Shown: positions 1 through 64,000 of the stretch, in pieces | Layout of the letters: the number at the start of each line of letters is the position of its first letter | Position numbering within the stretch: the first letter of the stretch is position 1 | Assembly: GCA_039811685.1 (NCBI GenBank) | Contig: JBDHZC010000005.1 | Location: 32,001 to 96,000 of the forward strand | Reading direction: 5' to 3' | Length of the DNA stretch: 64,000 nt | Origin: Armatimonadota bacterium | GTDB lineage: Bacteria; Armatimonadota; UBA5829; DSUL01 | The notes under the pieces: model-generated | Database searches by the model: none | What the model saw: only the letters and a program-made list of their open reading frames with translations | What the model was told of the DNA's origin: nothing | Translations under genes and position numbers: made by a program

Positions 1-761
1 ATTCCACTGTTGGCGCTCGGTTTGAGGTCTAACAGGCGCTGATACATCTGCGGTTGATAGACCAGCCGAGGGAGCCCGCGCAGTGTGGGCATGGGCGGGT
101 CATCAGGATGCAGCGCCAGCCGGACTCCCGATTCTTCCGCAACCGGCACTACCGCGTCCAGAAAGTCTTTCAGTCGCCCCCAGAGCTCGTCATGCGAGAT
201 AGCGCGGACGTGTCCTTTTCGACCCTGCGGATCGAAAACTTCGCTGTCATAGACCATGTTCCAGATCATCCCACTCGGAACAGGCGTCTGTTGTGGTCCT
301 TCATCTCCGAGAAATCCCACTGAGAGGGCCTCACCGCGCGCATAGGGTCCTTCGACGTGCCCCCACACGCCAGCCAGACTGAAGTTGTAGCCCATAATCC
401 CGATTCCGGCGCGCCCGATGTTTCGTATCAGCGTCTTGACGTTCTCCAACTGCTGCGCTTTGCGCGGTCCATCCAGCAGAACGTCATACCAATGGGCGGG
501 GTCAAAGTTTTCGAGGGCTGCAAGCTCCAGCCCCTCTTCGTTCACAGCTTTGCGAAGATCCCGCAGCTCTTCGAAGCTCCACAGACGCTCTGGATCGCCG
601 GCCTCACCCCAGCCAGCGTCGAAAGACTGCGCTGTGGGAATACGCGGCGTCTTAAAATAGTCGGTCATGTGCGCTACTATGTCCGTGGCGCCCGCCTGCT
701 TTGCAAAGCGGAAGTTGTCTGCCGTCAGCATGTGACGGTACAGCCCGAGTCCAGGTCTCAT
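1..761 (-). CDS. uxuA: Mannonate dehydratase family protein (runs off window start; missing from ORF track)
   Basis: Manual minus-strand translation: starts MRPGLGLYRHMLTADNFRFAKQAGATDIV and contains FLDAVVPVAEESGVRLALHPDDPP, the UxuA signature. Confidence 0.8.
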   Translation of the reverse strand, partial: MRPGLGLYRHMLTADNFRFAKQAGATDIVAHMTDYFKTPRIPTAQSFDAGWGEAGDPERLWSFEELRDLRKAVNEEGLELAALENFDPAHWYDVLLDGPRKAQQLENVKTLIRNIGRAGIGIMGYNFSLAGVWGHVEGPYARGEALSVGFLGDEGPQQTPVPSGMIWNMVYDSEVFDPQGRKGHVRAISHDELWGRLKDFLDAVVPVAEESGVRLALHPDDPPMPTLRGLPRLVYQPQMYQRLLDLKPSANSG

Positions 762-1075
762 CCTGCTATCGTCTCCAAAAGGGCGGGGTAGTGTCCGATA
801 CGGCGAAAACGCTTCGTCCGCACAGCCAGAGCTCAGAGCCCGGCGGCCGGTCCTCAGGCTCCTGCGCCGTTGATTCCCTCTATAAGAGTACCAGATTCCG
901 CGCGTTTTGAACAGGGTACACGTTTAACCAGTGCGCGCACTGCTCTGCAATCGCTCGACACGCGCTTTTTGCCTCTCAGGGTGTACGCTCTGAGATACAG
1001 CGCTTCAGCTTACAGGATCGCAACACGAGCGCAGGGAGTGCGCCATCAGGCGGTGAAAGGTATCCTGACAGCCCA

Positions 1076-2839
1076 GTGAAACAGCGCATCGACAGCAGGA
1101 CGACTTCAAAAAAAGCTGCACTTCAGAGTATCCGGCGTTTGCTCCCGTATATTTTGTCCTACCGCGGGGCGATCGCAGTGGGTTTTTGTGTTCTGTTGGT
1201 GCAGATCGTGGTGGAGCTTTTTCCCCCGATCGTGTGGAAGTACGTCGTTGACGTGTTTCTGCGCACCGGCAGGGTTTCCCAGCTCATCGGCGCGCTGGTC
1301 GTGCTCGCAGTGGCTTATGCGCTGGGGGCGGGGCTCAACGGCGTTCGTCTCTACTTCCTCACAAAAGCCGCGCAGGGCTTCATCTACGACCTGCGGCGGG
1401 CCATCTACACCCAGCTTCAGGCACAGCCGCTCAGTTATTTTCAGAACAGGCGCACGGGGGATCTGCTCTCTCGCGTCGTCAGTGACGTTGACGCAGTTCA
1501 GGAGGTGCTGATCACCGGCGCGGACCTGGTGCTGGCAAGCGGCCTGCGCGTGGTCGGCGTTGCCGTGGTGTTCATCTGGCTGCAGCCCGTGCTGGGGCTG
1601 TTTACTGTTATGCCGATGGTAGCAGTCGCCGCTACCATGGGCTACTATAACAGGATCGTCAAGCCCATCTACAGGCGCACACGCGATGAGCTTGGCGAAG
1701 TGACCGCCAAGCTCCAGGACAATCTCATGGGTATCTCGGTCATCAAGTCCTTTGCCCGGGAAGACTATGAGGAAGAGCAGTTCGCGGATGCTGCGCGCGC
1801 CTACTATGACGCCAACATCGCGGGTATTGGCGTGCGTTCGCGCTACTATCCGGTTGTGCGCTTTGTCGCCAACACCGGGCAAATCGTTATGCTCGGACTT
1901 GGAGCGTGGATGATCCACATGGGTCGCTTCAGCATAGGCGGGCTGGTCGCTTACCGGGGTTACGGGCGCTACTTCTACGGCCCGATAGACGATTTGATGA
2001 GCGTCAACGACATGGTGCAGCGCGCCTCCGCTGCCAGCGAGCGCATTTTTGAAGTGCTGGATCAGGCGCCGGCGGTTCAGGATCGCACGGATGCCATAGA
2101 GATGCCACCTATCCGGGGCGATGTTGAGTTCCGGGACGTGACATTCTCCTATGGCTCGCGAACCACCGTGCTAAGCTCTATCAATCTGAAGGTGCAGGCG
2201 GGGCAGACAGTTGGCTTTTTCGGCCCGAGCGGCATCGGAAAAACGACTATGCTCAATCTGATCCCGCGCTTCTACGATCCTGCCAGGGGTGCGGTGTTCA
2301 TTGACGGCATTGACGTGCGCGCTGTCACGCAGGTCTCCCTGCGCAAGCAGATCGGGATTGTTCAGCAGGAGACGTTCCTGTTCAACGGGACAATTATAGA
2401 AAATATCCGCTACGGACGCCTGGACGCGACGGACGAGCAGGTGCGCCACGCGGCTCAGTTAGCCCATGCGGATGCGTTTATCTCGGCGCTTCCAGATGGC
2501 TATTTTACGGAGATCGGTGAGCGGGGCGCCAGGCTAAGTGGTGGCCAGAAGCAGCGGCTGTCCATCGCGCGCTGTTTTCTTGCGGATCCGGCCATCATGC
2601 TGATGGACGAGCCAACCTCCGCTGTTGAACCGGACTCGGAGCGGGCGATAATAGAAGCTTTGCAGTCTCTGGCGCAGGGCCGCACAACCTTCATCGTCAG
2701 CCACCGCCTGAGTCTTCTGCGGCAGGCTGATCTGATTGTCTCGCTGGTTGAGGGCAGAATCGAGCGCGTGGGGACCCATGAAGAGCTGCTGGCTGAGGGT
2801 GGAGCGTACGCGCGGGCGTGGCAGCTTTCGGAGGCGTGA
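1076..2839 (+). CDS. ABC exporter, fused permease/ATP-binding (MdlB/MsbA-like)
   Basis: N-terminal TM helices, Walker A GPSGIGKT, LSGGQKQR signature, DEPTSA Walker B. Confidence 0.95.
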   Translation: MKQRIDSRTTSKKAALQSIRRLLPYILSYRGAIAVGFCVLLVQIVVELFPPIVWKYVVDVFLRTGRVSQLIGALVVLAVAYALGAGLNGVRLYFLTKAAQGFIYDLRRAIYTQLQAQPLSYFQNRRTGDLLSRVVSDVDAVQEVLITGADLVLASGLRVVGVAVVFIWLQPVLGLFTVMPMVAVAATMGYYNRIVKPIYRRTRDELGEVTAKLQDNLMGISVIKSFAREDYEEEQFADAARAYYDANIAGIGVRSRYYPVVRFVANTGQIVMLGLGAWMIHMGRFSIGGLVAYRGYGRYFYGPIDDLMSVNDMVQRASAASERIFEVLDQAPAVQDRTDAIEMPPIRGDVEFRDVTFSYGSRTTVLSSINLKVQAGQTVGFFGPSGIGKTTMLNLIPRFYDPARGAVFIDGIDVRAVTQVSLRKQIGIVQQETFLFNGTIIENIRYGRLDATDEQVRHAAQLAHADAFISALPDGYFTEIGERGARLSGGQKQRLSIARCFLADPAIMLMDEPTSAVEPDSERAIIEALQSLAQGRTTFIVSHRLSLLRQADLIVSLVEGRIERVGTHEELLAEGGAYARAWQLSEA

Positions 2840-2861
2840 AGCGACAGGAAGGTGTGCGGGA

Positions 2862-3689
2862 ATGAGCTGGTTGAGTCTTCTTTTGGTAGGTATCGCTGCT
2901 GTGTCACTGAGTGCTGGTGGCTCTGTTGAGCGTCCGGAGATCATCGCTCATCGAGGCGCGAGCCACGATGCGCCTGAGAACACGATTGCCGCCATAAAGC
3001 TGGCCTGGAAACAAAACGCGAACGCTGTGGAGATTGACATCTGGCAAAGCGCGGACGGCCGCATACTTATCAGCCATGACCGGAGCACAAAGCGCATAAC
3101 AGGGGTGGATATGGATATCCCTGAGACTTCCTCTGATGAACTGCGCAAACTTGACGCCGGGGCTTTCAAAGGAGAGGCGTTTCGCGGTGAAAAGCTGCCG
3201 TTTCTCGAAGAAGTAATTGATGCGCTACCGCCCCGCAAGAAACTCTATGTTGAGGTCAAGAGCGGGCCTGAGGTGTTGCCCGAGTTGAAAAAGACTATTG
3301 ATTCCTCCCGGAAGCGCAAGCAGATTGTCATCATTGGCTTTGACCTGCAGACAATGACACGCGCAAAGAAACTCCTGCCCCAAACGCCGGTCTTCTGGCT
3401 CAGAGGAGCGGTCAAAGACGCTTCTTCGGGCAAAGTTGTCCCGTTTGGAGAGGAGGTTGTGCGCCAGACCCGGGAAAACGGACTTGACGGGGTGGATTTG
3501 CAGAGTCCAGGTATCAGCGCTGACACAGTGCGGATCGCGCAGGCTTCGGGTCTGAATGTGGTTGCGTGGACAGTGGACGATCCACAGGAAGCGCTGCGCC
3601 TGTCGGAGATTGGCGTCAAAGGCATCACAACCAACCGCCCTGCGCTGCTTCTGAAGGCGCTGGCAGAGGCGACTTCTGCGCGTCCGTGA
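2862..3689 (+). CDS. Glycerophosphodiester phosphodiesterase, signal peptide
   Basis: IIAHRGAS...PENT, EIDI, WTVDD, GITTNRP motifs; start moved to ATG 2862. Confidence 0.9.
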   Translation: MSWLSLLLVGIAAVSLSAGGSVERPEIIAHRGASHDAPENTIAAIKLAWKQNANAVEIDIWQSADGRILISHDRSTKRITGVDMDIPETSSDELRKLDAGAFKGEAFRGEKLPFLEEVIDALPPRKKLYVEVKSGPEVLPELKKTIDSSRKRKQIVIIGFDLQTMTRAKKLLPQTPVFWLRGAVKDASSGKVVPFGEEVVRQTRENGLDGVDLQSPGISADTVRIAQASGLNVVAWTVDDPQEALRLSEIGVKGITTNRPALLLKALAEATSARP

Positions 3690-3750
3690 TTTTGGAGGAG
3701 CCCACCGTTGGACCTGGCAAAGGCCGCGCTGGTAGCGGCTGGCAGCGCGC

Positions 3751-4407
3751 GTGAAAAATAGCGCACTATCTCATTCGGGCGAAGCGCAGGTGCGCCTGGT
3801 CGCTGAGGGTCTCGGACGCAGCTTTGGCGCCCGGCGCGTTTTGCGCGATGTGTCCTTTGAGCTTGGCGCCGGTGAAGTGGTGGCGATCTGCGGGGCGAAC
3901 GGCTCCGGCAAATCTACTTTGATCCGGATGCTGGCCGGGCTGCTGATGCCTTCAGCTGGCCAGACATGGCTGGAGATTGCGGGAAGGTGGCTGGGCGCGC
4001 AGGAACGCCGGAGCGCTTCGGCGCTTGCTGCGCCGGGTATTCAACCGTATCTGCATCTGAGCTTTACAGAGAACCTCCAGTTTTTCACGCAGGGCCGGGG
4101 ACAGAGCTGCAATGCTGAAGAGCTGGCCGAGCTGGTAGGTCTCTCGGGCAGGCAAAGCGACCTGGTCGAGTCGTATTCGAGTGGCATGGTTCAGCGAGTG
4201 CGCCTGGCGCTGGCACTCAGCGCGGAGCCTGTGGCCTTGTTTCTGGATGAACCGACGCAGTTTCTGGACGCCTCCGGGCGTGATATTGTCGCAGAGATTG
4301 TGCGCAGACAGCGGCTTCGCGGGCTGACTGTCATCGCGACGAACGATGAGTTTGACGCTTCACTGGCGGACCGGACGCTTACACTGACAACGGGCAGGCC
4401 CACTTGA
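3751..4407 (+). CDS. ccmA: Heme exporter ATP-binding subunit CcmA
   Basis: GANGSGKST Walker A, YSSGMVQR signature, first gene of the ccm cluster. Confidence 0.85.
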   Translation: MKNSALSHSGEAQVRLVAEGLGRSFGARRVLRDVSFELGAGEVVAICGANGSGKSTLIRMLAGLLMPSAGQTWLEIAGRWLGAQERRSASALAAPGIQPYLHLSFTENLQFFTQGRGQSCNAEELAELVGLSGRQSDLVESYSSGMVQRVRLALALSAEPVALFLDEPTQFLDASGRDIVAEIVRRQRLRGLTVIATNDEFDASLADRTLTLTTGRPT

Positions 4408-5078
4408 GGAGTGTCGTCCGCGGGGCGTGGGCTGTGCTTCTCAAAGATTTCCGCAGCGAGTTTCGCACGCGCTACGCTTTGAGCGCCATTGCGCTGTTCG
4501 CTCTAACCTCGATAGCGGCTCTGAGCTTTGTACTGCGCGGACAGGCGATGCAGCCCGAGGAGTCTGCCGGGCTCTCGTGGATAATCGTCTTTTTCGCTGC
4601 GGTTACGGGGCTGGCGCGTCCGTTTGTGCAGGAAGCGGAAAGTGGCACAGAGCTGCTGTTGCGTCAGGCGGCGACGTCAGAAGCTGTGTGGCTGGGAAAG
4701 TTTCTGTTCAGTCTGGTCTTGATGCTGGGGCTGGAGGCTATCATCTTTCCTGTGTACAGCGCGCTGATGAACGCTCCAGTCGTGCGCGTGTGGTACCTGG
4801 CCCTAGTGGCGGCGCTTGGGGCGGTGTGCCTGTCTGCGGCGACCACCCTGATTGCGGCTCTGGTGTGCAAGGCGCGCGCCCGGGCTACTGTGTTTGCTGT
4901 GGCCGCGCTGCCCGTTATGCTGCCGGCGCTGGTTTTTCTGGTTCAGGCGTCTGGCTCTGCCTTTGGCGCTGGGGATGCGGGCGGTGAGTCAGCTTCGGCG
5001 CTTCGTCTGGTGGTCAGCTACAGCGGCATCCTGATAGTCTTATCCTGGCTGCTCTTTCCGCTGGTGTGGGAAGAATAG
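4404..5078 (+). CDS. ccmB: Heme exporter permease CcmB
   Basis: KDFRSEFR start, F.QEAESGT..LL, GKF motif, about 6 TM helices; overlaps ccmA stop. Confidence 0.85.
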   Translation: MRSVVRGAWAVLLKDFRSEFRTRYALSAIALFALTSIAALSFVLRGQAMQPEESAGLSWIIVFFAAVTGLARPFVQEAESGTELLLRQAATSEAVWLGKFLFSLVLMLGLEAIIFPVYSALMNAPVVRVWYLALVAALGAVCLSAATTLIAALVCKARARATVFAVAALPVMLPALVFLVQASGSAFGAGDAGGESASALRLVVSYSGILIVLSWLLFPLVWEE

Positions 5079-5107
5079 GTGCGCAGGCCTCAGAAAGAAT
5101 AGAAAAT

Positions 5108-5842
5108 ATGAGGATAGTTCTCGGAGTCTGGATGGTGATGGTTATCATCGGGGCGTTTCTGTTGACGCCCGCGATGCAGGGGCTCGGTGAAGCGGGCCGC
5201 ATTCTCTACTTTCACGTCCCCTGCGCGTGGGTCAGCACGGTGGCGTATCTGGTGGCGGCGTACGGGGGGGTGCGCTATCTGGCGACTCGCAACCTGGATT
5301 TCGACCGTCAGTCCGCTGCAGCAGCTCAGATTGGGCTCTTGTTCACTGTGCTTGCGACTGCCAGCGGCGCGGTCTGGGCGCAGATCGCGTGGGGAAAGTG
5401 GTGGAACTGGGACCCGCGCCAGACGTTCATTGCAATGGTGATGCTGTTGTACGGGGCTTACTTCGCGCTGAGGCTGTCAATTGATCAGATTGATCAGAGG
5501 GCTGTTGTTTCTTCCGCCTATGTGACTTTTGCGCTGGTTGCTGCCGTCTTTCTTATGTTCATTGCCATTCGTCTGCCGCACACCAGCACTTTGCACCCTT
5601 CGCCAGTGCTTCCGACACAGGCTGACCAGGACGAGGATTCGCCAAGCCTGAAGGGTGGAATGGAGCCGGACATGCGCATCGTCCTGATGTCGTCTCTGGC
5701 TGGCTTTACCGGCCTGGCGTACTGGATGTGGCGCGTACAGGTGAGGGTGGATCGTCTGGCGGCTGATCTGGCGCCGGCGCAGGAAGCGGCGTCACTGGAG
5801 GGCGCGACCACGGCTCATCCGGCGTCTGGCGCAGATGCGTAA
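5108..5842 (+). CDS. ccmC: Cytochrome c biogenesis protein CcmC
   Basis: YFHVP and the WWD motif WGKWWNWDPRQT; LHP. Confidence 0.92.
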   Translation: MRIVLGVWMVMVIIGAFLLTPAMQGLGEAGRILYFHVPCAWVSTVAYLVAAYGGVRYLATRNLDFDRQSAAAAQIGLLFTVLATASGAVWAQIAWGKWWNWDPRQTFIAMVMLLYGAYFALRLSIDQIDQRAVVSSAYVTFALVAAVFLMFIAIRLPHTSTLHPSPVLPTQADQDEDSPSLKGGMEPDMRIVLMSSLAGFTGLAYWMWRVQVRVDRLAADLAPAQEAASLEGATTAHPASGADA

Positions 5843-5943
5843 ATCCCTGCCGGGGGAGGCTGAGCGACTCACGGCCGCTTGCAGGTTCGGTTCTGAAGTA
5901 TCATAACAGAAGCTGAAGGCGAGCAAGAGAGAGTACAATACGT

Positions 5944-6054
5944 ATGAGCAACGTCACAGGACTGTGTATAGCTACGTTACTGATCTGGGGTGGGATCTTC
6001 GCCTATCTCTGGAGTATTGAGCGCAGACTGTCACGGATAGAGAAGAAGAAATGA
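5944..6054 (+). CDS. ccmD: CcmD-like small membrane protein (36 aa, not in ORF track)
   Basis: MSNVTGLCIATLLIWGGIFAYLWSIERRLSRIEKKK*: one TM plus basic tail; ATGA overlap with ccmE start. Confidence 0.75.
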   Translation: MSNVTGLCIATLLIWGGIFAYLWSIERRLSRIEKKK

Positions 6055-6437
6055 AGCGAGCTTATTTTGTCGGAGTCATTCTGATGGTTGCGTTTGCAGC
6101 GCTGGGCGCCACGCAGTTTCGCAGCACCGTTCGAACCTACGTGAGCTTCCAGGAGGCGCGGTCGCTTGGACGGGCCGTCCAGGTGAAGGGCGCCATCGAC
6201 AAGGCTTCCGTGCATCTGGACAAGGCGCACAGCAATCTGAACTTCGACATCACCGATCCAAAGGGCGATCGCCTGGCGGTGGTCTATCGAGGAACCGTCC
6301 CCGGCAATTTTGACCAGGCCTCGCACGTCGTTGTAATCGGTCAGTATCACGACAAAATCTTTCAGGCTTCTGATCTGCTGATCAAGTGTCCGTCCAAGTA
6401 CCAGGGACAGACTGAAGGCGGGCACGCAGGCTCATGA
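6051..6437 (+). CDS. ccmE: Heme chaperone CcmE (CxxxY type)
   Basis: N-terminal TM, VVYRGTVPGNF, LLIKCPSKY. Confidence 0.9.
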   Translation: MKRAYFVGVILMVAFAALGATQFRSTVRTYVSFQEARSLGRAVQVKGAIDKASVHLDKAHSNLNFDITDPKGDRLAVVYRGTVPGNFDQASHVVVIGQYHDKIFQASDLLIKCPSKYQGQTEGGHAGS

Positions 6438-8743
6438 ATCTCGGCTATTCGCTTATTGTCGTTGCGCTTGTCGGCTCTCTGGCGTCCTTTCTCTGTTACG
6501 TGATAGTGAGCCTGGGGCAGGAGCGGCTGCGCATGTTGGCGCGGCAGTTCTACGTCGCCTCATCCATCTCCGTTATCGCCATCAGCGCTGTTTTGATGCG
6601 CTTTATGGTCACTGACCGCTTTGACATCCGCTATGTCTATGAGTACAGCGCTAAGGCGCAGCCGACGCTGTTCAAGTACTCCGGATTCTGGGGTGGCCAG
6701 GAGGGAAGCTGGCTGCTGTGGCTCACGTGGATTGCCATCGTCGGTCTTTTTCTTTTCGGCCGGGCCAGACATTTTGAAGCTCCAGCAATGGCGTTCTGGA
6801 GCAGCCTGCAGGTTTTCTTTCTCATCATACTGATTCAGCGAAACCCGTTTCAGTCCTCTGTGGCTCCCGGCACACCTTTTCCGACAGATGGCAGCGGCCT
6901 GACCCCTCTACTCCAGAACTACTGGATGGCTATTCACCCCCCGATTCTCTTCTGCGGGTTTACGCTGATGAGCGTGCCTGCCGCCTTCGCCATTGCTGCG
7001 CTGATCAAGAAAGATTTCGCCAGTTGGACCCGCATGGTGATGGGGTGGACTCTGCTTGGCTGGACAGTGCTGGGCACGGGAATACTCATTGGCGGTTTCT
7101 GGGCTTATGAGACGCTTGGGTGGGGCGGCTGGTGGGGTTGGGACCCCGTCGAGAACGCCTCGCTGGTTCCGTGGCTGGTGGGCGGCGCGCTGGTTCACAG
7201 TCTGGTGCTGGAGCGTGTCCGCAACACATGGAAAACGCTGAATCTTTCGCTTGCTGTAGCCATCTTCATTCTGGTCATCTATGCCACCTTCCTGACGCGA
7301 AGCGGCGTGCTCGGTGACTTCAGCGTCCACAGCTTTGCCTCCCTTGGCAACAACAACTGGCTTGTGGGCTTTATGCTGGGTTATGCGCTTCTGGGCATCG
7401 GGTTGATTGGCTACCGCGCCTTTACGGGAAGTATTCGCGAAGCCTCCGCCAGTGAGTCAATCTCCACAAAAGAGTTTCTGGTTTTTCTGGGTGTGGTGTG
7501 CTTTGGACTGCTGGGTATTCTCGTGGCGGTGGGTATGTCCAGCCCCATTCTCTCGAAATGGGTGACGGGGCAGGCTGGCAATGTTCCAACAGACTACTAC
7601 TACCGGGTAACCGCTCCGGTTGCGTTGTTGATGCTGGGGCTTGTCGGTTTCTCTCCACTCTACAGTTGGGCGCGTGACAGGGGCGTTCCATCAGAGGCTC
7701 GAAAGCTGGCTGTCTCTTTGAGCGCAGGTCTGGGGGTGACTATCGCAATCGCTCTGCTCGCGTGGCGCTGGCGCGGGATAGAGGTTGGAGCGCGCACGGC
7801 AATCGGCGGCTTCGCGATCTGCATTCTTCTCCCGGGTGTGTGGGCTCTGATTGACACCGTCCGCCGCAAGGGGTTGCTGAGATCGGGTGGCTACATTGCG
7901 CATGTCGGGCTGTCAGTTTTCTTTCTTGGCATGATAGCAGCCACCCACAACAACCGCGCTGAGCCGCAGAGGTTGACTCTTACTGAGGGCAAGCCTGTGC
8001 AGATGCTTGGTATGTCGTGGACTTTTGCCGGGCTTGGGGAAACAGACGCCGCCGGTAAAGAGCCGTTTCGCATTCTTGTGGAGAAGCCAAATGGCGATAT
8101 GTTTCTGGCGACTCCCGTAATGCAGGCGATACGCGATGGGGAGATGCGTCATCCCTACATCCGCAGGTCTGTGGCCGGAGATCTGTACATTGCGCCGGTG
8201 CAGGTTTCCGTCACCAATCCTGCGCCCCACGCTATTGTGGGGATGAAAAAACCTGAGAAGGTTGGTGACTACTCGGTCAAGTTCCTCGGTTTCACTGGCA
8301 TGGAGATGCGGGAGGACGGAGTCACCGCTGGCGCCCGCCTGCAGATCACAGATCCGCGTGGCAAGACAAGTGTGGTTGTCCCGGTTGTGCATCAGACTGA
8401 GGGCGGAATGAAGTACGATGCCGCTCCGATCCCGGGAAGCAAGCTAAGCATGCTGGTGACGGACCTCAGCGTGGAGACGCAGGAAGTGCGGGCTATGCTT
8501 GATGGGCCGGCCTACCGCAAGAATATGGCTCTGAATGCGACGATAGAAGTAACCTACAAGCCCATCGTCTGGAGTCTGTGGCTTGGGGTTATGATCATCG
8601 CTTTTGGCGGCGGACTCAGCGCCGCGCGCCGCATCCGCGAGGCTCGACAAGCTGCCGAACCGCTGCCGCAGCGCACACCTGTCTCGCAGCGCGTGTCAAC
8701 GCCGTCTGCGAAAGCTGGCGAGCCTCTGCCTGAAAGGGGCTAA
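6434..8743 (+). CDS. ccmF: Cytochrome c-type heme lyase CcmF
   Basis: WGGQEGS, HPP, WAYETLGWGGWWGWDPVENAS, TRSG..SVHSF. Confidence 0.95.
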   Translation: MNLGYSLIVVALVGSLASFLCYVIVSLGQERLRMLARQFYVASSISVIAISAVLMRFMVTDRFDIRYVYEYSAKAQPTLFKYSGFWGGQEGSWLLWLTWIAIVGLFLFGRARHFEAPAMAFWSSLQVFFLIILIQRNPFQSSVAPGTPFPTDGSGLTPLLQNYWMAIHPPILFCGFTLMSVPAAFAIAALIKKDFASWTRMVMGWTLLGWTVLGTGILIGGFWAYETLGWGGWWGWDPVENASLVPWLVGGALVHSLVLERVRNTWKTLNLSLAVAIFILVIYATFLTRSGVLGDFSVHSFASLGNNNWLVGFMLGYALLGIGLIGYRAFTGSIREASASESISTKEFLVFLGVVCFGLLGILVAVGMSSPILSKWVTGQAGNVPTDYYYRVTAPVALLMLGLVGFSPLYSWARDRGVPSEARKLAVSLSAGLGVTIAIALLAWRWRGIEVGARTAIGGFAICILLPGVWALIDTVRRKGLLRSGGYIAHVGLSVFFLGMIAATHNNRAEPQRLTLTEGKPVQMLGMSWTFAGLGETDAAGKEPFRILVEKPNGDMFLATPVMQAIRDGEMRHPYIRRSVAGDLYIAPVQVSVTNPAPHAIVGMKKPEKVGDYSVKFLGFTGMEMREDGVTAGARLQITDPRGKTSVVVPVVHQTEGGMKYDAAPIPGSKLSMLVTDLSVETQEVRAMLDGPAYRKNMALNATIEVTYKPIVWSLWLGVMIIAFGGGLSAARRIREARQAAEPLPQRTPVSQRVSTPSAKAGEPLPERG

Positions 8744-8808
8744 GCCGGGCAGGCGCAATCTGGTCACAGCGGTGGCGCCTGATGCGAAACCCAAGAAGTG
8801 AGCCGCGT

Positions 8809-10443
8809 ATGACCACTATGAAAACAATTGACTGCGAGTTTCTTGTCATCGGTTCAGGAATCGCCGGGCTGACTTTTGCTCTGAAAGTGGCCGACCACGG
8901 ACGCGTGGTGCTGGTGACAAAGAAAAACGACACGGAGTCTAACACCAACTACGCTCAGGGCGGGATTGCGGCTGTACTGGGCACAGATGACACCTTCGCT
9001 TACCACGTCAACGATACCCTCAAGGCTGGAGCGGGGCTGTGCCACAAGGACGTCGTAGAGATTCTGGTTGAAGAGGGTCCGTCCCGCGTCCATGAGCTTA
9101 TGGACATGGGCGTGCGCTTCACGGAACAGATGGAGAACGAAGGCAGCGGGCTGTCGCTGGGGCGGGAGGGCGGACACTCGCGCAGGCGCATTGTGCGGGC
9201 AGCCGATCTGACCGGGCGTGAAGTGGAGCGCGCGCTGGTCTATCAGGCGAAGCGCCGTGAAAACATCCGCGTCTTTGAAAACGACATGGCCATGGAGTTG
9301 TTGACCAGTCGCGGTGAGAACGGGCACAAACCCGTCAACATCGGCGCGCACGTCTTCGACACCGAAACCGGAGACACCTACACGGTGCGCTCCAGGATCA
9401 CACTTTTGTCCAGTGGTGGGCTTGGCCGGGCGTATCTTCGCACCACTAACCCTGATATCGCCACAGGGGACGGAGTCGCGCTGGCATACTGGCTTGGGGC
9501 GCGTATCGGGAACATGGAGTTCATTCAGTTCCACCCCACCTCTCTTTACCACGACAAGGCTGATGCGTTTCTCATCTCGGAAGCTGTTCGGGGAGAGGGC
9601 GCCGTTTTACGGCTGAAAAACGGCGAAACCTTTATGGAGAACTACCACGAGATGGGCTGCCTGGCTCCACGGGACGTCGTGGCCCGCGCTATAGACTCGG
9701 AGCTGAAGAACTCCGGCGACGAGTGTGTCTATCTGGATGTCACGGGTGTGGGTGAAGAACAGATCAAACGCCTGTTTCCCAACATTTACGAGCGCTGCCT
9801 CTCCTACGGCATTGACATTACGAAGGACTGGATACCCACTGTGCCGGCGGCCCATTACGCGTGCGGCGGCGTGGTGACAGACAGCTGGGGGCGCACGGAT
9901 ATTGAGAATCTGTATGCTGCGGGTGAGGTGGCGTGCACTTTTGTCCACGGAGCCAACCGTCTCGCAAGCAATTCCTTGTTGGAGGCGCTCGTTTTCAGCT
10001 ATCGCGCCGCTGACGATGCGATTGAGGCCATCAAGTCCGTCGAGATGCCCCCAGACGTGCCGGAGTTCCCTGCGCACGTCCACACAAAACCTGTGCCCGT
10101 TGAGCTGGTCAAGGAGTTGACGCTTCGGCTGCGCACAATACTCTGGCTGTATGCCGGGATTGTCCGCTCGACGGAGCGGTTGACAACTGCGCTGGGTGAG
10201 ATCAACGAGATATCTGATGAGATGGAGGCACTGTGGAGTGAGGGAAAGCTGTCCCGTGGGCTTCTGGAGCTGCGGACGCTGACCACGGTGGCGAAGCTGA
10301 TTGTGGAGTCCGCTCTGTCACGCCACGAAAGCCGGGGGCTGCACTACACGCTGGACTATCTGGAGCGCGACGACCAGAACTGGCTGCACGACACAATTAT
10401 CCACCACGCGCCAAGAGTGCCGGAACCCGTTTCCACAAACTGA
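8809..10443 (+). CDS. nadB: L-aspartate oxidase
   Basis: GSGIAGL FAD motif, YAQGGIA, EGGHSRRRI, QFHPT, HGANRLASNSLLE, ESRGLHY. Confidence 0.95.
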   Translation: MTTMKTIDCEFLVIGSGIAGLTFALKVADHGRVVLVTKKNDTESNTNYAQGGIAAVLGTDDTFAYHVNDTLKAGAGLCHKDVVEILVEEGPSRVHELMDMGVRFTEQMENEGSGLSLGREGGHSRRRIVRAADLTGREVERALVYQAKRRENIRVFENDMAMELLTSRGENGHKPVNIGAHVFDTETGDTYTVRSRITLLSSGGLGRAYLRTTNPDIATGDGVALAYWLGARIGNMEFIQFHPTSLYHDKADAFLISEAVRGEGAVLRLKNGETFMENYHEMGCLAPRDVVARAIDSELKNSGDECVYLDVTGVGEEQIKRLFPNIYERCLSYGIDITKDWIPTVPAAHYACGGVVTDSWGRTDIENLYAAGEVACTFVHGANRLASNSLLEALVFSYRAADDAIEAIKSVEMPPDVPEFPAHVHTKPVPVELVKELTLRLRTILWLYAGIVRSTERLTTALGEINEISDEMEALWSEGKLSRGLLELRTLTTVAKLIVESALSRHESRGLHYTLDYLERDDQNWLHDTIIHHAPRVPEPVSTN

Positions 10444-10448
10444 TGCGC

Positions 10449-11321
10449 TCAGCGCAGACTTCGCTGGAGAGCAGTTCGCGCAAGCGCTTCGTAGTCGCCA
10501 ACAGACAGCTCCTCTGCCCGGCTTCCGGGCGAGATACCCGCTTCACTGATAAGCAGCGTCGTCTCGCCTCTGGGCATGTCCAGACCGTGTGACAGCGTGT
10601 TGAGAAGCGTTTTGCGCCGTTGACCGAACGCCGCGCGAAGGACCCGGAAGAACCAGCGTTCCTCTTCTTCAGATAGCGCCTGCTCTTTTGGCGTGAGTGC
10701 GAGAACAGCGGAGTCAACGTCCGGAACAGGCACAAAGAGGTGTCTGGAGACGTTGAAGGCTATTGAAGCGTCGCAGTGGTAGCTGCAGAAGACGCTCAGG
10801 CTGGAGTAGCTGGAGGCGCCAGGTTGCGCCGTAATGCGAAGCGCAACTTCCTTTTGCACCAGAAGCGTGATCCCTGCCAGCCGGCGCTTGTGCGCAAGGA
10901 GTTTTTCGATAATCGGTGTTGTGATGCTGTAGGGGATGTTGGCCACGATCTGCACCGGTGCATCGATGCTCTCCAGCAGCGCGGGCAGGTCCACTTTCAG
11001 AAAATCCGCGTGAACAATGTGCACCCTCTCGTTGCCTGTGTACTGGCGGCGCAGGACTTCAACCAGCCTGCCATCCACTTCAACAGCCGTCAGGCTTACT
11101 GCAACTGAGCTCAAAGCGGCTGTAAGCGCGCCAAGCCCCGGGCCGATTTCCAGGCAGCTCTGATCCTGCTTGAGTCCGCTCACGCTGACGATTCGGCTGG
11201 CCGTGCCCTGGTCCATCAGAAAGCTCTGTCCCAGTCTCTTGCTCGGGTGGAAGCTCTCGTCGCGCAGGAAGCGTTTGACGGAAGTTGGGCTGGTGGGGTT
11301 GAACTCACTCACGCAGGCCAT
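10449..11321 (-). CDS. rsmA: 16S rRNA dimethyladenosine methyltransferase
   Basis: KRLGQSFL, EIGPGLGALT, ANIPYSIT, QKEVA, F.QRRKTL; start uncertain. Confidence 0.93.
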   Translation of the reverse strand: MACVSEFNPTSPTSVKRFLRDESFHPSKRLGQSFLMDQGTASRIVSVSGLKQDQSCLEIGPGLGALTAALSSVAVSLTAVEVDGRLVEVLRRQYTGNERVHIVHADFLKVDLPALLESIDAPVQIVANIPYSITTPIIEKLLAHKRRLAGITLLVQKEVALRITAQPGASSYSSLSVFCSYHCDASIAFNVSRHLFVPVPDVDSAVLALTPKEQALSEEEERWFFRVLRAAFGQRRKTLLNTLSHGLDMPRGETTLLISEAGISPGSRAEELSVGDYEALARTALQRSLR

Positions 11322-11461
11322 TATAGCTGCTTGCGAGGGGTGAAAGGGTGCGCCGGAGTGAGTTCCGGGGGTGGAAAGGCGTGATAGACGCTTAGCGCCC
11401 GGTGCGCGGAGATTGCTGAGGGGCAGAGAGACCCTCTTCGTTGAGAGCCCCACGCGTTACA

Positions 11462-12298
11462 TCAGTTCAAAACGTGGACGACCACTTTTTTTCGTCCAAA
11501 GCGGCGCGCCGCCGCGTACGTGTTGTGACCCAGGTCAATTCGATGACCTTTGATGGCCCCTCCGGTATCTCCGGCCACAGCGAACCCGTAGCCTTCAATA
11601 TAGAGGCGCGATCCGAGCTTGATGACGCGTGGGTCAACAGCTACAACTCCTCGCCCCGCCTGCATGCCGATTGCCGTACGGCCACCGCCCGACCCTCCGC
11701 AGTTCCTGGGGTCGTAGGCCGTCGCCGTCATAGTCATCACTTTGCGGCTGACAAAGCCACGTGACGGCAGCGACGAGCCCTGTCCGTAAGCGATCACCCG
11801 GGGAGTCATTTTCCGGATAGTCTCCGATCCCACCAGTTTCTTTACAATCTTCTTGCCGTCAGCGTAGGTGACGTCGTAGATATCTCTGCGCAGACCCGCT
11901 TCACCTTTCACGGCCACTACGGACGCGCCGCGACGAAGGTTGTCACTTGCTCTGCGAATGGTGGTTGGCGGCACCTGACATTCGACAGGCACACGCTTTG
12001 TGGAGATCCGGATAATGCGCGCTTGAAGCCCATTGACAACCGGGCTTGAGGGATTAGGAACAATTTTGTCATCGCTACCCACCGCGATGCCGGCCTGAGC
12101 GATAGCCTCGCCCACCGTCGTCATCTGTGTCACGATGATCTGCCTGCTTCCGTCCACAAATACTGTGAACTGCCTGTCAGGCTTTTCTGAATGCTGCGCA
12201 GCCGCCTGCGACTGCACCTCTACACCTCGCACAACAGCTAGACTCACCAGAATCCAGCCTGCGGCGAGAAGGCCACGATGTATGCTTGTTCGCACCAT
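11462..12298 (-). CDS. G5 and 3D domain cell-wall protein (YabE-like)
   Basis: MTATAY, VAVDPRVIKLGSRLYIEGYG.AVAGDTGGAIKGHRID 3D motif; yabE-rsmA synteny. Confidence 0.9.
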   Translation of the reverse strand: MVRTSIHRGLLAAGWILVSLAVVRGVEVQSQAAAQHSEKPDRQFTVFVDGSRQIIVTQMTTVGEAIAQAGIAVGSDDKIVPNPSSPVVNGLQARIIRISTKRVPVECQVPPTTIRRASDNLRRGASVVAVKGEAGLRRDIYDVTYADGKKIVKKLVGSETIRKMTPRVIAYGQGSSLPSRGFVSRKVMTMTATAYDPRNCGGSGGGRTAIGMQAGRGVVAVDPRVIKLGSRLYIEGYGFAVAGDTGGAIKGHRIDLGHNTYAAARRFGRKKVVVHVLN

Positions 12299-12846
12299 GA
12301 ACAGCCCACCTCCTCTTAGTCTGGGATTGCCGGGCCCGGCGCACGCACAAGTCTCCCTAAGGGCGTATGTTCAAGAAAGTACGGGAAACAAGAAACAATG
12401 AGGCGAATAGAAGAAGCTCACCTTGCCGGTCGGCGTGGGTTCAGTTGTGGTTGCATAGCGGATGCTACCATAAGCCTTTCGAATCCGCCACTTCCAGGGC
12501 GGCCACTCGGCCACCGGAGTTAGTTATACCCTTTATCGCAATGAATCTACCAGTACAAATATCAGGTGGCAGTTTTCACCTGCCACGCTTGAAAATATGA
12601 CTGTACTAAGGCTTTAGTGTGAATTAATGTGAGCAAGGCTTGGTCTTCTCGAATGTTCAGAGTTTTTCTGGATATTTTCTCGCACTCTGCTTTCCAGATG
12701 ACGCGCCCAAGGCCTTGAGTCCACTGGCTGAGAAAGCCTGCCGCGTGCGCGGCAGGCTTGAGTTTCTGTTGTTTCGCCTTCTACGCGCAGGACCGTCGTC
12801 TCTGCGCCCGAAGCTGTTGTGATTCAGTGTCAGAGACACCCTTCAC

Positions 12847-13287
12847 TCACTTTGCGCCTGGGGCGCTCTTGGCTCGCTTGGAGTGATGCTCTTCTCGCTC
12901 GGAGCGATCCTTCTCGGATCGGGAGTGCTTCACGCACTCCCGCAGCGCTTTCTGCTGGTCTTTGGTGAGGATCTTGTCCATTGCGGCTTTGTGCTCTTTG
13001 TCCAGCTTTCTCAGCTCGCTTTTCTTTTCGCGTTTGGACTTGTTGGACTGGAGAATAGCCTGGCGCTTGGTTGCGGTGTCACTGTTGAGGCTGTCGATGT
13101 CTGCCTTCTGCTTTGCATTCAAACCAATCTTATCCAGGCAGGACTCGATGGCTTCGTTTTTCCTCTCCGCTTTGGCAGAGACTCCCGGCTGGGAGGGCGC
13201 TTTCTCCGCGCGCGCCGCTGGCGCGGCAACGACGGCGATGGCCAGGGCCGGCAGCAGCCCTAGCAGCAATCCATGAACTCTGTGCAT
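12847..13287 (-). CDS. Secreted helical charged protein (Spy/CpxP-like)
   Basis: Signal peptide; L.L...QK and ILT.DQQ repeats. Confidence 0.6.
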   Translation of the reverse strand: MHRVHGLLLGLLPALAIAVVAAPAARAEKAPSQPGVSAKAERKNEAIESCLDKIGLNAKQKADIDSLNSDTATKRQAILQSNKSKREKKSELRKLDKEHKAAMDKILTKDQQKALRECVKHSRSEKDRSEREEHHSKRAKSAPGAK

Positions 13288-13564
13288 TAGATGTCCTCCG
13301 ATGATCTGGTGTTGATTTCAGAATCTTCCGTCTTGGATCGCGGTTGCCACCGCGTCCCTAACACAAAGCGATGCTACAGAGTCATAAAGTTCCGCAGATG
13401 GCAGTGAAGTGCCGGGAAAGTGTTCGGCGCGCCTGCGGGTGAGGGGCCCGCATGGAGCCCCTCAGCAGGCCGCCGAGCGGAACTCCTGGTGAAACACGTG
13501 CGTTTCAACGTCCGGGTAATAGCTCTACATGAGCAGTACGCACACCTGAGTAGAGGAGACAATT

Positions 13565-13954
13565 ATGAGACCAGTAGATCCGGGCAAAGCCAGGGAGTAC
13601 TTCGAGGCCAAAATGGCGTTTTCGACAGGGCCAATCGAAACGGAGCGGATGATCCGGCTTGGAGAAGACATAAACATCGTTGATGTGCGGGCGTCTGAGG
13701 ACTATCAGGAGGGGCATATCCCAGGGGCGAAGAGCCTGCCGCAGGACCGGTGGGACAGCTTTGAGGGGCTGTCTAAAGACAAGACCAACCTTCTGTATTG
13801 CTACTCGCAAGTCTGTCATCTGGCCGCAAAAGCCGCCGTGCACTTTGCCGCGGCCGGCTACCCTGTGATGGAGCTGGACGGCGGCATGCGAAGCTGGCGA
13901 GAGCACAATCTGGACGTGGAGACATCACGGGAAAAGGTTGGCGCCGCCGGATAG
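13565..13954 (+). CDS. Rhodanese-like domain protein
   Basis: IVDVR...Y..GHIPGA, LYC, LDGG..W; SD GAGGAG upstream. Confidence 0.9.
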   Translation: MRPVDPGKAREYFEAKMAFSTGPIETERMIRLGEDINIVDVRASEDYQEGHIPGAKSLPQDRWDSFEGLSKDKTNLLYCYSQVCHLAAKAAVHFAAAGYPVMELDGGMRSWREHNLDVETSREKVGAAG

Positions 13955-14042
13955 ACTCAGCGCATCAGCAGTCAATTTTGCGAGCCCTGTCACTTTGGCG
14001 GGGCTCATTCGTTTCTGGATAGAGGAGACTCAGCGCAACGCC

Positions 14043-14738
14043 ATGATACAGATCAGACGCTCTGAAGAGAGGGGTCATGCCGACCACGGATGGCTGGACA
14101 CCTATCACACTTTTTCCTTCGCCAGGTATTTCGATCCGGAGCATATGGGCTTTCGGTCGCTTCGTGTCATAAACGAGGACGTCATCGCGCCCGGGAAGGG
14201 CTTTGGAACTCATCCGCACCAGGATATGGAGATCCTGACGTATGTGCTGGAAGGCGCGTTGGAGCACCGGGACAGTATGGGCTCGCGCTCGGTCATCAGG
14301 CCTGGCCGGATTCAAAAGATGAGCGCGGGTTCAGGCGTGCAGCACAGCGAATACAACGCCAGCGACTCCGAGCCGGTCCACCTCCTGCAAATCTGGATTG
14401 AGCCGCAGCGCCTGGGAATCGAGCCGCAGTACCGCGAGCGCGACATTGACCTCCCACAGGGCAGCGGTTTGCAGCTTCTGGCTGCGAACAACCCTTCGGA
14501 TGGCGCAATCGAGCTGCATCAGGATGCCTCAGTGTACGTCGGGCGCGTGGAGGCGGGCGAAGAGCTTACGCACGAGGTTGACCCTCACTGCGGGATCTGG
14601 CTTCAAATGATCAGCGGAAGGCTGAAGGTCAACGCAGAAGACCTGGAGACCGGTGATGGCGCCGCCATCACACAAGAATCGAAGCTGACGCTGGATGCCA
14701 TTGAGACCTCGAATTTCCTGCTCTTCGACCTTGCCTGA
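14043..14738 (+). CDS. Pirin family protein (YhhW-like)
   Basis: HGWLDTYHTFSF, GFGTHPHQDMEI, HRDSMG, MSAGSGVQHSEYN. Confidence 0.93.
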   Translation: MIQIRRSEERGHADHGWLDTYHTFSFARYFDPEHMGFRSLRVINEDVIAPGKGFGTHPHQDMEILTYVLEGALEHRDSMGSRSVIRPGRIQKMSAGSGVQHSEYNASDSEPVHLLQIWIEPQRLGIEPQYRERDIDLPQGSGLQLLAANNPSDGAIELHQDASVYVGRVEAGEELTHEVDPHCGIWLQMISGRLKVNAEDLETGDGAAITQESKLTLDAIETSNFLLFDLA

Positions 14739-14927
14739 GGCTTGAAAGCTCACGACAGCTCTTTCGGTCGTCCTAGGCTTGGCGCTCGATCCCTGAGCGG
14801 ATTTGCAGAAGCCTCGCCAACTGATTCTCACGGTGTAAAAGACCAGCGATGCTTGGTCAGACCCAGTGTCTCGTGGTATTTGGAAGCGCAACCTGCGACT
14901 TTACTGCGAAGTGTAGGGCCTTAGTGT

Positions 14928-17900
14928 CTATGCGTCGGCCGGCAAACGAAGAAGTCCATCGAGTTCCACCAGCGCGCCATCCTGAAGCAGTGCCAGTATT
15001 TCGGTGGTGGCCGCGTCTACCATTGCGTCAAGACATCTTGAGAAGCCCAGCATCTGCCACGCCGACCGCGCGGCATCTTCCTTGGACATACCGCACGATA
15101 CGTCAACGCCTCTGACAACGGCAGCTCGCAACTCTTCAGGTGCAACCCACTCAGATCTCTTTTCTTGCGCAGGTAGCGACGACCTGTCGCGGGGTATGAT
15201 CACGCCACCGTCGAACAGGTACACAAAGCTACCTTTTCTGCGCACGTAAGTAGCGGCAACGGCAGCGTGTAGGGCTTGCTCTACAGCCCTCTGCACGCGT
15301 CGTCCTGCTCTACCAAGTCCAGCCGATGTGCGCATTCGTTGACAGAGTAGAGCTTCGTGAATCGGCGCCTCAACTCTTGCGATTTGAGCAATCCAGTATG
15401 CGAGGCGCGAGTCCGGCATAATTTGTATGGGCACACCGTTTTGCTCGATAGGTTCGCTCCAGGCCACATACGGAACGGTTTTCGGACCGTTCCGTATGTG
15501 GCCCGGAGCCTCCATTTTGATAAAGTCTTCGGGTTTCGGTGCAGAAGCGGCGTCGCTTACCGTTGGTGGCTCCGGAGCGTCTGCTGCATGTGCACGTTCT
15601 ATGGCTTCAATGCACCTTTGCACTTCGCCTTCGCGCGACTGCCACCAGTCCGTGCTCCAGATTCTATGTAGTTTCCAGCCTCGAACCTCGAGTGCCATCT
15701 GTCTGAGCTTGTCACGGTCGCGAGCACTCTTGGCGCTGTGGTAGCTGGCTCCGTCGCACTCGATCCCCAGCACATAACGACCAGGCTTTTGTCTGTGGCG
15801 CACCGCGAGGTCAATGTAAAATCCGATTGAGCCGACCTGCATGTCCACCTCATATCCATGGGCTTGAAGTTCCCGGGCAACCTGCGCTTCGAATTCGGAG
15901 CCGACTCCACGGCCTGAAGGCTTTGGGTCGTCCAGCTCTCCAGTCTGGGCAAATTGGAGAAACCTCTTCAGGACGCTGACACCTCTGCCAGGCGCATCGG
16001 ACAACCGTATGTCCGACGCTGTAATGCTCGAAAAAACCTCGCATCTGAAGCGCGCTCTGGACATCAGGACATTGAGTCGTCGCTCCCCCCCCTCCTTGTT
16101 GACGGGGCCAAAGTTCATGGCGACATAGCCATGCTCGTCCGGTCCATATCCGACGCTAATGAAGATGACATCTCGCTCATCACCCTGGATGGTCTCAAGA
16201 TTCTTAACAAATAGGCGCTCGAACGGATGTGCCTCATCAAAAGCTTCCAGCACCTGTGGATGCTCTGCGCGCAGCAGTTCTAAAGCGTCTTCAATTGCCG
16301 CTTGTTGTTGCTTGCTAAACGCCGCAACGCCCAAGGAGGGCGCTCGAGGGTCAGAAACGTGCGAAATGACAGTCTGGGCCACAGCCATAGCTTGTGCCCG
16401 GTTGACTCCGGAACCGCCTCTATCATAGATGTGGGAACGGTCATAATGCCATCGCAAGCCAAGAGGTGTCTTTTCGTTCTTGCCCTCGAACGACGGGTGA
16501 GGGAAAATGACAAGGCCGTGGTCATAAAACTCGTTCGATGGGCGGATCAGATCGGGATGCTTGCTTCGGTAGTGCCAGCGAAGATCAGATGACCTGGAGG
16601 TTCCCCGAACAACCGATGCCATAAGAGCCAGAATACTCTCAAGTTGGCCGATCGATGTGACGGCGGCATCTGCATCGTCATCGGAGCCGTCATCCGCGGC
16701 CATTTTGTCAAAGAACGAGGTGGGAGGCATCTGCTTGCTGTCTCCCACCACAATAGTTTGTTTGCCTCTCAAGATTGCAGGCAATGCGTCTTCTGGCTTA
16801 ATCTGACTGGCTTCATCAAAGATAACGACGTCAAACTGACACCGGAGGTCACGCGGTAAGAACTGGGAGACGCTTAACGGGCTCATCAGGAACAGCGGTT
16901 TGATCTGCTGAATCGCAGGTCCAGCGGTCTCCAGTGCCCAGCGAATTGATTTGCTGGGCCGTTGAAGCTCGGTCTGCCGCCTCACCTGACTGAGGTTGCC
17001 ACCGATTCCCTCCCAGCCAGGTAGCCCCGCCAAGTGAGCGGCCCTAACTTTTGCGCGGTTAATTACGAGGATCAAGTCGTCGATCTTTCGGAAGTCTTTC
17101 AGAGCTTGCTCATGTTCGGAGCGGGTGTAGTTCTGCAGAGCGGGGCGGGTATGCATGGCCTCTGACAGAATACCGTCGGTGTAGGACCTGATAAGACTGT
17201 CACATAGAAGTTCAGCGCCATTGGGCCACGTAGCGGAATGCTTTACCACCTCTCCAAGCTGCACGTCTTGGAGATTAGCTGCTGCAATGACAAGCGAGCA
17301 CATTTCCTGGACCCGGTCAAAGTTATCCTGCCAGGTGTGGAGACGGGCGAAAGTTGTCTCCATATCTTTTTCATCAACCTGAGTCACCGGGTACTGAAGC
17401 TGTGAGAACAGGGAGCGCGTTGTCTCCACGGCCTGCTGAACCGCTTGCGCGCACTCTTGTGCCTCAGTGGCAAGTCCGCTTGCGTCGAACGAAGCTTCGA
17501 AGAAGTCTAGCAGGCTCGCGGGCACTTGCTGATTCGCTACGTCCGAGCGAACACATAGGCACCATTCGAGAAGGCGAGTGAGTACAATTGGATCTGTTCT
17601 CTCGCCCTGCCACTGTGCGCCAAAGAGCTGCGCCATCAATTCTGAGCCTTGCTCTATCGCGCCTCGCAGCCTCTGAATCTCGGCAACATCTCGCAACAGC
17701 TCTAGCTGCTCTGGTGGAGTCAAACTGGAAGGAGATAAGAGGAGTGCCTTGAGACCTTTCGAGCGGCGGCGGAACTCCGGCGAAATTGAACGCCACCAGC
17801 GTCCCGCCCACTTTTCATACGCTGGCAGCGCAGCAGTTATGTCGGAGTTCCAGATATGTTCGGAGACCAACGAGCTCCGTTCGGTCAATATCTCTTGAAG

Positions 17901-19637
17901 CCTGGTGAGATTCTGGATCGTGTCTTTGACTGCAGGAGCTGCAGATTCCCACGTGGAAAGTCGAACGGCTACGCCGTCGTGAACCGGAGCCTCAACAGCC
18001 CGTTTTGCACAGGCGGACAGGACCGCCGAGTCGGATGGCCTTTCTGGCTTTGGCAGGCATAGCCTTTCCGCTAGAGTGTTTGCCCGCCTAATGGCATCCG
18101 GCCACTGGTCCAGCGCCTGCTGCAGCGTACTCTGAATCTGCGTCCGTTGCATGGGTGTCAGGACACGCAGGTTAACGCCGTAAAAGGGGTGTTGAGACGG
18201 TACTCCTATCTCTTTCAGTCTGTCCTGGTAGGCTTGTACTTGTGGCAGCAGCGTTTGCATTTGTTGCCAAGTAAATGCTCTGAGTGAATCAAAGGATATT
18301 CGAAAAGGGATGTCTTCAGGTCTTTCGGGCGGCAGTGCAGATGCCAGTCCGATTGCTTCATGAGGTGTTATTCCCCAGGGAAGGACCGGCTCATTAACCG
18401 CGCTGCTGTAGTCGTTGAGTCGGTCACGCAGGGAAGTAAGCCGGTTTGCTTCGGCATCCGCATCTTCAAGCGACCCTTTCAGACCCATAACGCGTCTCAG
18501 CTCGCCGTAAAAGCTCTTTCGTGTACTTTGCTTGCTGTGCAGCTCAAGACCAATATCCTTCAGCCCGGCTTCATCCAGCTTTCTCGCAACGACGTCAAGC
18601 GCCGCCATCTTTTCTGAGACAAACAGTACCTTCTTTCCGGCTGCAATCATCTCAGAAATGAGATTGACGATCGTCTGCGATTTGCCTGTGCCTGGAGGGC
18701 CCTCAATGACCATGGACTGCCCTGTCTGGGCGCGTATAATTGCCAGCGCCTGAGAGCTATCGCAGTTGTATATCTCACGGCATGCGCTGATGGGCCTGTA
18801 GGGGTCAACTGGCTCATCTTCAGACGGAGTTGAAGGAGAGGATGTGAAAGAGCCACCTAGAAGTGCGACAACATCAGGATGCTGTGTAGGCAGGCTGCCT
18901 TCAGGCCACTGTGACTCCTCCAGGTCCTTGTACATCACTAGCTTTGAAAACTGGAAGAATGACAGCCAGATAGACTCCGAGTCTACTCTCCACGTTTTTT
19001 GATCCGCCACACAGCCCTGCACCGCTTCAGCATACTCGCGTATACTTCCCCCTTCGTCTAGATCAGGAACCTTGATTCCAAAATCCTGCTCAAGCTTAAC
19101 GTGAAGAGACAGGTTCGTTCCCACATCCTCGCCCGTATATCGCAGATTGAACTTACCAGTTGGAAGTCGCTCCAGCGCGACAGGCAGAAAGATCAGTGGA
19201 GCAGCCCGCTCGTCTTGAGATGATTCTGACTCCCGCCAATATAGAGCTCCAAAAGCAAGAAACAGTACATTCAGCCCGGTCTCCTGCTGGATGAGGTGTG
19301 ACTCGCGGAAGCTCTTAAGAAGCCGTGTTTCGAGAGTAGAGGAAAGGTGCGGAGTGTTCAGGACGGAGTCCGACTGATCTACCGGTGCTGCATTAGAAGT
19401 CGCATCTCCGAGAGGCAGCTCCTTGGCCGCACCCTCCTCGCCTTCTCGGTCGGGACGGCCCCGAAAGCTCATTGCTTTTGAGATATCCTGCAGGCGCTGA
19501 AAGACCTGATCAGGATTCTCCCCAACCACTTGCACGCCGTGAGTCTTGGCAAGACGGAAGTTCAGCATATTGTTCCGGTTGCTAATGTCAACCAGCTTAG
19601 TACGTAGAGCTTCGTATTGGTCGGCGATTATAGCCAC
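14928..19637 (-). CDS. DUF4011 + SF1 (Upf1-like) helicase + Vsr-like nuclease + DUF3320-type tail protein (Hhe-like)
   Basis: LVDISNRNNMLNF; GPPGTGKSQT; DEASQ; VGDSKQMPP; HYRS; IQGDERD; RRLNVLMSRAR; ECDGASYH..RDRD..RIWSTDW. Start (GTG 19637 or 19724) uncertain. Confidence 0.88.
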   Translation of the reverse strand: MAIIADQYEALRTKLVDISNRNNMLNFRLAKTHGVQVVGENPDQVFQRLQDISKAMSFRGRPDREGEEGAAKELPLGDATSNAAPVDQSDSVLNTPHLSSTLETRLLKSFRESHLIQQETGLNVLFLAFGALYWRESESSQDERAAPLIFLPVALERLPTGKFNLRYTGEDVGTNLSLHVKLEQDFGIKVPDLDEGGSIREYAEAVQGCVADQKTWRVDSESIWLSFFQFSKLVMYKDLEESQWPEGSLPTQHPDVVALLGGSFTSSPSTPSEDEPVDPYRPISACREIYNCDSSQALAIIRAQTGQSMVIEGPPGTGKSQTIVNLISEMIAAGKKVLFVSEKMAALDVVARKLDEAGLKDIGLELHSKQSTRKSFYGELRRVMGLKGSLEDADAEANRLTSLRDRLNDYSSAVNEPVLPWGITPHEAIGLASALPPERPEDIPFRISFDSLRAFTWQQMQTLLPQVQAYQDRLKEIGVPSQHPFYGVNLRVLTPMQRTQIQSTLQQALDQWPDAIRRANTLAERLCLPKPERPSDSAVLSACAKRAVEAPVHDGVAVRLSTWESAAPAVKDTIQNLTRLQEILTERSSLVSEHIWNSDITAALPAYEKWAGRWWRSISPEFRRRSKGLKALLLSPSSLTPPEQLELLRDVAEIQRLRGAIEQGSELMAQLFGAQWQGERTDPIVLTRLLEWCLCVRSDVANQQVPASLLDFFEASFDASGLATEAQECAQAVQQAVETTRSLFSQLQYPVTQVDEKDMETTFARLHTWQDNFDRVQEMCSLVIAAANLQDVQLGEVVKHSATWPNGAELLCDSLIRSYTDGILSEAMHTRPALQNYTRSEHEQALKDFRKIDDLILVINRAKVRAAHLAGLPGWEGIGGNLSQVRRQTELQRPSKSIRWALETAGPAIQQIKPLFLMSPLSVSQFLPRDLRCQFDVVIFDEASQIKPEDALPAILRGKQTIVVGDSKQMPPTSFFDKMAADDGSDDDADAAVTSIGQLESILALMASVVRGTSRSSDLRWHYRSKHPDLIRPSNEFYDHGLVIFPHPSFEGKNEKTPLGLRWHYDRSHIYDRGGSGVNRAQAMAVAQTVISHVSDPRAPSLGVAAFSKQQQAAIEDALELLRAEHPQVLEAFDEAHPFERLFVKNLETIQGDERDVIFISVGYGPDEHGYVAMNFGPVNKEGGERRLNVLMSRARFRCEVFSSITASDIRLSDAPGRGVSVLKRFLQFAQTGELDDPKPSGRGVGSEFEAQVARELQAHGYEVDMQVGSIGFYIDLAVRHRQKPGRYVLGIECDGASYHSAKSARDRDKLRQMALEVRGWKLHRIWSTDWWQSREGEVQRCIEAIERAHAADAPEPPTVSDAASAPKPEDFIKMEAPGHIRNGPKTVPYVAWSEPIEQNGVPIQIMPDSRLAYWIAQIARVEAPIHEALLCQRMRTSAGLGRAGRRVQRAVEQALHAAVAATYVRRKGSFVYLFDGGVIIPRDRSSLPAQEKRSEWVAPEELRAAVVRGVDVSCGMSKEDAARSAWQMLGFSRCLDAMVDAATTEILALLQDGALVELDGLLRLPADA

Positions 19638-20089
19638 GTGCTGTTCCTGAGACAAATTGGGGGGCCGGACAACTTCAAAGGTTAGCTGCGGTCGCAACTG
19701 GTCTTCACGAAGATGCCCGCACACACTTGCGTGATGTTCTTACACGAACGCCTGTCGTTATTCCTCCGCGGTGCTTCGATATTCGTCTGCGAGGTATTCA
19801 GACTAGGTCGAACTCAACTGCCTATGGGCCTCCTGGAGGTTGAAGGTCGGCTGCAAAATGTTCAAATTGTCGAGTGATTTTCAATTTCGACCTTTTCCTC
19901 TTGGAGCGAAGCGGCATTTGCAGGCCGGCAGATTAGACTAAATAGACGAAGCGTTCGGTTGAGCCAGCTACCTTCATCCACCGCGCCCGGGCCACCGTTT
20001 TTTGACCTGATGGGTGAGTTTGCCTTACAATAGCCGCCGGAAATGGGTGGAGCTGAAGTTAACGGGCTCCCTGGAGGCGATATCTGAGT

Positions 20090-20740
20090 ATGCGCAGAAT
20101 CAACCTTGTCATTGTGGCGGTCCTGGTTCCCTTTGGGTGCGGGACGCCTTTGGATTCCGACGCCGCCGTAAGACGGACGCGAGCGAGAAAGGTCTGGACG
20201 CCGCCGAAAGTTGTGGATTTGCTGCCGAGGTATCCAGGCGGTGTGCTGCAAAGTGAGCTTGTGTTGGAGAAAGGCTACATTCTCCCCGCCGTAGCGAGGT
20301 TTGCCAACGAAGCGCTCGGGATCAATCTGGCGGATGCGGCCAGGCGCTCAGAGACCAGCGCCGAAGAACGCCAGCGAGCTGCCGATCTGAAGGCTCTTGG
20401 AGCGGCAATTGCGCAGGTTGACGCGGTTTATCTCAATCAGGTCGCCTTTCCAAACGGCGCAGACGCTGCGGAGGTGATGGCGTATTTCGCAAAGGCCGAC
20501 GCCGCGAAGGGAATGAGGCGCGTTTTGTATCTTGCGGGCGACGATGGCCGCGTGACCTCCGTTTGGGCAGCCTGGGGCGGAAAAGACCTGCTGGGCGCCT
20601 CCGTAATTCCGGACAAAGAACTCGGGAAAGGCGGCAGGATGCTTTATGCCGCCCGGATTCAGGGCTCGATAGATCTGACAAAGCTGCTTCAGATTCCCTC
20701 AGTGCGCAAGCTGTTTCTAAGGAAGTCCACAGACAACTGA
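20090..20740 (+). CDS. Hypothetical exported protein, paralog of next gene
   Basis: N-terminal hydrophobic segment; shares motifs with 20855..21499. Confidence 0.6.
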   Translation: MRRINLVIVAVLVPFGCGTPLDSDAAVRRTRARKVWTPPKVVDLLPRYPGGVLQSELVLEKGYILPAVARFANEALGINLADAARRSETSAEERQRAADLKALGAAIAQVDAVYLNQVAFPNGADAAEVMAYFAKADAAKGMRRVLYLAGDDGRVTSVWAAWGGKDLLGASVIPDKELGKGGRMLYAARIQGSIDLTKLLQIPSVRKLFLRKSTDN

Positions 20741-20854
20741 AGGGCCGCAAAAACCAGGCGTTTCTTGACAAAACGCGCGCGATGCCGCAGACTCCAGCGT
20801 CGGATCGACCCGAAAGGAACGCCAGGACGGCGCATTGGAAGAAGGAGAGCTGAG

Positions 20855-21499
20855 TTGAAGAAACACAGCATAACTGCCCTTTGCGCAGCAATTCTAAGCG
20901 CGTCGCTTATTACTTCAAGTGGCGCAGCGGCGAAGAAACCTGTCAGCGCGAAGACCACGAAAGCCGCCTCAGCGCCGGTCTCCTCACCCGCGATACCCTA
21001 CTTCCCCGGCGCACAGGTGCTTACAGAGCTGACGCTTCCGAAAGATACGCTGCTTGCTGTAGTACAGGATTTGCTGAACTCAAGCGGGGCTGGAGACGCG
21101 GGGGCCTCGAGCGCTTCACCCCCGAAAGATCGGAGCTGGACCGCTCTTCCTCTCATGCAGATTCTTGCGCAGGTGGATGGCCTCTACTATCTGGAGATCG
21201 CTTTGCAGCCGGGAGCCCCGGAAGACGCCGCGCACTCGTTTTATACGCGTTTTCCAGAGTCCAGGAAGATGACGCGCATCTACAGAAGCGCCAAAGCCGA
21301 GATGGGGACTCTTGAGTTGTGGTCGGGCTCCGGTGGCGCAGGACTCTACGGCGTCATGCTGATTCCCAGGAACGCCTCAGACCCCACGTCTGTAACACTG
21401 CTTCGAGTGGCGCGTGTGGACGGGTATATCGATGCACGCAAACTTCTGTCCGATCCCAACGTCCAATCTCTGATTGAGCAGACTCTGGCGAAGAAATAG
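20855..21499 (+). CDS. Hypothetical exported protein
   Basis: SD AAGGAG, TTG start, signal peptide; paralog of preceding gene. Confidence 0.65.
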   Translation: MKKHSITALCAAILSASLITSSGAAAKKPVSAKTTKAASAPVSSPAIPYFPGAQVLTELTLPKDTLLAVVQDLLNSSGAGDAGASSASPPKDRSWTALPLMQILAQVDGLYYLEIALQPGAPEDAAHSFYTRFPESRKMTRIYRSAKAEMGTLELWSGSGGAGLYGVMLIPRNASDPTSVTLLRVARVDGYIDARKLLSDPNVQSLIEQTLAKK

Positions 21500-21637
21500 C
21501 GAAAACTTGTCAATCACGCCTGCAAACGTGCTACAATAGCCCGGCATGGCCTTTTGGGTGCGGATTGAATAAATGCGCGTCCGGCGGGCATTGAAATCCT
21601 GCCAGTCCTGATTCTGTTCAGAGAAAAGGAGTTCTCT

Positions 21638-22561
21638 ATGAAGACGGCGACATGGATAGCTGTTGGTTGTGCGGTGGGGATGGCGATGGCGCCCCTTGCC
21701 TGCGCTGCTGAGGCTACCGCGATTACCCTTCCAAAAGACACTCTCGTCACCCTTCGGTTTACCGATCCGATCTCCACCCGTTCCGCTGTTCTGGGTCAAC
21801 AGGTACACTTGCGCGTTGCCAATGACGTGTATCTGGGGACAGACCTTGTTATCCACGCAGACGAACCCACTGTGGCGACGATAACGGATGTTGAGAAGCC
21901 TCGCTCGTGGGGGCGCAGCGGGAAGCTGGAGATCGAGTTCTCTACTGTAAAAGCCTTTGACGGCTCGGACGTGCGTCTGGGCCCGTGGGCTCAAGAGAAA
22001 AAGGCCGGAATGAAGACTGCCGCCGGTGCGACTATTGGCGGCATCGTGGTGCTTGGTCCGGTTGGCGCGCTCGGAGGAATGTTTGTCAAGGGCAAGCAGG
22101 TGGACATTCCTGTTGGGCAGGAGATCGTAGCGGCGGTGCGATGGGATACGCCCCTTGCGATGCCAGCTTCTTCCATAGCGGCGCTTCCGCATAACGCCGG
22201 CGCCGCTGGGGCTGTCGTGCCTGACTCTATTTCTGCTCCGCTCCCTGCTTCCGAGCCTGCGGCGGCGCAGGCGATTGACGCGGATTCAACTCCGCTGCCT
22301 GTCGCGCCCGCCCTGGTTCAGATCACGGATGGTGAGGCGGTTGTCCAGGCGCCTGCCGTGCCCGCAGTCAAGCCCGCTCTTCCTCCAGCGAAAAGCACCA
22401 CAAAGCCGGCCGCTCCGGTGAAGCCTGCGACTCCTGCCAAATCTGCTGTGCCGGCGGCTCCAAAGAAGGCGGCTGTCGCCCCCGCGACTCCCATCCCTGG
22501 AGCTCTGCAAGAGCCTTCCGCGACTGTTGCGCCGGTCATTCCGTTTATTGAAGAGCCGTAG
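21638..22561 (+). CDS. Hypothetical secreted protein with Pro/Ala-rich tail
   Basis: SD AAGGAG, signal peptide, beta-rich domain, glycine-rich helix, PA-rich C-terminus. Confidence 0.7.
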   Translation: MKTATWIAVGCAVGMAMAPLACAAEATAITLPKDTLVTLRFTDPISTRSAVLGQQVHLRVANDVYLGTDLVIHADEPTVATITDVEKPRSWGRSGKLEIEFSTVKAFDGSDVRLGPWAQEKKAGMKTAAGATIGGIVVLGPVGALGGMFVKGKQVDIPVGQEIVAAVRWDTPLAMPASSIAALPHNAGAAGAVVPDSISAPLPASEPAAAQAIDADSTPLPVAPALVQITDGEAVVQAPAVPAVKPALPPAKSTTKPAAPVKPATPAKSAVPAAPKKAAVAPATPIPGALQEPSATVAPVIPFIEEP

Positions 22562-22746
22562 CGCCTTCGTCTGCGCTGCGATTGCGGACGAGCGGCTGTA
22601 CTGAGGCCAGCGTAGCGTGTACTGCCGGTCTGAAAAAATGGAAAAAGCTCTGAGAGGCTTTGACGTGGCGGCTGTAGGAGCGCCTTCCGCTTCTCTCGCA
22701 GCCGCCCGTCTGACTGTGTGACTGGAAAGGATCTGATCACCGCCCA

Positions 22747-23745
22747 ATGGCAAAGAAAATTGCGCTGATTCCGGGTGACGGCATTGGTCCGGAGGTATCC
22801 AACGCAGCGACATCGGTGGTGGATGCGCTGGGCGTCAAAATCGACTGGGTGGAGCTGGAGGTTGGCGCGGCTGCTTTTGCCAAGTACGGCAAGCCGGTGC
22901 CGGATCACGTATTTGATGAAGTCAAAGATCTGGGTGTGGCGCTCAAAGGCCCCGCTACGACTCCGATTGGCGGTGGCTTCAGCAGTCCAAATGTCGCCCT
23001 GCGCCAGGGACTGGATCTGTACGCGTCCCTGCGGCCGGTGCGAACGCTTCCAGGGGTCAAGTCCCGTTTTTCAGACGTTGATATCGTCGTCGTGCGCGAG
23101 AACACGGAGGGACTGTATTCCTCCAAGGAGCACCTGGTGGTGCCGGGCGTGGCAGAGTCTCTGAAGATCTGTACGGAGCAGGCGTCTATCCGCATAGCGG
23201 AGTTTGCATTTGACTACGCCGTCAAGAACAACCGCCGCAAAGTCACCGCCGTCCACAAAGCCAATATCATGAAGCTGACAGACGGGATGTTTCTGGAGTG
23301 CGCGCGCAAAGTCTCACACAAGTACGGTGACATTGAGTACAACGAGCTGATTGTTGACAACGTGTGCATGCAGCTTGTGATTGATCCCACGCGCTTTGAC
23401 GTGCTCTTGATGGAGAATCTCTACGGAGACATTGTGTCCGAGCTGTGCTCAGGGCTTGTTGGAGGTGTTGGCGTAGTGCCGGGCGCCAACTACGGCAGGA
23501 AAGCTGTAATCTTTGAGGCGGTACACGGCAGCGCTCCGGACATTGCCGGCAAGAACCGCGCCAATCCGCTGGGGATAATCCTTTCAGCGCGTCTGATGCT
23601 GGATCACATTGGAGAGCATGCGGCCTCTGAGCGCCTCTACAGCGCAATACTGAAGCTCCTGTCAGACGCGGACTCCCTGACACCGGACCTCGGAGGAAAA
23701 GCCGGGACCCGGGAGATGACCTCCGCACTTATTGCGAGGCTCTAG
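22747..23745 (+). CDS. Isocitrate/isopropylmalate dehydrogenase family protein (NAD-IDH-like)
   Basis: IPGDGIGPEV, RENTEGLY, HKANIMKLTDG, NLYGDIVS, FEAVHGSAPDIAG, TPDLGG. Confidence 0.93.
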   Translation: MAKKIALIPGDGIGPEVSNAATSVVDALGVKIDWVELEVGAAAFAKYGKPVPDHVFDEVKDLGVALKGPATTPIGGGFSSPNVALRQGLDLYASLRPVRTLPGVKSRFSDVDIVVVRENTEGLYSSKEHLVVPGVAESLKICTEQASIRIAEFAFDYAVKNNRRKVTAVHKANIMKLTDGMFLECARKVSHKYGDIEYNELIVDNVCMQLVIDPTRFDVLLMENLYGDIVSELCSGLVGGVGVVPGANYGRKAVIFEAVHGSAPDIAGKNRANPLGIILSARLMLDHIGEHAASERLYSAILKLLSDADSLTPDLGGKAGTREMTSALIARL

Positions 23746-23908
23746 AGCCGTTTCTTTTTCTTGCGCGCGCTCCGAAATCTGACAACTGAGCCCGGACGGA
23801 TTTGTCTTTCAGCGGTGTTGCCTGCAAATGTGGCATGTGCTAAAATGCAGGGTTGCTGAACGCACCTTACAGCAGGCGCTAGCGCACACTTTAGGAGCCA
23901 ACACACAA

Positions 23909-24172
23909 TTGCCGAATATTAAGTCCGTCGTAAAAGACGTAAAGAAATCCAGGGAGCGCCGACTCCGCAATCTGACATGGCGCTCGAAGATCAAGACCTT
24001 CTCCAAGAAGACACGTCAGGCTATTGGCACGGAGCAGGAAGGCCAGATGCTGAAGATGACGGCAAGTGTCGTTGACAGCGCTGCGCAGAAGGGCATCATC
24101 CACAAGAATGCCGCAGCCCGGCGCAAGTCACGCCTGATGAAAAGAGCGGCGCAGGCCGCCAAGACGGCTTAG
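23909..24172 (+). CDS. rpsT: 30S ribosomal protein S20
   Basis: (M)PNIKS..K...RRLRN, KGIIHKNAAARRKSRL; SD AGGAG, TTG start. Confidence 0.95.
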   Translation: MPNIKSVVKDVKKSRERRLRNLTWRSKIKTFSKKTRQAIGTEQEGQMLKMTASVVDSAAQKGIIHKNAAARRKSRLMKRAAQAAKTA

Positions 24173-24308
24173 AAGTCCCGCTTTCCTGCGACTGGTCTCT
24201 CAGGCGCAGGTCGCCTGACAATTCCGGAGCGCTCAGCGCTTCCATCGACAAGCCCCGCGCAGATGCGTGAGGGCTTTGTTACGTACAGCCGTAGCAGCGC
24301 GACAATCT

Positions 24309-25421
24309 TCAGCGGCGGGCTGCGGATCTGGCGGATGTCTGCGCACGCGTGGCGACGCGGGCCAGACGCCAGACGCACATCTCCAGGTCGGCGAAGGGCT
24401 CTCCCACCGAAGGCGCGCGCCCTTTCAGCGCCAGGTCTGTTTGTGCCAGAAGATCAAAAACCTCTCCCACTGCCTTCAGGTCAAAGCGCTCCGCCTGCGC
24501 CCGGTATTTCCCCATTAGAAAGGGCGTGCGCTTGATGGAATCCAGCAGATTGGGAGACGATGGCAGGAGATCGGCGCAGCCGGAGGGCAGTGCGGAAACG
24601 TCCCGAAACGCGAATCCTTTGTCCCGCAGCACTCTGGCCTGCCACAGCAGCCGGAAGTGCCTCGCCAGGACCGCCAGTGTTCTGTGCGCGGTTGCGCGCT
24701 CATCGTCACCCGCCGCGAACATGTCGCGCAGCATATCCCCTGCAACCCGCGCTCGCCCGTCGCAAACCGCATCAATCATCGCGAAGATTCGGTCCTCGTG
24801 CGGAGGCGGAATCAGCGCTTCAACGTCTTTGGCGCTCACGGTAGTTTTTGGATAGGCGTGGCTGGCGAGCTTGTGCAGTTCGTTGGCAAGCTGCCAGAAG
24901 TTCGGACCCAGACGCCGGATAAGCTCCTGAGCCGCAGCCGGCTCGATCTTGACACCTTGCCGGGTAGCCTCCTGCGCAAGAAACGCGCGGGCGTCCTCGG
25001 GCTTTGCCTGCGCGCACGTGACGACAGCGCCACCGGCCTTCTCCACCGCCTTCAACAGCGCGAGCATGTCTTTGCCGGTGTCCACACACGATTCCAGCAC
25101 AAGGCACCCGCGTGGAGCGGGTAGCGTGACGAACTGAGCGAGCTGCTGGATCTCGCTCGCCGGAGCGTTCTGTAGGTTGCGAACAAGGACCACCCGCCGA
25201 CCCGAAGCCAGAGGGATTGTCTGCCAGGCGGCCAGAGCCTGCGCTGCTTTCAAAGACTCACCTTCCAGCGCGTCTGTGTCAAACTCGGCGAACGACGGCT
25301 CCAGAAAGCGTTTGGAAATCAGCGCCAGCGCCTGTTTGCGCGCCATGTCCTCCGGTCCTACGACAGCGAAGACAGCGGTATCTGGAACCTGCTTTTGCAG
25401 AGCGGCGGGAGTTATTTTCAC
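24309..25421 (-). CDS. holA: DNA polymerase III delta subunit
   Basis: TIPLASGRRVVLV, ELHKL, IFAMIDA, DLALKG; convergent with rpsT (conserved synteny). Confidence 0.88.
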   Translation of the reverse strand: MKITPAALQKQVPDTAVFAVVGPEDMARKQALALISKRFLEPSFAEFDTDALEGESLKAAQALAAWQTIPLASGRRVVLVRNLQNAPASEIQQLAQFVTLPAPRGCLVLESCVDTGKDMLALLKAVEKAGGAVVTCAQAKPEDARAFLAQEATRQGVKIEPAAAQELIRRLGPNFWQLANELHKLASHAYPKTTVSAKDVEALIPPPHEDRIFAMIDAVCDGRARVAGDMLRDMFAAGDDERATAHRTLAVLARHFRLLWQARVLRDKGFAFRDVSALPSGCADLLPSSPNLLDSIKRTPFLMGKYRAQAERFDLKAVGEVFDLLAQTDLALKGRAPSVGEPFADLEMCVWRLARVATRAQTSARSAARR

Positions 25422-27562
25422 CGGGGTATCTCACCTGATAGGTTTGTGGATGCGCGGCGTGCCTGGCGCAGGCGCGCTTGCGCTATCCGGAAAGCGGCAT
25501 GCAGATCGTCCATTCGATTTTCCCTGATATAGCCGCGGCCGTAGAGCACTTCTGTCAGGATGATGGCCGCATGGTGAATGGCCTCATACGCCTCAGGTTG
25601 TCCAGCCAGCAGCGGCTGCGCCCGTTGAGTCAGCTCAAGTGGACTCTCGGACGGCTGGCTCCTGAGTCCCAGGCGGCGAAGCTCCCGCGCCAGACGCCGC
25701 CAGGTCTTTTGCGCCTCGCGTATCTCGCTGCGAACGTGGCGATGCGCCTCAGTTCTGGTTTCGGAGCCGCCTTCGGCGATGACCATAATCCGCAGCCCGA
25801 TAATACCAATTGCCAGAGCCGCCAGCAGGAACATCACCCTCGGATTTCTGTCTGTCAGAGTGTGGACCAGCTCGTTCCACACCGTTTCCCAGTAGCCGGG
25901 AGCGGGTGCGCTGTCAGAGGGCGTGGCTTCAAAGGGAATCCACCCATACCCGGGAAAATAAACCTCCGCCCAGGAATGCTTGTCTTTGTCGCGCACAACC
26001 CATGCGCGCTGCTCGATGTCATAGTCTCCCTGAATGTACCCGGTGGCAATGCGGGCCGGGATGCCGGCTGCGCGCGCCATTGTCGCCAGGGCTGTCGCGA
26101 ACAAATCACAATAGCCCCGCTTGCTCTGGAACAGGAAATAGTCCACCGCGTCAGGCTCTCGCGCGGGGATCGGCGGAGTCTGCAGGTCGTAGGCGCAGGT
26201 GCGCGAAAGCATCTTCTGCAGCGCAAGCATTTTGTCGTAGTTGTTGTGATAGGGGCGCGTGAGCTTCCGGGCCAGCTCCTGCACACGCGCGGAGACAAAG
26301 GGCGGCTCAAGGTAGTAACCGTTGCGCAGCCATCTCGGATATTCCTCGGACGCTTCGCGCAGACGTTGTGGGTCAGGGTCGGAAACGTTGGAGAAAACTG
26401 TGTAGTCGCGCACGAGTGAGCTTGCCGGACTGCCAGATAATCGCCACGAGTTGAAGTTGTCCCGCCGCAATCCACCGGATCTTTGCTTCACGTCAATCCG
26501 GTAGGCTTCAGCCAGGGCCGGCAGATATTGGCCTGGCTCAGTCGTCAGATTGAAGTCCTGCCGGATCTCCCGTACCGCGGAGGGATCGATCGAGCCTTCC
26601 ATCTGCAAGCGCACTGTCGGCGGTCTTCCTCCGATCCACAGGGCGCGCGTCTCGCCCCCGTCCATCGGTTGGGCGCTGGAGCGCCATTCCCGGCCTGTGT
26701 AGTTGTCCCACACCCGGCTGCGCCAATACCCGGATGCAGGCAGCCTGAACGCTGTGGCCGGTGAGTCATCGCCGCCGGCCGACGACATCTTCACTGTCAT
26801 CACGACACGGCTGGACAGCCGGACAGGCCCTTCACTGATCTCCAGCGTGTTGCTTTCGTTGTCCATCCCTATCTCGGGGCCGTGCCTGGTTGTATAGACG
26901 TCAGGCGCCATCATCACAAACGCGCGAGTCGCCGTCTGCTGCAAAAGCGGACTGACCGCCAGCCCCGCCACAACAGAGCCCACTCCGAGCGCCAGCGCCG
27001 TGGATACCGCCCGCGCCGAAGAAGCGACCTGCGAGCGTTCCGAAGGCGTTTTGCCGCTTTCAATGAACATTGTGATAGAGGAGCACAGCCAGATGCTGAA
27101 GTACGCAAGCGTATCGCCACCAGGGCTGGTCGTCGCGACAACGCCGATTAACGCCAGAGACGGCACGGTGGAAAACAGCAGCGAATCATCTGAAACAAGC
27201 GAGAACGAACGCACGACTTCAGCCCACACCAGCATCACCGCCAGTGAAAGCTCCTTGTGCGTCATAGCCAGCCCCGGGCTGAAAAGCGGAGACGTCTCCC
27301 CGGTCGCAAAGAGCCGGGCATAGGTCGCCAGACAGATGCCTATCACAACAGTCTCGACGATGCGCAGATTCTTCCCCTGCGCGCGCAGGCGGATACTGAC
27401 AAAGTAGCCTGTCGCCACCAGAACAGCAGCCACAAGAAAGAACCACGCAGACTGTACGGCAGCGGCTATCGCCGCGACGCCTGTCAAAGATGTCACCAGC
27501 CCCGCGCCGTAGAACGTCCGGTGTGTGTGCGAGGCTTCGGTTTTACTGTCGTGTGTGGTCAT
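25418..27562 (-). CDS. Membrane transglutaminase-like protein (TgpA/DUF3488 type)
   Basis: N-terminal TMs; GYCDLFATA...GIPARIATGY; HSWAEVYFPGYGWIPFEATP. Confidence 0.9.
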   Translation of the reverse strand: MTTHDSKTEASHTHRTFYGAGLVTSLTGVAAIAAAVQSAWFFLVAAVLVATGYFVSIRLRAQGKNLRIVETVVIGICLATYARLFATGETSPLFSPGLAMTHKELSLAVMLVWAEVVRSFSLVSDDSLLFSTVPSLALIGVVATTSPGGDTLAYFSIWLCSSITMFIESGKTPSERSQVASSARAVSTALALGVGSVVAGLAVSPLLQQTATRAFVMMAPDVYTTRHGPEIGMDNESNTLEISEGPVRLSSRVVMTVKMSSAGGDDSPATAFRLPASGYWRSRVWDNYTGREWRSSAQPMDGGETRALWIGGRPPTVRLQMEGSIDPSAVREIRQDFNLTTEPGQYLPALAEAYRIDVKQRSGGLRRDNFNSWRLSGSPASSLVRDYTVFSNVSDPDPQRLREASEEYPRWLRNGYYLEPPFVSARVQELARKLTRPYHNNYDKMLALQKMLSRTCAYDLQTPPIPAREPDAVDYFLFQSKRGYCDLFATALATMARAAGIPARIATGYIQGDYDIEQRAWVVRDKDKHSWAEVYFPGYGWIPFEATPSDSAPAPGYWETVWNELVHTLTDRNPRVMFLLAALAIGIIGLRIMVIAEGGSETRTEAHRHVRSEIREAQKTWRRLARELRRLGLRSQPSESPLELTQRAQPLLAGQPEAYEAIHHAAIILTEVLYGRGYIRENRMDDLHAAFRIAQARLRQARRASTNLSGEIPR

Positions 27563-28718
27563 TCTTACCAACAATATAGACGCCTGAGAGACCCTGGCGG
27601 GTTTCAGGCAACGGACTGACGACTGGCTCGGCGCTATCCTGATCACCGGAGATCAACAGCGCCGAAGCAGAACCGCGCATACTCTGCAGCACTCCGAGCG
27701 CCGCCTTCGCGTCTTCGTCCCAGTGGCAACACACAAGCACGGTGGTACCCGAGAAAGCCTCCTGCGAAAAGGCTTGCCGGACGGTCATCTCCAGCGTTTC
27801 TTTGGATTCCGGCTGCGCCAGCGCTAAGGCTGAGAGGGCTTCCTGCCTGGCCGCTTCCGGAGACAGGCCAGAGCTTCCGAGCCACTGATTGCCTGCCAGA
27901 ACACTGCTTTGATGGTTCTTGCTCCACGCCTGGTGCAGCAGGAACGAAGCTACGCTGCATGCGACCTCAAAGCGCTCGCGGCCGTCAGAGCCTTTACGCG
28001 GCGCCCGTTCGTCCAGCAGAATCCTCAGATCTCTGGAAACTTCATTTTCAAACTCCATCACCGCCAGATGTCCCATGCGCGCTGTATAAGGCCAGTGGAC
28101 CCGGCGCAGGGTGTCACCCGGGGCCCACTCCCGCACCGAGTAGGGACTGGAACCGTCCATAGCGCGCTGCCCAGACTCATTCATCCCAGCCGTGTTCTGG
28201 CGGGCAGGCTGTATGGATTTTGGTGCGTGAGGGTCCAGTGGTTGCGGCCAGGCCAGCACTTCTGTCTCCTGTAGCGTCCGGTTTCGCACCATATAAAGCC
28301 CGACTGGGTCCTGGATGTTCACGGTAATGTGCCCGATAGAGTGTTCCCCGCGCGCATTGGCCTGCATCTGGCATCGCCACGACACGGGCGAAGGAGGAGA
28401 CGTCTCTGACTTCTCAACCTCGATAAGGTCCAGCTCTTCCGGCAGGTCCAGCGACACGTGCAACCGCAAGTACTCTGGCGCGCGCGCCCGGTCCAGCGTT
28501 ACGATAAGCTCAAAAGGCTGACCGACCGGGACCAGACCGGGGCAGGCACAGCTCAGGGAAAGATGTCGCGTATAGCCCTTGGTCAGAACGTATGAGAACA
28601 GAGCAAGCGCCGCCAGGCCGCTTGCCATCACAAACAGTTCGGCGATATTCAGCAGCGTTCCCACAACGATCAGGAACACTATCCCCAGTAGTAACCCTTT
28701 TCCTCTACCGCTTAGCAT
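27543..28718 (-). CDS. DUF58 domain protein
   Basis: RG.H.IG...DPVGL, VREWAPGDTLRRVHW..TAR.G.L.V.EFE. Confidence 0.88.
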   Translation of the reverse strand: MLSGRGKGLLLGIVFLIVVGTLLNIAELFVMASGLAALALFSYVLTKGYTRHLSLSCACPGLVPVGQPFELIVTLDRARAPEYLRLHVSLDLPEELDLIEVEKSETSPPSPVSWRCQMQANARGEHSIGHITVNIQDPVGLYMVRNRTLQETEVLAWPQPLDPHAPKSIQPARQNTAGMNESGQRAMDGSSPYSVREWAPGDTLRRVHWPYTARMGHLAVMEFENEVSRDLRILLDERAPRKGSDGRERFEVACSVASFLLHQAWSKNHQSSVLAGNQWLGSSGLSPEAARQEALSALALAQPESKETLEMTVRQAFSQEAFSGTTVLVCCHWDEDAKAALGVLQSMRGSASALLISGDQDSAEPVVSPLPETRQGLSGVYIVGKNDHTRQ

Positions 28719-29697
28719 AAGTCAACGGGCAGGCAATAGAATCCAGCGTGTCCCGGATGATCTGCGCAGGGTCCAACCCTCGCACGCGCATCTCCGGCTT
28801 GAGCACAAGGCGGTGGGACAGTACAGGCACTGCGACGGATTTGACGTCATCTGGCGTAGTGTAGGCTCGGCCCTGCATGGCCGCCAGAGCCCTGGCCGCA
28901 AAGATCAGGCTCAGAGTTCCGCGAGGGCTGACTCCGAGAAAGACTTCGTGCCGGACACGGGTTGCGGTGGCGATTTCCACTACCCAGTCCCGAATCGCCT
29001 CATCCACAAAAATCATCTGCGTGGCATGTTGCAGAGCGGAGAGTTCTCCGGCGTTGATGACAGGATGCACTATCTGGATCGGATTTTCCCCGAGACGCGA
29101 CTCCAGAATGCGGCTTTCGTCGCGCACGCTCGGATATCCCATCGACAGTGAAAGCATGAAACGGTCAAGCTGCGCTTCCGGAAGAGGGTATGTCCCCTGG
29201 AGCTCAATGTGGTTTTGTGTGGCGATGACGAAAAACGGCCGGGGGATAAGATGGGTCACTCCGTCTGACGTTACCTGCGCTTCTTCCATGCACTCCAGAA
29301 GGCTGGACTGTGTCTTGGGGCTGGCCCTGTTGATCTCATCAGCGAGTACGACGTTGGCAAACACCGGCCCCGGGCGGAACTCAAACTCCAGCGTCTTCTG
29401 ATTGTAAATAGAGATTCCTGTAACGTCCGAGGGCAGCAGATCTGGTGTGAACTGAATGCGCTTGAAAGTGCATCCCAGCGCTTTGGCAAGCGTCTTGGCC
29501 AGACTCGTCTTGCCGACGCCCGGAATGTCTTCAATAAGGATATGCCCTCCGGCAAAGACCGCTGCCAGCGCAAGCCGGATCGCATCCCTCTTGCCGAGGA
29601 TGACCTTCTCTATTTCGTTCAGAATTGCCTGAGAGGCAGCGTATATCTCGCCTGCGGCATCTTCGGGACTGGTGAATCTCTCTGAGTGATGATCCAA
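28705..29697 (-). CDS. MoxR family AAA+ ATPase
   Basis: EDIPGVGKT, RIQFTPDLLPSD, LADEINRASPKTQS, LPEAQLDRF. Confidence 0.95.
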   Translation of the reverse strand: MDHHSERFTSPEDAAGEIYAASQAILNEIEKVILGKRDAIRLALAAVFAGGHILIEDIPGVGKTSLAKTLAKALGCTFKRIQFTPDLLPSDVTGISIYNQKTLEFEFRPGPVFANVVLADEINRASPKTQSSLLECMEEAQVTSDGVTHLIPRPFFVIATQNHIELQGTYPLPEAQLDRFMLSLSMGYPSVRDESRILESRLGENPIQIVHPVINAGELSALQHATQMIFVDEAIRDWVVEIATATRVRHEVFLGVSPRGTLSLIFAARALAAMQGRAYTTPDDVKSVAVPVLSHRLVLKPEMRVRGLDPAQIIRDTLDSIACPLTYAKR

Positions 29698-29879
29698 TGT
29701 CGGGCTGTGCTCCTACGGGTTTTCGTTGCGGGAAGTCCGGCGTCTTCCCGCAATGACGACTTCTATGATAGACGCTTCAGATGGCGTCAGGTCTAACAAA
29801 CATTGTAAAGTATTGTGAACTCTGGTTGTATGACGCGATTTTTCCGCCACCAGGGTCAATGTGGAGGGCGAAAGCACCG

Positions 29880-30743
29880 GTGAAATCAGCGTTATCAGGC
29901 GTCTTTACCGCCATGGTCACTCCTTTTGACAGCGCTCAGAGCGTTGATCTTCGATGGATGCGACAGCATCTGGAGTTTCTGCGGCTTGGCGGTGTTGACG
30001 GCATCGTCTCCTGCGGGACCAATGGCGAAGGTCACAGCCTCTCTCTGTCTGAGCGCTGCGCCATTGTGGATTTTCTGTGCGCCCATCGCAAGAAGCTCAA
30101 GCTGATTGTGAGCGCTGGATTTCCCAGTCTGACGGAAACGCTCGAGTTTGCCCAGTTTTGTGACAGCCGCCGCGTTGACGCCCTTCTGATAACACCTCCG
30201 TACTTTGACCCTCAGCCCTCGGAAGACGGTCTGGCAGCCTGGTTTGAGTATCTGGCGCAGCGCGTGCGTACGCCGATTTTTCTTTACAACATTCCGCAGA
30301 TGACGGGAATAGTGATAACGCCTTCTCTGTGGCGCCGCCTGAGCCGCTTCAAGCAGATTATCGGCGTCAAGGATTCGACAGGCGATATCGCTTCAACGCG
30401 CGCGTTCATCGAAAGCGCGCCCAACAAGCTCATTTTCGTCGGACACGACAAATGCTCCGCCGCCGCGCTGCACAGCGGGGCATCTGGCGTCATCACCGGT
30501 CTTTCCAACGTTTTTCCCGCGCAGGTGGTTCAGATCTGGAGGGACTTTCGCAGCGGGAAGTCCGCGGATCAGTCGCAGGAGCTTGTCTCAGCGTTGATGG
30601 ACGCTTTCGACGGACTGCCGCCGCGCGCCGCCACCAAATACGCGCTCCATCTGTGCGGCATGCCGCGCACACACGTCCGCCCGCCGGCAATAGAGCTGAC
30701 ACCGCAGCAGGAAGAGACGCTGCGCAAGCGCCTGACGGTGTAG
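29880..30743 (+). CDS. Dihydrodipicolinate synthase (DapA) family protein
   Basis: AMVTPF, GTNGE, YNIPQMTG, GVKDSTGD; upstream of lysA. Confidence 0.85.
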   Translation: MKSALSGVFTAMVTPFDSAQSVDLRWMRQHLEFLRLGGVDGIVSCGTNGEGHSLSLSERCAIVDFLCAHRKKLKLIVSAGFPSLTETLEFAQFCDSRRVDALLITPPYFDPQPSEDGLAAWFEYLAQRVRTPIFLYNIPQMTGIVITPSLWRRLSRFKQIIGVKDSTGDIASTRAFIESAPNKLIFVGHDKCSAAALHSGASGVITGLSNVFPAQVVQIWRDFRSGKSADQSQELVSALMDAFDGLPPRAATKYALHLCGMPRTHVRPPAIELTPQQEETLRKRLTV

Positions 30744-30829
30744 CCTCTCCGTGCCGCAGCCCCCGCACTCCGCCAAGCGTGTGTGTTTCCGAGCGCTTCT
30801 CCGTCTGGCCGCTTACCGGCGCCTGGAAA

Positions 30830-30859
30830 TTGACATGCCCGGATGGGGGCGGCTAAAAT
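30830..30859 (+). promoter_or_regulatory. Sigma70-type promoter upstream of lysA
   Basis: TTGACA (30830) - 18 nt - TAAAAT (30854). Confidence 0.55.
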
Positions 30860-30981
30860 CTGACCACTGTTACTGGAGTCTGTGACGCCAGGGCGGCCTG
30901 CTTCTGCCCTGGCTTTCTGCTGTTTGTGTGTGTCTGGCAGGCCGGACATTCACCCTCAGTCGATAGAATGAACGCACCACT

Positions 30982-32328
30982 TTGACGCTCTTTGGAACGC
31001 AGAAGGTCCGCGAAAACGGCCATTTCGAGATTGGCGGCTGCGACGCGGTGGAGTTGGCACGGCGATTTGGGACGCCTTTGTACGTACTCGATGAGCAGTT
31101 CATCCGCCAGAGGATGCGGGAATACCTCAGCTCCTTTCAGAGCCGCTACCCCGCTGTCAAAATCGCCTTCGCGGGCAAGGCCTTTCTCACGCTGGCAATG
31201 GCGCGCATTGTCGATCAGGAGGGTCTGTATCTGGACGTCGCCTCAGATGGCGAGCTGTTCACAGCTCTGCAGGCGGGGTTTCCCGCTGAGCGCATTGTTA
31301 TGCACGGCAACAACAAGAGTCCGGGCGAGCTTGGAATGGCGCTGGAGGCCGGAGTCGGACGCATCGTCGTTGACAATTCGCTGGAGATTGAGCGTCTCAT
31401 TCAGCTTTCTGAACAAAAAGGGGTCACGCCTTCGGTTCTGGTGCGCACCGCGCCTGGCATTGATCCGAAAACGCACCGGCGCATTCGCACTGGTCAGGAG
31501 GACACCAAGTTTGGCCTGAACATCCGCGATGGCAGCGCGATGAAGGCTGTGCAGAGGTGTGTGGACTCGCAGCGCCTGCGCTTTATGGGCATCCACTGCC
31601 ACGTGGGATCGCAGCTTATGGACGCAGAGTCCCACCAACAGGCCTCAGACATCATGTGCGCCTTTATGCGCGAGCTTCAGGATGCGACGGGCGCGCGGGT
31701 GGAAGAGCTGGACATGGGCGGGGGTCTGGGCATCAGCTACGTGCAGGCGCAATCCCCGCTGAGCGTAGATGACTACTCAGAGCAAGTTGTAAACGCCGTC
31801 CGGGAGTCACTGGATAGATACAACCTGGAGCCTCCGGTGCTCGGCCAGGAGCCCGGCCGGTCCATCGTCGGACAGGCTGGCGTGACGCTTTATGAAGTCG
31901 GCGCGATAAAAGAAGTGCCGATTCCGGAAGCTCCCGGGACGCGAACTTACGTTAACATTGATGGGGGTATGTCTGACAATCCGCGCCCACAGCTCTACGA
32001 CGCGGTGTACGAGGCTTTTATCGCGAACAGGGCCGATCATGCGCGCGACACGGTCGTGCGCATTGCGGGAAAGCACTGTGAGACAGACATACTTATCCAG
32101 CAAACCAGTATTCAGCGGCCGCAGCCGGGTGATATTCTGGCCGTGCAGGCGACCGGAGCTTACAACTACGCCATGGCCAGCAACTACAACCGCCTCAGAC
32201 GGCCGGCGGTTGTTCTGGTAGAGGCAGGTCAGGCGGATGAGATCGTCAGGCGGGAGAGCCTGGAAGACCTTATCTCGCACGACCTCATTCCCGAGCGCTT
32301 GCGAAGCAGGGCGCCTGCGTCCGCCTGA
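30982..32328 (+). CDS. lysA: Diaminopimelate decarboxylase
   Basis: FGTPLYV, AGKAF, HGNNKS, KFG, HCHVGSQ, GGGLG, EPGRS, GKHCE, ASNYN. Confidence 0.96.
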   Translation: MTLFGTQKVRENGHFEIGGCDAVELARRFGTPLYVLDEQFIRQRMREYLSSFQSRYPAVKIAFAGKAFLTLAMARIVDQEGLYLDVASDGELFTALQAGFPAERIVMHGNNKSPGELGMALEAGVGRIVVDNSLEIERLIQLSEQKGVTPSVLVRTAPGIDPKTHRRIRTGQEDTKFGLNIRDGSAMKAVQRCVDSQRLRFMGIHCHVGSQLMDAESHQQASDIMCAFMRELQDATGARVEELDMGGGLGISYVQAQSPLSVDDYSEQVVNAVRESLDRYNLEPPVLGQEPGRSIVGQAGVTLYEVGAIKEVPIPEAPGTRTYVNIDGGMSDNPRPQLYDAVYEAFIANRADHARDTVVRIAGKHCETDILIQQTSIQRPQPGDILAVQATGAYNYAMASNYNRLRRPAVVLVEAGQADEIVRRESLEDLISHDLIPERLRSRAPASA

Positions 32329-32387
32329 GGCAGCGCTAATTCCCGACGGATTCCTCCGTCAGAGCTGAAGGGACTTTCAGGGCGTCT

Positions 32388-33011
32388 ATGGACTTCTTTC
32401 AGATAGGCATCACGCTGATTGCGGTTATCATCGCAATCACAATTCACGAGTTTGCGCATGCGGCGGCGGCTGTTTCGTGCGGAGACGATACGCCGAAGAA
32501 GCAGGGGCGCATCTCCCTCAACCCACTGGACCATTTTGACCCGGTTGGCTTCACGATGATTGTGCTGACCAGTATCTTTGGCTTCGGGATAGGCTGGGGC
32601 AAGCCGGTGATGATCGACCCGGCCAACTTCCGCAACCCGCGCTGGGACGATATCAAAGTCGCCGCCTGGGGGCCTCTGTCCAACATTCTGCAAGCCATTG
32701 TGTTTTCGGTAGTCTGGCGTTTCTGGGCGCTCAAACTGTCGTATGGCGTACAGACTTTTGTGCTGATGATGGTACTGGTGAATATCGGACTCGCGCTGTT
32801 CAACCTTATCCCTCTGCCGCCGCTTGACGGGTCTCATATTCTGGCCGGACTTCTCCCGAGGGAGGCAGCGAGGAAGTACGTGCGGTTTGCGGCACAATAT
32901 GGCATGGCGGCTCTGTTGCTGTGCATCATGGTGCCGGTGGGCGGGCACTCTCTGATCTCGTGGGTGATCTCGCCTGCCAGCAGCCGCCTGGTTCATCTAT
33001 TGCTGCGCTGA
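32388..33011 (+). CDS. Site-2 protease (M50) family protein
   Basis: HEFAH, NPLDHFD, GWGKPV, GPLSN, FNLIPLPPLDG. Confidence 0.92.
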   Translation: MDFFQIGITLIAVIIAITIHEFAHAAAAVSCGDDTPKKQGRISLNPLDHFDPVGFTMIVLTSIFGFGIGWGKPVMIDPANFRNPRWDDIKVAAWGPLSNILQAIVFSVVWRFWALKLSYGVQTFVLMMVLVNIGLALFNLIPLPPLDGSHILAGLLPREAARKYVRFAAQYGMAALLLCIMVPVGGHSLISWVISPASSRLVHLLLR

Positions 33012-33047
33012 ACGGGCGGCTTTATTCAGGAAAAGGGAGACATATCA

Positions 33048-34028
33048 GTGCAAAAAAGAATGCTTTCCGGCATGCAGCCAACGGGAATTCTCCATCTGGG
33101 CAACCTGGAGGGCGCTCTGCGCAACTGGGTGCGCCTTCAGGAAGAGTATGATTCCTATTTCTGCATTGTTGACTGGCATTCTTTGACGACGCTGGCCGAG
33201 ACACCGGAGCTGATCAAAAAGCAGACTCTCGATGTGGCTATTGACTGGCTGGCGGCCGGGCTTAACCCGGAGAAATGCACGGTTTTTATCCAGTCGCACG
33301 TTCCCCAGCACGCGGAGCTTCATCTGCTCTTGTCCATGATTACTCCCGTGCCGTGGCTGGAGCGGGTGCCCACCTACAAAGAGAAGAAAGAGAATCTCAA
33401 CATTGAGTCCGCCTCCTACGGCCTGCTGGGCTACCCTGTACTGCAGGCGGCGGACATCATGATTTACAAGGCTGACGTTGTGCCGGTGGGCAAGGATCAG
33501 CTTCCGCACCTGGAGCTGACGCGCGAGATTACGCGACGCTTCAACCACTTGTATGGCGAGGTCTTTCCAGAGTGTGAAGCGCTGTTGACAGAGGCGGCTG
33601 TCGTCCCGGGTACGGACGGGCGCAAGATGAGCAAGTCGTACGATAATGCCATCTATATCCAGGACAGCGCGGAGGAGACAGCGAAGAAGATCAAGACGAT
33701 GTTCACCGATCCGCTGAAGCTGAGGATGGGTGATCCCGGACGACCTGAGGTGTGCCCGGTCTTTGCGCTGCACGAGATTTACAGTCCGAAGGATCAGGTC
33801 GCATGGATTGACGAGCATTGCCGGGCTGGAGATCTCGGGTGCGTTCAGTGCAAGAAGATGCTGACTGAAAACCTGAACGAGAAGCTGCGCCCGCTTCGGG
33901 AGCGCCGTCAGATGTACGCTGATGACCCCGCTCAGATTGAGAAAATCCTGGAAGAGGGCGCGGCCAAGGCCAGAGAAGTCGCGGAAGAGACTATGCGCGA
34001 GGTGCGCAAAGCAATGATGCTGCCGTAG
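33048..34028 (+). CDS. trpS: Tryptophan--tRNA ligase
   Basis: SGMQPTG.LHLGN, YPVLQAADI, VPVGKDQ, KMSKS. Confidence 0.96.
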   Translation: MQKRMLSGMQPTGILHLGNLEGALRNWVRLQEEYDSYFCIVDWHSLTTLAETPELIKKQTLDVAIDWLAAGLNPEKCTVFIQSHVPQHAELHLLLSMITPVPWLERVPTYKEKKENLNIESASYGLLGYPVLQAADIMIYKADVVPVGKDQLPHLELTREITRRFNHLYGEVFPECEALLTEAAVVPGTDGRKMSKSYDNAIYIQDSAEETAKKIKTMFTDPLKLRMGDPGRPEVCPVFALHEIYSPKDQVAWIDEHCRAGDLGCVQCKKMLTENLNEKLRPLRERRQMYADDPAQIEKILEEGAAKAREVAEETMREVRKAMMLP

Positions 34029-34070
34029 GCTGCAGGGTCACTCCTGCGGTTTCATTGAGGACGTTGCGCG

Positions 34071-35093
34071 ATGATTATCATAATGGAACCCGGCGCCTCC
34101 GCCGAACAGGTTCACGATGTTGAAGAAGAGATCCGGCGCATTGGTCTGCGGCCGTTCCTGAATCCAGGAGTTGAGCGCAAGGTCATAGCCGTGCTGGGAG
34201 AAGTGGACGTCACCAAGGCGGCGCTTGTCGGACACTTCTCCATGTATGCGGGTGTCGCGCGCGTGGAGCTGATTTCAGACCTCTGGAAGCTGTGTTCCCG
34301 CGGATATCACCCTGAGAACAGCATTGTCCAGGTTGGTGACGTGGCTTTTGGCGCGGAAAAGATCGTTGTTATCGCCGGCCCGTGCAGCGTGGAAAGCCGG
34401 GAGCAGACCCTGGAGATCGCCGAGCAGGTAAAGGAGATGGGAGCTTCACTTCTGCGCGGAGGAGCGTTCAAGCCGCGCTCCTCGCCCTACAGTTTTCAGG
34501 GGCTGGGGGAGCAGGGGCTGAAGTTTCTGGCCGAAGCGCGCGAGCGCACCGGTCTTCCGGTCGTGACTGAAGTGATGGACACCCACGAGATCGTGCTGGT
34601 AGCTGAATATGCCGATGTGCTGCAGATTGGCGCGCGCAACATGCAGAACTACTCGCTTCTTAAAGCGGTCGGGCATTCCGGGCGTGCCGTCTTGCTTAAG
34701 CGTGGGATGGGCTCGCGCGTAAAAGACCTGCTGATGTCGGCGGAGTACATCCTCAGCGAAGGCAATCCGGACGTGATCCTGTGTGAGAGGGGCATCACGA
34801 CTTTCGAAGATTCCACCCGCAACACCACGGACATAAACGCCATCCCCGTTCTCAAGCACTGGACGCATCTGCCGGTTGTACTGGACCCGAGTCACTCCAC
34901 AGGTGTGTGGCGCTATGTCGCGCCTGTCGCCTGCGCCGGAGTGGCCTGTGGCGCGGATGGCATAATTGTGGAAGTCCACAACGACCCGCAGCGGGCGATG
35001 AGCGACGGGATGCAGTCGCTGAAGTACGACAACTTCAAATCACTGATGTCTCAGGTGGGGCGCATTGCAGAGGCAGTCGGGCGCACGAGTTAG
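34071..35093 (+). CDS. aroF: DAHP synthase (type I-beta with N-terminal regulatory domain)
   Basis: [43 protein letters not shown]. Confidence 0.93.
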
Positions 35094-35131
35094 GATCTCA
35101 CGGCATCTCCCTGCCGCTCGGCTGATAGCTT

Positions 35132-35545
35132 CTAGCCGGTCCTTTCGTTGATAAGCACAAATGTTGCGCTAGCCTCAGCAACAGTCTTGCCTGTGGAGTC
35201 GCTCAAGCGGCTACCGCAGAGAAAAGTGCGACCGCGGCGTTTCTCCACCCAGCCTTCCACACACAGCTTCTCTCCGGTTACAGCCGGCGCCCGGAAGCGC
35301 GTTTCCATCCGGCCGGCAATCACAGCCAGCCCCTGATCCCACAGCACCCACGCCATCGCTTCGTCCATCACCGTTGACAGGATGCCGCCATGCGTGATTC
35401 CCGCATAGCTTTCGTGCTGAGGGCCCGGAGTGAACTCGGCGCGGTTAGTGTCTCCATCGCGCTCAAAGTGCAGCTTCAGACTGATCGGGTTGTGTCTTCC
35501 GCATCCGAAGCAGTTCTGATTGTCCGTCAGTGTCAATGTGCTCAC
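35132..35545 (-). CDS. PaaI family thioesterase
   Basis: CFGCG..NP, HGGILSTVMDEAM. Confidence 0.88.
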   Translation of the reverse strand: MSTLTLTDNQNCFGCGRHNPISLKLHFERDGDTNRAEFTPGPQHESYAGITHGGILSTVMDEAMAWVLWDQGLAVIAGRMETRFRAPAVTGEKLCVEGWVEKRRGRTFLCGSRLSDSTGKTVAEASATFVLINERTG

Positions 35546-35633
35546 GGCTTCATTATAGCGCTTCGGCAGGCCAAAAAGAAAAGGGGCAACGCAGGCGCGC
35601 TACCCCTCCAACAACGTCCACTCGTGGTTTCTC

Positions 35634-38054
35634 TCAGGAAGCTTTTGGCCGGAATCTCGCCTGCGGCGCTCGCGGCTCGTTGTCCGCCAGTCCGCTCGGG
35701 CGATCCACCCTCGTGGAGGTCTGGGTGTGATCCGGGCGTGAAGGCCGCGACGGCCTGTCCGGCTTGTGTCCCCGGTCGCTGCGCTCCCGGCCGCCTCTGT
35801 CGCCCCGCTCGCGGTCATTGCCGCGGTGATCTTCACCACGTCCGCCACTGCGCCCACCGCGTCCACCGCGGTCGCCGCCCCGGTCACGTCCACCTCTGTC
35901 TCCCCGGTCGCCGCGCTCCTCGCGTCTGTCAGAGGGAGGCGCTGCGTTCGGGTTAATAACCAGAGGCTCAGCCAGGCCTTCGGCAATCAGGCTCCGGCGC
36001 TCCAGATTGATGCGCCCCATATCGTCAATCTCAGCGATGCGCACCATCACCTCGTCCCCGACATTGAGAGCGTCTTCCGTGCGTCCGATGCGGTGATCGG
36101 ACATCTCCTGAATCCGAAGCAGACCGTCCTTACCGCCAGCCAGTTCGATGAAAGCGCCGAAGTTTGTCGTGCGTACGACTGTTCCGGTGAAGGTTTCCCC
36201 GACGGAAAGCTCCCGCGTCATATCTTCGACAATCTTCGCGGCCCGTTCGCCTCCTGCGGCGTCCGTGGAGGTGATAAACACCCGCCCGTCCTGCTCGATA
36301 GCCAGTTTCGCGCCCGTGTCCGCCTCTATCTTCTTGATATTGCGTCCTCCCGGGCCGATGACCTCGCCAATCTTCTCAGGATTGATCTGCACTACCAGGG
36401 CGCGCGGGGCATACTGGCTCATCTCTTCGCGCGGTGCAGGCAAGGCGCTCTGAATCGAATCCAGCACAGTCTGGCGCGCCGTGTCGGCCTTCTGGATGGT
36501 CTCGGCGACCTGCTGCATGCTCAGCCCGCGAATCTTGGTATCGAGCTGAATGGCGGTCACGCCGTCGCGAGTCCCGGCTACCTTGAAGTCCATATCGCCG
36601 GAGAAGTCTTCCATCCCCTGAATGTCCGTGAGAATCTTATACCGGTCCCCATCCGTCATCAGGCCCATGGCGATTCCGCCGACCGGTTTCTTGATGGGTA
36701 CGCCGGCGTCCATAAGCGCCAGCGTGGAGGCGCACGTGCTGGCCATAGAGGTGGAGCCATTGGACTCCAGCACCTCGCTTGTCAGCAGAATGCTGTAAGG
36801 AAAAGTCTCCTCATCCGGGATCATCGGGCGCAGAGCCTTCTCCGCCAGCGCGCCGTGGCCGATCTCGCGGCGGCCGGGTCCGCGCATTGGACGCACCTCT
36901 CCCACGGAGTAGGGCGGGAAGTTGTAGTAGTGCATGTAGCGCTTGGTTGTGTCCTCTTCGATGCCGTCCACGATCTGTGCGTCATCTACCGAGCCAAGCA
37001 CCAGCGCTGTCAACACCTGCGTCTGTCCGCGCGTGAACAGGCCTGATCCGTGCACTCTGGGCAACAGACCGACTTCGGAACTCAGTGCGCGGATAGTGTC
37101 CGCGTCTCTTCCATCCGGACGCTTGTTTTCGTCCAGAATCAGACGGCGCACTTCCTTCTTGATAACTTTGTCCGCTGCCGCGCCGACATCCGCCGATCGC
37201 TCCGGATAGGCGTCCGCCAGCCGTTCAACTATGCTCTTCTTCAGATCATCCAGCGCGCTTTCACGCGCCGCCTTATCCGGATCTACCAGCGCGCTCGAAA
37301 TCTCGCTGAGAAAGTCCTTCTTGATGCGATCCATAATCTCAGGATCCGGCAGTGAGAGAATTGGCTCCGCCTTGGCGACGCCAAGCTTCCTGGCCAGCTC
37401 ATCCTGAGCGTCGCACAGCATGATAATGTTGTCGTGCGCAAGCTGAATCGCTGCCACCACGTCTTCGTTGGACGCCTCCGAAGCCTCAGCCTCCAGCATG
37501 TTGACAGTATCACGCGTGCCGGCGGCGATGATCTCCATGTCCGCCTGGGTCATCTCTTCAAAGCTCGGATTGACGATGAGCTCTCCGTCCTTGCGGATCA
37601 CGCGCACGCAGGCGACTGGGCCATCAAAGGGAATGTCCGAGACCGCCAGCGCAAAGGCCGCCGCGTTCACAGCCAGCACGTCCGGCGCTGTACTCAGGTC
37701 AACCGACAGCGGCATAGCCACGACCTGCACGTCGTTGCGCATACCGTCCGGAAACAGCGGGCGCAGCGGGCGGTCAATCAGCCTTGAAGTGAGAATCGCC
37801 TTTTCCGACGGCCGGCCGCCTCTTTTGACAAATCCGCCAGGAATCTTACCAACAGCGTACTTGCGCTCTTCGTAATCGCAAGTGAGGGGGAAGAAGTCCA
37901 TGCCCTCCCGGGCTTGTCTGGACATGGTGGCTGTGGCGAGAATAACCGTGTCGCCACAGTAGAGGAGGACAGAGCCGTTCGCCTGTTTGGCAACGCGCCC
38001 TGCCTCGATCCGGAGCTGCTTGCCTCCCAGCTCCAGAGAAACAGTATTATCCAT
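35634..38054 (-). CDS. pnp: Polyribonucleotide nucleotidyltransferase
   Basis: DFFPLT.DYEER, SRLIDRPLRPLF, RREIGHGALAE, SNGSTSMAS, GDMDFKVAGT, KH and S1 domains. Confidence 0.97.
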   Translation of the reverse strand: MDNTVSLELGGKQLRIEAGRVAKQANGSVLLYCGDTVILATATMSRQAREGMDFFPLTCDYEERKYAVGKIPGGFVKRGGRPSEKAILTSRLIDRPLRPLFPDGMRNDVQVVAMPLSVDLSTAPDVLAVNAAAFALAVSDIPFDGPVACVRVIRKDGELIVNPSFEEMTQADMEIIAAGTRDTVNMLEAEASEASNEDVVAAIQLAHDNIIMLCDAQDELARKLGVAKAEPILSLPDPEIMDRIKKDFLSEISSALVDPDKAARESALDDLKKSIVERLADAYPERSADVGAAADKVIKKEVRRLILDENKRPDGRDADTIRALSSEVGLLPRVHGSGLFTRGQTQVLTALVLGSVDDAQIVDGIEEDTTKRYMHYYNFPPYSVGEVRPMRGPGRREIGHGALAEKALRPMIPDEETFPYSILLTSEVLESNGSTSMASTCASTLALMDAGVPIKKPVGGIAMGLMTDGDRYKILTDIQGMEDFSGDMDFKVAGTRDGVTAIQLDTKIRGLSMQQVAETIQKADTARQTVLDSIQSALPAPREEMSQYAPRALVVQINPEKIGEVIGPGGRNIKKIEADTGAKLAIEQDGRVFITSTDAAGGERAAKIVEDMTRELSVGETFTGTVVRTTNFGAFIELAGGKDGLLRIQEMSDHRIGRTEDALNVGDEVMVRIAEIDDMGRINLERRSLIAEGLAEPLVINPNAAPPSDRREERGDRGDRGGRDRGGDRGGRGGRSGGRGEDHRGNDRERGDRGGRERSDRGHKPDRPSRPSRPDHTQTSTRVDRPSGLADNEPRAPQARFRPKAS

Positions 38055-38071
38055 GTGTAAGGTTTACACTC

Positions 38072-38341
38072 CTATCTGCGCAGGCCGAGTTTGCTGATGA
38101 GGGAACGGTAACGCTCAATATCTTTCTTGCTGAGGTAATTAAGCAAGCGGCGGCGTTTTCCGACCATCATCAACAGGCCTCTGCGGGAGTGGTGATCCTT
38201 CTTGTGCCCCTTGAGGTGCTCTGTAAGCTCGGAAATGCGGGCTGAGAGCAGGGCAACCTGAACTTCAGGCGAGCCTGTGTCAGCCTCGTGGGTCTTGTGC
38301 TCGCCGATAATCTCTGCTTTTCGCTCTTGCAAAAGCGACAT
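38072..38341 (-). CDS. rpsO: 30S ribosomal protein S15
   Basis: [29 protein letters not shown]; rpsO-pnp operon. Confidence 0.97.
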
Positions 38342-38768
38342 GTATCGCCTGTTCCTCCTGCGCAAAGTCTGAGGACTGCGCATAACAACGCCGGTCCGCA
38401 GACCGGCTCTTTCAATAATCTCCACGTATGTGAGTCGGCAACAGTTTACCATTCCACTAAACCACTGTCAACGCGCACGCCCGCATGTTGCTGTGCAGTG
38501 CGACTGCATCCCTGACACGTAGCGATCCTGTCCGCCTGTTCGTCCTGCAGAAGTGTAACTCTCCCGGCTTTCGCAGTCTGAGTTGACACGGGCACGCATC
38601 AGGCGTAGTCTTGCAGTTACTGTTCGTCCGGGAGGAAAGCTGTCCTGCTGGTGAGCCGAGTCTTGCGGGCGCGGAGTTTTGCCAGTTCTCCTTCGCCTGC
38701 AGATGCCCAAAGGAGGGCCCGCAGACATGAAACTATCAGCCTGTCCCATGAGGCGGGGGAAGTCCTCG

Positions 38769-39674
38769 ATGAAAAAACACTTAGTCACGCTTATGTTGGC
38801 TATGGCCCTTGCCGTTTCCTTCGCAGGCGCTGCGCCTGTGTTCGCGGCAGATAAGACCGTTGAGACTACGTCTAGCCCAGCGCCGGACGCCCTTGAGCTG
38901 CGAACGGCGTCGGACGCGGACGTGGTGACGATGCTCTCGGATGAACGCGCGATGTACCGCGCCTTTTTTGCGACGGAAGCCGGCGGTCGCGGCTTGACCG
39001 CGGCAAAGCCCCGGTTGAAGCATCTACTCTCAGACCCGGACGAGTTGGTCCGGGTGGAGGCTGCGGGAGCTCTGCTGCGGCTTACTGAGCGCTCCGGTGT
39101 CCCCGTGCTCCGGGCGGCCCTGTCCAACGAGGCGAGCAGGAGCAGACTGACTGCGGCCCGGTACCTGTCTCTAGTCGCAGACAAGCAGGCCGTGGCTGTT
39201 CTGCAGAACTATCTCACGAGCAAGTTATCTTTTGAGCGAGACACCGCCGTGCACGCCCTTGCAGCTCTGAAGGATGACTCGATCGCCTATGCCGCGCTGG
39301 TGGCCGGGTTGCAGGATGAAAACGATCTGGTACGCCAATCGGCCATTTATCTGCTGGGTGGACGCACGGGCGAACGCTCCACCCGGATGCTGCGTGAGAT
39401 CCTCCAAACAAGTCAGGTCCAGATGGAAAGAGGGATGGCAATCTCGTCGTTGGAGCGGCTCGGCACTCCTGCCGTGGTACTATCCATCATAGACGCTCTG
39501 GCGGACGAAAGTCCGGTCGTTAGTGTGGCAGCGCGAAGAGCTCTGCTGAAGCTGACAAGGCGTATCGGTGCGCCGGAGGGGGTCGGGCTGGCGCAGGCCG
39601 AGGATTGGCGCGCCTGGTGGGCGCAACACAGGCAGGAGTATAAGGAACACGGCCTGCCAGGGGCGGGAGGCTGA
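38769..39674 (+). CDS. Secreted HEAT-repeat protein (array gene 1)
   Basis: Signal peptide MKKHLVTLMLAMALA..; repeated L.D....VR..A..AL; W.AWW tail. Confidence 0.8.
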   Translation: MKKHLVTLMLAMALAVSFAGAAPVFAADKTVETTSSPAPDALELRTASDADVVTMLSDERAMYRAFFATEAGGRGLTAAKPRLKHLLSDPDELVRVEAAGALLRLTERSGVPVLRAALSNEASRSRLTAARYLSLVADKQAVAVLQNYLTSKLSFERDTAVHALAALKDDSIAYAALVAGLQDENDLVRQSAIYLLGGRTGERSTRMLREILQTSQVQMERGMAISSLERLGTPAVVLSIIDALADESPVVSVAARRALLKLTRRIGAPEGVGLAQAEDWRAWWAQHRQEYKEHGLPGAGG

Positions 39675-39819
39675 AGAACCCCCAGCGTCCGGCGGAATGA
39701 CCATTTCATGAACAGCGCAGGCTACCATAGCAGCTTCTAGTTCGCGGCGTCACGTGGAGATGAAGGAATCTACGGCCCGGCGGGTCTATTCAGTTGGGCA
39801 GCGAACGGAAGTTGCCTGT

Positions 39820-39946
39820 GCCGGAAGCTTTCAGGGCCGATTGGGAGCAGTGGTGGGCCGAGAACCAGAGCCAGTTCCCGCCTGGCGCCAAGATCAAAGC
39901 TAAAGCTGCGGCCTTCGAACCAGCCGAACCCGCAACGGAGTGGTAG
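39820..39946 (+). pseudogene. Remnant of HEAT-gene 3' end (copy of 47070..47221 tail)
   Basis: DWEQWWAENQSQFPPGAKIKA...* nearly identical to the end of 46301..47221. Confidence 0.8.
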
Positions 39947-40046
39947 CGGTGGAACAGCGCTTCATCCGCGCAGAGGAGCGCATCTGCGCATGGACTTGGC
40001 GAATCTTTCACCCACTGGCTCCAGGTGGGGATACCTGGAGAGATGT
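39943..40046 (+). repeat. 104-bp array element A, copy 1
   Basis: GTAGCGGTGGAACAGCGCTTCATCCGCGCAG...CTCCAGGTGGGGATACCTGGAGAGATGT. Confidence 0.95.
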
Positions 40047-40047
40047 G

Positions 40048-40167
40048 ATGCAAGACGATGCCTTGAGTGGGTTCTTTACGCCGACGGGTCAGTCCGGCTA
40101 CTACCTCTACAAGAAGCAGTCGCCCAGCGACGTGCGGCTGGAAGGAAGAGAAGTTCCGTACCCGTAG
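40048..40167 (+). other. Short ORF / gene 3' tip (MQDDALSGFF...GREVPYP*)
   Basis: Frame preserved with synonymous changes in the copy at 44876..44995. Confidence 0.55.
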
Positions 40168-40191
40168 CGCCTATCGGCGAAAGAGGATGAA

Positions 40192-41184
40192 ATGTTTCGA
40201 CAGTTGATCTGGTTTGTCACAGCAGCGCTCCCTTTGCTCGCACTTGTGCTCGCCGCGGCCGCGTGCGGTGCAAGCGATATTCCGGTCGCTGTGCCCGCCC
40301 CCGGAGAGCCGCCTGTTCTGTTCGCTGCCGAGTCAGCAGGTGTGCTCTACACGGCAACTCTGGAGGCGGACAAGCGCGTTGCGGTCATCGCCGCCCTGCC
40401 GCTTGATCGAGTTGCGGAAAAACGGACTTACACAGTGCCGGTACCCGCTCTCGAATACGAAAGTTTCCAGCGGCTCCGCTGGAGACTGGGCAGCGGATAC
40501 GCGTGGCTGCTGCCAACGGTGCTGACGAATGGTGGCTTACGCCGCTACCCGATGTATCGCATTCCGCGCAGCGAACTCGACAAACTCCTCCACGGCAGTA
40601 ACGAAGCCAGCGGAAGCGGCTTGAAAGACATGTGGTTTCCGCCGGGCTTTGCGCCACTCACACGCGCGGACGATGAATCCGGGGTGAAAGGGCAGCCGAT
40701 CTACGGAGACTTCTACCCTATCTCTACATCAGCTATCCGGCAGTTCATTTTGCAGGGCAGCGTACTGAGCGTCTGGGACTACATCGGAAACCCAGACGCC
40801 AAGCGGCCTGGGGGAAGTGACAGAGACCTCACTCCCGTGGCTGACCGAGAGCGGTACTTCAACTGGGTCCGCGTGGTGAAGCTGAAGGCGCCTTTTACGG
40901 AGTCCTTCCACGCGTTTCCTCAGAAGGGCGGGTTCCTGCTGGTTACGGACTCCGGCGCGCTCTACTCCATCACGGGCATCAGCACCGGTACTCCAGCGAT
41001 ACGCAGGGTGGATCTGGGCGACGAGCAGATCAGGGTTATCGTGCAGACGGAGGGTGGATCGGCCATTGCGGCGACGCAGACGAAGCGCCTCGATCTGTCC
41101 TCGGCGCCGAAGCTGTCGCCGCTTTCGCATCCGCACAGCTCACCGACGGCTGCGGCCCTTGAGCTGGCCAAAGCGCTGAAGTAG
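40192..41184 (+). CDS. Secreted hypothetical protein, array family X (copy a)
   Basis: SD GAGGA, signal/lipoprotein-like N-terminus (LAAAAC), near-identical copy at 45020. Confidence 0.8.
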   Translation: MFRQLIWFVTAALPLLALVLAAAACGASDIPVAVPAPGEPPVLFAAESAGVLYTATLEADKRVAVIAALPLDRVAEKRTYTVPVPALEYESFQRLRWRLGSGYAWLLPTVLTNGGLRRYPMYRIPRSELDKLLHGSNEASGSGLKDMWFPPGFAPLTRADDESGVKGQPIYGDFYPISTSAIRQFILQGSVLSVWDYIGNPDAKRPGGSDRDLTPVADRERYFNWVRVVKLKAPFTESFHAFPQKGGFLLVTDSGALYSITGISTGTPAIRRVDLGDEQIRVIVQTEGGSAIAATQTKRLDLSSAPKLSPLSHPHSSPTAAALELAKALK

Positions 41185-41265
41185 TAGCGGGGTCGGCCGC
41201 GCTCAGTGAAGGAAGTCAGCCATCGCGGAGTCAAAGAATGGAGAAACAAGTAGCTCAGGCGCAGC
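41184..41265 (+). repeat. About 82-bp array element B, copy 1
   Basis: GTAGCGGGGTCGGCCGCGCTCAGTGAAGGAAG.CAGCCATCGCGGAGTCAAAG...CTCAGGCGCAG; recurs at 44536 and 48381. Confidence 0.9.
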
Positions 41266-41414
41266 AAACCGTTCTGACTCTTGAAGCTGCGACAGCTACC
41301 TGCGCCGATTGGAAGCAGTGGTGGGCCGAGAACCAGAGCCAGTTTCAGTCCGGCACCAGGAGCAAAGCTGAAGCTGCGGCCTTCGAACCAGCCGAACCCG
41401 CAACGGAGCAGTAG
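41266..41414 (+). pseudogene. Remnant of HEAT-gene 3' end
   Basis: Starts AAACCGTTCTGACTCTT, as at 47070. Confidence 0.8.
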
Positions 41415-41514
41415 CGGAGGAACAGCGCTTCATCCGCGCAGGTGTCCTCACCTGCGCATAGAATTGGCGAATCTTTCACCCACTGGCTCCAGGTGGGGAC
41501 ATCTGGAGAGATGT
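41411..41514 (+). repeat. 104-bp array element A, copy 2
   Basis: Same boundaries and length as copy 1. Confidence 0.95.
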
Positions 41515-41516
41515 AA

Positions 41517-41609
41517 ATGGGGGCCCTTCTGCCAGACTGGGACGATGATGATCCCAATCTGAACGGGGCGGAGAACGAGGACCTGGACCAGGTGACACGC
41601 GTCGAATGA
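41517..41609 (+). other. Short ORF / gene 3' tip (MGALLPDWDDDDPNLNGAENEDLDQVTRVE*)
   Basis: Open acidic frame whose stop overlaps the SD of the next gene. Confidence 0.45.
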
Positions 41610-41617
41610 GGAGACCA

Positions 41618-43090
41618 ATGGTTTACAATGGAGTTATGGTCGTCGCCCGGCAGAAAGGCCCTGCCGGCCACTATGCAGCTGTCCTCGCGATAGCCGCATT
41701 CGTGTCCGCAGTGTGTGCTGCACAAGCGGCGTGCGAACTGCCAACTCACGGTTGGGAGTTCACAGTCGCAGCGGAGCACACGCCGGCTGTAGCGATCAGT
41801 AGAGACGGCTCGCGCATCGCCGTTTCCGACTGGGCGGCCATCTATCTACTTGACCGGCAGGGCAAGGTGCTGTGGACCGCGAAGGCGCCACCGAAGAGTG
41901 GCTTCGGAGTGACCGCCATCTCTGACACCGGCCATCGTGTGCTGTGCTGGAAGATTCGGCGCCTCCCAAGTGTGGACAACGAGGATATCGACTACAACGC
42001 GGTGCTCTTCAACGGCGCCAACGGGCAGGTGCTGACCGAGATCGAGCTGGACGGGGGCCGAGTGCCGACGGCGCTGTCTGGCGATGGACGGTATATTCTG
42101 GCGGGCTATCCGCCGGACGGCCTGGGCCTGGAAATGGCAGCACAGCCTGATCCCGCCAACTACCTCATGCTCTTAGATGACACCGGCAAGACCGTCTGGC
42201 GCTCAGACAAGCTTGCCCAAAAGCCCGTTGTCGGAGCGGCTTACGGCTTTTTATCCCACACCGGTTCCTATGCGCTGCTCGGCGCAAAAGACCGCCTGAA
42301 CCTTGTGACCATCGGCGGCTATCACCTTTTCGACATTGCACTGACGTCAGACCCTGCCGTTTCCGCCGACGCTGACTTGATCATGATGGGCGCCACACCC
42401 GTGTTGTCCACAGACGTTCAGAAGTATGAGACCGCATGGCCTGTTGTCGCGCCACAGGGTGAGCAAGAGCCGCAGACATGGGGCCATGAGTCCTTTGGCT
42501 TCAAGACGTACACTGCAGCCGCGGCGCTCGCCTTGGTCCGCGTCGGGGATGTGGCCGAGGAGTCGCCTCCCCCGAACCGGCGGCATCCCTTTGCGGAGCT
42601 GGTGTGGGCGCATGGCGAGATCTGGGCGGGAAACCGGGAACGAGTGCTGGATGCGCCGAAGCTTCCGCCCATTCCCGCCGGTAATCCTGGACGGCGCGGG
42701 GTTGCCTACGGATCGGCTGGGCTGCTGGCAATTGTCGACCACACGCTGTTGGCGGCAGAGCTTGGGCAGGAGCACGCGGTGAAGTTGCTACGCCTGCCAG
42801 GGCTGGGGATTGTGAAAAGGGTCGGCGTGTCCAGCAACGCTTCCCGCGCCTACACTCTCGTCGCCGTCCCCGCTGGGTCCGATCTAGTGGGACGCGGCCC
42901 CAGCACGGGTTCGGCGGCTTCCGCTCTTGTCTGCACCGTCTGGGACAGGTCTGCCAAACCTGTTGCAACAATGCCTCTTTCAGAGCAGGAGAGGCCCTTC
43001 GCGATAGCCTTCTCCCACGCAGGCGATCTCCTGATCCTAGCGTGGAAGGGTAAGGTGCAGGCGTTCGAGATCGGAGGCGTCGCCAGGTAA
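41618..43090 (+). CDS. Secreted beta-rich (propeller-like) hypothetical protein
   Basis: SD GAGGAG; hydrophobic N-terminus; repeats such as AISRDGSRIAV, ALSGDGRYILAG, LLD..G..VW. Confidence 0.75.
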   Translation: MVYNGVMVVARQKGPAGHYAAVLAIAAFVSAVCAAQAACELPTHGWEFTVAAEHTPAVAISRDGSRIAVSDWAAIYLLDRQGKVLWTAKAPPKSGFGVTAISDTGHRVLCWKIRRLPSVDNEDIDYNAVLFNGANGQVLTEIELDGGRVPTALSGDGRYILAGYPPDGLGLEMAAQPDPANYLMLLDDTGKTVWRSDKLAQKPVVGAAYGFLSHTGSYALLGAKDRLNLVTIGGYHLFDIALTSDPAVSADADLIMMGATPVLSTDVQKYETAWPVVAPQGEQEPQTWGHESFGFKTYTAAAALALVRVGDVAEESPPPNRRHPFAELVWAHGEIWAGNRERVLDAPKLPPIPAGNPGRRGVAYGSAGLLAIVDHTLLAAELGQEHAVKLLRLPGLGIVKRVGVSSNASRAYTLVAVPAGSDLVGRGPSTGSAASALVCTVWDRSAKPVATMPLSEQERPFAIAFSHAGDLLILAWKGKVQAFEIGGVAR

Positions 43091-43255
43091 CCCGGGTCGA
43101 GAACCCAATGCAGTTGACTTACTACGCCGACTGGAACTCAGAGACCGTAGCGATGGCCGGACTGCTTGCCGGAGGGGACGGCCAGTGCGGCTCCGCCTCA
43201 GGCGCAGCACGACGGCCTGGAGGGCCCGGCCTAGCAGCAGATGGTCGCCTGTCTC

Positions 43256-43381
43256 ACGGATATGAAGACCGCGCTGGGGTGTCCCCAGGCTATGCTTCAT
43301 CCGCGCAGGTGTCCTCACCTGCGCATAGAATTGGCGAGTCCTTCGCCCACTGGCTCCAGATGGGGACACCTGGAGAGATGT
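43256..43381 (+). repeat. Array element A, copy 3 (variant 5' end)
   Basis: Matches the consensus from GCTTCATCC (43294) to GAGAGATGT (43381); different 5' arm. Confidence 0.9.
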
Positions 43382-43455
43382 AAAGCTCGACCTGATATCG
43401 AGTGACGTAGCCGGCAGGGAAGCCTCGTATCCATAGCGTTAGAAGGAGTCACTAG

Positions 43456-44538
43456 ATGAAGATCACCGCTGTTGCCAAAGCTCTTCTTGTCTGTTGGTTG
43501 GCGGTCGACGCCGTCAGCCCTGCCGTCGCCGAGAGCTATCTATTCAGTGAAGAGACGAAGCACCCCCTGATCGTCCAGCGCCCGCTGACAGGCATACTGG
43601 TTGATGAGACTATGTACACTCTCTCGATCGCGCCAGAGTCGGGCTATGCGCCTGTACTGACGGAGACGCCGATGACCGCGCTTGCCGCGCCTGTCAGCTA
43701 CGCTCTCACCGCAGTAGCCGACGCCAGACGCCCGGCCTTTCCTGTTCACTGGTCGCTGCGTGGAGGTTTTGTTTGGACGTTGACTGAGTCCGATACGCCG
43801 CTGAGTGGCATAGTGCCGTTTTACTTCAGTCTTCAGCGGACTGCGCTGACTGGCCTGGAGCCGTGTGCCGCAGCCACCACGCATGTGGTCAAGCCCGGTA
43901 CTGTTGCCGATGTGTGGCACGCTCATCTGGCTAAGTGGGAGCGTGTCGCTTTCACTGAGCCCGAGACGCTGAACGACGCGACGCGGGCCGCCCGGCCTCC
44001 CGAGGTACCCTATCCTCTTGCCGCTATCGTGGTGACGGGACCGGTGACCGTCCAGCTTTTCCAGTTGACCGCCCCACATATGATGGGATGGGAGTACCGT
44101 GGGCCGGAGAAGCCTCGGCGGTGGAAAGCCGCGTTTGGGCCGGGGATGGCGCCGATCTCTCCCGAGAGTCAGCGGGGCGTGCCTCTCAAGGAGCGTACTC
44201 ACTCCGGCGACTGGTGGCGCATAGGGATGTTCGACGTTCCCTTCAGCGAGGCCTAGGAAGTGGCCAAGGTCGAAGGTACCTACTACGCCGTGACACAGAG
44301 CGGAGAGGTTTTCTCTCTGGGCGACCTTACCGGGAAAGTAAAGAAGATCGACATAGGAGGCAGACGTGTGACGGCGATTCTGACGCTGGAGGAGAGCGGA
44401 AAGGTGTATCTTTGTTCGCATGAGGACTACGCGCCGCTGTCGGATTCGCCTGGATTCAAATCCATTCCTGGAGGACACCCAGACGTCACCAGATCGGCAA
44501 CGCAGTGCCTGCTGGACCTGGCGAAGGCGTTGAACTAG
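43456..44538 (+). pseudogene. Array family X protein interrupted by in-frame TAG at 44254..44256
   Basis: ORFs 43456..44256 and 44260..44538 are in frame; together they align with 47380..48381 and 40192..41184. Confidence 0.8.
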
Positions 44539-44774
44539 CGCAGGGACTGCCATCCGCACGCAGTGAAGGAAGGCAGCCATCGCGGAGTCAAAGAATCGAG
44601 AAATGAGCGGCTCAGGCGCAGTAAAGCGATCTGAATCTGAAGGCCGCGGAAGCTGCCAGGTCCGATTGGGAGCAGTGGCGGGCAGAGGACCAGAGCCAGT
44701 TTCAGTCCGGCACCAAGATCAAAGCTGAGGCTGGCGCACCCTCGATGTCGCCCGGCCCCGCGGCTCAGCCGTAG
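44536..44774 (+). repeat. Element B copy 2 (diverged) plus HEAT 3' remnant
   Basis: CAGTGAAGGAAGGCAGCCATCGCGGAGTCAAAG...CTCAGGCGCAG then ...GATTGGGAGCAGTGG...GCTCAGCCGTAG. Confidence 0.85.
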
Positions 44775-44874
44775 CGGAGGAACAGCGCTTCATCCGTGCA
44801 GATGAGCGCATCTGCGCATAGAATTGGCGAATCTTTCACCCACTGGCTCCAGGTGGGGACACTTGGAGAGATGT
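44771..44874 (+). repeat. 104-bp array element A, copy 4
   Basis: Same boundaries and length. Confidence 0.95.
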
Positions 44875-45019
44875 GATGCAAGACGATGCGTTGAGCGGGT
44901 TCTTTAGGCCGGCGGGTCAGTCCGGCTACTACCTCTACAAGAAGCAGTCGCCCAGCGATGTGCGGCTGCAAGATACTGAAGTTCCGTACCCGTAGCGCCT
45001 ATCGGCGAAAGAGGATGAA

Positions 45020-46012
45020 ATGTTTCGACAGTTGATCTGGTTTGTCACAGCAGCGCTCCCTTTGCTCGCACTTGTGCTCGCCGCGGCCGCGTGCGGTGCA
45101 AGCGATATTCCGGTCGCTGTGCCCGCCCCCGGAGAGCCGCCTGTTCTGTTCGCTGCCGAGTCAGCAGGTGTGCTCTACACGGCAACTCTGGAGGCGGACA
45201 AGCGCGTTGCGGTCATCGCCGCCCTGCCGCTTGATCGAGTTGCGGAAAAACGGACTTACACAGTGCCGGTACCCGCTCTCGAATACGAAAGTTTCCAGCG
45301 GCTCCGCTGGAGACTGGGCAGCGGATACGCGTGGCTGCTGCCAACGGTGCTGACGAATGGTGGCTTACGCCGCTACCCGATGTATCGCATTCCGCGCAGC
45401 GAACTCGACAAACTCCTCCACGGCAGTAACGAAGCCAGCGGAAGCGGCTTGAAAGACATGTGGTTTCCGCCGGGCTTTGCGCCACTCACACGCGCGGACG
45501 ATGAATCCGGGGTGAAAGGGCAGCCGATCTACGGAGACTTCTACCCTATCTCTACATCAGCTATCCGGCAGTTCATTTTGCAGGGCAGCGTACTGAGCGT
45601 CTGGGACTACCGCGGAAACCCAGACGCCAAGCGGCCTGCGGAAAGTGACAGAGACCTCACTCCCGTGGCTGACCGAGAGCATTACTTCGACTGGGTCCGC
45701 GTGGTGAAGCTGGAGGCGCCTTTCACGGAGTCCTTCCACGCGTTTCCTCAGAAGGGCGGGTTCCTGCTGGTTACGGACTCCGGCGCGCTCTACTCCGTCG
45801 CGGGCATCAGCACCGGCACTCCAGCGATACGCAGGGTGGATCTGGGCGACGAGCAGATCAGAGTTATCGTGCAGACGGAGGGTGGATCGGCCATTGCGGC
45901 GACGCAGACGAAGCGCCTCGAGCTGTCCTCGGCGCCGAAGCTGTCGCCGCTTTCGCATCCGCACAGCTCACCGACGGCTGCGGCCCTCGATCTGGCCAAA
46001 GCGCTGAAGTAG
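45020..46012 (+). CDS. Secreted hypothetical protein, array family X (copy b, near-identical to 40192..41184)
   Basis: Same 330-aa length; N-terminal ~195 aa identical. Confidence 0.8.
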   Translation: MFRQLIWFVTAALPLLALVLAAAACGASDIPVAVPAPGEPPVLFAAESAGVLYTATLEADKRVAVIAALPLDRVAEKRTYTVPVPALEYESFQRLRWRLGSGYAWLLPTVLTNGGLRRYPMYRIPRSELDKLLHGSNEASGSGLKDMWFPPGFAPLTRADDESGVKGQPIYGDFYPISTSAIRQFILQGSVLSVWDYRGNPDAKRPAESDRDLTPVADREHYFDWVRVVKLEAPFTESFHAFPQKGGFLLVTDSGALYSVAGISTGTPAIRRVDLGDEQIRVIVQTEGGSAIAATQTKRLELSSAPKLSPLSHPHSSPTAAALDLAKALK

Positions 46013-46115
46013 TAGCGGGGGAACAGCGCTTCATCCGCGCAGATGAGCTCATCTGCGCAAAGCATTGGCGAGTCCTTCACCCACTGGCTCCAGGTGGGGA
46101 CACCTGGAGAGATGT
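46012..46115 (+). repeat. 104-bp array element A, copy 5
   Basis: Same boundaries and length; directly abuts the gene stop. Confidence 0.95.
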
Positions 46116-46268
46116 AAAGCGACGTTCGTGGCGGCAATCAACCAGGAGAGGATCGCGGGTGATAAGGATTACGAGGAGCAGGCCTACGGCGCGGAGGCCG
46201 TGTGCGAAATGGACCTGCTGGAGGAGACGTGCGCGTACGTCACGCCGCCATGTGAGGCGTGTCCATGA
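46116..46268 (+). other. Gene 3' tip, Cys-rich (..EEQAYGAEAVCEMDLLEETCAYVTPPCEACP*)
   Basis: Motif shared with 48712..48838. Confidence 0.55.
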
Positions 46269-46300
46269 CCATGGTATGCAGTCCTAGAACGGAGGTCGTT

Positions 46301-47221
46301 TTGAAACTCTTTATTGTGCTACTGCTTGCTGCTGCTCTTTGTGTTACGGCAATATCCGAGGGTGCGTCGGCCGAGCGCACGTGTGCCGCCACCAGGTATT
46401 ACCGCTCCACGGTTTCTGAGTTGGTCGGGCTGCTTTCGAGTGGGCTGTCTATCGACCGGTTCGACGCGGCTCTCGAACTCGGGCGGCGAGGCGATGTGTC
46501 AGTGATCCCTGCAATGAAGGCTGCGCTTGGCGATCCGGAGCGTTTCGTGCGGATGCGGATAGCTGCTGCGCTGCTGGATCTCGGCGATCGAAGCGGCGTG
46601 GAGGTACTTCACGAAGTTGTTACGTCGGGTGAGCCCTACTGGAGTCTGGCAGCGGCGGAGGTGCTTGCCCATCACGGTGACACCTTTGGCCGTGATCTCA
46701 TCAGGAAGGCTCACTCTTCGAGCAGTTGGGTCGCTCGCTCCTCAGCCTTAAGGGCCTCGGCCGACCTTCCGGAGGGGCCGCCCTACGACGCCGTGGCTGC
46801 CGGACTGGAGGACTCGCAGCAGATTGTCCGCTTGACCGCCCTGAGGGCTGCTCAAATGTGCCATGACCCCCGGGTGAAGGATCTGGTCCGCAAGGCGTTG
46901 TCTTCTTCCGATACGCTTCTGAGGGCGCGCGCGGCCATCATAATTGCGGAGGAGGGGCAGCCCGCAGACATTCCGGCTCTGATAGCGCTGTTGACAGCTC
47001 CGGATGGGGTTACCCGTTCTGCCGTTCTCAGAGCACTGCAGTCGCTGACGGGGCGTGCTTCTCCGTCGAAAACCGTTCTGACTCTTAAGGCTGCGACAGC
47101 TATCCGCGCTGAGTGGGAGCAGTGGTGGGCCGAGAACCAGAGCCAGTTCCCGCCTGGTACCAAGATCAAAGCTGAGGCTGGCGCACCCTCGGTGTCGCCC
47201 GGACCCGCGGCTCAGCCGTAG
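46301..47221 (+). CDS. Secreted HEAT-repeat protein
   Basis: SD GGAGG, TTG start, signal peptide, HEAT repeats, WEQWW tail. Confidence 0.82.
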   Translation: MKLFIVLLLAAALCVTAISEGASAERTCAATRYYRSTVSELVGLLSSGLSIDRFDAALELGRRGDVSVIPAMKAALGDPERFVRMRIAAALLDLGDRSGVEVLHEVVTSGEPYWSLAAAEVLAHHGDTFGRDLIRKAHSSSSWVARSSALRASADLPEGPPYDAVAAGLEDSQQIVRLTALRAAQMCHDPRVKDLVRKALSSSDTLLRARAAIIIAEEGQPADIPALIALLTAPDGVTRSAVLRALQSLTGRASPSKTVLTLKAATAIRAEWEQWWAENQSQFPPGTKIKAEAGAPSVSPGPAAQP

Positions 47222-47321
47222 CGGAGGAACAGCGCTTCATCCGTGCAGAGGAGCGCATCTGCGCATGGACTTGGCGAATCTTTCGCCCACTGGCTCCAGA
47301 TGGGGACACCTGGAGAGATGT
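47218..47321 (+). repeat. 104-bp array element A, copy 6
   Basis: Same boundaries and length; GTAG overlaps the HEAT stop. Confidence 0.95.
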
Positions 47322-47379
47322 AAGTCGCGAATACTGAGCGCAACTGAGATGCACAATGAGAAGCAAAGGACACAGTAAA

Positions 47380-48381
47380 ATGAGGGTACGGAAACGGCCT
47401 CTTCTTCTTCTCTTCGGAGTCCTACTTGTCACCACTCCACCAGCTGTCGGGCAGCCGTCTCCTGGTGTTCGCCTACGTCCTGGTCAAAGCCAACTGGTGC
47501 AGACTCCGCTGACGGCCTCTTCACGTGCGGGCGTTCTTTACACAGTGATCATTGACAAAGGGCGTGCCTTGCTGCGGCAGACGCCTCTTGATACTTCATC
47601 GCCCGTTCGCTTCGCAAGTCTGGAGTCCTCCAGCCGTTTGACCGGTATCGGCCCGATGTTTCCAGCGCATTGGGGACTTGCAGACGGCTTCCTTTGGTCG
47701 CTGGTTCTTGAAGAAGGAGACGCATACTGGGCCAGCCCACATCTAAGCCGCTTCGCGCTGGAGGACATGCGTCTCGTGGACCCGGACAACGCCCTTCCGC
47801 CTCGAGGCGCGCACCGCACAAGGCGCACAGAAGTCCCCCCGTATCCTCTCCTGGATGCCATCGCGGAAGGGTCAAACCGTGACTTACTGGTCTTCCCCGC
47901 GCTTCAGCCCCTGTCGCGCAAATCCGTCCGCCTGTTCGTGCTGCAGCCGCCCGTGCTGACGGTATGGGTGAACGAAGACCCCGCGCTTTTCGCACCACGA
48001 ACGTCCGGACGCAGCGTCGAAGGACGCGTGAAGGAAAAGGGCAGGATTGAGAACTGGTTGAAGGTTGCGTCTATCAGTGTTCCTTTCGCCGAGCCTTTCG
48101 AAGTTGTTGGGTGCGGTTCCGTCTGCTACTTCATCACAGGAAGCGGGGACCTCTATGCAGATAAAGATCTGAAGGCAAGTCCGCAGAAGATCGACACAGG
48201 AGGCAGGCGCGTGACGGCGATTCTGACGCTGGAGGAGAGCGGAAAGGTGTATCTTTGTTCGCACGAGGACTACGCGCCGCTGTCGGATTCGCCTGGATTC
48301 AAATCCATTCCTGGAGGTCACCCAGGCGTCACCAGGTCGGCAACGCAGTGCCTGCTGGACCTGGCCAAAGCGCTGAAGTAG
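47380..48381 (+). CDS. Secreted hypothetical protein, array family X
   Basis: Signal peptide; GVLYT, HWGL..GFLW, PFAEPF, TGSG.LY, LDLAKALK shared with paralogs. Confidence 0.78.
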   Translation: MRVRKRPLLLLFGVLLVTTPPAVGQPSPGVRLRPGQSQLVQTPLTASSRAGVLYTVIIDKGRALLRQTPLDTSSPVRFASLESSSRLTGIGPMFPAHWGLADGFLWSLVLEEGDAYWASPHLSRFALEDMRLVDPDNALPPRGAHRTRRTEVPPYPLLDAIAEGSNRDLLVFPALQPLSRKSVRLFVLQPPVLTVWVNEDPALFAPRTSGRSVEGRVKEKGRIENWLKVASISVPFAEPFEVVGCGSVCYFITGSGDLYADKDLKASPQKIDTGGRRVTAILTLEESGKVYLCSHEDYAPLSDSPGFKSIPGGHPGVTRSATQCLLDLAKALK

Positions 48382-48611
48382 TAGCGGGGTCGGCCGCGCT
48401 CAGTGAAGGAAGTCAGCCATCGCGGAGTCAAAGCATGGAGAAACGAGCGGCTCAGGCGCAGCAAACCGTTCTGACTCTTAAAGCTGCGACAGCTATCCGC
48501 TCCGATTGGGAGCAGTGGTGGGCCGAGAACCAGAGCCAGTTCCCGCCTGGCGCCAAGATCAAAGCTGAGGCCGCACCCCCGGCGTCGCCCGGACCCGCGG
48601 CTCAGCCGTAG
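48381..48611 (+). repeat. Element B copy 3 plus HEAT 3' remnant
   Basis: B 48381..48462, remnant 48463..48611. Confidence 0.88.
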
Positions 48612-48711
48612 CGGTGGAACAGCGCTTCACCCGTGCAGAGGAGCGCATCTGCGCATTGAATTGGCGCATCTTTCGCCCACTGGCTCCAGGTGGGGACATC
48701 TGGAGAGATGT
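48608..48711 (+). repeat. 104-bp array element A, copy 7
   Basis: Same boundaries and length. Confidence 0.95.
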
Positions 48712-48838
48712 AAACAAACAACGTGATGAAGAAGAAGCGTACTCCGAACAGGAGATGTGCGAGAGGCTTACGTTGGACGACTGGTGTACATTTGGTATCC
48801 ACGGGCCCTGCACGGCGTGCGATGATCTCAATGACTAG
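48712..48838 (+). other. Gene 3' tip, Cys-rich (..EEEAYSEQEMCERLTLDDWCTFGIHGPCTACDDLND*)
   Basis: Motif shared with 46116..46268. Confidence 0.55.
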
Positions 48839-48857
48839 CAAGATGATGGAGGAAAGA

Positions 48858-49772
48858 ATGACGAAGATGGTAGCGCTGGTTCTAATCTGCGGGTGGTTCG
48901 GCTGGGGTGGTGTCTGTGCTGCGGGGCCGGCTACCCCTGTCACCGCCACAAATGGCTCAGCGACTCGTTCACCGGATTGTGACGAGGCGAGTGTCCCTGA
49001 ATTGATTGCCATCCTTCGTGAGCGTGGAACCTTTGCTGTCCGTGCAGCACAGCTCCTTGCGGATCGCCACGCGACGTCTGCAATTCCGGATCTCGCGCTG
49101 TTGTTGACGGATCCGAAAATCTCTCTGCGGATAAATGCGGCGCGTGCAATGGCGCTCCTGGGAGACCGGAGCGGGTTACCAGTGCTGCGGGCGGCGCTGA
49201 CAGAGGGTGACGATTTCCACGCCTCTATCGCGGCCGCTTTTCTGGCGCAGCTTGGCGACGACAGTGGGCGCGCGGTTTTGGAGAGGGAACTCAGTAGTCA
49301 AAACTGGATCGACCGGAGGCAGGCCCTGTACGCATTGGCGCTTCTTCCGGATGGTCTGTCTGATGTGGCTGTTGCAGCGGCTCTAGAGGACGAAAGGCCG
49401 GAGGTACAAAGAAGCGCGTTTCGTGTGGCCTGGAAAAATGCGTCTGATAGGGTGCGGGAGGTGTTGATTAAAAAGACACAGTCCCCGGATCCGCTTACCC
49501 GCTGGCGGGCGACTGAGGCCCTGTTTATGAGTAACCCGCACCGAAACGCAGAGATTGCTATTGGCATGATTACGGATCCGGACCGCCTCGTACAGGGACA
49601 AACATCCATGATGCTGGCGCATTTCTCCCGTGTGGCTGTGCCTCGGGTGAGCGGGTGGATGAGGAGTGCCGAGCGGGCAAGAGATCTCAAGCAGGCGTAT
49701 CTGGAGTGGCTGGCGGTTAACAGGGACGTGGCGTTCCCGCCAACCGAGCCGGCGCCGCCTGCACCGCAATAG
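48858..49772 (+). CDS. Secreted HEAT-repeat protein
   Basis: SD GGAGG, signal peptide, L.DP...R..AA.A...LGDRSG shared with the other two HEAT genes. Confidence 0.8.
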   Translation: MTKMVALVLICGWFGWGGVCAAGPATPVTATNGSATRSPDCDEASVPELIAILRERGTFAVRAAQLLADRHATSAIPDLALLLTDPKISLRINAARAMALLGDRSGLPVLRAALTEGDDFHASIAAAFLAQLGDDSGRAVLERELSSQNWIDRRQALYALALLPDGLSDVAVAAALEDERPEVQRSAFRVAWKNASDRVREVLIKKTQSPDPLTRWRATEALFMSNPHRNAEIAIGMITDPDRLVQGQTSMMLAHFSRVAVPRVSGWMRSAERARDLKQAYLEWLAVNRDVAFPPTEPAPPAPQ

Positions 49773-49827
49773 CAGCGGCTGCGAGCGGGCAAACGCTCAT
49801 TCAGTCGGAGATACGCACGCAAAAGTA

Positions 49828-49853
49828 AGGGGGCAGCCGGTTGGCCGCCCCCA
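49828..49853. terminator. GC-rich hairpin between the convergent array end and PEP-CTERM gene
   Basis: GGGGGCAGCC-GGTT-GGCCGCCCCC. Confidence 0.5.
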
Positions 49854-49884
49854 ATTGCTTGAATCACGCTGTGGATGAGACGCT

Positions 49885-50775
49885 CTACACCCGCTTGCGG
49901 CGAACCACCCCTGCCAGTGATACCAGGCCGGCTCCCAGCGCGAGCAGGGAACCCGGCTCAGGCACCAGCGTCAGCGAGAAGTCATCAAAGTAGCCAGTCT
50001 GGCTTCCGAACTTTGAGTTCACTTCTATAACATTGTAGCCGTAGTTGAGCACGGAATTATGAGTCAGCGTCGGATTCACCATGTCGTCAATGTAGAACCA
50101 GACGTCGTTTGTGCCGTCGCCGAGCGCAGGCCCAACCACGATGCGCGCCTGATGCCAACCAACGCTTCTGCTGGTGCTGGTGTTGAACCATCCGTTAGGG
50201 CCGCCGTAGCCGTCGCTGGACCCGACAACGCGAGCCTGATACTTGCTGGTATCCCCGGTGCTTTGCGCTCCCAGTGAAAGCCGCTGGATCTTGCTGGCGC
50301 CGGCGTTCAGGCTGCCCGATCCAGGATAGTCAGTGCCGGAAGGCGCCGTGTTGTAATAGCCAAGAGCGACGTAGTCCTTGAAGTTGCCGTCACCCGCGCC
50401 ACCGACGTCGTAGAACCACCAGTCGAGCGTCAGATTCCCGGTAAAGACGTTGCCGCCGTTGAAGCGATAGGCGATATTCAACCAGTTCTGGTCAATGTCT
50501 GCCCCGCCTACGAAGGCTCCGCGAAGCATGTGGTCACCACTGTGGGGCGTGACGCCGCTGTCGGTCGAAACTACCTGTCCGTTTGGCGGGTTGGGGCCGA
50601 ACCAGGGGTTGCCGGACCCGTTTGGCGCCGAGTTCGCGCCACCGGGGGCATTCTTGTCGAGCGCGCCGATATTGGCGCCCTCAAATCCGTCTGTAAAGAC
50701 GGGAGCCGCCTGCGCCGTGAAAGCTGTGGCCACAACCAAAAGTCCCACCGCGCAGAGGAGCATTCCTCTTTTCAT
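49885..50775 (-). CDS. PEP-CTERM sorting-domain surface protein
   Basis: Signal peptide; C-terminal VPEPGSLLALGAGLVSLAGVVRRKRV. Confidence 0.92.
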   Translation of the reverse strand: MKRGMLLCAVGLLVVATAFTAQAAPVFTDGFEGANIGALDKNAPGGANSAPNGSGNPWFGPNPPNGQVVSTDSGVTPHSGDHMLRGAFVGGADIDQNWLNIAYRFNGGNVFTGNLTLDWWFYDVGGAGDGNFKDYVALGYYNTAPSGTDYPGSGSLNAGASKIQRLSLGAQSTGDTSKYQARVVGSSDGYGGPNGWFNTSTSRSVGWHQARIVVGPALGDGTNDVWFYIDDMVNPTLTHNSVLNYGYNVIEVNSKFGSQTGYFDDFSLTLVPEPGSLLALGAGLVSLAGVVRRKRV

Positions 50776-51030
50776 ACTTTCTCCTTCTGTCTGCCTGCAG
50801 TCAGCCGATCTTACGCCGGCTTGCACTCTAGCAGTACACAAACGTACTTAATTTAGAATATCACTGCGTACTTATAGAGTCAACTGGTAATTTGGTGTCA
50901 AAATCTCATCCTTTTTCCAGGTGAAGCGCAGAAAGCGCAGGATGCCTTTACTGTTGCGCGACCGGACCGGTGTCTGACGTATTTGCATTCGGATTGCGCT
51001 AAGGCCACCGCCCGTGGTATACTCCTGCGT

Positions 51031-51048
51031 CTGTGAAAGTCGTCACAG
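51031..51048. promoter_or_regulatory. Putative Rex operator just downstream of a TATACT -10 box
   Basis: CTGTGAAAGTCGTCACAG vs Rex consensus TTGTGAAnnnnTTCACAA; upstream of rex. Confidence 0.65.
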
Positions 51049-51185
51049 GCTTTGCACTTACAGAGACGATGGCCACTTCTTGAGGGCAGAGCCAGCGCAA
51101 CAGAGTTCCACAGACACATAGTTGAGGGTGGAATCAGAACCACGGCCGACTGTGGCAACTCCGCCTGCTGCTCGTAAATGCTCGC

Positions 51186-51818
51186 ATGAACCAACAGACC
51201 CAAAAGGTGCCGGTGCCGACTCTGGAGCGCATGGCAAGATATCTTGCCTGCCTGCTTGATCTCGACGCAAAAAGCGTTGAGACGATCTCTTCCGCGGACA
51301 TGGAGCGCTATACGGACGTCAACGCCGCTCAATTCCGCAAAGATCTCTCGTACTTTGGCGAGTTTGGACGTCCCGGCATCGGCTACAGCGTGCCGGAGCT
51401 CACCCGCCGGATCAGCAAGATTCTAAAAGTGGACAGAGAGCAGCCGGTGCTACTGGTAGGAGCGGGCAATCTGGGGTCGGCGCTTGCGGGCTACCCGAGT
51501 CTCTCCCGGGAACACTTCAGAATCGCTGCGGTTTTCGACAACAATCCCGCCAAGATCGGTCACAAACTCTGGGACGTAGATATTTACGACATTTCGAAGA
51601 TTGCGGAGGTCAATGCGCGGAGCATAGACGCCAGACTCGCCATTATCGCAGTGCCATCCGCAGCAGCTCAACAGGTGGCGGACGCAGTTGTGAAGTGCGG
51701 GGTCACCGCTATTCTCAATTTCGCTCCAGTGACACTGCGAGTTCCGCGTGAAGTGACAGTGCGCAATGTAGATTTTGTGCAGGAGCTTGCCGTACTGTCG
51801 TTTCACCTGGCTCCCTGA
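51186..51818 (+). CDS. rex: Redox-sensing transcriptional repressor Rex
   Basis: P.PTLER...Y, RKDLSYFGEFGRPGIGY, VGAGNLG.AL, ILNFAP. Confidence 0.95.
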   Translation: MNQQTQKVPVPTLERMARYLACLLDLDAKSVETISSADMERYTDVNAAQFRKDLSYFGEFGRPGIGYSVPELTRRISKILKVDREQPVLLVGAGNLGSALAGYPSLSREHFRIAAVFDNNPAKIGHKLWDVDIYDISKIAEVNARSIDARLAIIAVPSAAAQQVADAVVKCGVTAILNFAPVTLRVPREVTVRNVDFVQELAVLSFHLAP

Positions 51819-53333
51819 ATGGCGCGCGTCAGGGATATACGCACTGTCTCGGTGCGTACAAAAATCCTCGTGCCGGTTCTCTTCATTGTTGTCGCTGTCT
51901 TTGCCGCTATTCTCTACGGCGCCGCTCTGGTACTGGAAGCGCAGCGGCACGAATACTCCCGAAGAATTGGTAGAAGAGTCTCCAGCGCTGTTGCTGGCGG
52001 GTTGCACTCCGCTCTGATGACTGGACGCAAAACCGAAGCACAGGAAGCCATCCGGGTTATGCTCTCCGAAGCGGACCTCCCTCCCAGTCAAATCGCTATT
52101 CGCAAGCTGGACGGCGCTTACTGGATTCGCGGCGGCGACAATACAATCCCGCCGCATTCGTTTGCGCTGAAACCGTCTCTAAAGGAGAACTCCAGCCGAG
52201 AGTTCAGCGTTGGCGCTGCCCGTTTCATCAATACCACATCAGTTCTCCCGAATGAGCCTGAGTGTCAAAGCTGTCACAGCCCCGCCACCCGAGTGCTCGG
52301 CTATCTCGAAGTGGACCTTCCCGTGGTCTGGGTGCGCCAGCGCCACCAGGCGACTCTCACGGCTATCGCCGTTATTGCGGGGCTGACGCTTCTGCTGCTG
52401 GCTGTTGCAATCGTTTTGTCCGTCCAGATAGCGGTTGTTACGCCGATCAAGGGTCTGGCAAGCGCTATGACGGTGGTTAAGGGCGGGCATCGCGATGTTC
52501 AGGTGGAAGCCGGACCGGAAGACGAGATCGGCATGCTGAGCAGACGGTTCAACGAGATGGTGGATGAAGTGGCTGAGGCGGAACACTCTCTTGTCGAAAA
52601 AGAGCACCAGCTTGCGCGGGCGGAGAAGCTGGCTGGGATTGGGCTGATGGCTGCGGGAATCGCCCACGAGATAAATAACCCGCTGACCGCTGTGTCGATG
52701 GCCGCGGAGAGTATCAATCTCCCCAACGCCACACAAGAGCAGCGGCAAAGGCTGAGCGCCTACATTCTGGAGGGTACGCGGCGAATCCAGGATATTGTGG
52801 CTGAGCTTCTGACGCTGGATCAGAAGCGAGCTTTGAATGTGACTGAGCAGGACGTTGCGGAGATCGTCCACGCCGCGCTGGCTGGCAGACAGATTCCCGG
52901 TAACATCACGGTGCACGCCAGTTTGGCTCCGGATCTTCCAAAAGTTCACGTGGACTGGGAACGAATTGTGAGGGCAATCGGCAACCTTGTGAAAAACGCT
53001 CTCCAGGCGATGCCTGACGGGGGAGAATTGACTTTGTCTGCAGAAGCTGGAAAAGGCGAGGTACTGATTGACATCAAGGATACAGGTGGAGGTATAGCCC
53101 CCGAACATCTCCACCGCATTTTTGATCCTTTTTTCAGCACGCGGGAGGTCGGAGAAGGCTTTGGACTGGGACTGGCTTTTGCGCACGCTGTGGTGAAGCA
53201 GCACGGGGGGGACATAACAGTCAGCAGCGAACCTGGCCGTGGAACGGCATTTACAATCTCGTTGCCCGTTGAGCCGGGAGCGAACCCAGAGGAACCTGGT
53301 GATTCCAGGGACGTGTCAGAGATGGAGGAATAG
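51819..53333 (+). CDS. HAMP-domain sensor histidine kinase with extracytoplasmic CxxCH
   Basis: Two TMs flanking ECQSCHS; DEIG.L HAMP; AHEINNPL; N, DTGGGI, FDPFFST, GLGL boxes. Confidence 0.92.
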   Translation: MARVRDIRTVSVRTKILVPVLFIVVAVFAAILYGAALVLEAQRHEYSRRIGRRVSSAVAGGLHSALMTGRKTEAQEAIRVMLSEADLPPSQIAIRKLDGAYWIRGGDNTIPPHSFALKPSLKENSSREFSVGAARFINTTSVLPNEPECQSCHSPATRVLGYLEVDLPVVWVRQRHQATLTAIAVIAGLTLLLLAVAIVLSVQIAVVTPIKGLASAMTVVKGGHRDVQVEAGPEDEIGMLSRRFNEMVDEVAEAEHSLVEKEHQLARAEKLAGIGLMAAGIAHEINNPLTAVSMAAESINLPNATQEQRQRLSAYILEGTRRIQDIVAELLTLDQKRALNVTEQDVAEIVHAALAGRQIPGNITVHASLAPDLPKVHVDWERIVRAIGNLVKNALQAMPDGGELTLSAEAGKGEVLIDIKDTGGGIAPEHLHRIFDPFFSTREVGEGFGLGLAFAHAVVKQHGGDITVSSEPGRGTAFTISLPVEPGANPEEPGDSRDVSEMEE

Positions 53334-53340
53334 CAGGGAT

Positions 53341-53961
53341 ATGCCTAAGCGAGTCTGGACAGCAGAGCGTGTTGTCGAGGAAATACAGCAACTCGAGAAA
53401 TCGGGCGTCGATCTGAGGCACGGTTCTGTCCAGGACGAGCACAAGAGGCTGGTAAGCGCGGCGATCCGTTACTTTGGAAGCTGGAGAGCGGCGGTTGAAG
53501 CCTCAGGGCTTGACTATGAAAAGCTGCGGCAGTCCTCTGAAGAGCAGCGCCTTCAGAAGATTGGAAAATGGTCGGAGGAGAGGATTCTTGCGGAAATCAA
53601 GGATCTGAAGGACAAAGGAGACGATCTGCGCGCTGTGATGGTCAAGAACAAGTACCCCGCGCTGTTCTCAGCGGCGGTCAGCCCCAGGTACTTTGGCAAC
53701 TGGCGAAAAGCTCTGACAGCGGCGGGAGTGGACTACGATACAGTGCTGTCCCGGTCCCCGCGCGGGCGTCCAAAAAGGACCGACGTCTGGCACGCAGGGC
53801 TGATTCTGCAGAAAATCCGTGAGATGCATGCGAAGGGGCAGAGCCTGGAGTCCGAGGCGATATCTTCGCACTATCCCCGCCTTCTCCGGCTTGCGACAAT
53901 GCGCTTTGGAAGCTGGCACTCTGCGGTGGATGAGGCCCTCTCAAAAGACAACTCCGCATAG
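53341..53961 (+). CDS. Hypothetical tri-repeat protein, possibly DNA-binding
   Basis: Three W..E....EI / R.FG.W..A repeats; PRGRPKR. Confidence 0.7.
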   Translation: MPKRVWTAERVVEEIQQLEKSGVDLRHGSVQDEHKRLVSAAIRYFGSWRAAVEASGLDYEKLRQSSEEQRLQKIGKWSEERILAEIKDLKDKGDDLRAVMVKNKYPALFSAAVSPRYFGNWRKALTAAGVDYDTVLSRSPRGRPKRTDVWHAGLILQKIREMHAKGQSLESEAISSHYPRLLRLATMRFGSWHSAVDEALSKDNSA

Positions 53962-54050
53962 TTGCGCTCTTTTCTTACGGGCTTCGATATGGCTGACGGC
54001 GCACACAGCGCGGTTGACGTTGCGCGTGCAAAGCTTTATTATACGGTCAC

Positions 54051-54830
54051 GTGAGCAGGGCGCTTTATATCTTCGACCTTGACGGCGTCATCTACCGCGG
54101 AGACACTCCTCAACCCCACGCAGCCGACTGTATCCGGCGATTGACGGCTGCCGGACACGCCATCTATTATCTGACCAACAACGCATCGCGAACGCGCGAG
54201 AGCTTCGCGCAGAAGTTGTCCGCAATGGATATTCCCACCGAACCTCGGCAGGTGATGAACAGCTCGTACGGTACGGTCTTGTGGCTGCGAGAGTTTGGAC
54301 AGGTGGCAAGTACTGTGATGGTTGTGGGGGAGCAAGGCTGTTTTGATGAGTTGAACGCCGGAGGAATGCGGACTGTGACGCCAGGTGACGGGCATCAGCC
54401 AGACTACGTGGTAGTTGGCATTGACCGGAGCTTCACCTACCAGAAGCTCTGGCAGGCTCAGACGGCGATTCTGAACGGCGCTGTTTTCATCGCCACGAAC
54501 CGGGACTCGACTTTCCCGTATGAAAGCGGCATCGCTCCGGGCGCTGGCTCGATTGTTGCGGCAGTCGCGGAGGCAGTGGGACGCCAACCGTTTACAATAG
54601 GCAAACCAGAAACATTTCTGCTGGATCAGGTTATCAAGGATTCGGGAATCGCGCGGGAGCGCGCTATCATGGTGGGAGACCGGCTGGATACAGACATTGC
54701 GGCTGGCAACAGGGCCGGGGTAAAGACTGTACTGGCGCTCGGCGGAGTGGCGAGCCGTGAAGATGCGGCTATCGCTGAAGAGGAAATGCGCCCGCAAGTC
54801 ATCATTGACAATCTCTCGGAGCTTGAGTAG
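54051..54830 (+). CDS. HAD-IIA hydrolase (NagD-like)
   Basis: FDLDGVIY, LTNNA, ATNRD, GKP, GDRLDTDI. Confidence 0.93.
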   Translation: MSRALYIFDLDGVIYRGDTPQPHAADCIRRLTAAGHAIYYLTNNASRTRESFAQKLSAMDIPTEPRQVMNSSYGTVLWLREFGQVASTVMVVGEQGCFDELNAGGMRTVTPGDGHQPDYVVVGIDRSFTYQKLWQAQTAILNGAVFIATNRDSTFPYESGIAPGAGSIVAAVAEAVGRQPFTIGKPETFLLDQVIKDSGIARERAIMVGDRLDTDIAAGNRAGVKTVLALGGVASREDAAIAEEEMRPQVIIDNLSELE

Positions 54831-55517
54831 GTGTCAATTCTGGCAATCGGTGCGGCAGATTCATCTGGCTTGTCCGGGCTTTGGATGTATGCTCACAGCG
54901 CAGAGTGTGACTGCCGGATATTCCCTGTGACCGCGTGCGTGATCGCCAGGAGCAGAGATGGCCGCGTCAAAGCAGTATCCGCAACCCCGCCAACGATTAT
55001 CGCGCGCCAGATTGATGCCGCTACTGAGATAGAGCATCCACAGGCCTGCATCGTCGGGATGCTGGCGCGGCATCAGGCGGTGCACAGGGTGGCGGAACGG
55101 ATTCAGAGGCGAGAGATCTGCAACATTGTCCTGGCGCCGGTGTTAGGGCGCGAAGACGGGCGCGATCTGATGACAGCGCAGGGGATCAAGCAGACCAGAA
55201 GGCAGCTTGTCCCGCTGGCTGATATCATCGTTGGTGATGCGCAGACACTTCAAAGCCTTGCCAACAGTGAACGGGGCGTTGCTGCCGCGGCACAGGCACT
55301 GAGAGATAACGGTGCGAAAAGCGTCATTGCGCTCTGGCAGCAGGCGGACAAGTTTGTCTGCCGCGTGTTTGCCGGGCAAACGGCGCAGTTCTCTCTGGGT
55401 CCGGGAAGCCAGATGGACCAGACGCTCATCGACAGGCTCGCTGTTGCTTCGGCGCTGAGTCTTACGGAGGGCAAGAGCCTCACGGAGCGCCTGAGTCAGT
55501 GGAGCGCCGGGTGTTAG
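54831..55517 (+). CDS. ThiD-like kinase-fold protein (divergent)
   Basis: ILAIGAADSSGLSG, I..QI.A, GML, VLAPV resemble ThiD; catalytic HGTG C-terminal motif not seen. Confidence 0.55.
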   Translation: MSILAIGAADSSGLSGLWMYAHSAECDCRIFPVTACVIARSRDGRVKAVSATPPTIIARQIDAATEIEHPQACIVGMLARHQAVHRVAERIQRREICNIVLAPVLGREDGRDLMTAQGIKQTRRQLVPLADIIVGDAQTLQSLANSERGVAAAAQALRDNGAKSVIALWQQADKFVCRVFAGQTAQFSLGPGSQMDQTLIDRLAVASALSLTEGKSLTERLSQWSAGC

Positions 55518-55617
55518 TCAACTCAGGCTCAGCCGCTGCAGCAGGAAGTGGAATCTGCGTGTGCGGGTAGAGTACGGGGACAAAGAGCTATACGGATTGT
55601 TCGGTGATTTTTAGCAG

Positions 55618-56352
55618 ATGGCTGAGCTGAAACAACAACATTTTGACAGTGGTGAATACTGGATAAAGCGGCACGAAGAGTTCGATCGCTCGCATCAGGC
55701 GACCGGGCTTCTCGGCTCTTCAGAGCGATCCAACACCGTGCTCTACGATCTGCGCAGACAGGCGCTGATGGAGGCGATTGGCTCCGTCGATCTCAGTGGG
55801 CGGCGCGTGCTGGACGCGGGCTGCGGGCTTGGCGACTTCTCCCGGTTTTACAAGGAACGCGGGGCGCTGGTGAGCGGGTGTGATATCTCAGATCTGGCGG
55901 CTGAGAAGTGTCAGCAGGCGGGACTTGGTACTTTCCGGGCCGGACGCTTGAAGGACATCCCCACGCTTTTCCCCGGACAGACCTTTGACATTGTTCACTG
56001 CTTTGACGTCCTGTATCACATTGTGGACGATGAGGAGTGGCGCGAAACGCTGGATGCTTTCGAACAGGTCTCAGGACCAGAAACAGTCTGGTATATTATC
56101 GAGCTTGCGCGGGCGAAAGGGTCTTCTGTTCACGTGAAGGTCCGCGGTACACGTACTTACGGGCAAGAGCTGGCAAAGCGCGGGCGCTTCATCGCGCGTG
56201 ACCGTCGTATCCACTGGTTGCTGAGTGTCTTTCCGCGCCTGCACGCCCTCAATCCCCGGCTGTCCTATGCCTTCGAGCGTCTGACAAAGTGGAGCCCGAC
56301 GGCGAAGGCGCCGAGGGGAGCGCTGTGGACGATAAAGCGGGGGCAGGCATGA
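55618..56352 (+). CDS. Class I SAM methyltransferase
   Basis: VLDAGCGLG, GCDIS, FDIV.C.DVLYHI. Confidence 0.88.
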   Translation: MAELKQQHFDSGEYWIKRHEEFDRSHQATGLLGSSERSNTVLYDLRRQALMEAIGSVDLSGRRVLDAGCGLGDFSRFYKERGALVSGCDISDLAAEKCQQAGLGTFRAGRLKDIPTLFPGQTFDIVHCFDVLYHIVDDEEWRETLDAFEQVSGPETVWYIIELARAKGSSVHVKVRGTRTYGQELAKRGRFIARDRRIHWLLSVFPRLHALNPRLSYAFERLTKWSPTAKAPRGALWTIKRGQA

Positions 56353-56398
56353 TGGCGTATGCAATCAAAGCGATGCACGCAGAAAGGCTTTCTGGTCT

Positions 56399-57139
56399 GT
56401 GGCCTCTTTGCTGAAGGCTCTGAGGCTTGGCGCGGCTTCGGCGCGGGTGAAGGATCCCGCGATGAGCGAAGCGCTTCGCGAGGGCGCATCAGCCTGGGGA
56501 AGTGTGACGGGCTGGTCCATTCATCCGGATGCTCTCGGCGCACTTGCTGAATATGTCCCAGACAGCTCGGTACGTGTAATCGAGTGTGGATCGGGCTACT
56601 CAACCGGCGTCCTGCACCTGTGGGCCCGAAAGCGTAGGGCAGCATGCTCTGTGACCAGCTATGAACACGAGGACGAACAGATTGAGCGTTTGCACAGTGT
56701 TCTGGACGGGGAGGCTCTGAACGGAGTTGTCAAATCCAGCCTCAGCCAGCTCACGGAGCACCGGTTTCGGGAATTGCTTGGGTCCGGCGCAAACGCAGTA
56801 AACTACTGGAAGCAGTGGGCAGACCCTCTTCCACATGACCTCTACTCCACAACCCGCGTCTCCCGCGTCTTCTACACAGAGCTTGCCGAGAATCCGCCAA
56901 CACTTTCAGACGATGAGACGCTGGTGGTCATCCTGGACGGGCCGCACGGCAACGGCCGCTCGGTCGCGTTTCCGATTCTGGCCGCCTCTTCAAAGCGCGA
57001 GTCCATCTGGCTGATTGACGACTACGACCACTACCCCTTTGTTGAGGAGATGAGCCAGGTCTATGCGCTTTCGGATCAGCAGACGCGCCACGAAGGCACA
57101 AAGCGCTGGACTATCGTCCGCGCGACACCAAAGAGCTGA
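56399..57139 (+). CDS. Hypothetical, methyltransferase-like
   Basis: VIECGSGYST, SYEH, ILDGP, IDD. Confidence 0.65.
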   Translation: MASLLKALRLGAASARVKDPAMSEALREGASAWGSVTGWSIHPDALGALAEYVPDSSVRVIECGSGYSTGVLHLWARKRRAACSVTSYEHEDEQIERLHSVLDGEALNGVVKSSLSQLTEHRFRELLGSGANAVNYWKQWADPLPHDLYSTTRVSRVFYTELAENPPTLSDDETLVVILDGPHGNGRSVAFPILAASSKRESIWLIDDYDHYPFVEEMSQVYALSDQQTRHEGTKRWTIVRATPKS

Positions 57140-57147
57140 GAGGCGAC

Positions 57148-58167
57148 TTGAAAGTCCTGCACGCCGGGATATTCCAGGATCATGAGCTTGGCGGGGACAT
57201 CATCCTTGAAAAGGGTCTGCAGCAGAACGGCTGCGAAGTCGAACGCTTCGAGTTTCGTGAACTAGCACAGCGCGAAGGACCGGAAGCGATGAACCGCGCG
57301 CTGTTGGAGCATGGAGGCGACGCGGATCTGGTTTTTATCGGCAAGGGCAATTTCATTCGCCCGGAGACGCTTCGCGCCCTGCGCGGCAAAGGGGCGCAGG
57401 TTGCCGTGTGGTACGGGGACATCCGGCCGGAGCCCGAGCCGTGGCTGGTGGAGCTTCTTGGGGAGGTGGACGTCTTCTTCATGACCAGTGGTGGAGAGAT
57501 GCTGCGCCGGCACAAGGAGATGAGCGGTTGTGGACGTGCAGCCTACTTTTTCAACCCGACCGACCCCGAGCTTCCGGTCAAGTACAGCTATCTGCCGCGG
57601 GGAACGCAAAACGTCGTGTGGACGGGAACGATGCACGATGTCGCACAGACAGAGCGCCGCCAGACGCTGGAGTATCTTCAGACGCGCGCAGACGTCGCCT
57701 TCTACGGATTTGAGCGTCCGCGCAGCGCACTTGCGCGGCTCGCGCGGCGAGTCCAGCGGAAAATCCGCCCGAAGGGGCCGCCTCTGGTGCGCGGGGAAGC
57801 CTACATCACGGCTATCAAGAGCGCGAAAATCGGCGTGGGCGTCAGCGCGCTGCAAAATGTGACCCGCTACTCAAGCGACCGCATCTCTCACTACCTCACC
57901 TTCGGGACGTTCTACCTGGCGTGGCGCTTCCCGGAGGCAGAGCGCCTCTTTGAGCCGGGCACGGAATTGGTGACTTTTGACAGCGTAGGCGAGCTTCACC
58001 GCAAGATTGAATACTTTCTTGCCAACCCGCAGGAGCGGGAGGCCATAGCGTGGGCTGCTCAGAAGCGAGCGCTGGAGCAGTACAACACGCGGGCTGTCAC
58101 GAAGATGATGTTGGACATCCTGCAGAAAGGCCGCAGCGGGGTCTTTGAATGGGAGGAAGTCCTCTAG
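57148..58167 (+). CDS. Glycosyltransferase (CgeB-like)
   Basis: SDRI..L..G.F, FEPGTELV.F, KIEYFL.NP.ERE.IA. Confidence 0.85.
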   Translation: MKVLHAGIFQDHELGGDIILEKGLQQNGCEVERFEFRELAQREGPEAMNRALLEHGGDADLVFIGKGNFIRPETLRALRGKGAQVAVWYGDIRPEPEPWLVELLGEVDVFFMTSGGEMLRRHKEMSGCGRAAYFFNPTDPELPVKYSYLPRGTQNVVWTGTMHDVAQTERRQTLEYLQTRADVAFYGFERPRSALARLARRVQRKIRPKGPPLVRGEAYITAIKSAKIGVGVSALQNVTRYSSDRISHYLTFGTFYLAWRFPEAERLFEPGTELVTFDSVGELHRKIEYFLANPQEREAIAWAAQKRALEQYNTRAVTKMMLDILQKGRSGVFEWEEVL

Positions 58168-58182
58168 CAGGCGTCACGGGCT

Positions 58183-59421
58183 ATGAAACCGACTGTTGGC
58201 ATAGTAACAACCTGGTTTGAGCGCGGAGCTGCCTACGTCAGCCGCGCCTACAGGGAGCTGCTCGTCCCGGACTTTGACGTGCAGATTTATGCGCGAGGCG
58301 GGGAGAGCTTCGCCCGCGGCAACCCGGACTGGGACGACGCCTCAGTGTGGTGGAGCGAGCACCGCGCCGGCACATTCATTGACCGTGCAGACTTTGAGCG
58401 CTGGATTGACGAGCGCGGCGTCGGGCTGATTCTGTTCAACGAGCAGAACTGGCTGCCTCCTGTAATCTGGGCGCATGAGAAGGGCTGCCGGACAGTGGCT
58501 TACGTGGACTTCTACACTCCTGAGCTTGTGCCGCTCTTCCGCGCGTACGATGAGGTCTGGTGCAACACGCGCCGTCACCACTCCGTTTTTGAGAACCATC
58601 CGCGGGCGCGCTACATTCCGTGGGGGACTGACCTGGACCTCTTCAAACCCGCCGGACACGAGCCGTCTGAAGAGCTGATCTTCTTTCACTCAGCGGGGAT
58701 GGGAGGAGCGGACCTGGCGCGGGGAATTCTACCCCGCAAAGGCACCGATCTTGCGACTCAGGCCTTTCGGCGCGTGCAGGGACCGGCGCGGCTCATCGTT
58801 CATTCCCAGCTTCCCCTGGCGGCTTTTGGCAGCGTGACAGAAGAGGCTGTGCAGGCGGATGAACGCATTCAGTTCATCGAAAAAACTGTTCCCGCTCCGG
58901 GTCTGTACCATCTGGGTGACGTCTATCTTTACCCGACACGGCTGGAAGGCATCGGGCTGAGCATTATTGAAGCGCTGGCGTGCGGTCTCCCGGTCATCGC
59001 CACCGGTACCGGGCCCTGCAATGAGTTTGTCGTCGAGGGCAAGAGCGGCTGGCTGGTTCCGGTCGCGCGCCGTCAGATGCGCCGGGATGGCTATTACTGG
59101 CCACTGGCCGAGTGCGATCTGGACGCGCTGGTCCGCATCATACAGACCTGCATAAATGAGCGCAAATGTCGCCCCCAGTGGAGAGCGAACGCTCGCGATT
59201 TTGCCACTGAGCGTTTGGACTGGATCGCCAACCGGGCGGCGGTTCAGGGCTACGTGCGGGAGCTACTGGCTTCGGACCCTCTTCCTGTGCCGGCGGCCAT
59301 CCGGCGGGAGATTCTGGCGCAGGGCGCCTCAGGAAGCCTGGCCACCAGGCTGCTGCGCCGGATGAAGCGGCAGGCGGTGCGTCTGAGACATGATCTGGCC
59401 ATGAGGCATGTCCATGCGTAA
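58183..59421 (+). CDS. GT4 glycosyltransferase
   Basis: RKGTD, EGIGLSIIEALACGLPVIAT. Confidence 0.9.
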   Translation: MKPTVGIVTTWFERGAAYVSRAYRELLVPDFDVQIYARGGESFARGNPDWDDASVWWSEHRAGTFIDRADFERWIDERGVGLILFNEQNWLPPVIWAHEKGCRTVAYVDFYTPELVPLFRAYDEVWCNTRRHHSVFENHPRARYIPWGTDLDLFKPAGHEPSEELIFFHSAGMGGADLARGILPRKGTDLATQAFRRVQGPARLIVHSQLPLAAFGSVTEEAVQADERIQFIEKTVPAPGLYHLGDVYLYPTRLEGIGLSIIEALACGLPVIATGTGPCNEFVVEGKSGWLVPVARRQMRRDGYYWPLAECDLDALVRIIQTCINERKCRPQWRANARDFATERLDWIANRAAVQGYVRELLASDPLPVPAAIRREILAQGASGSLATRLLRRMKRQAVRLRHDLAMRHVHA

Positions 59422-60355
59422 GACGCCGCTCGCCCTGTTCACCTACAACCGTCCTCAGTACACTCGCAGCGCGATGGAGGCGCTCGCTCGCTGCCGCAGA
59501 CTGGAGGAATGTGAGGTTTTTGTCTTTTGTGACGGCCCGAAGACCCTGGAGCACGCGAGCGCCGTCGAAGAAAGCCGCAGGGCTGCTCACGAACTTGCGC
59601 CTGCTGTAAACGCAACTGTTGTTGAGCGTCCGGAAAACTTCGGACTGGCTCGCAGTATTGTCGAGACAGTGACAGCTCTTTGCGCGGACTACGGGAGGGT
59701 CATTGTTCTGGAGGACGATCTCACGGCTCATCCGCGCTTTGTTGACTACATGCTGCAGGCGCTGGAGCGCTATGAGAATGACCACCGCGTGTATCAGGTA
59801 TCCGGCTTCATGTTCCCGGTATCGCACCCGCCTGGGCCGGATGCGTTTCTGATGCCTCTGTCCACGACGGTCGGCTGGGCGACGTGGGAGCGGGCATGGA
59901 AGGCGTTCGACCCGCAGCCGACGGACTGGGAGGCAGACCTGCGGGACGCGGAGTTCCGGGGCCGGCTGGACCTGGACGGGGCATGCGACTTCTCAGACAT
60001 GCTTCGCCAGCGCATGAACGGAGGCAATCAGTCGTGGGGGGTGCTTTGGTACTATGCGCTGGTCAAAGCCCGCGCTCTGGTGGCGCAACCGAGGCGTTCG
60101 CTGATCTATGTTGGAGGATTTGACAACAGCGGCGTTCACTGCGGGGCGCCCTCACCCATCTACAAACACGACCGCGATACGCTGCTGAGCCAGGAGTTTC
60201 CCGAGCGCTTCGTATTTTCAGACGCAGAGGATGAGCATGCCTTTCTGCGCGTGAAAGCCTTTCTGGCCGCTCAGAAGCCGGGGCCGATCCGGCGTCTCGG
60301 GTCATCCCTGCGCCAACGCGCCAGAAGCGCCTTTGGAGCCTTGCGAGCCGGATGA
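59408..60355 (+). CDS. GT-A fold glycosyltransferase
   Basis: PLALFTYNRP, FCDGPK, NFGLARSI, IVLEDD, GWATW. Confidence 0.88.
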   Translation: MSMRKTPLALFTYNRPQYTRSAMEALARCRRLEECEVFVFCDGPKTLEHASAVEESRRAAHELAPAVNATVVERPENFGLARSIVETVTALCADYGRVIVLEDDLTAHPRFVDYMLQALERYENDHRVYQVSGFMFPVSHPPGPDAFLMPLSTTVGWATWERAWKAFDPQPTDWEADLRDAEFRGRLDLDGACDFSDMLRQRMNGGNQSWGVLWYYALVKARALVAQPRRSLIYVGGFDNSGVHCGAPSPIYKHDRDTLLSQEFPERFVFSDAEDEHAFLRVKAFLAAQKPGPIRRLGSSLRQRARSAFGALRAG

Positions 60356-60951
60356 TTCAGCGTCTCTACAACGGGCTGCGGCGCCGCACCCACCGCCGTT
60401 CGCTCAACGCGCAGCTTCATCCGGAGGCGGTCGTGACGCCCGAGACACAGGTGGAGAACTTCGCCGGAGGCCCTGAGCGCGTGCAGATCGGCGCCCACTC
60501 CTGCGTCCGCGGCAGGCTGATCACTTACGGCCACGGAGGGCGCATTGCGATAGGCGAGTGGTGCTATGTGGGAGTGCGCACAGAGATATGGAGCATGGAC
60601 GCGATCACCATCGGGGACCGGGTGATGATTGCGCACGACGTCAACATTCACGACGGAACCGCCCACTCGATGGACCCGGAAGAGCGTCACCGGCACTACC
60701 GCCACATCGTGGAGCGCGGCCACCCCAGGACATCTGAGGAGATGCCGGGAGTGTTTTCCGCTCCGGTAGTGATCGAGGACGACGTGTGGATATCGTTTGG
60801 CGTGACAATTTTGAAAGGCGTCACGATCGGCAAAGGCAGCGTGATCGCAGCTAAAAGCACAGTTCTGCGGGACGTCCCGCCGGGTGTGCTCTACCGGTGC
60901 GAGGTGACTCCTGTCATCACACCGCTGAAGCTCGGAGTCAGCGATGCTTAG
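60352..60951 (+). CDS. Hexapeptide-repeat O-acetyltransferase
   Basis: IEDDVWI..GVTILKGVTIGKGSVIAA. Confidence 0.9.
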   Translation: MIQRLYNGLRRRTHRRSLNAQLHPEAVVTPETQVENFAGGPERVQIGAHSCVRGRLITYGHGGRIAIGEWCYVGVRTEIWSMDAITIGDRVMIAHDVNIHDGTAHSMDPEERHRHYRHIVERGHPRTSEEMPGVFSAPVVIEDDVWISFGVTILKGVTIGKGSVIAAKSTVLRDVPPGVLYRCEVTPVITPLKLGVSDA

Positions 60952-61540
60952 ACGGTGCCTGAAACGGGCGGCCACAGCGCTCGGAGTTCGCCGGGACGCT
61001 CTGAAGTGGCTTGGCGAGCGGGCGAAGGTGGGCGAAGGCGCGCGCATTGTTCACGCCTGCATCTCCGCTCCTGACCCTGCGGAGTGCGCGCTGACAATAG
61101 GTCAGGGCAGCAACATCGAGTGCAGTATCTGCTTTGAGCGCGCGGGAGCGAAGGTGACAATCGGGGCGCGCACGCATCTGGGCGGCAGGACGCTTCTGGA
61201 CTGCGCAAGCGAAATCTCTATCGGAGACGACGTGCTGGTGGCCTTTGACACGCTGATTGCCGATCACGACAGCCATTCCCTCGTCTTCAGCGAAAGACAG
61301 TACGACGTGCGCGACTGGATGAACGGGCGCAAGGACTGGTCGCATGTCAAAATGGCGCCGGTGAGGATCTGCGACAAAGCCTGGATCGGCGCACGGGCCA
61401 TCATCCTGAAAGGTGTCACAATCGGTGAGGGCGCGGTGATCGGCGCAGGCAGCGTGGTCACAAAGGACGTTCCGGCGTGGTGTGTGGCCGCCGGTAACCC
61501 TGCGCGTGTAATCAGGCAGGTGGAGGAGGCGTCCCCGTGA
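60944..61540 (+). CDS. Hexapeptide-repeat O-acetyltransferase
   Basis: AWIGARAIILKGVTIGEGAVIGAGSVVTKDVP..GNPAR. Confidence 0.9.
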   Translation: MLRRCLKRAATALGVRRDALKWLGERAKVGEGARIVHACISAPDPAECALTIGQGSNIECSICFERAGAKVTIGARTHLGGRTLLDCASEISIGDDVLVAFDTLIADHDSHSLVFSERQYDVRDWMNGRKDWSHVKMAPVRICDKAWIGARAIILKGVTIGEGAVIGAGSVVTKDVPAWCVAAGNPARVIRQVEEASP

Positions 61541-62337
61541 GTGCGCCTCTCACCTGGGAAGAAGCCGTCCGGCGCTACCGTAGCGAACCCGCCAACGACA
61601 AGGGCGTGCGCGACAACTACTTTGACCTGCCCGTGTTGCAGGCAGCCCGGCGCTATGCGGATAGTGAAGAGTTCGCCGAAGTCGAGCGGCTGCTTGGCCC
61701 TCCGGATGGCGGTAGAGTCCTGGATCTTGGCGCGGGCAACGGGATAGCGAGCTTTGCGCTGGCGAAGGCCGGCTGGCAGGTGAGCGCGATTGACCCGGAC
61801 GGCAGCGCGGAAGTCGGAGTAGCGGCCATTCAGGCGCTCGCGGAAGAGACAGGTCTCAATATTGACACTCAGCGCACGCAAGGGGAAACGCTGCCTTTTG
61901 CCGATGCGTCCTTCAACGCCGTCCACGCGCGGCAAGTTCTTCACCATGCAGCCGATCTGGAGCTGATGCTGCGGGAGGTGGCCCGCGTTCTGAAGCCGGG
62001 CGGCTCTCTGCTGGCGACCCGAGAACACGTGGCGGACAACCCGCGCCAGCTTGAGCAGTTCCGGGCGTCTCATCCGCTTCACGGGCTCTATGGGGGCGAG
62101 AACGCTTTCTCTCTCCCGCGCTATCTCAGCGCTATTCAGGCCGCCGGATTGAGGATTGAAAAGGTCTGGGGACCGCTGGACTCCATTCTGAACTTCTACC
62201 CGGGAAGTGAAGAGCAGAGGCAGGCGGCGCTGCGCCGATCCGGGCGGCTGAAGTGGGCGCTTATCGGGTTTGTCATGGAGAAGCGGCGCGCGAGCGCCGC
62301 CGGCAGACTCTACAGTTTTCTGGCGGTACGCCCGTGA
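61537..62337 (+). CDS. Class I SAM methyltransferase
   Basis: VLDLGAGNG, LPFADASF, RVLKPGG. Confidence 0.9.
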   Translation: MSAPLTWEEAVRRYRSEPANDKGVRDNYFDLPVLQAARRYADSEEFAEVERLLGPPDGGRVLDLGAGNGIASFALAKAGWQVSAIDPDGSAEVGVAAIQALAEETGLNIDTQRTQGETLPFADASFNAVHARQVLHHAADLELMLREVARVLKPGGSLLATREHVADNPRQLEQFRASHPLHGLYGGENAFSLPRYLSAIQAAGLRIEKVWGPLDSILNFYPGSEEQRQAALRRSGRLKWALIGFVMEKRRASAAGRLYSFLAVRP

Positions 62338-63254
62338 GGATGATTGTCACAGGCAGCCGCGGATTCCTCGGGGCGGCCTTTGGGCGTGTCGCCGGCGCTT
62401 CAGGATGGGAAGTGCTCGGAATTGCCCGGTCGAACCAGAGCGAGCCTGACTGGCTGGGGGAACACGTGTCAGCCGATGTCGCCTTTGCCGATCTCACCTC
62501 CGTCATAAGAGACTACAAGCCGGACGTCTTTGTTCACTGCGCGGGAACCGCCTCTGTTGGGGCGTCTTTTGAGTCGCCGGTGGACGATCTACGGGCGGCT
62601 GTTATGACATGGGCCAATGCGCTGGAGAGCATCCGGCGCTCTGGAGTGGGATGCGCCGTGATCTTCCCCTCCAGCGCGGCGGTGTACGGCAATCCTCTTG
62701 CTTTGCCAGTCGCTGAAGACGCGCCAGTCGCGCCAATCTCACCTTACGGGTTTCACAAAGCTGCATGTGAGCTGCTGGCAAAGGAGTATACGCACTGCTT
62801 CGGCCTGAGCGTGGTGGTCTGCCGGCTGTTCTCCGTCTTTGGACCTTCGCAGCGGCGGCTTCTGGTCTGGGAACTGTATGAACAGCTTACAAACGCGGGA
62901 CAGGATATCCACCTTCAAGGGACGGGGGAGGAGACACGCGACTACCTCTATGTGGACGACGCAGTGCAGGCGTGCCTGGCGGTCGCTGATGCGGCAAAGC
63001 TGCAGCCCGGCTCGGTGAGTGTAAACATCGCCAGCGGGCAGGAAACCAGAGTCGCTGATCTTGCTGAGGAGATGAGAGAGCTGATTAATCCTGGCAAGCG
63101 GCTTTTCTGCGCTCAGACTCAGCGCCGGGGCGACCCGCAGCGCTGGCGGGCCGACACCGGGCTTCTGCAATCGCTTGCGCCCCGGTGGGCGGCGCGGCCA
63201 CTGAGAGAGGGGCTCGAAGCGTGCGTGCAAGCCTGGGGGAAGCACTGCCCTTGA
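62334..63254 (+). CDS. NAD-dependent epimerase/dehydratase
   Basis: TGSRGFLG, SSAAVYG, YGFHK, RDYLYVDD. Confidence 0.9.
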   Translation: MRMIVTGSRGFLGAAFGRVAGASGWEVLGIARSNQSEPDWLGEHVSADVAFADLTSVIRDYKPDVFVHCAGTASVGASFESPVDDLRAAVMTWANALESIRRSGVGCAVIFPSSAAVYGNPLALPVAEDAPVAPISPYGFHKAACELLAKEYTHCFGLSVVVCRLFSVFGPSQRRLLVWELYEQLTNAGQDIHLQGTGEETRDYLYVDDAVQACLAVADAAKLQPGSVSVNIASGQETRVADLAEEMRELINPGKRLFCAQTQRRGDPQRWRADTGLLQSLAPRWAARPLREGLEACVQAWGKHCP

Positions 63255-64000
63255 AGCTGGGAATCATTCTTGATCCCGCCGACTCAAGCTGGATTGGCGG
63301 CGCTATCTACATGCAGAACGTGCTCAGGAGTCTGTGCTCCTCGCAGGCGGATGTGGAAATCCTGGTCTGGTGCCAGCGTGGACGCATCGATGGGGTTCTT
63401 AGTGAACCAGTGGCGCAAGGCGTTCAGGTCATCGAGACATCTGCCGGCCGCCTGCCTGATGCCGCGGCACGACTGGTCCAGGTGCGCTCCATGCTGAAGC
63501 ATCGGATAGACGTACTTTTCGGAAGCCTGTCACGCCTGCCATGGTCGCCAGTGCCCTGGATTGGCTGGATTCCAGACTTCCAGCACGTGCGCCTTCCTGA
63601 GCATTTTTCCCCGGCTCAGCGCTCGCAACGAGACCGCATCTTTCGCAGAGTGATACAGCGCTCAAGCCGCATGATTTTCAGCAGTCAGGACGCGTTTGGC
63701 GACTTCACGCAGTTCGCTCCTGGCTTCACGGACAAGGGACACGTTGTTCCGTTTGTCTCTTTGTTCCCGGAAGCGTTTTACGAACCAGACCCCGAACAGA
63801 CAGTGTGCAAGTTCAACATTCAGCGCCCCTTCGCACTGACGCCAAATCAGTGGTGGGCACACAAGAATCACGAAACGCTGATCAGAGCAGCGGGAATACT
63901 CAGGCAGCGCGGCGTCGCGTGCCAGTTTGTGTTGACCGGAGCGCTCTCGGATGTGAGGGCTTCAGGTCATATTTCGCACCTGCTGCAATTAATGGCGGAG
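63251..64000 (+). CDS. GT4 glycosyltransferase (runs off window end; missing from ORF track)
   Basis: Manual translation: MKLGIILDPADSSWIGGAIYMQN, WIPDFQH..LPEHF, PNQWWAHKNH. Confidence 0.82.
   Translation, partial: MKLGIILDPADSSWIGGAIYMQNVLRSLCSSQADVEILVWCQRGRIDGVLSEPVAQGVQVIETSAGRLPDAAARLVQVRSMLKHRIDVLFGSLSRLPWSPVPWIGWIPDFQHVRLPEHFSPAQRSQRDRIFRRVIQRSSRMIFSSQDAFGDFTQFAPGFTDKGHVVPFVSLFPEAFYEPDPEQTVCKFNIQRPFALTPNQWWAHKNHETLIRAAGILRQRGVACQFVLTGALSDVRASGHISHLLQLMAE

Follow-up and report, generated by a model that had tools for sequence, protein, structure and literature searches.

A probable REPIN-type doublet repeated among paralogous secreted-protein genes in an Armatimonadota bacterium

REPINs, in which two inverted REPs are separated by a spacer, are linked to RAYTs (PMC3116915; PMC3337134), and tandem REPIN clusters that include flanking sequence have been described, with clusters of up to ~700 bp in total (PMC3116915). 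According to PMC3733652, REPs are found chiefly downstream of ORFs, in gaps that separate unidirectional genes, and are plausible RNA elements. Here we describe an 11-kb gene array of an Armatimonadota bacterium in which the gaps between genes hold seven co-oriented copies of a ~104-bp element, here called A. The copies consist of units of a RAYT-associated REP family and are set among genes that duplicated and decayed in place.

Organization of the array

The source assembly (GCA_039811685.1, Armatimonadota bacterium; 3.42 Mb in 15 contigs, 97% complete) carries the array on contig JBDHZC010000005.1, of which a 64,000-nt stretch (the window) was analysed. The array adjoins rpsO and pnp, where the original prediction had placed it.

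pnp: 35634-38054, minus strand, beside the array
rpsO: 38072-38452, minus strand, beside the array
H1: 38769..39674, plus strand, secreted HEAT-repeat protein, first gene (Pfam HEAT_2, 3.3e-31)
W1: 39794..39946, plus strand, HEAT-gene C-terminus relic with the WEQWWAENQSQF tail, TAG stop in the first bases of A1
A1: 39943..40046, plus strand, REPIN-like doublet (left unit, spacer, right unit)
X1: 40192..41184, plus strand, lipoprotein-like secreted protein, 97% identical to X2
W2: 41238..41414, plus strand, free-standing 58-codon HEAT-gene C-terminus relic
A2: 41411..41514, plus strand, REPIN-like doublet
Y: 41606..43090, plus strand, 494-aa secreted protein
A3: 43294..43381, plus strand, doublet core only (positions 17-104), unique left flank
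X': 43456..44538, plus strand, X paralog with an in-frame TAG
W4: 44603..44770, plus strand, HEAT-gene tail relic, decayed, frame broken
A4: 44771..44874, plus strand, REPIN-like doublet, within a recent 1.37-kb duplication
X2: 45020..46012, plus strand, recent X1 duplicate with a beta-propeller-like model, stop abutting A5 with no W relic between
A5: 46012..46115, plus strand, REPIN-like doublet
H2: 46259..47221, plus strand, secreted HEAT-repeat protein with an intact W tail, stop in A6 (Pfam HEAT_2, 2.1e-20)
A6: 47218..47321, plus strand, REPIN-like doublet
X3: 47356..48381, plus strand, X paralog, 30% identical to X2
W7: 48435..48611, plus strand, free-standing 58-codon HEAT-gene C-terminus relic
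A7: 48608..48711, plus strand, REPIN-like doublet, last copy
H3: 48843..49772, plus strand, secreted HEAT-repeat protein, last gene (Pfam HEAT_2, 2.3e-20)

A direct-repeat search returned a seven-member family (starts 39939, 41407, 43274, 44767, 46008, 47214 and 48604; spacing 1206-1867 nt), and all seven BLAST matches of one copy in the whole 3.42-Mb assembly lie inside the array on the plus strand. Six copies span all 104 nt, at 92-100% identity. The third matches over positions 17-104 only (88% identical), which puts its true start at 43294; this copy sets the left boundary of the element proper. The predicted set of seven co-oriented copies, six of them 104 bp long, with one site per gap, is present in the sequence. 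Each copy comprises two hairpin units in inverted orientation, ~29 nt apart. The left unit has the head TTCATCC and a hairpin with a 9-bp stem (on the minus strand, the hairpin and then GGATGAAG), and the right unit is a hairpin, CTCCAGGTG-GGGA-CACCTGGAG, with the head AGATGT. All seven copies share the invariant right end ...GGAGAGATGT(A/G)A, and the right boundary is sharp in every one, with five independent right junctions ending at one base.

Among the array genes, three encode HEAT-repeat proteins, four encode beta-propeller-like X proteins (identities to X2 of 97, 30, 27 and 33%) and one, Y, encodes another propeller-like protein. They are paralogs and make up a tandem family, specific to this lineage, of secreted repeat-scaffold proteins (HEAT solenoids and beta-propeller-like proteins); the signal peptides were judged by eye only. 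X1 is predicted to have a beta-propeller-like fold from the X2 model. Y has no Pfam or NCBIfam match and is probably a beta-propeller (PQQ_2/BamB-like, as a lead only), its protein-atlas neighbours scoring 0.90-0.95 and several carrying PQQ_2/WD40. H1 has no A upstream (ATG start at 38769, read by eye like its signal peptide), and H3 has no A after it (start by eye; longest ORF from 48723). A complete gene was expected after each copy, and six of the seven are so followed; the exception is X', which is interrupted by TAG at 44254-44256. This codon is an ordinary stop in this genome, where it ends 635 of 1758 long ORFs and no suppressor tRNA for TAG was found. The distance from A to the main ORF is short, as predicted, although it spans ~17-151 nt rather than 60-190 bp.

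Four gaps also hold, just before A, a 50-58-codon relic of a HEAT-gene C-terminus (three ORFs and one decayed). In unrelated metagenome contigs, complete HEAT-repeat proteins terminate in the W tail, which is the native C-terminus in four of five matches, and the W block is edged by a 9-nt direct repeat, GTAGCGGNG.

Association of the REP family with RAYT-like genes

Both units of A are diverged members of a REP family of this genome, whose unit is a palindrome, CTCCAGGT-loop-ACCTGGAG, with a GGATGA head. The hairpin and head occur 32 times in the genome, at 18 non-array sites (16 of them outside any ORF of at least 150 aa) and in the 14 array units. Thus 44% of the units (14/32) crowd into the 9-kb array, as a subfamily found nowhere else. 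Covariation is evident in the hairpin, with 94.7% of cells paired, a share that drops to 34.7-48.4% on sliding the partner; the closing pair is A-U in 20, G-C in 9 and U-A in 4, and in the left stem of A CTCC/GGAG has changed to GCGC/GCGC. The exact palindrome, CTCCAGGT-N4-7-ACCTGGAG, is present in 9 of 53 class genomes, at 86, 76, 61, 23, 16, 15 (this genome), 10, 3 and 1 sites, so that six of the eight other repeat-bearing genomes have 10-86; a reversed-pattern control gave no site in any of the 53.

A covariance model of the seven copies has weaker full-length matches elsewhere in this genome (best contig 10:3377-3493, 35.9 bits) and, in class relatives, 14 matches in genome G043 (best 38 bits) and 11 in G008. 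Among the matches in G043 are at least six doublets on five contigs (L034, L056, L058, L059, L060 and L063) that read TCATCC-hairpin, ~26-29 nt, hairpin-GGATGA, which is the architecture of A; 82 oriented REP sites are spread over more than 40 contigs there. G043 also encodes a 202-aa protein that reaches 100.3 bits with the REP-associated tyrosine transposase model NCBIfam NF047646, whose cut-off is 80, and that has hairpins on both sides whose heads point outward. A tblastn search with this RAYT found two homologs in the array-bearing genome (E 6e-22 and 2e-17):

RAYT-like gene, contig 3: flanked by REP units
RAYT-like gene, contig 5, ~47 kb upstream of the first A: flanked by REP units

The two proteins, only 28% identical to each other, carry HUH (HIH, HVH) and YxHxNPV motifs. 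Their scores across the whole NF047646 model, 76.5 and 75.8 bits, fall just below the cut-off of 80, which counts against the assignment, and Pfam PF01797 has no match in this genome. REP units lie 75 and 474 nt from one gene and 144 and 490 nt from the other, four observed against ~0.02 expected by chance (arithmetic). In alignments the left unit of A groups with the RAYT-upstream REPs and the right unit with the RAYT-downstream REPs, and the left hairpin of A2 shares its central 16 nt exactly with the REP that lies upstream of the contig-3 gene. The family is thus associated with RAYT-like genes, and the search for an HUH transposase co-occurring with A, which had been proposed as a check, found two (HUH/Y1) with REP units alongside.

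Because its units belong to a dispersed REP family that flanks RAYTs, and because the same doublets occur in a relative, we consider A likely to be a REPIN/BIME-type doublet, a known kind of element and not the undescribed recombination site first proposed. The family is scattered like an ordinary REP (the 18 other units, the dispersed doublets of G043), a pattern that the original prediction had named as one that would refute it, whereas the 104-bp subfamily is confined to the array: BLAST did not find it in 60 relatives, nor did a core-pattern search in two public collections. Being private to the array, the subfamily is not itself a dispersed population. Both the head (AGATGT) and the left stem (GCGC) depart from the family consensus, and A may no longer be a RAYT substrate and may perhaps have been taken over for a local function.

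Mosaic genes and alternative readings

The array genes are mosaic through gene conversion. Blocks of 85-95% nucleotide identity span 3' gene ends and A, against ~30% identity in gene bodies, which bears out the earlier suggestion of homologous recombination between repeats. X' and the X3-W7-A7 block have 534 nt in common at 88% identity, the final ~200 nt of X' being 94% identical to the X3 end, and a recent duplication (39822-41192 / 44647-46020; 1.37 kb) is 95.3% identical.

We hypothesize that the doublet was first placed just 3' of the conserved tail of an ancestral gene, and that the block of tail and doublet then spread through segmental duplications, although the order of these events is our reconstruction. 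Gene conversion would keep the blocks 85-94% alike. It can run leftward into paralogous tails, giving a ragged left edge, and halts at the right end of the doublet, where homology ends, giving a sharp right edge. Such homology-limited conversion explains why five right junctions end at the same base, as site-specific events would too. The left flank of A3 is unrelated to the others, so at least one copy came without the tail block. Deletions would have taken away most of several HEAT genes, leaving the W relics. The hairpins may be transcribed as intercistronic RNA structures with effects on stability or translation, as in REPs between co-oriented genes, and at the DNA level A could provide the homology that drives rearrangement. 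This history has no gene capture.

It is possible, though unlikely, that A is instead a REP-derived cis-regulatory leader, one per downstream gene, now kept for regulation, with all seven genes co-regulated. A lies 17-151 nt upstream of every gene but H1, which has none, and is much better conserved than the genes; elsewhere in the genome, several sites have the hairpin 2-190 nt ahead of an ORF in the same orientation. Yet hairpins of this kind also flank transposase genes and, in relatives, are dispersed among unrelated genes, which is not expected of a dedicated leader, and no Rfam family matches A. In this reading the right hairpin would pair CCUCC-like with GGAG and end in an invariant AUG-UAA/UGA start-stop, and the left palindrome would be an operator or second RNA hairpin. 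The invariant right end would fit this, as would small ORFs beginning at this stop or directly behind it in A1, A2 and A4, and stem changes that are mostly G-U-compatible on the plus (sense) strand (seven one-side-changed cells against two A-C cells). Against it, GGAG stands 2 nt from the ATG, compared with 5-8 nt in real genes here (read by eye). No copy contains a sigma-70-like promoter (2 sites in 12.5 kb, neither in A, against 2.3 expected), and the best -10-like hexamer is in the stretch of A that is conserved least.

Gene capture, as in the original prediction, is not supported: these genes are paralogous, having been duplicated and degraded at this locus, and are not unrelated cassettes. 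The absence of attC ends was noted correctly, since no copy has an RYYYAAC/GTTRRRY pair on either strand or an attC core site, and no recombinase is encoded among the 50 window ORFs scanned (13 + 37). Genome-wide, we found no integron integrase (best score 129 to the integron-integrase model, cut-off 265), and the only two tyrosine recombinases are XerD (339 bits, above its cut-off) and a XerC-like protein. An integron-like gene-capture array was accordingly rejected on these grounds, together with the paralogy of the genes and the REP-doublet nature of A; of that reading, one element per gap, without attC or a window recombinase, stands.

A very improbable variant is integron-like cassette shuffling by HUH chemistry, in which a RAYT acting in trans would cut single-stranded DNA at REP heads and units of gene plus doublet would be excised, inserted or reordered at A. 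One co-oriented site per gene, the concentration of REP units in the array, a RAYT-like gene on the same contig, the shared right boundary at five independent junctions and the independent left junction of A3 exactly at the core edge could all be accommodated. RNA data cover the array as assembled contigs of low depth only:

RNA-run contig: 41254-41428, one contig, over W2
RNA-run contig: 47627-47897, one contig, within X3
RNA contigs of two studies: from 48712 on, directly behind A7

RNA contigs also overlie H3. Those of the two studies carry unlike letters just ahead of 48712, and these 15 letters are absent from this genome, as shuffling might produce. Several observations oppose shuffling. 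The array consists of paralogous genes and relics and not of unrelated captured ORFs; the genes sit between A ends with REP heads facing inward, the reverse of the layout around RAYT genes; the ragged left edges track paralogous homology, as in gene conversion; and integron integrase and attC core sites are lacking. Two DNA runs, whose contigs cannot bridge repeats, contain no joints across A. No RAYT is known to move cargo genes.

An assembly artefact, for which the 15-contig assembly from sludge-type samples and the breaking of other runs' short-read contigs at every A might speak, is practically dismissed by copies that differ mutually at 6-15% of positions within unique flanks, and by two independent sludge metagenome runs from different studies that hold all the unique segments at ≥99%, with depth doubling only over the collapsed X1/X2 pair (21.4 against ~11-14 elsewhere); because their contigs break at A, these runs contain the pieces of the array and neither confirm nor contradict its order.

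Comparison with known systems

In the Mycoplasma vsp/vlp loci, highly conserved non-coding blocks lie beside divergent secreted-protein paralogs and the genes are mosaic, as here. There, however, the blocks serve as promoters or 5' leaders and as places where a recombinase drives inversion; in the present array the genes are all co-oriented, there is no local recombinase and the block is a REP doublet. Chromosomal integron cassette arrays (attC/VCR-type) and integrase-less attC clusters likewise show one conserved, structured repeat of ~100 nt for each gene, all in the same orientation; their genes are mostly uncharacterised, secreted or ORFan-like, and diverge far more than the repeats do. 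They differ in that this genome has no IntI, its repeat has no R''/R' core sites and belongs to a transposase-associated REP family, and its genes are paralogous and not unrelated cassettes.

With the GTAG-/CGTC-tagged REPs and BIME-type dimers, as described in PMC3733652, the family shares palindromes of 20-40 nt that carry a conserved, unpaired motif on one side, units often paired in opposite orientation, and a position mostly downstream of ORFs between unidirectional genes, plausibly transcribed. Its unpaired tag is GGATGA (TCATCC when read on the opposite strand), whereas most REPs of that account carry GTAG or CGTC (PMC3733652), a point against the assignment, and the stem, CTCCAGGT/ACCTGGAG with a GGGA-type loop, is also different. 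The REPINs of Pseudomonas fluorescens SBW25, with their RAYTs, resemble A in being REP doublets whose units flank RAYT-like genes (PMC3116915; PMC3337134). In those reports, as in the A family, the elements are extragenic, repeated and patchy among relatives, and their clusters carry flanking sequence. Unlike in SBW25, this genome has only 32 units, 14 of them in one array, and two RAYT-like genes of low mutual identity (28%); the copies in the array belong to a subfamily of their own, in which the head and the left stem are altered, and the repeated module is gene-sized, at 1.2-1.9 kb, against a reported ~700 bp for whole SBW25 clusters.

The array beside rpsO-pnp

A repeat search of the window recovers a direct-repeat family of seven members, spaced 1206-1867 nt apart between 39.9 and 48.7 kb. 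These are the copies of element A, the roughly 104-bp repeat that lies between the genes of a secreted-protein array next to rpsO-pnp. BLAST of one copy against the assembly (3.42 Mb, 15 contigs, 97% complete) returned seven matches, all in the array and all on the plus strand; six are full length at 92-100% identity, and one, A3, spans positions 17-104 only.

Copies of element A (window positions), each found by repeat search and BLAST
A1: 39943-40046, + strand
A2: 41411-41514, + strand
A3: 43294-43381, + strand, core only
A4: 44771-44874, + strand
A5: 46012-46115, + strand
A6: 47218-47321, + strand
A7: 48608-48711, + strand

Both searches bear out, with corrections, the seven co-oriented copies of the original prediction. 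The window also lacks a recombinase, as had been stated: neither recombinases nor transposases occur among the 50 window ORFs scanned. The proposed BLASTN search for the 104-bp element elsewhere in this genome came back empty, with 7 of 7 matches inside the array. Among 60 related genomes, BLAST gave a single 24-nt match, inside a coding region of the relative G003, which we judge to be chance, and a pattern for the A core had no matches in genome_contigs or metagenome_contigs, collections that may lack near-identical records.

The rpsO and pnp genes adjoin the array divergently, and a convergent PEP-CTERM gene lies beyond its other end. In the four of the family's five other genomes that were compared (all except G003), there is no common neighbour beyond rpsO and no array at rpsO. 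Elsewhere in the window, 14928-19724 on the minus strand encodes a 1598-aa protein with DUF4011, AAA_11/AAA_12 helicase, MTES_1575 restriction-endonuclease-like and DUF3320 domains.

Contigs of two DNA runs show no joints at A, but they break at the repeats; such contigs can neither bridge A nor show RNA ends, and uncovered parts are uninformative. Two RNA runs, each from a separate study, contain a contig of the leader of H3, a HEAT-repeat gene, that begins exactly at 48712, the first base past A7. The 8-15 letters ahead of this base in those RNA contigs are unlike A, occur nowhere in this genome, and may represent a strain variant at the A7 junction. Two small acidic ORFs with four cysteines each (C-x9-C-x7/8-C-x2-C) also follow copies of A, one at 46128-46268 between A5 and the HEAT-repeat gene H2, and one at 48713-48838 between A7 and H3; the two share 39% identity over 31 aa. 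The former overlaps the H2 start in ATGA, and the latter has no canonical start codon between A7 and an internal ATG.

Element A is a doublet of RAYT-associated REP units

Element A consists of two inverted REP units (palindromic repeats) around a short spacer of about 29 nt, the arrangement known as a REPIN or BIME. Its right half is a REP hairpin unit with the head AGATGT. Its left half is the same unit inverted, read as TTCATCC plus hairpin on the plus strand and as GCGCAGGTGAGGACACCTGCGC-GGATGAAG on the minus strand. A covariance model of the seven copies finds weaker full-length matches elsewhere in this genome, on other contigs (best 35.9 bits), and, in relatives of the same class, 14 matches in G043 (best 38 bits) and 11 in G008. 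The common core is a hairpin, CTCCAGGT-(T/G)GGGA(A/C)-ACCTGGAG, followed by GGATGA.

The outer stem of the left half changes from CTCC/GGAG to GCGC/GCGC through compensating substitutions, and the closing pair of the hairpin is seen as A-U, G-C and U-A. Across 35 aligned matches, 94.7% of cells are paired versus 34.7-48.4% in slid controls, and 17 of 22 hairpin pairs have changed on both sides, figures that come from an alignment fitted to the model and thus favouring structure.

Beyond the array, five contigs of this genome carry 18 further sites with the hairpin and head, and 16 of these units lie outside any ORF of at least 150 aa; only one further full doublet was found (contig 10:3377-3493). 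Fourteen of the genome's 32 REP units (44%) fall within 9 kb of array, as a subfamily confined to it. The exact palindrome is present in 9 of 53 class genomes, at 86, 76, 61, 23, 16, 15 (this genome), 10, 3 and 1 sites, and a reversed control pattern has no matches in the 53; the palindrome is absent from the five other genomes of this family. Such a patchy, high-copy distribution is what a REP family shows. G043 carries 82 oriented REP sites across more than 40 contigs and at least six doublets of exactly A's architecture, from five contigs, and its best-scoring site lies 38 nt past the stop of one gene, ahead of the next co-oriented gene. Three co-oriented units, 598 and 303 nt apart (G043 contig 1:212485-213411), form the sole small cluster seen in this otherwise dispersed population.

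The family is associated with RAYTs, the REP-associated tyrosine transposases of HUH/Y1 type. Pfam Y1_Tnp is present in all 8 other motif-bearing genomes versus 23 of 44 motif-free ones, a comparison in which kin are not independent and the model misses some members. G043 has a single Y1 match, a protein of 202 aa with a score of 100.3 bits to NCBIfam NF047646 (REP-associated tyrosine transposase; cut-off 80 bits), and its gene has REP hairpins on both sides, heads outward. A hairpin lies within about 450 nt at 3 of 13 Y1 loci taken from five genomes, and not at the other 10.

In this genome, Pfam PF01797 finds no Y1 transposase at E <= 0.001. The search for a transposase co-occurring with A that had been suggested was nevertheless productive, and tblastn with the G043 RAYT identifies two RAYT-like genes flanked by REP units.

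RAYT-like genes and an accompanying repeat family
Contig 3, 184560-185276: RAYT-like gene (tblastn), REP units at 184463 and 185751
Contig 5, 24073-24606: RAYT-like gene (tblastn), REP units at 23561 and 24751
Contig 5, 23589-23626 and 24608-24645 (locus L055, 1589-1626 and 2608-2645); also contig 10: second short repeat family

The REP units lie 75 and 474 nt from one gene and 144 and 490 nt from the other; the contig 5 gene lies outside the window, about 47 kb before the first A. Both proteins carry HUH and YxHxNPV motifs and score 76.5 and 75.8 bits to NF047646 (E ~1e-21, whole model), just below the cut-off of 80. The Pfam Y1_Tnp model can therefore overlook RAYTs of this sort, and since PF01797 misses two genes found by tblastn and NF047646, its absence calls are unreliable in this class. 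Relatives of the RAYT in genome_contigs number 499; 80 of their loci were retained, and a palindrome with even loose similarity is present at just one, so the REP sequence is specific to this lineage.

Near the RAYT-like genes, the REP hairpins occur together with this second short repeat family, which comprises TTTCGGGATTTCCAGGTTGGAGCC and its complement. At contig 10:2775-2858 and contig 11:875-952 (loci L029 and L030), fragments of a RAYT-like N-terminus (VKWKSIDTGAGCY...) abut a REP hairpin directly, and look like internally deleted RAYT units, i.e. REPIN precursors.

Several other readings of A were rejected. Rfam returns nothing on A; its only matches are two to naRNA4, below threshold, inside the beta-propeller-like genes X1 and X2 (27.2 bits vs 59.5). 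No sigma-70-like promoter was found in A, and a sigma-54-like reading of TTGGCG-N-TTC(A/G)C, made by eye in a genome with rpoN, was dropped because 4 of 7 copies lack the -12 GC. In 6 of 7 copies, a single frame stays open between the TAG and the TAA/TGA; a coding or TAG read-through role was rejected, as substitutions are mostly non-synonymous (by eye), no suppressor tRNA is present and TAG is a common stop.

Paralogous genes and mosaic blocks

Seven of the eight array genes belong to two paralog families, H1-H3 and X1, X2, X3 and X'. H1, H2 and H3 encode secreted HEAT-repeat proteins (Pfam HEAT_2, 3e-31 to 2e-20), and searches with Pfam, NCBIfam and PADLOC give the array proteins HEAT-repeat-level matches or nothing. 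Identities to X2 within the X group are 97, 30, 27 and 33% (four paralogs, with X' interrupted by TAG). No relatives of X occur in 60 related genomes, and a word-indexed search returned X alone. X is not a strict ORFan, because a full profile search gave 71 distant relatives at E <= 0.001; of these, 17 were scanned and 16 lack a Pfam family. The closest named relative, a lead only, is an Armatimonadota MAG protein. A structure model of X2 built from 41 sequences has a pLDDT of 85.7 (a first model, on 5 sequences, was unusable at 41), and its top fold matches are all beta-propellers at modest TM-scores of 0.3-0.44. The atlas neighbours of the further propeller-like protein Y (494 aa) carry PQQ_2/WD40 propellers, which is likewise only a lead.

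The in-frame TAG of X' at 44254-44256 leaves ORFs of 266 and 92 codons. TAG ends 635 of 1758 long ORFs in the genome and no suppressor tRNA was found; because TAG is an ordinary stop here, X' looks like a pseudogene. At the DNA level, its 3' part matches the end of X3 with 94% identity, so the pseudogene is still undergoing conversion.

Between several genes lie the W relics, ORFs of 50-58 codons or wrecks with WEQWWAENQSQF, the sequence in which H2 also ends. A metagenome search with the W tail gave only five weak matches and no related array. In four of the five, the tail ends whole HEAT-repeat proteins in unrelated contigs; the W modules are therefore remnants of deleted H genes rather than mobile modules. 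Unrelated HEAT-repeat proteins on metagenome contigs (loci L156-L159) share the terminal (D/E)WEQWW(Q/N)E(H/N), which is therefore a widespread C-terminal motif of such proteins.

Self-comparison of the array shows that the blocks of gene 3' tail plus A are mosaic. A recent 1.37-kb duplication links 39822-41192 and 44647-46020 at 95.3% identity. In blocks of 85-93% identity, the right end always falls 0-6 nt from where A stops, and the left starts vary widely, at points in the W relics and in the 3' ends of X genes. For example, 44342-44874 and 48185-48711 match over 534 nt at 88%, while the X' and X3 proteins are otherwise about 27-30% identical. Every X gene ends in AAGTAGTAGCGGGG. In X1 and X3 a W block comes next, between copies of the 9-nt direct repeat GTAGCGGNG, and in X2 the A extension follows the gene end directly. 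This is the pattern that gene conversion and short-homology deletion among paralogs would leave.

We suggest that a REP doublet beside a conserved gene tail multiplied with segmental duplications, and that gene conversion would keep tail and A alike. Conversion may run left into paralogous tails, and the sharp right edge of A would arise because it cannot extend right into unrelated leaders. The hairpins of A would be transcribed with the co-oriented genes and may act as intercistronic RNA structures. A3 has the core only and an unrelated left flank; at least one copy would therefore have originated differently, either by insertion or by conversion of an older copy. The doublets and adjoining tails would thus serve as homology islands for duplication, conversion and deletion in a HEAT/beta-propeller-like secreted family, and the array offers a compact natural example of how REPINs bear on gene-family evolution.

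A more far-reaching proposal is that a RAYT, acting in trans on single-stranded DNA or through nicks that start conversion, moves or converts gene-sized modules at private REPIN boundaries, with REP/RAYT co-opted as a diversification scaffold. Points left in its favour are that the copies share an exact right boundary, that A3 has a left junction of independent origin, that 44% of all REP units are concentrated here, and that letters unlike A abut A7 in RNA contigs of two studies. We consider it very improbable; if true, the array would be functionally equivalent to an integron but based on HUH chemistry.

Comparison with known systems

The likeness to integron and rAID arrays that had been proposed fails on several grounds. 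No IntI was found: PF00589 gives two matches in the genome, both on contig 2, namely XerD, which scores 339.1 bits against a cut-off of 329.6, and an XerC-like protein; they are the sole tyrosine recombinases present, and the score to the integron-integrase model TIGR02249 is 129 against a cut-off of 265. The absence of attC ends from A had been noted before, and the R'' RYYYAAC / R' GTTRRRY pair occurs in 0 of 7 copies (within 30 nt of the ends, either strand), with no properly spaced core pairs in 38.4-50.0 kb. Integron cassettes are unrelated captured ORFs, whereas here there are two paralog families and H-gene relics, and the REP heads in the array point into genes, opposite to the arrangement around RAYT genes. 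The defining features of rAID arrays are a tyrosine recombinase heading the array and genes with homology to immunity proteins; in contrast, no recombinase is among the window ORFs scanned and the proteins match HEAT models or nothing.

The gene-capture reading thus gives way to paralogous genes and a doublet of REP units whose family is associated with RAYTs. The one-site-per-gene pattern traces to such doublets, tied to RAYT transposases, inside a tandem paralog family, which removes a false lead. REPINs are defined as pairs of inverted REPs that enclose a spacer and are associated with RAYTs (PMC3116915; PMC3733652), and A is a REPIN/BIME-type doublet because its inverted units, spacer and RAYT association fit that definition. 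According to PMC3733652, most described REPs carry GTAG or CGTC tags, whereas A's family lacks that unpaired tag and has TTCAATGC or TTTCATCC (5') and GGATGA or GCATTGAA (3') next to the stem. Element A is therefore a known kind of element, unusually concentrated locally, and not a new recombination or gene-capture system, and it documents, in a class of sludge bacteria that has received little study, a REP/RAYT family whose tag, GGATGA, is unusual.
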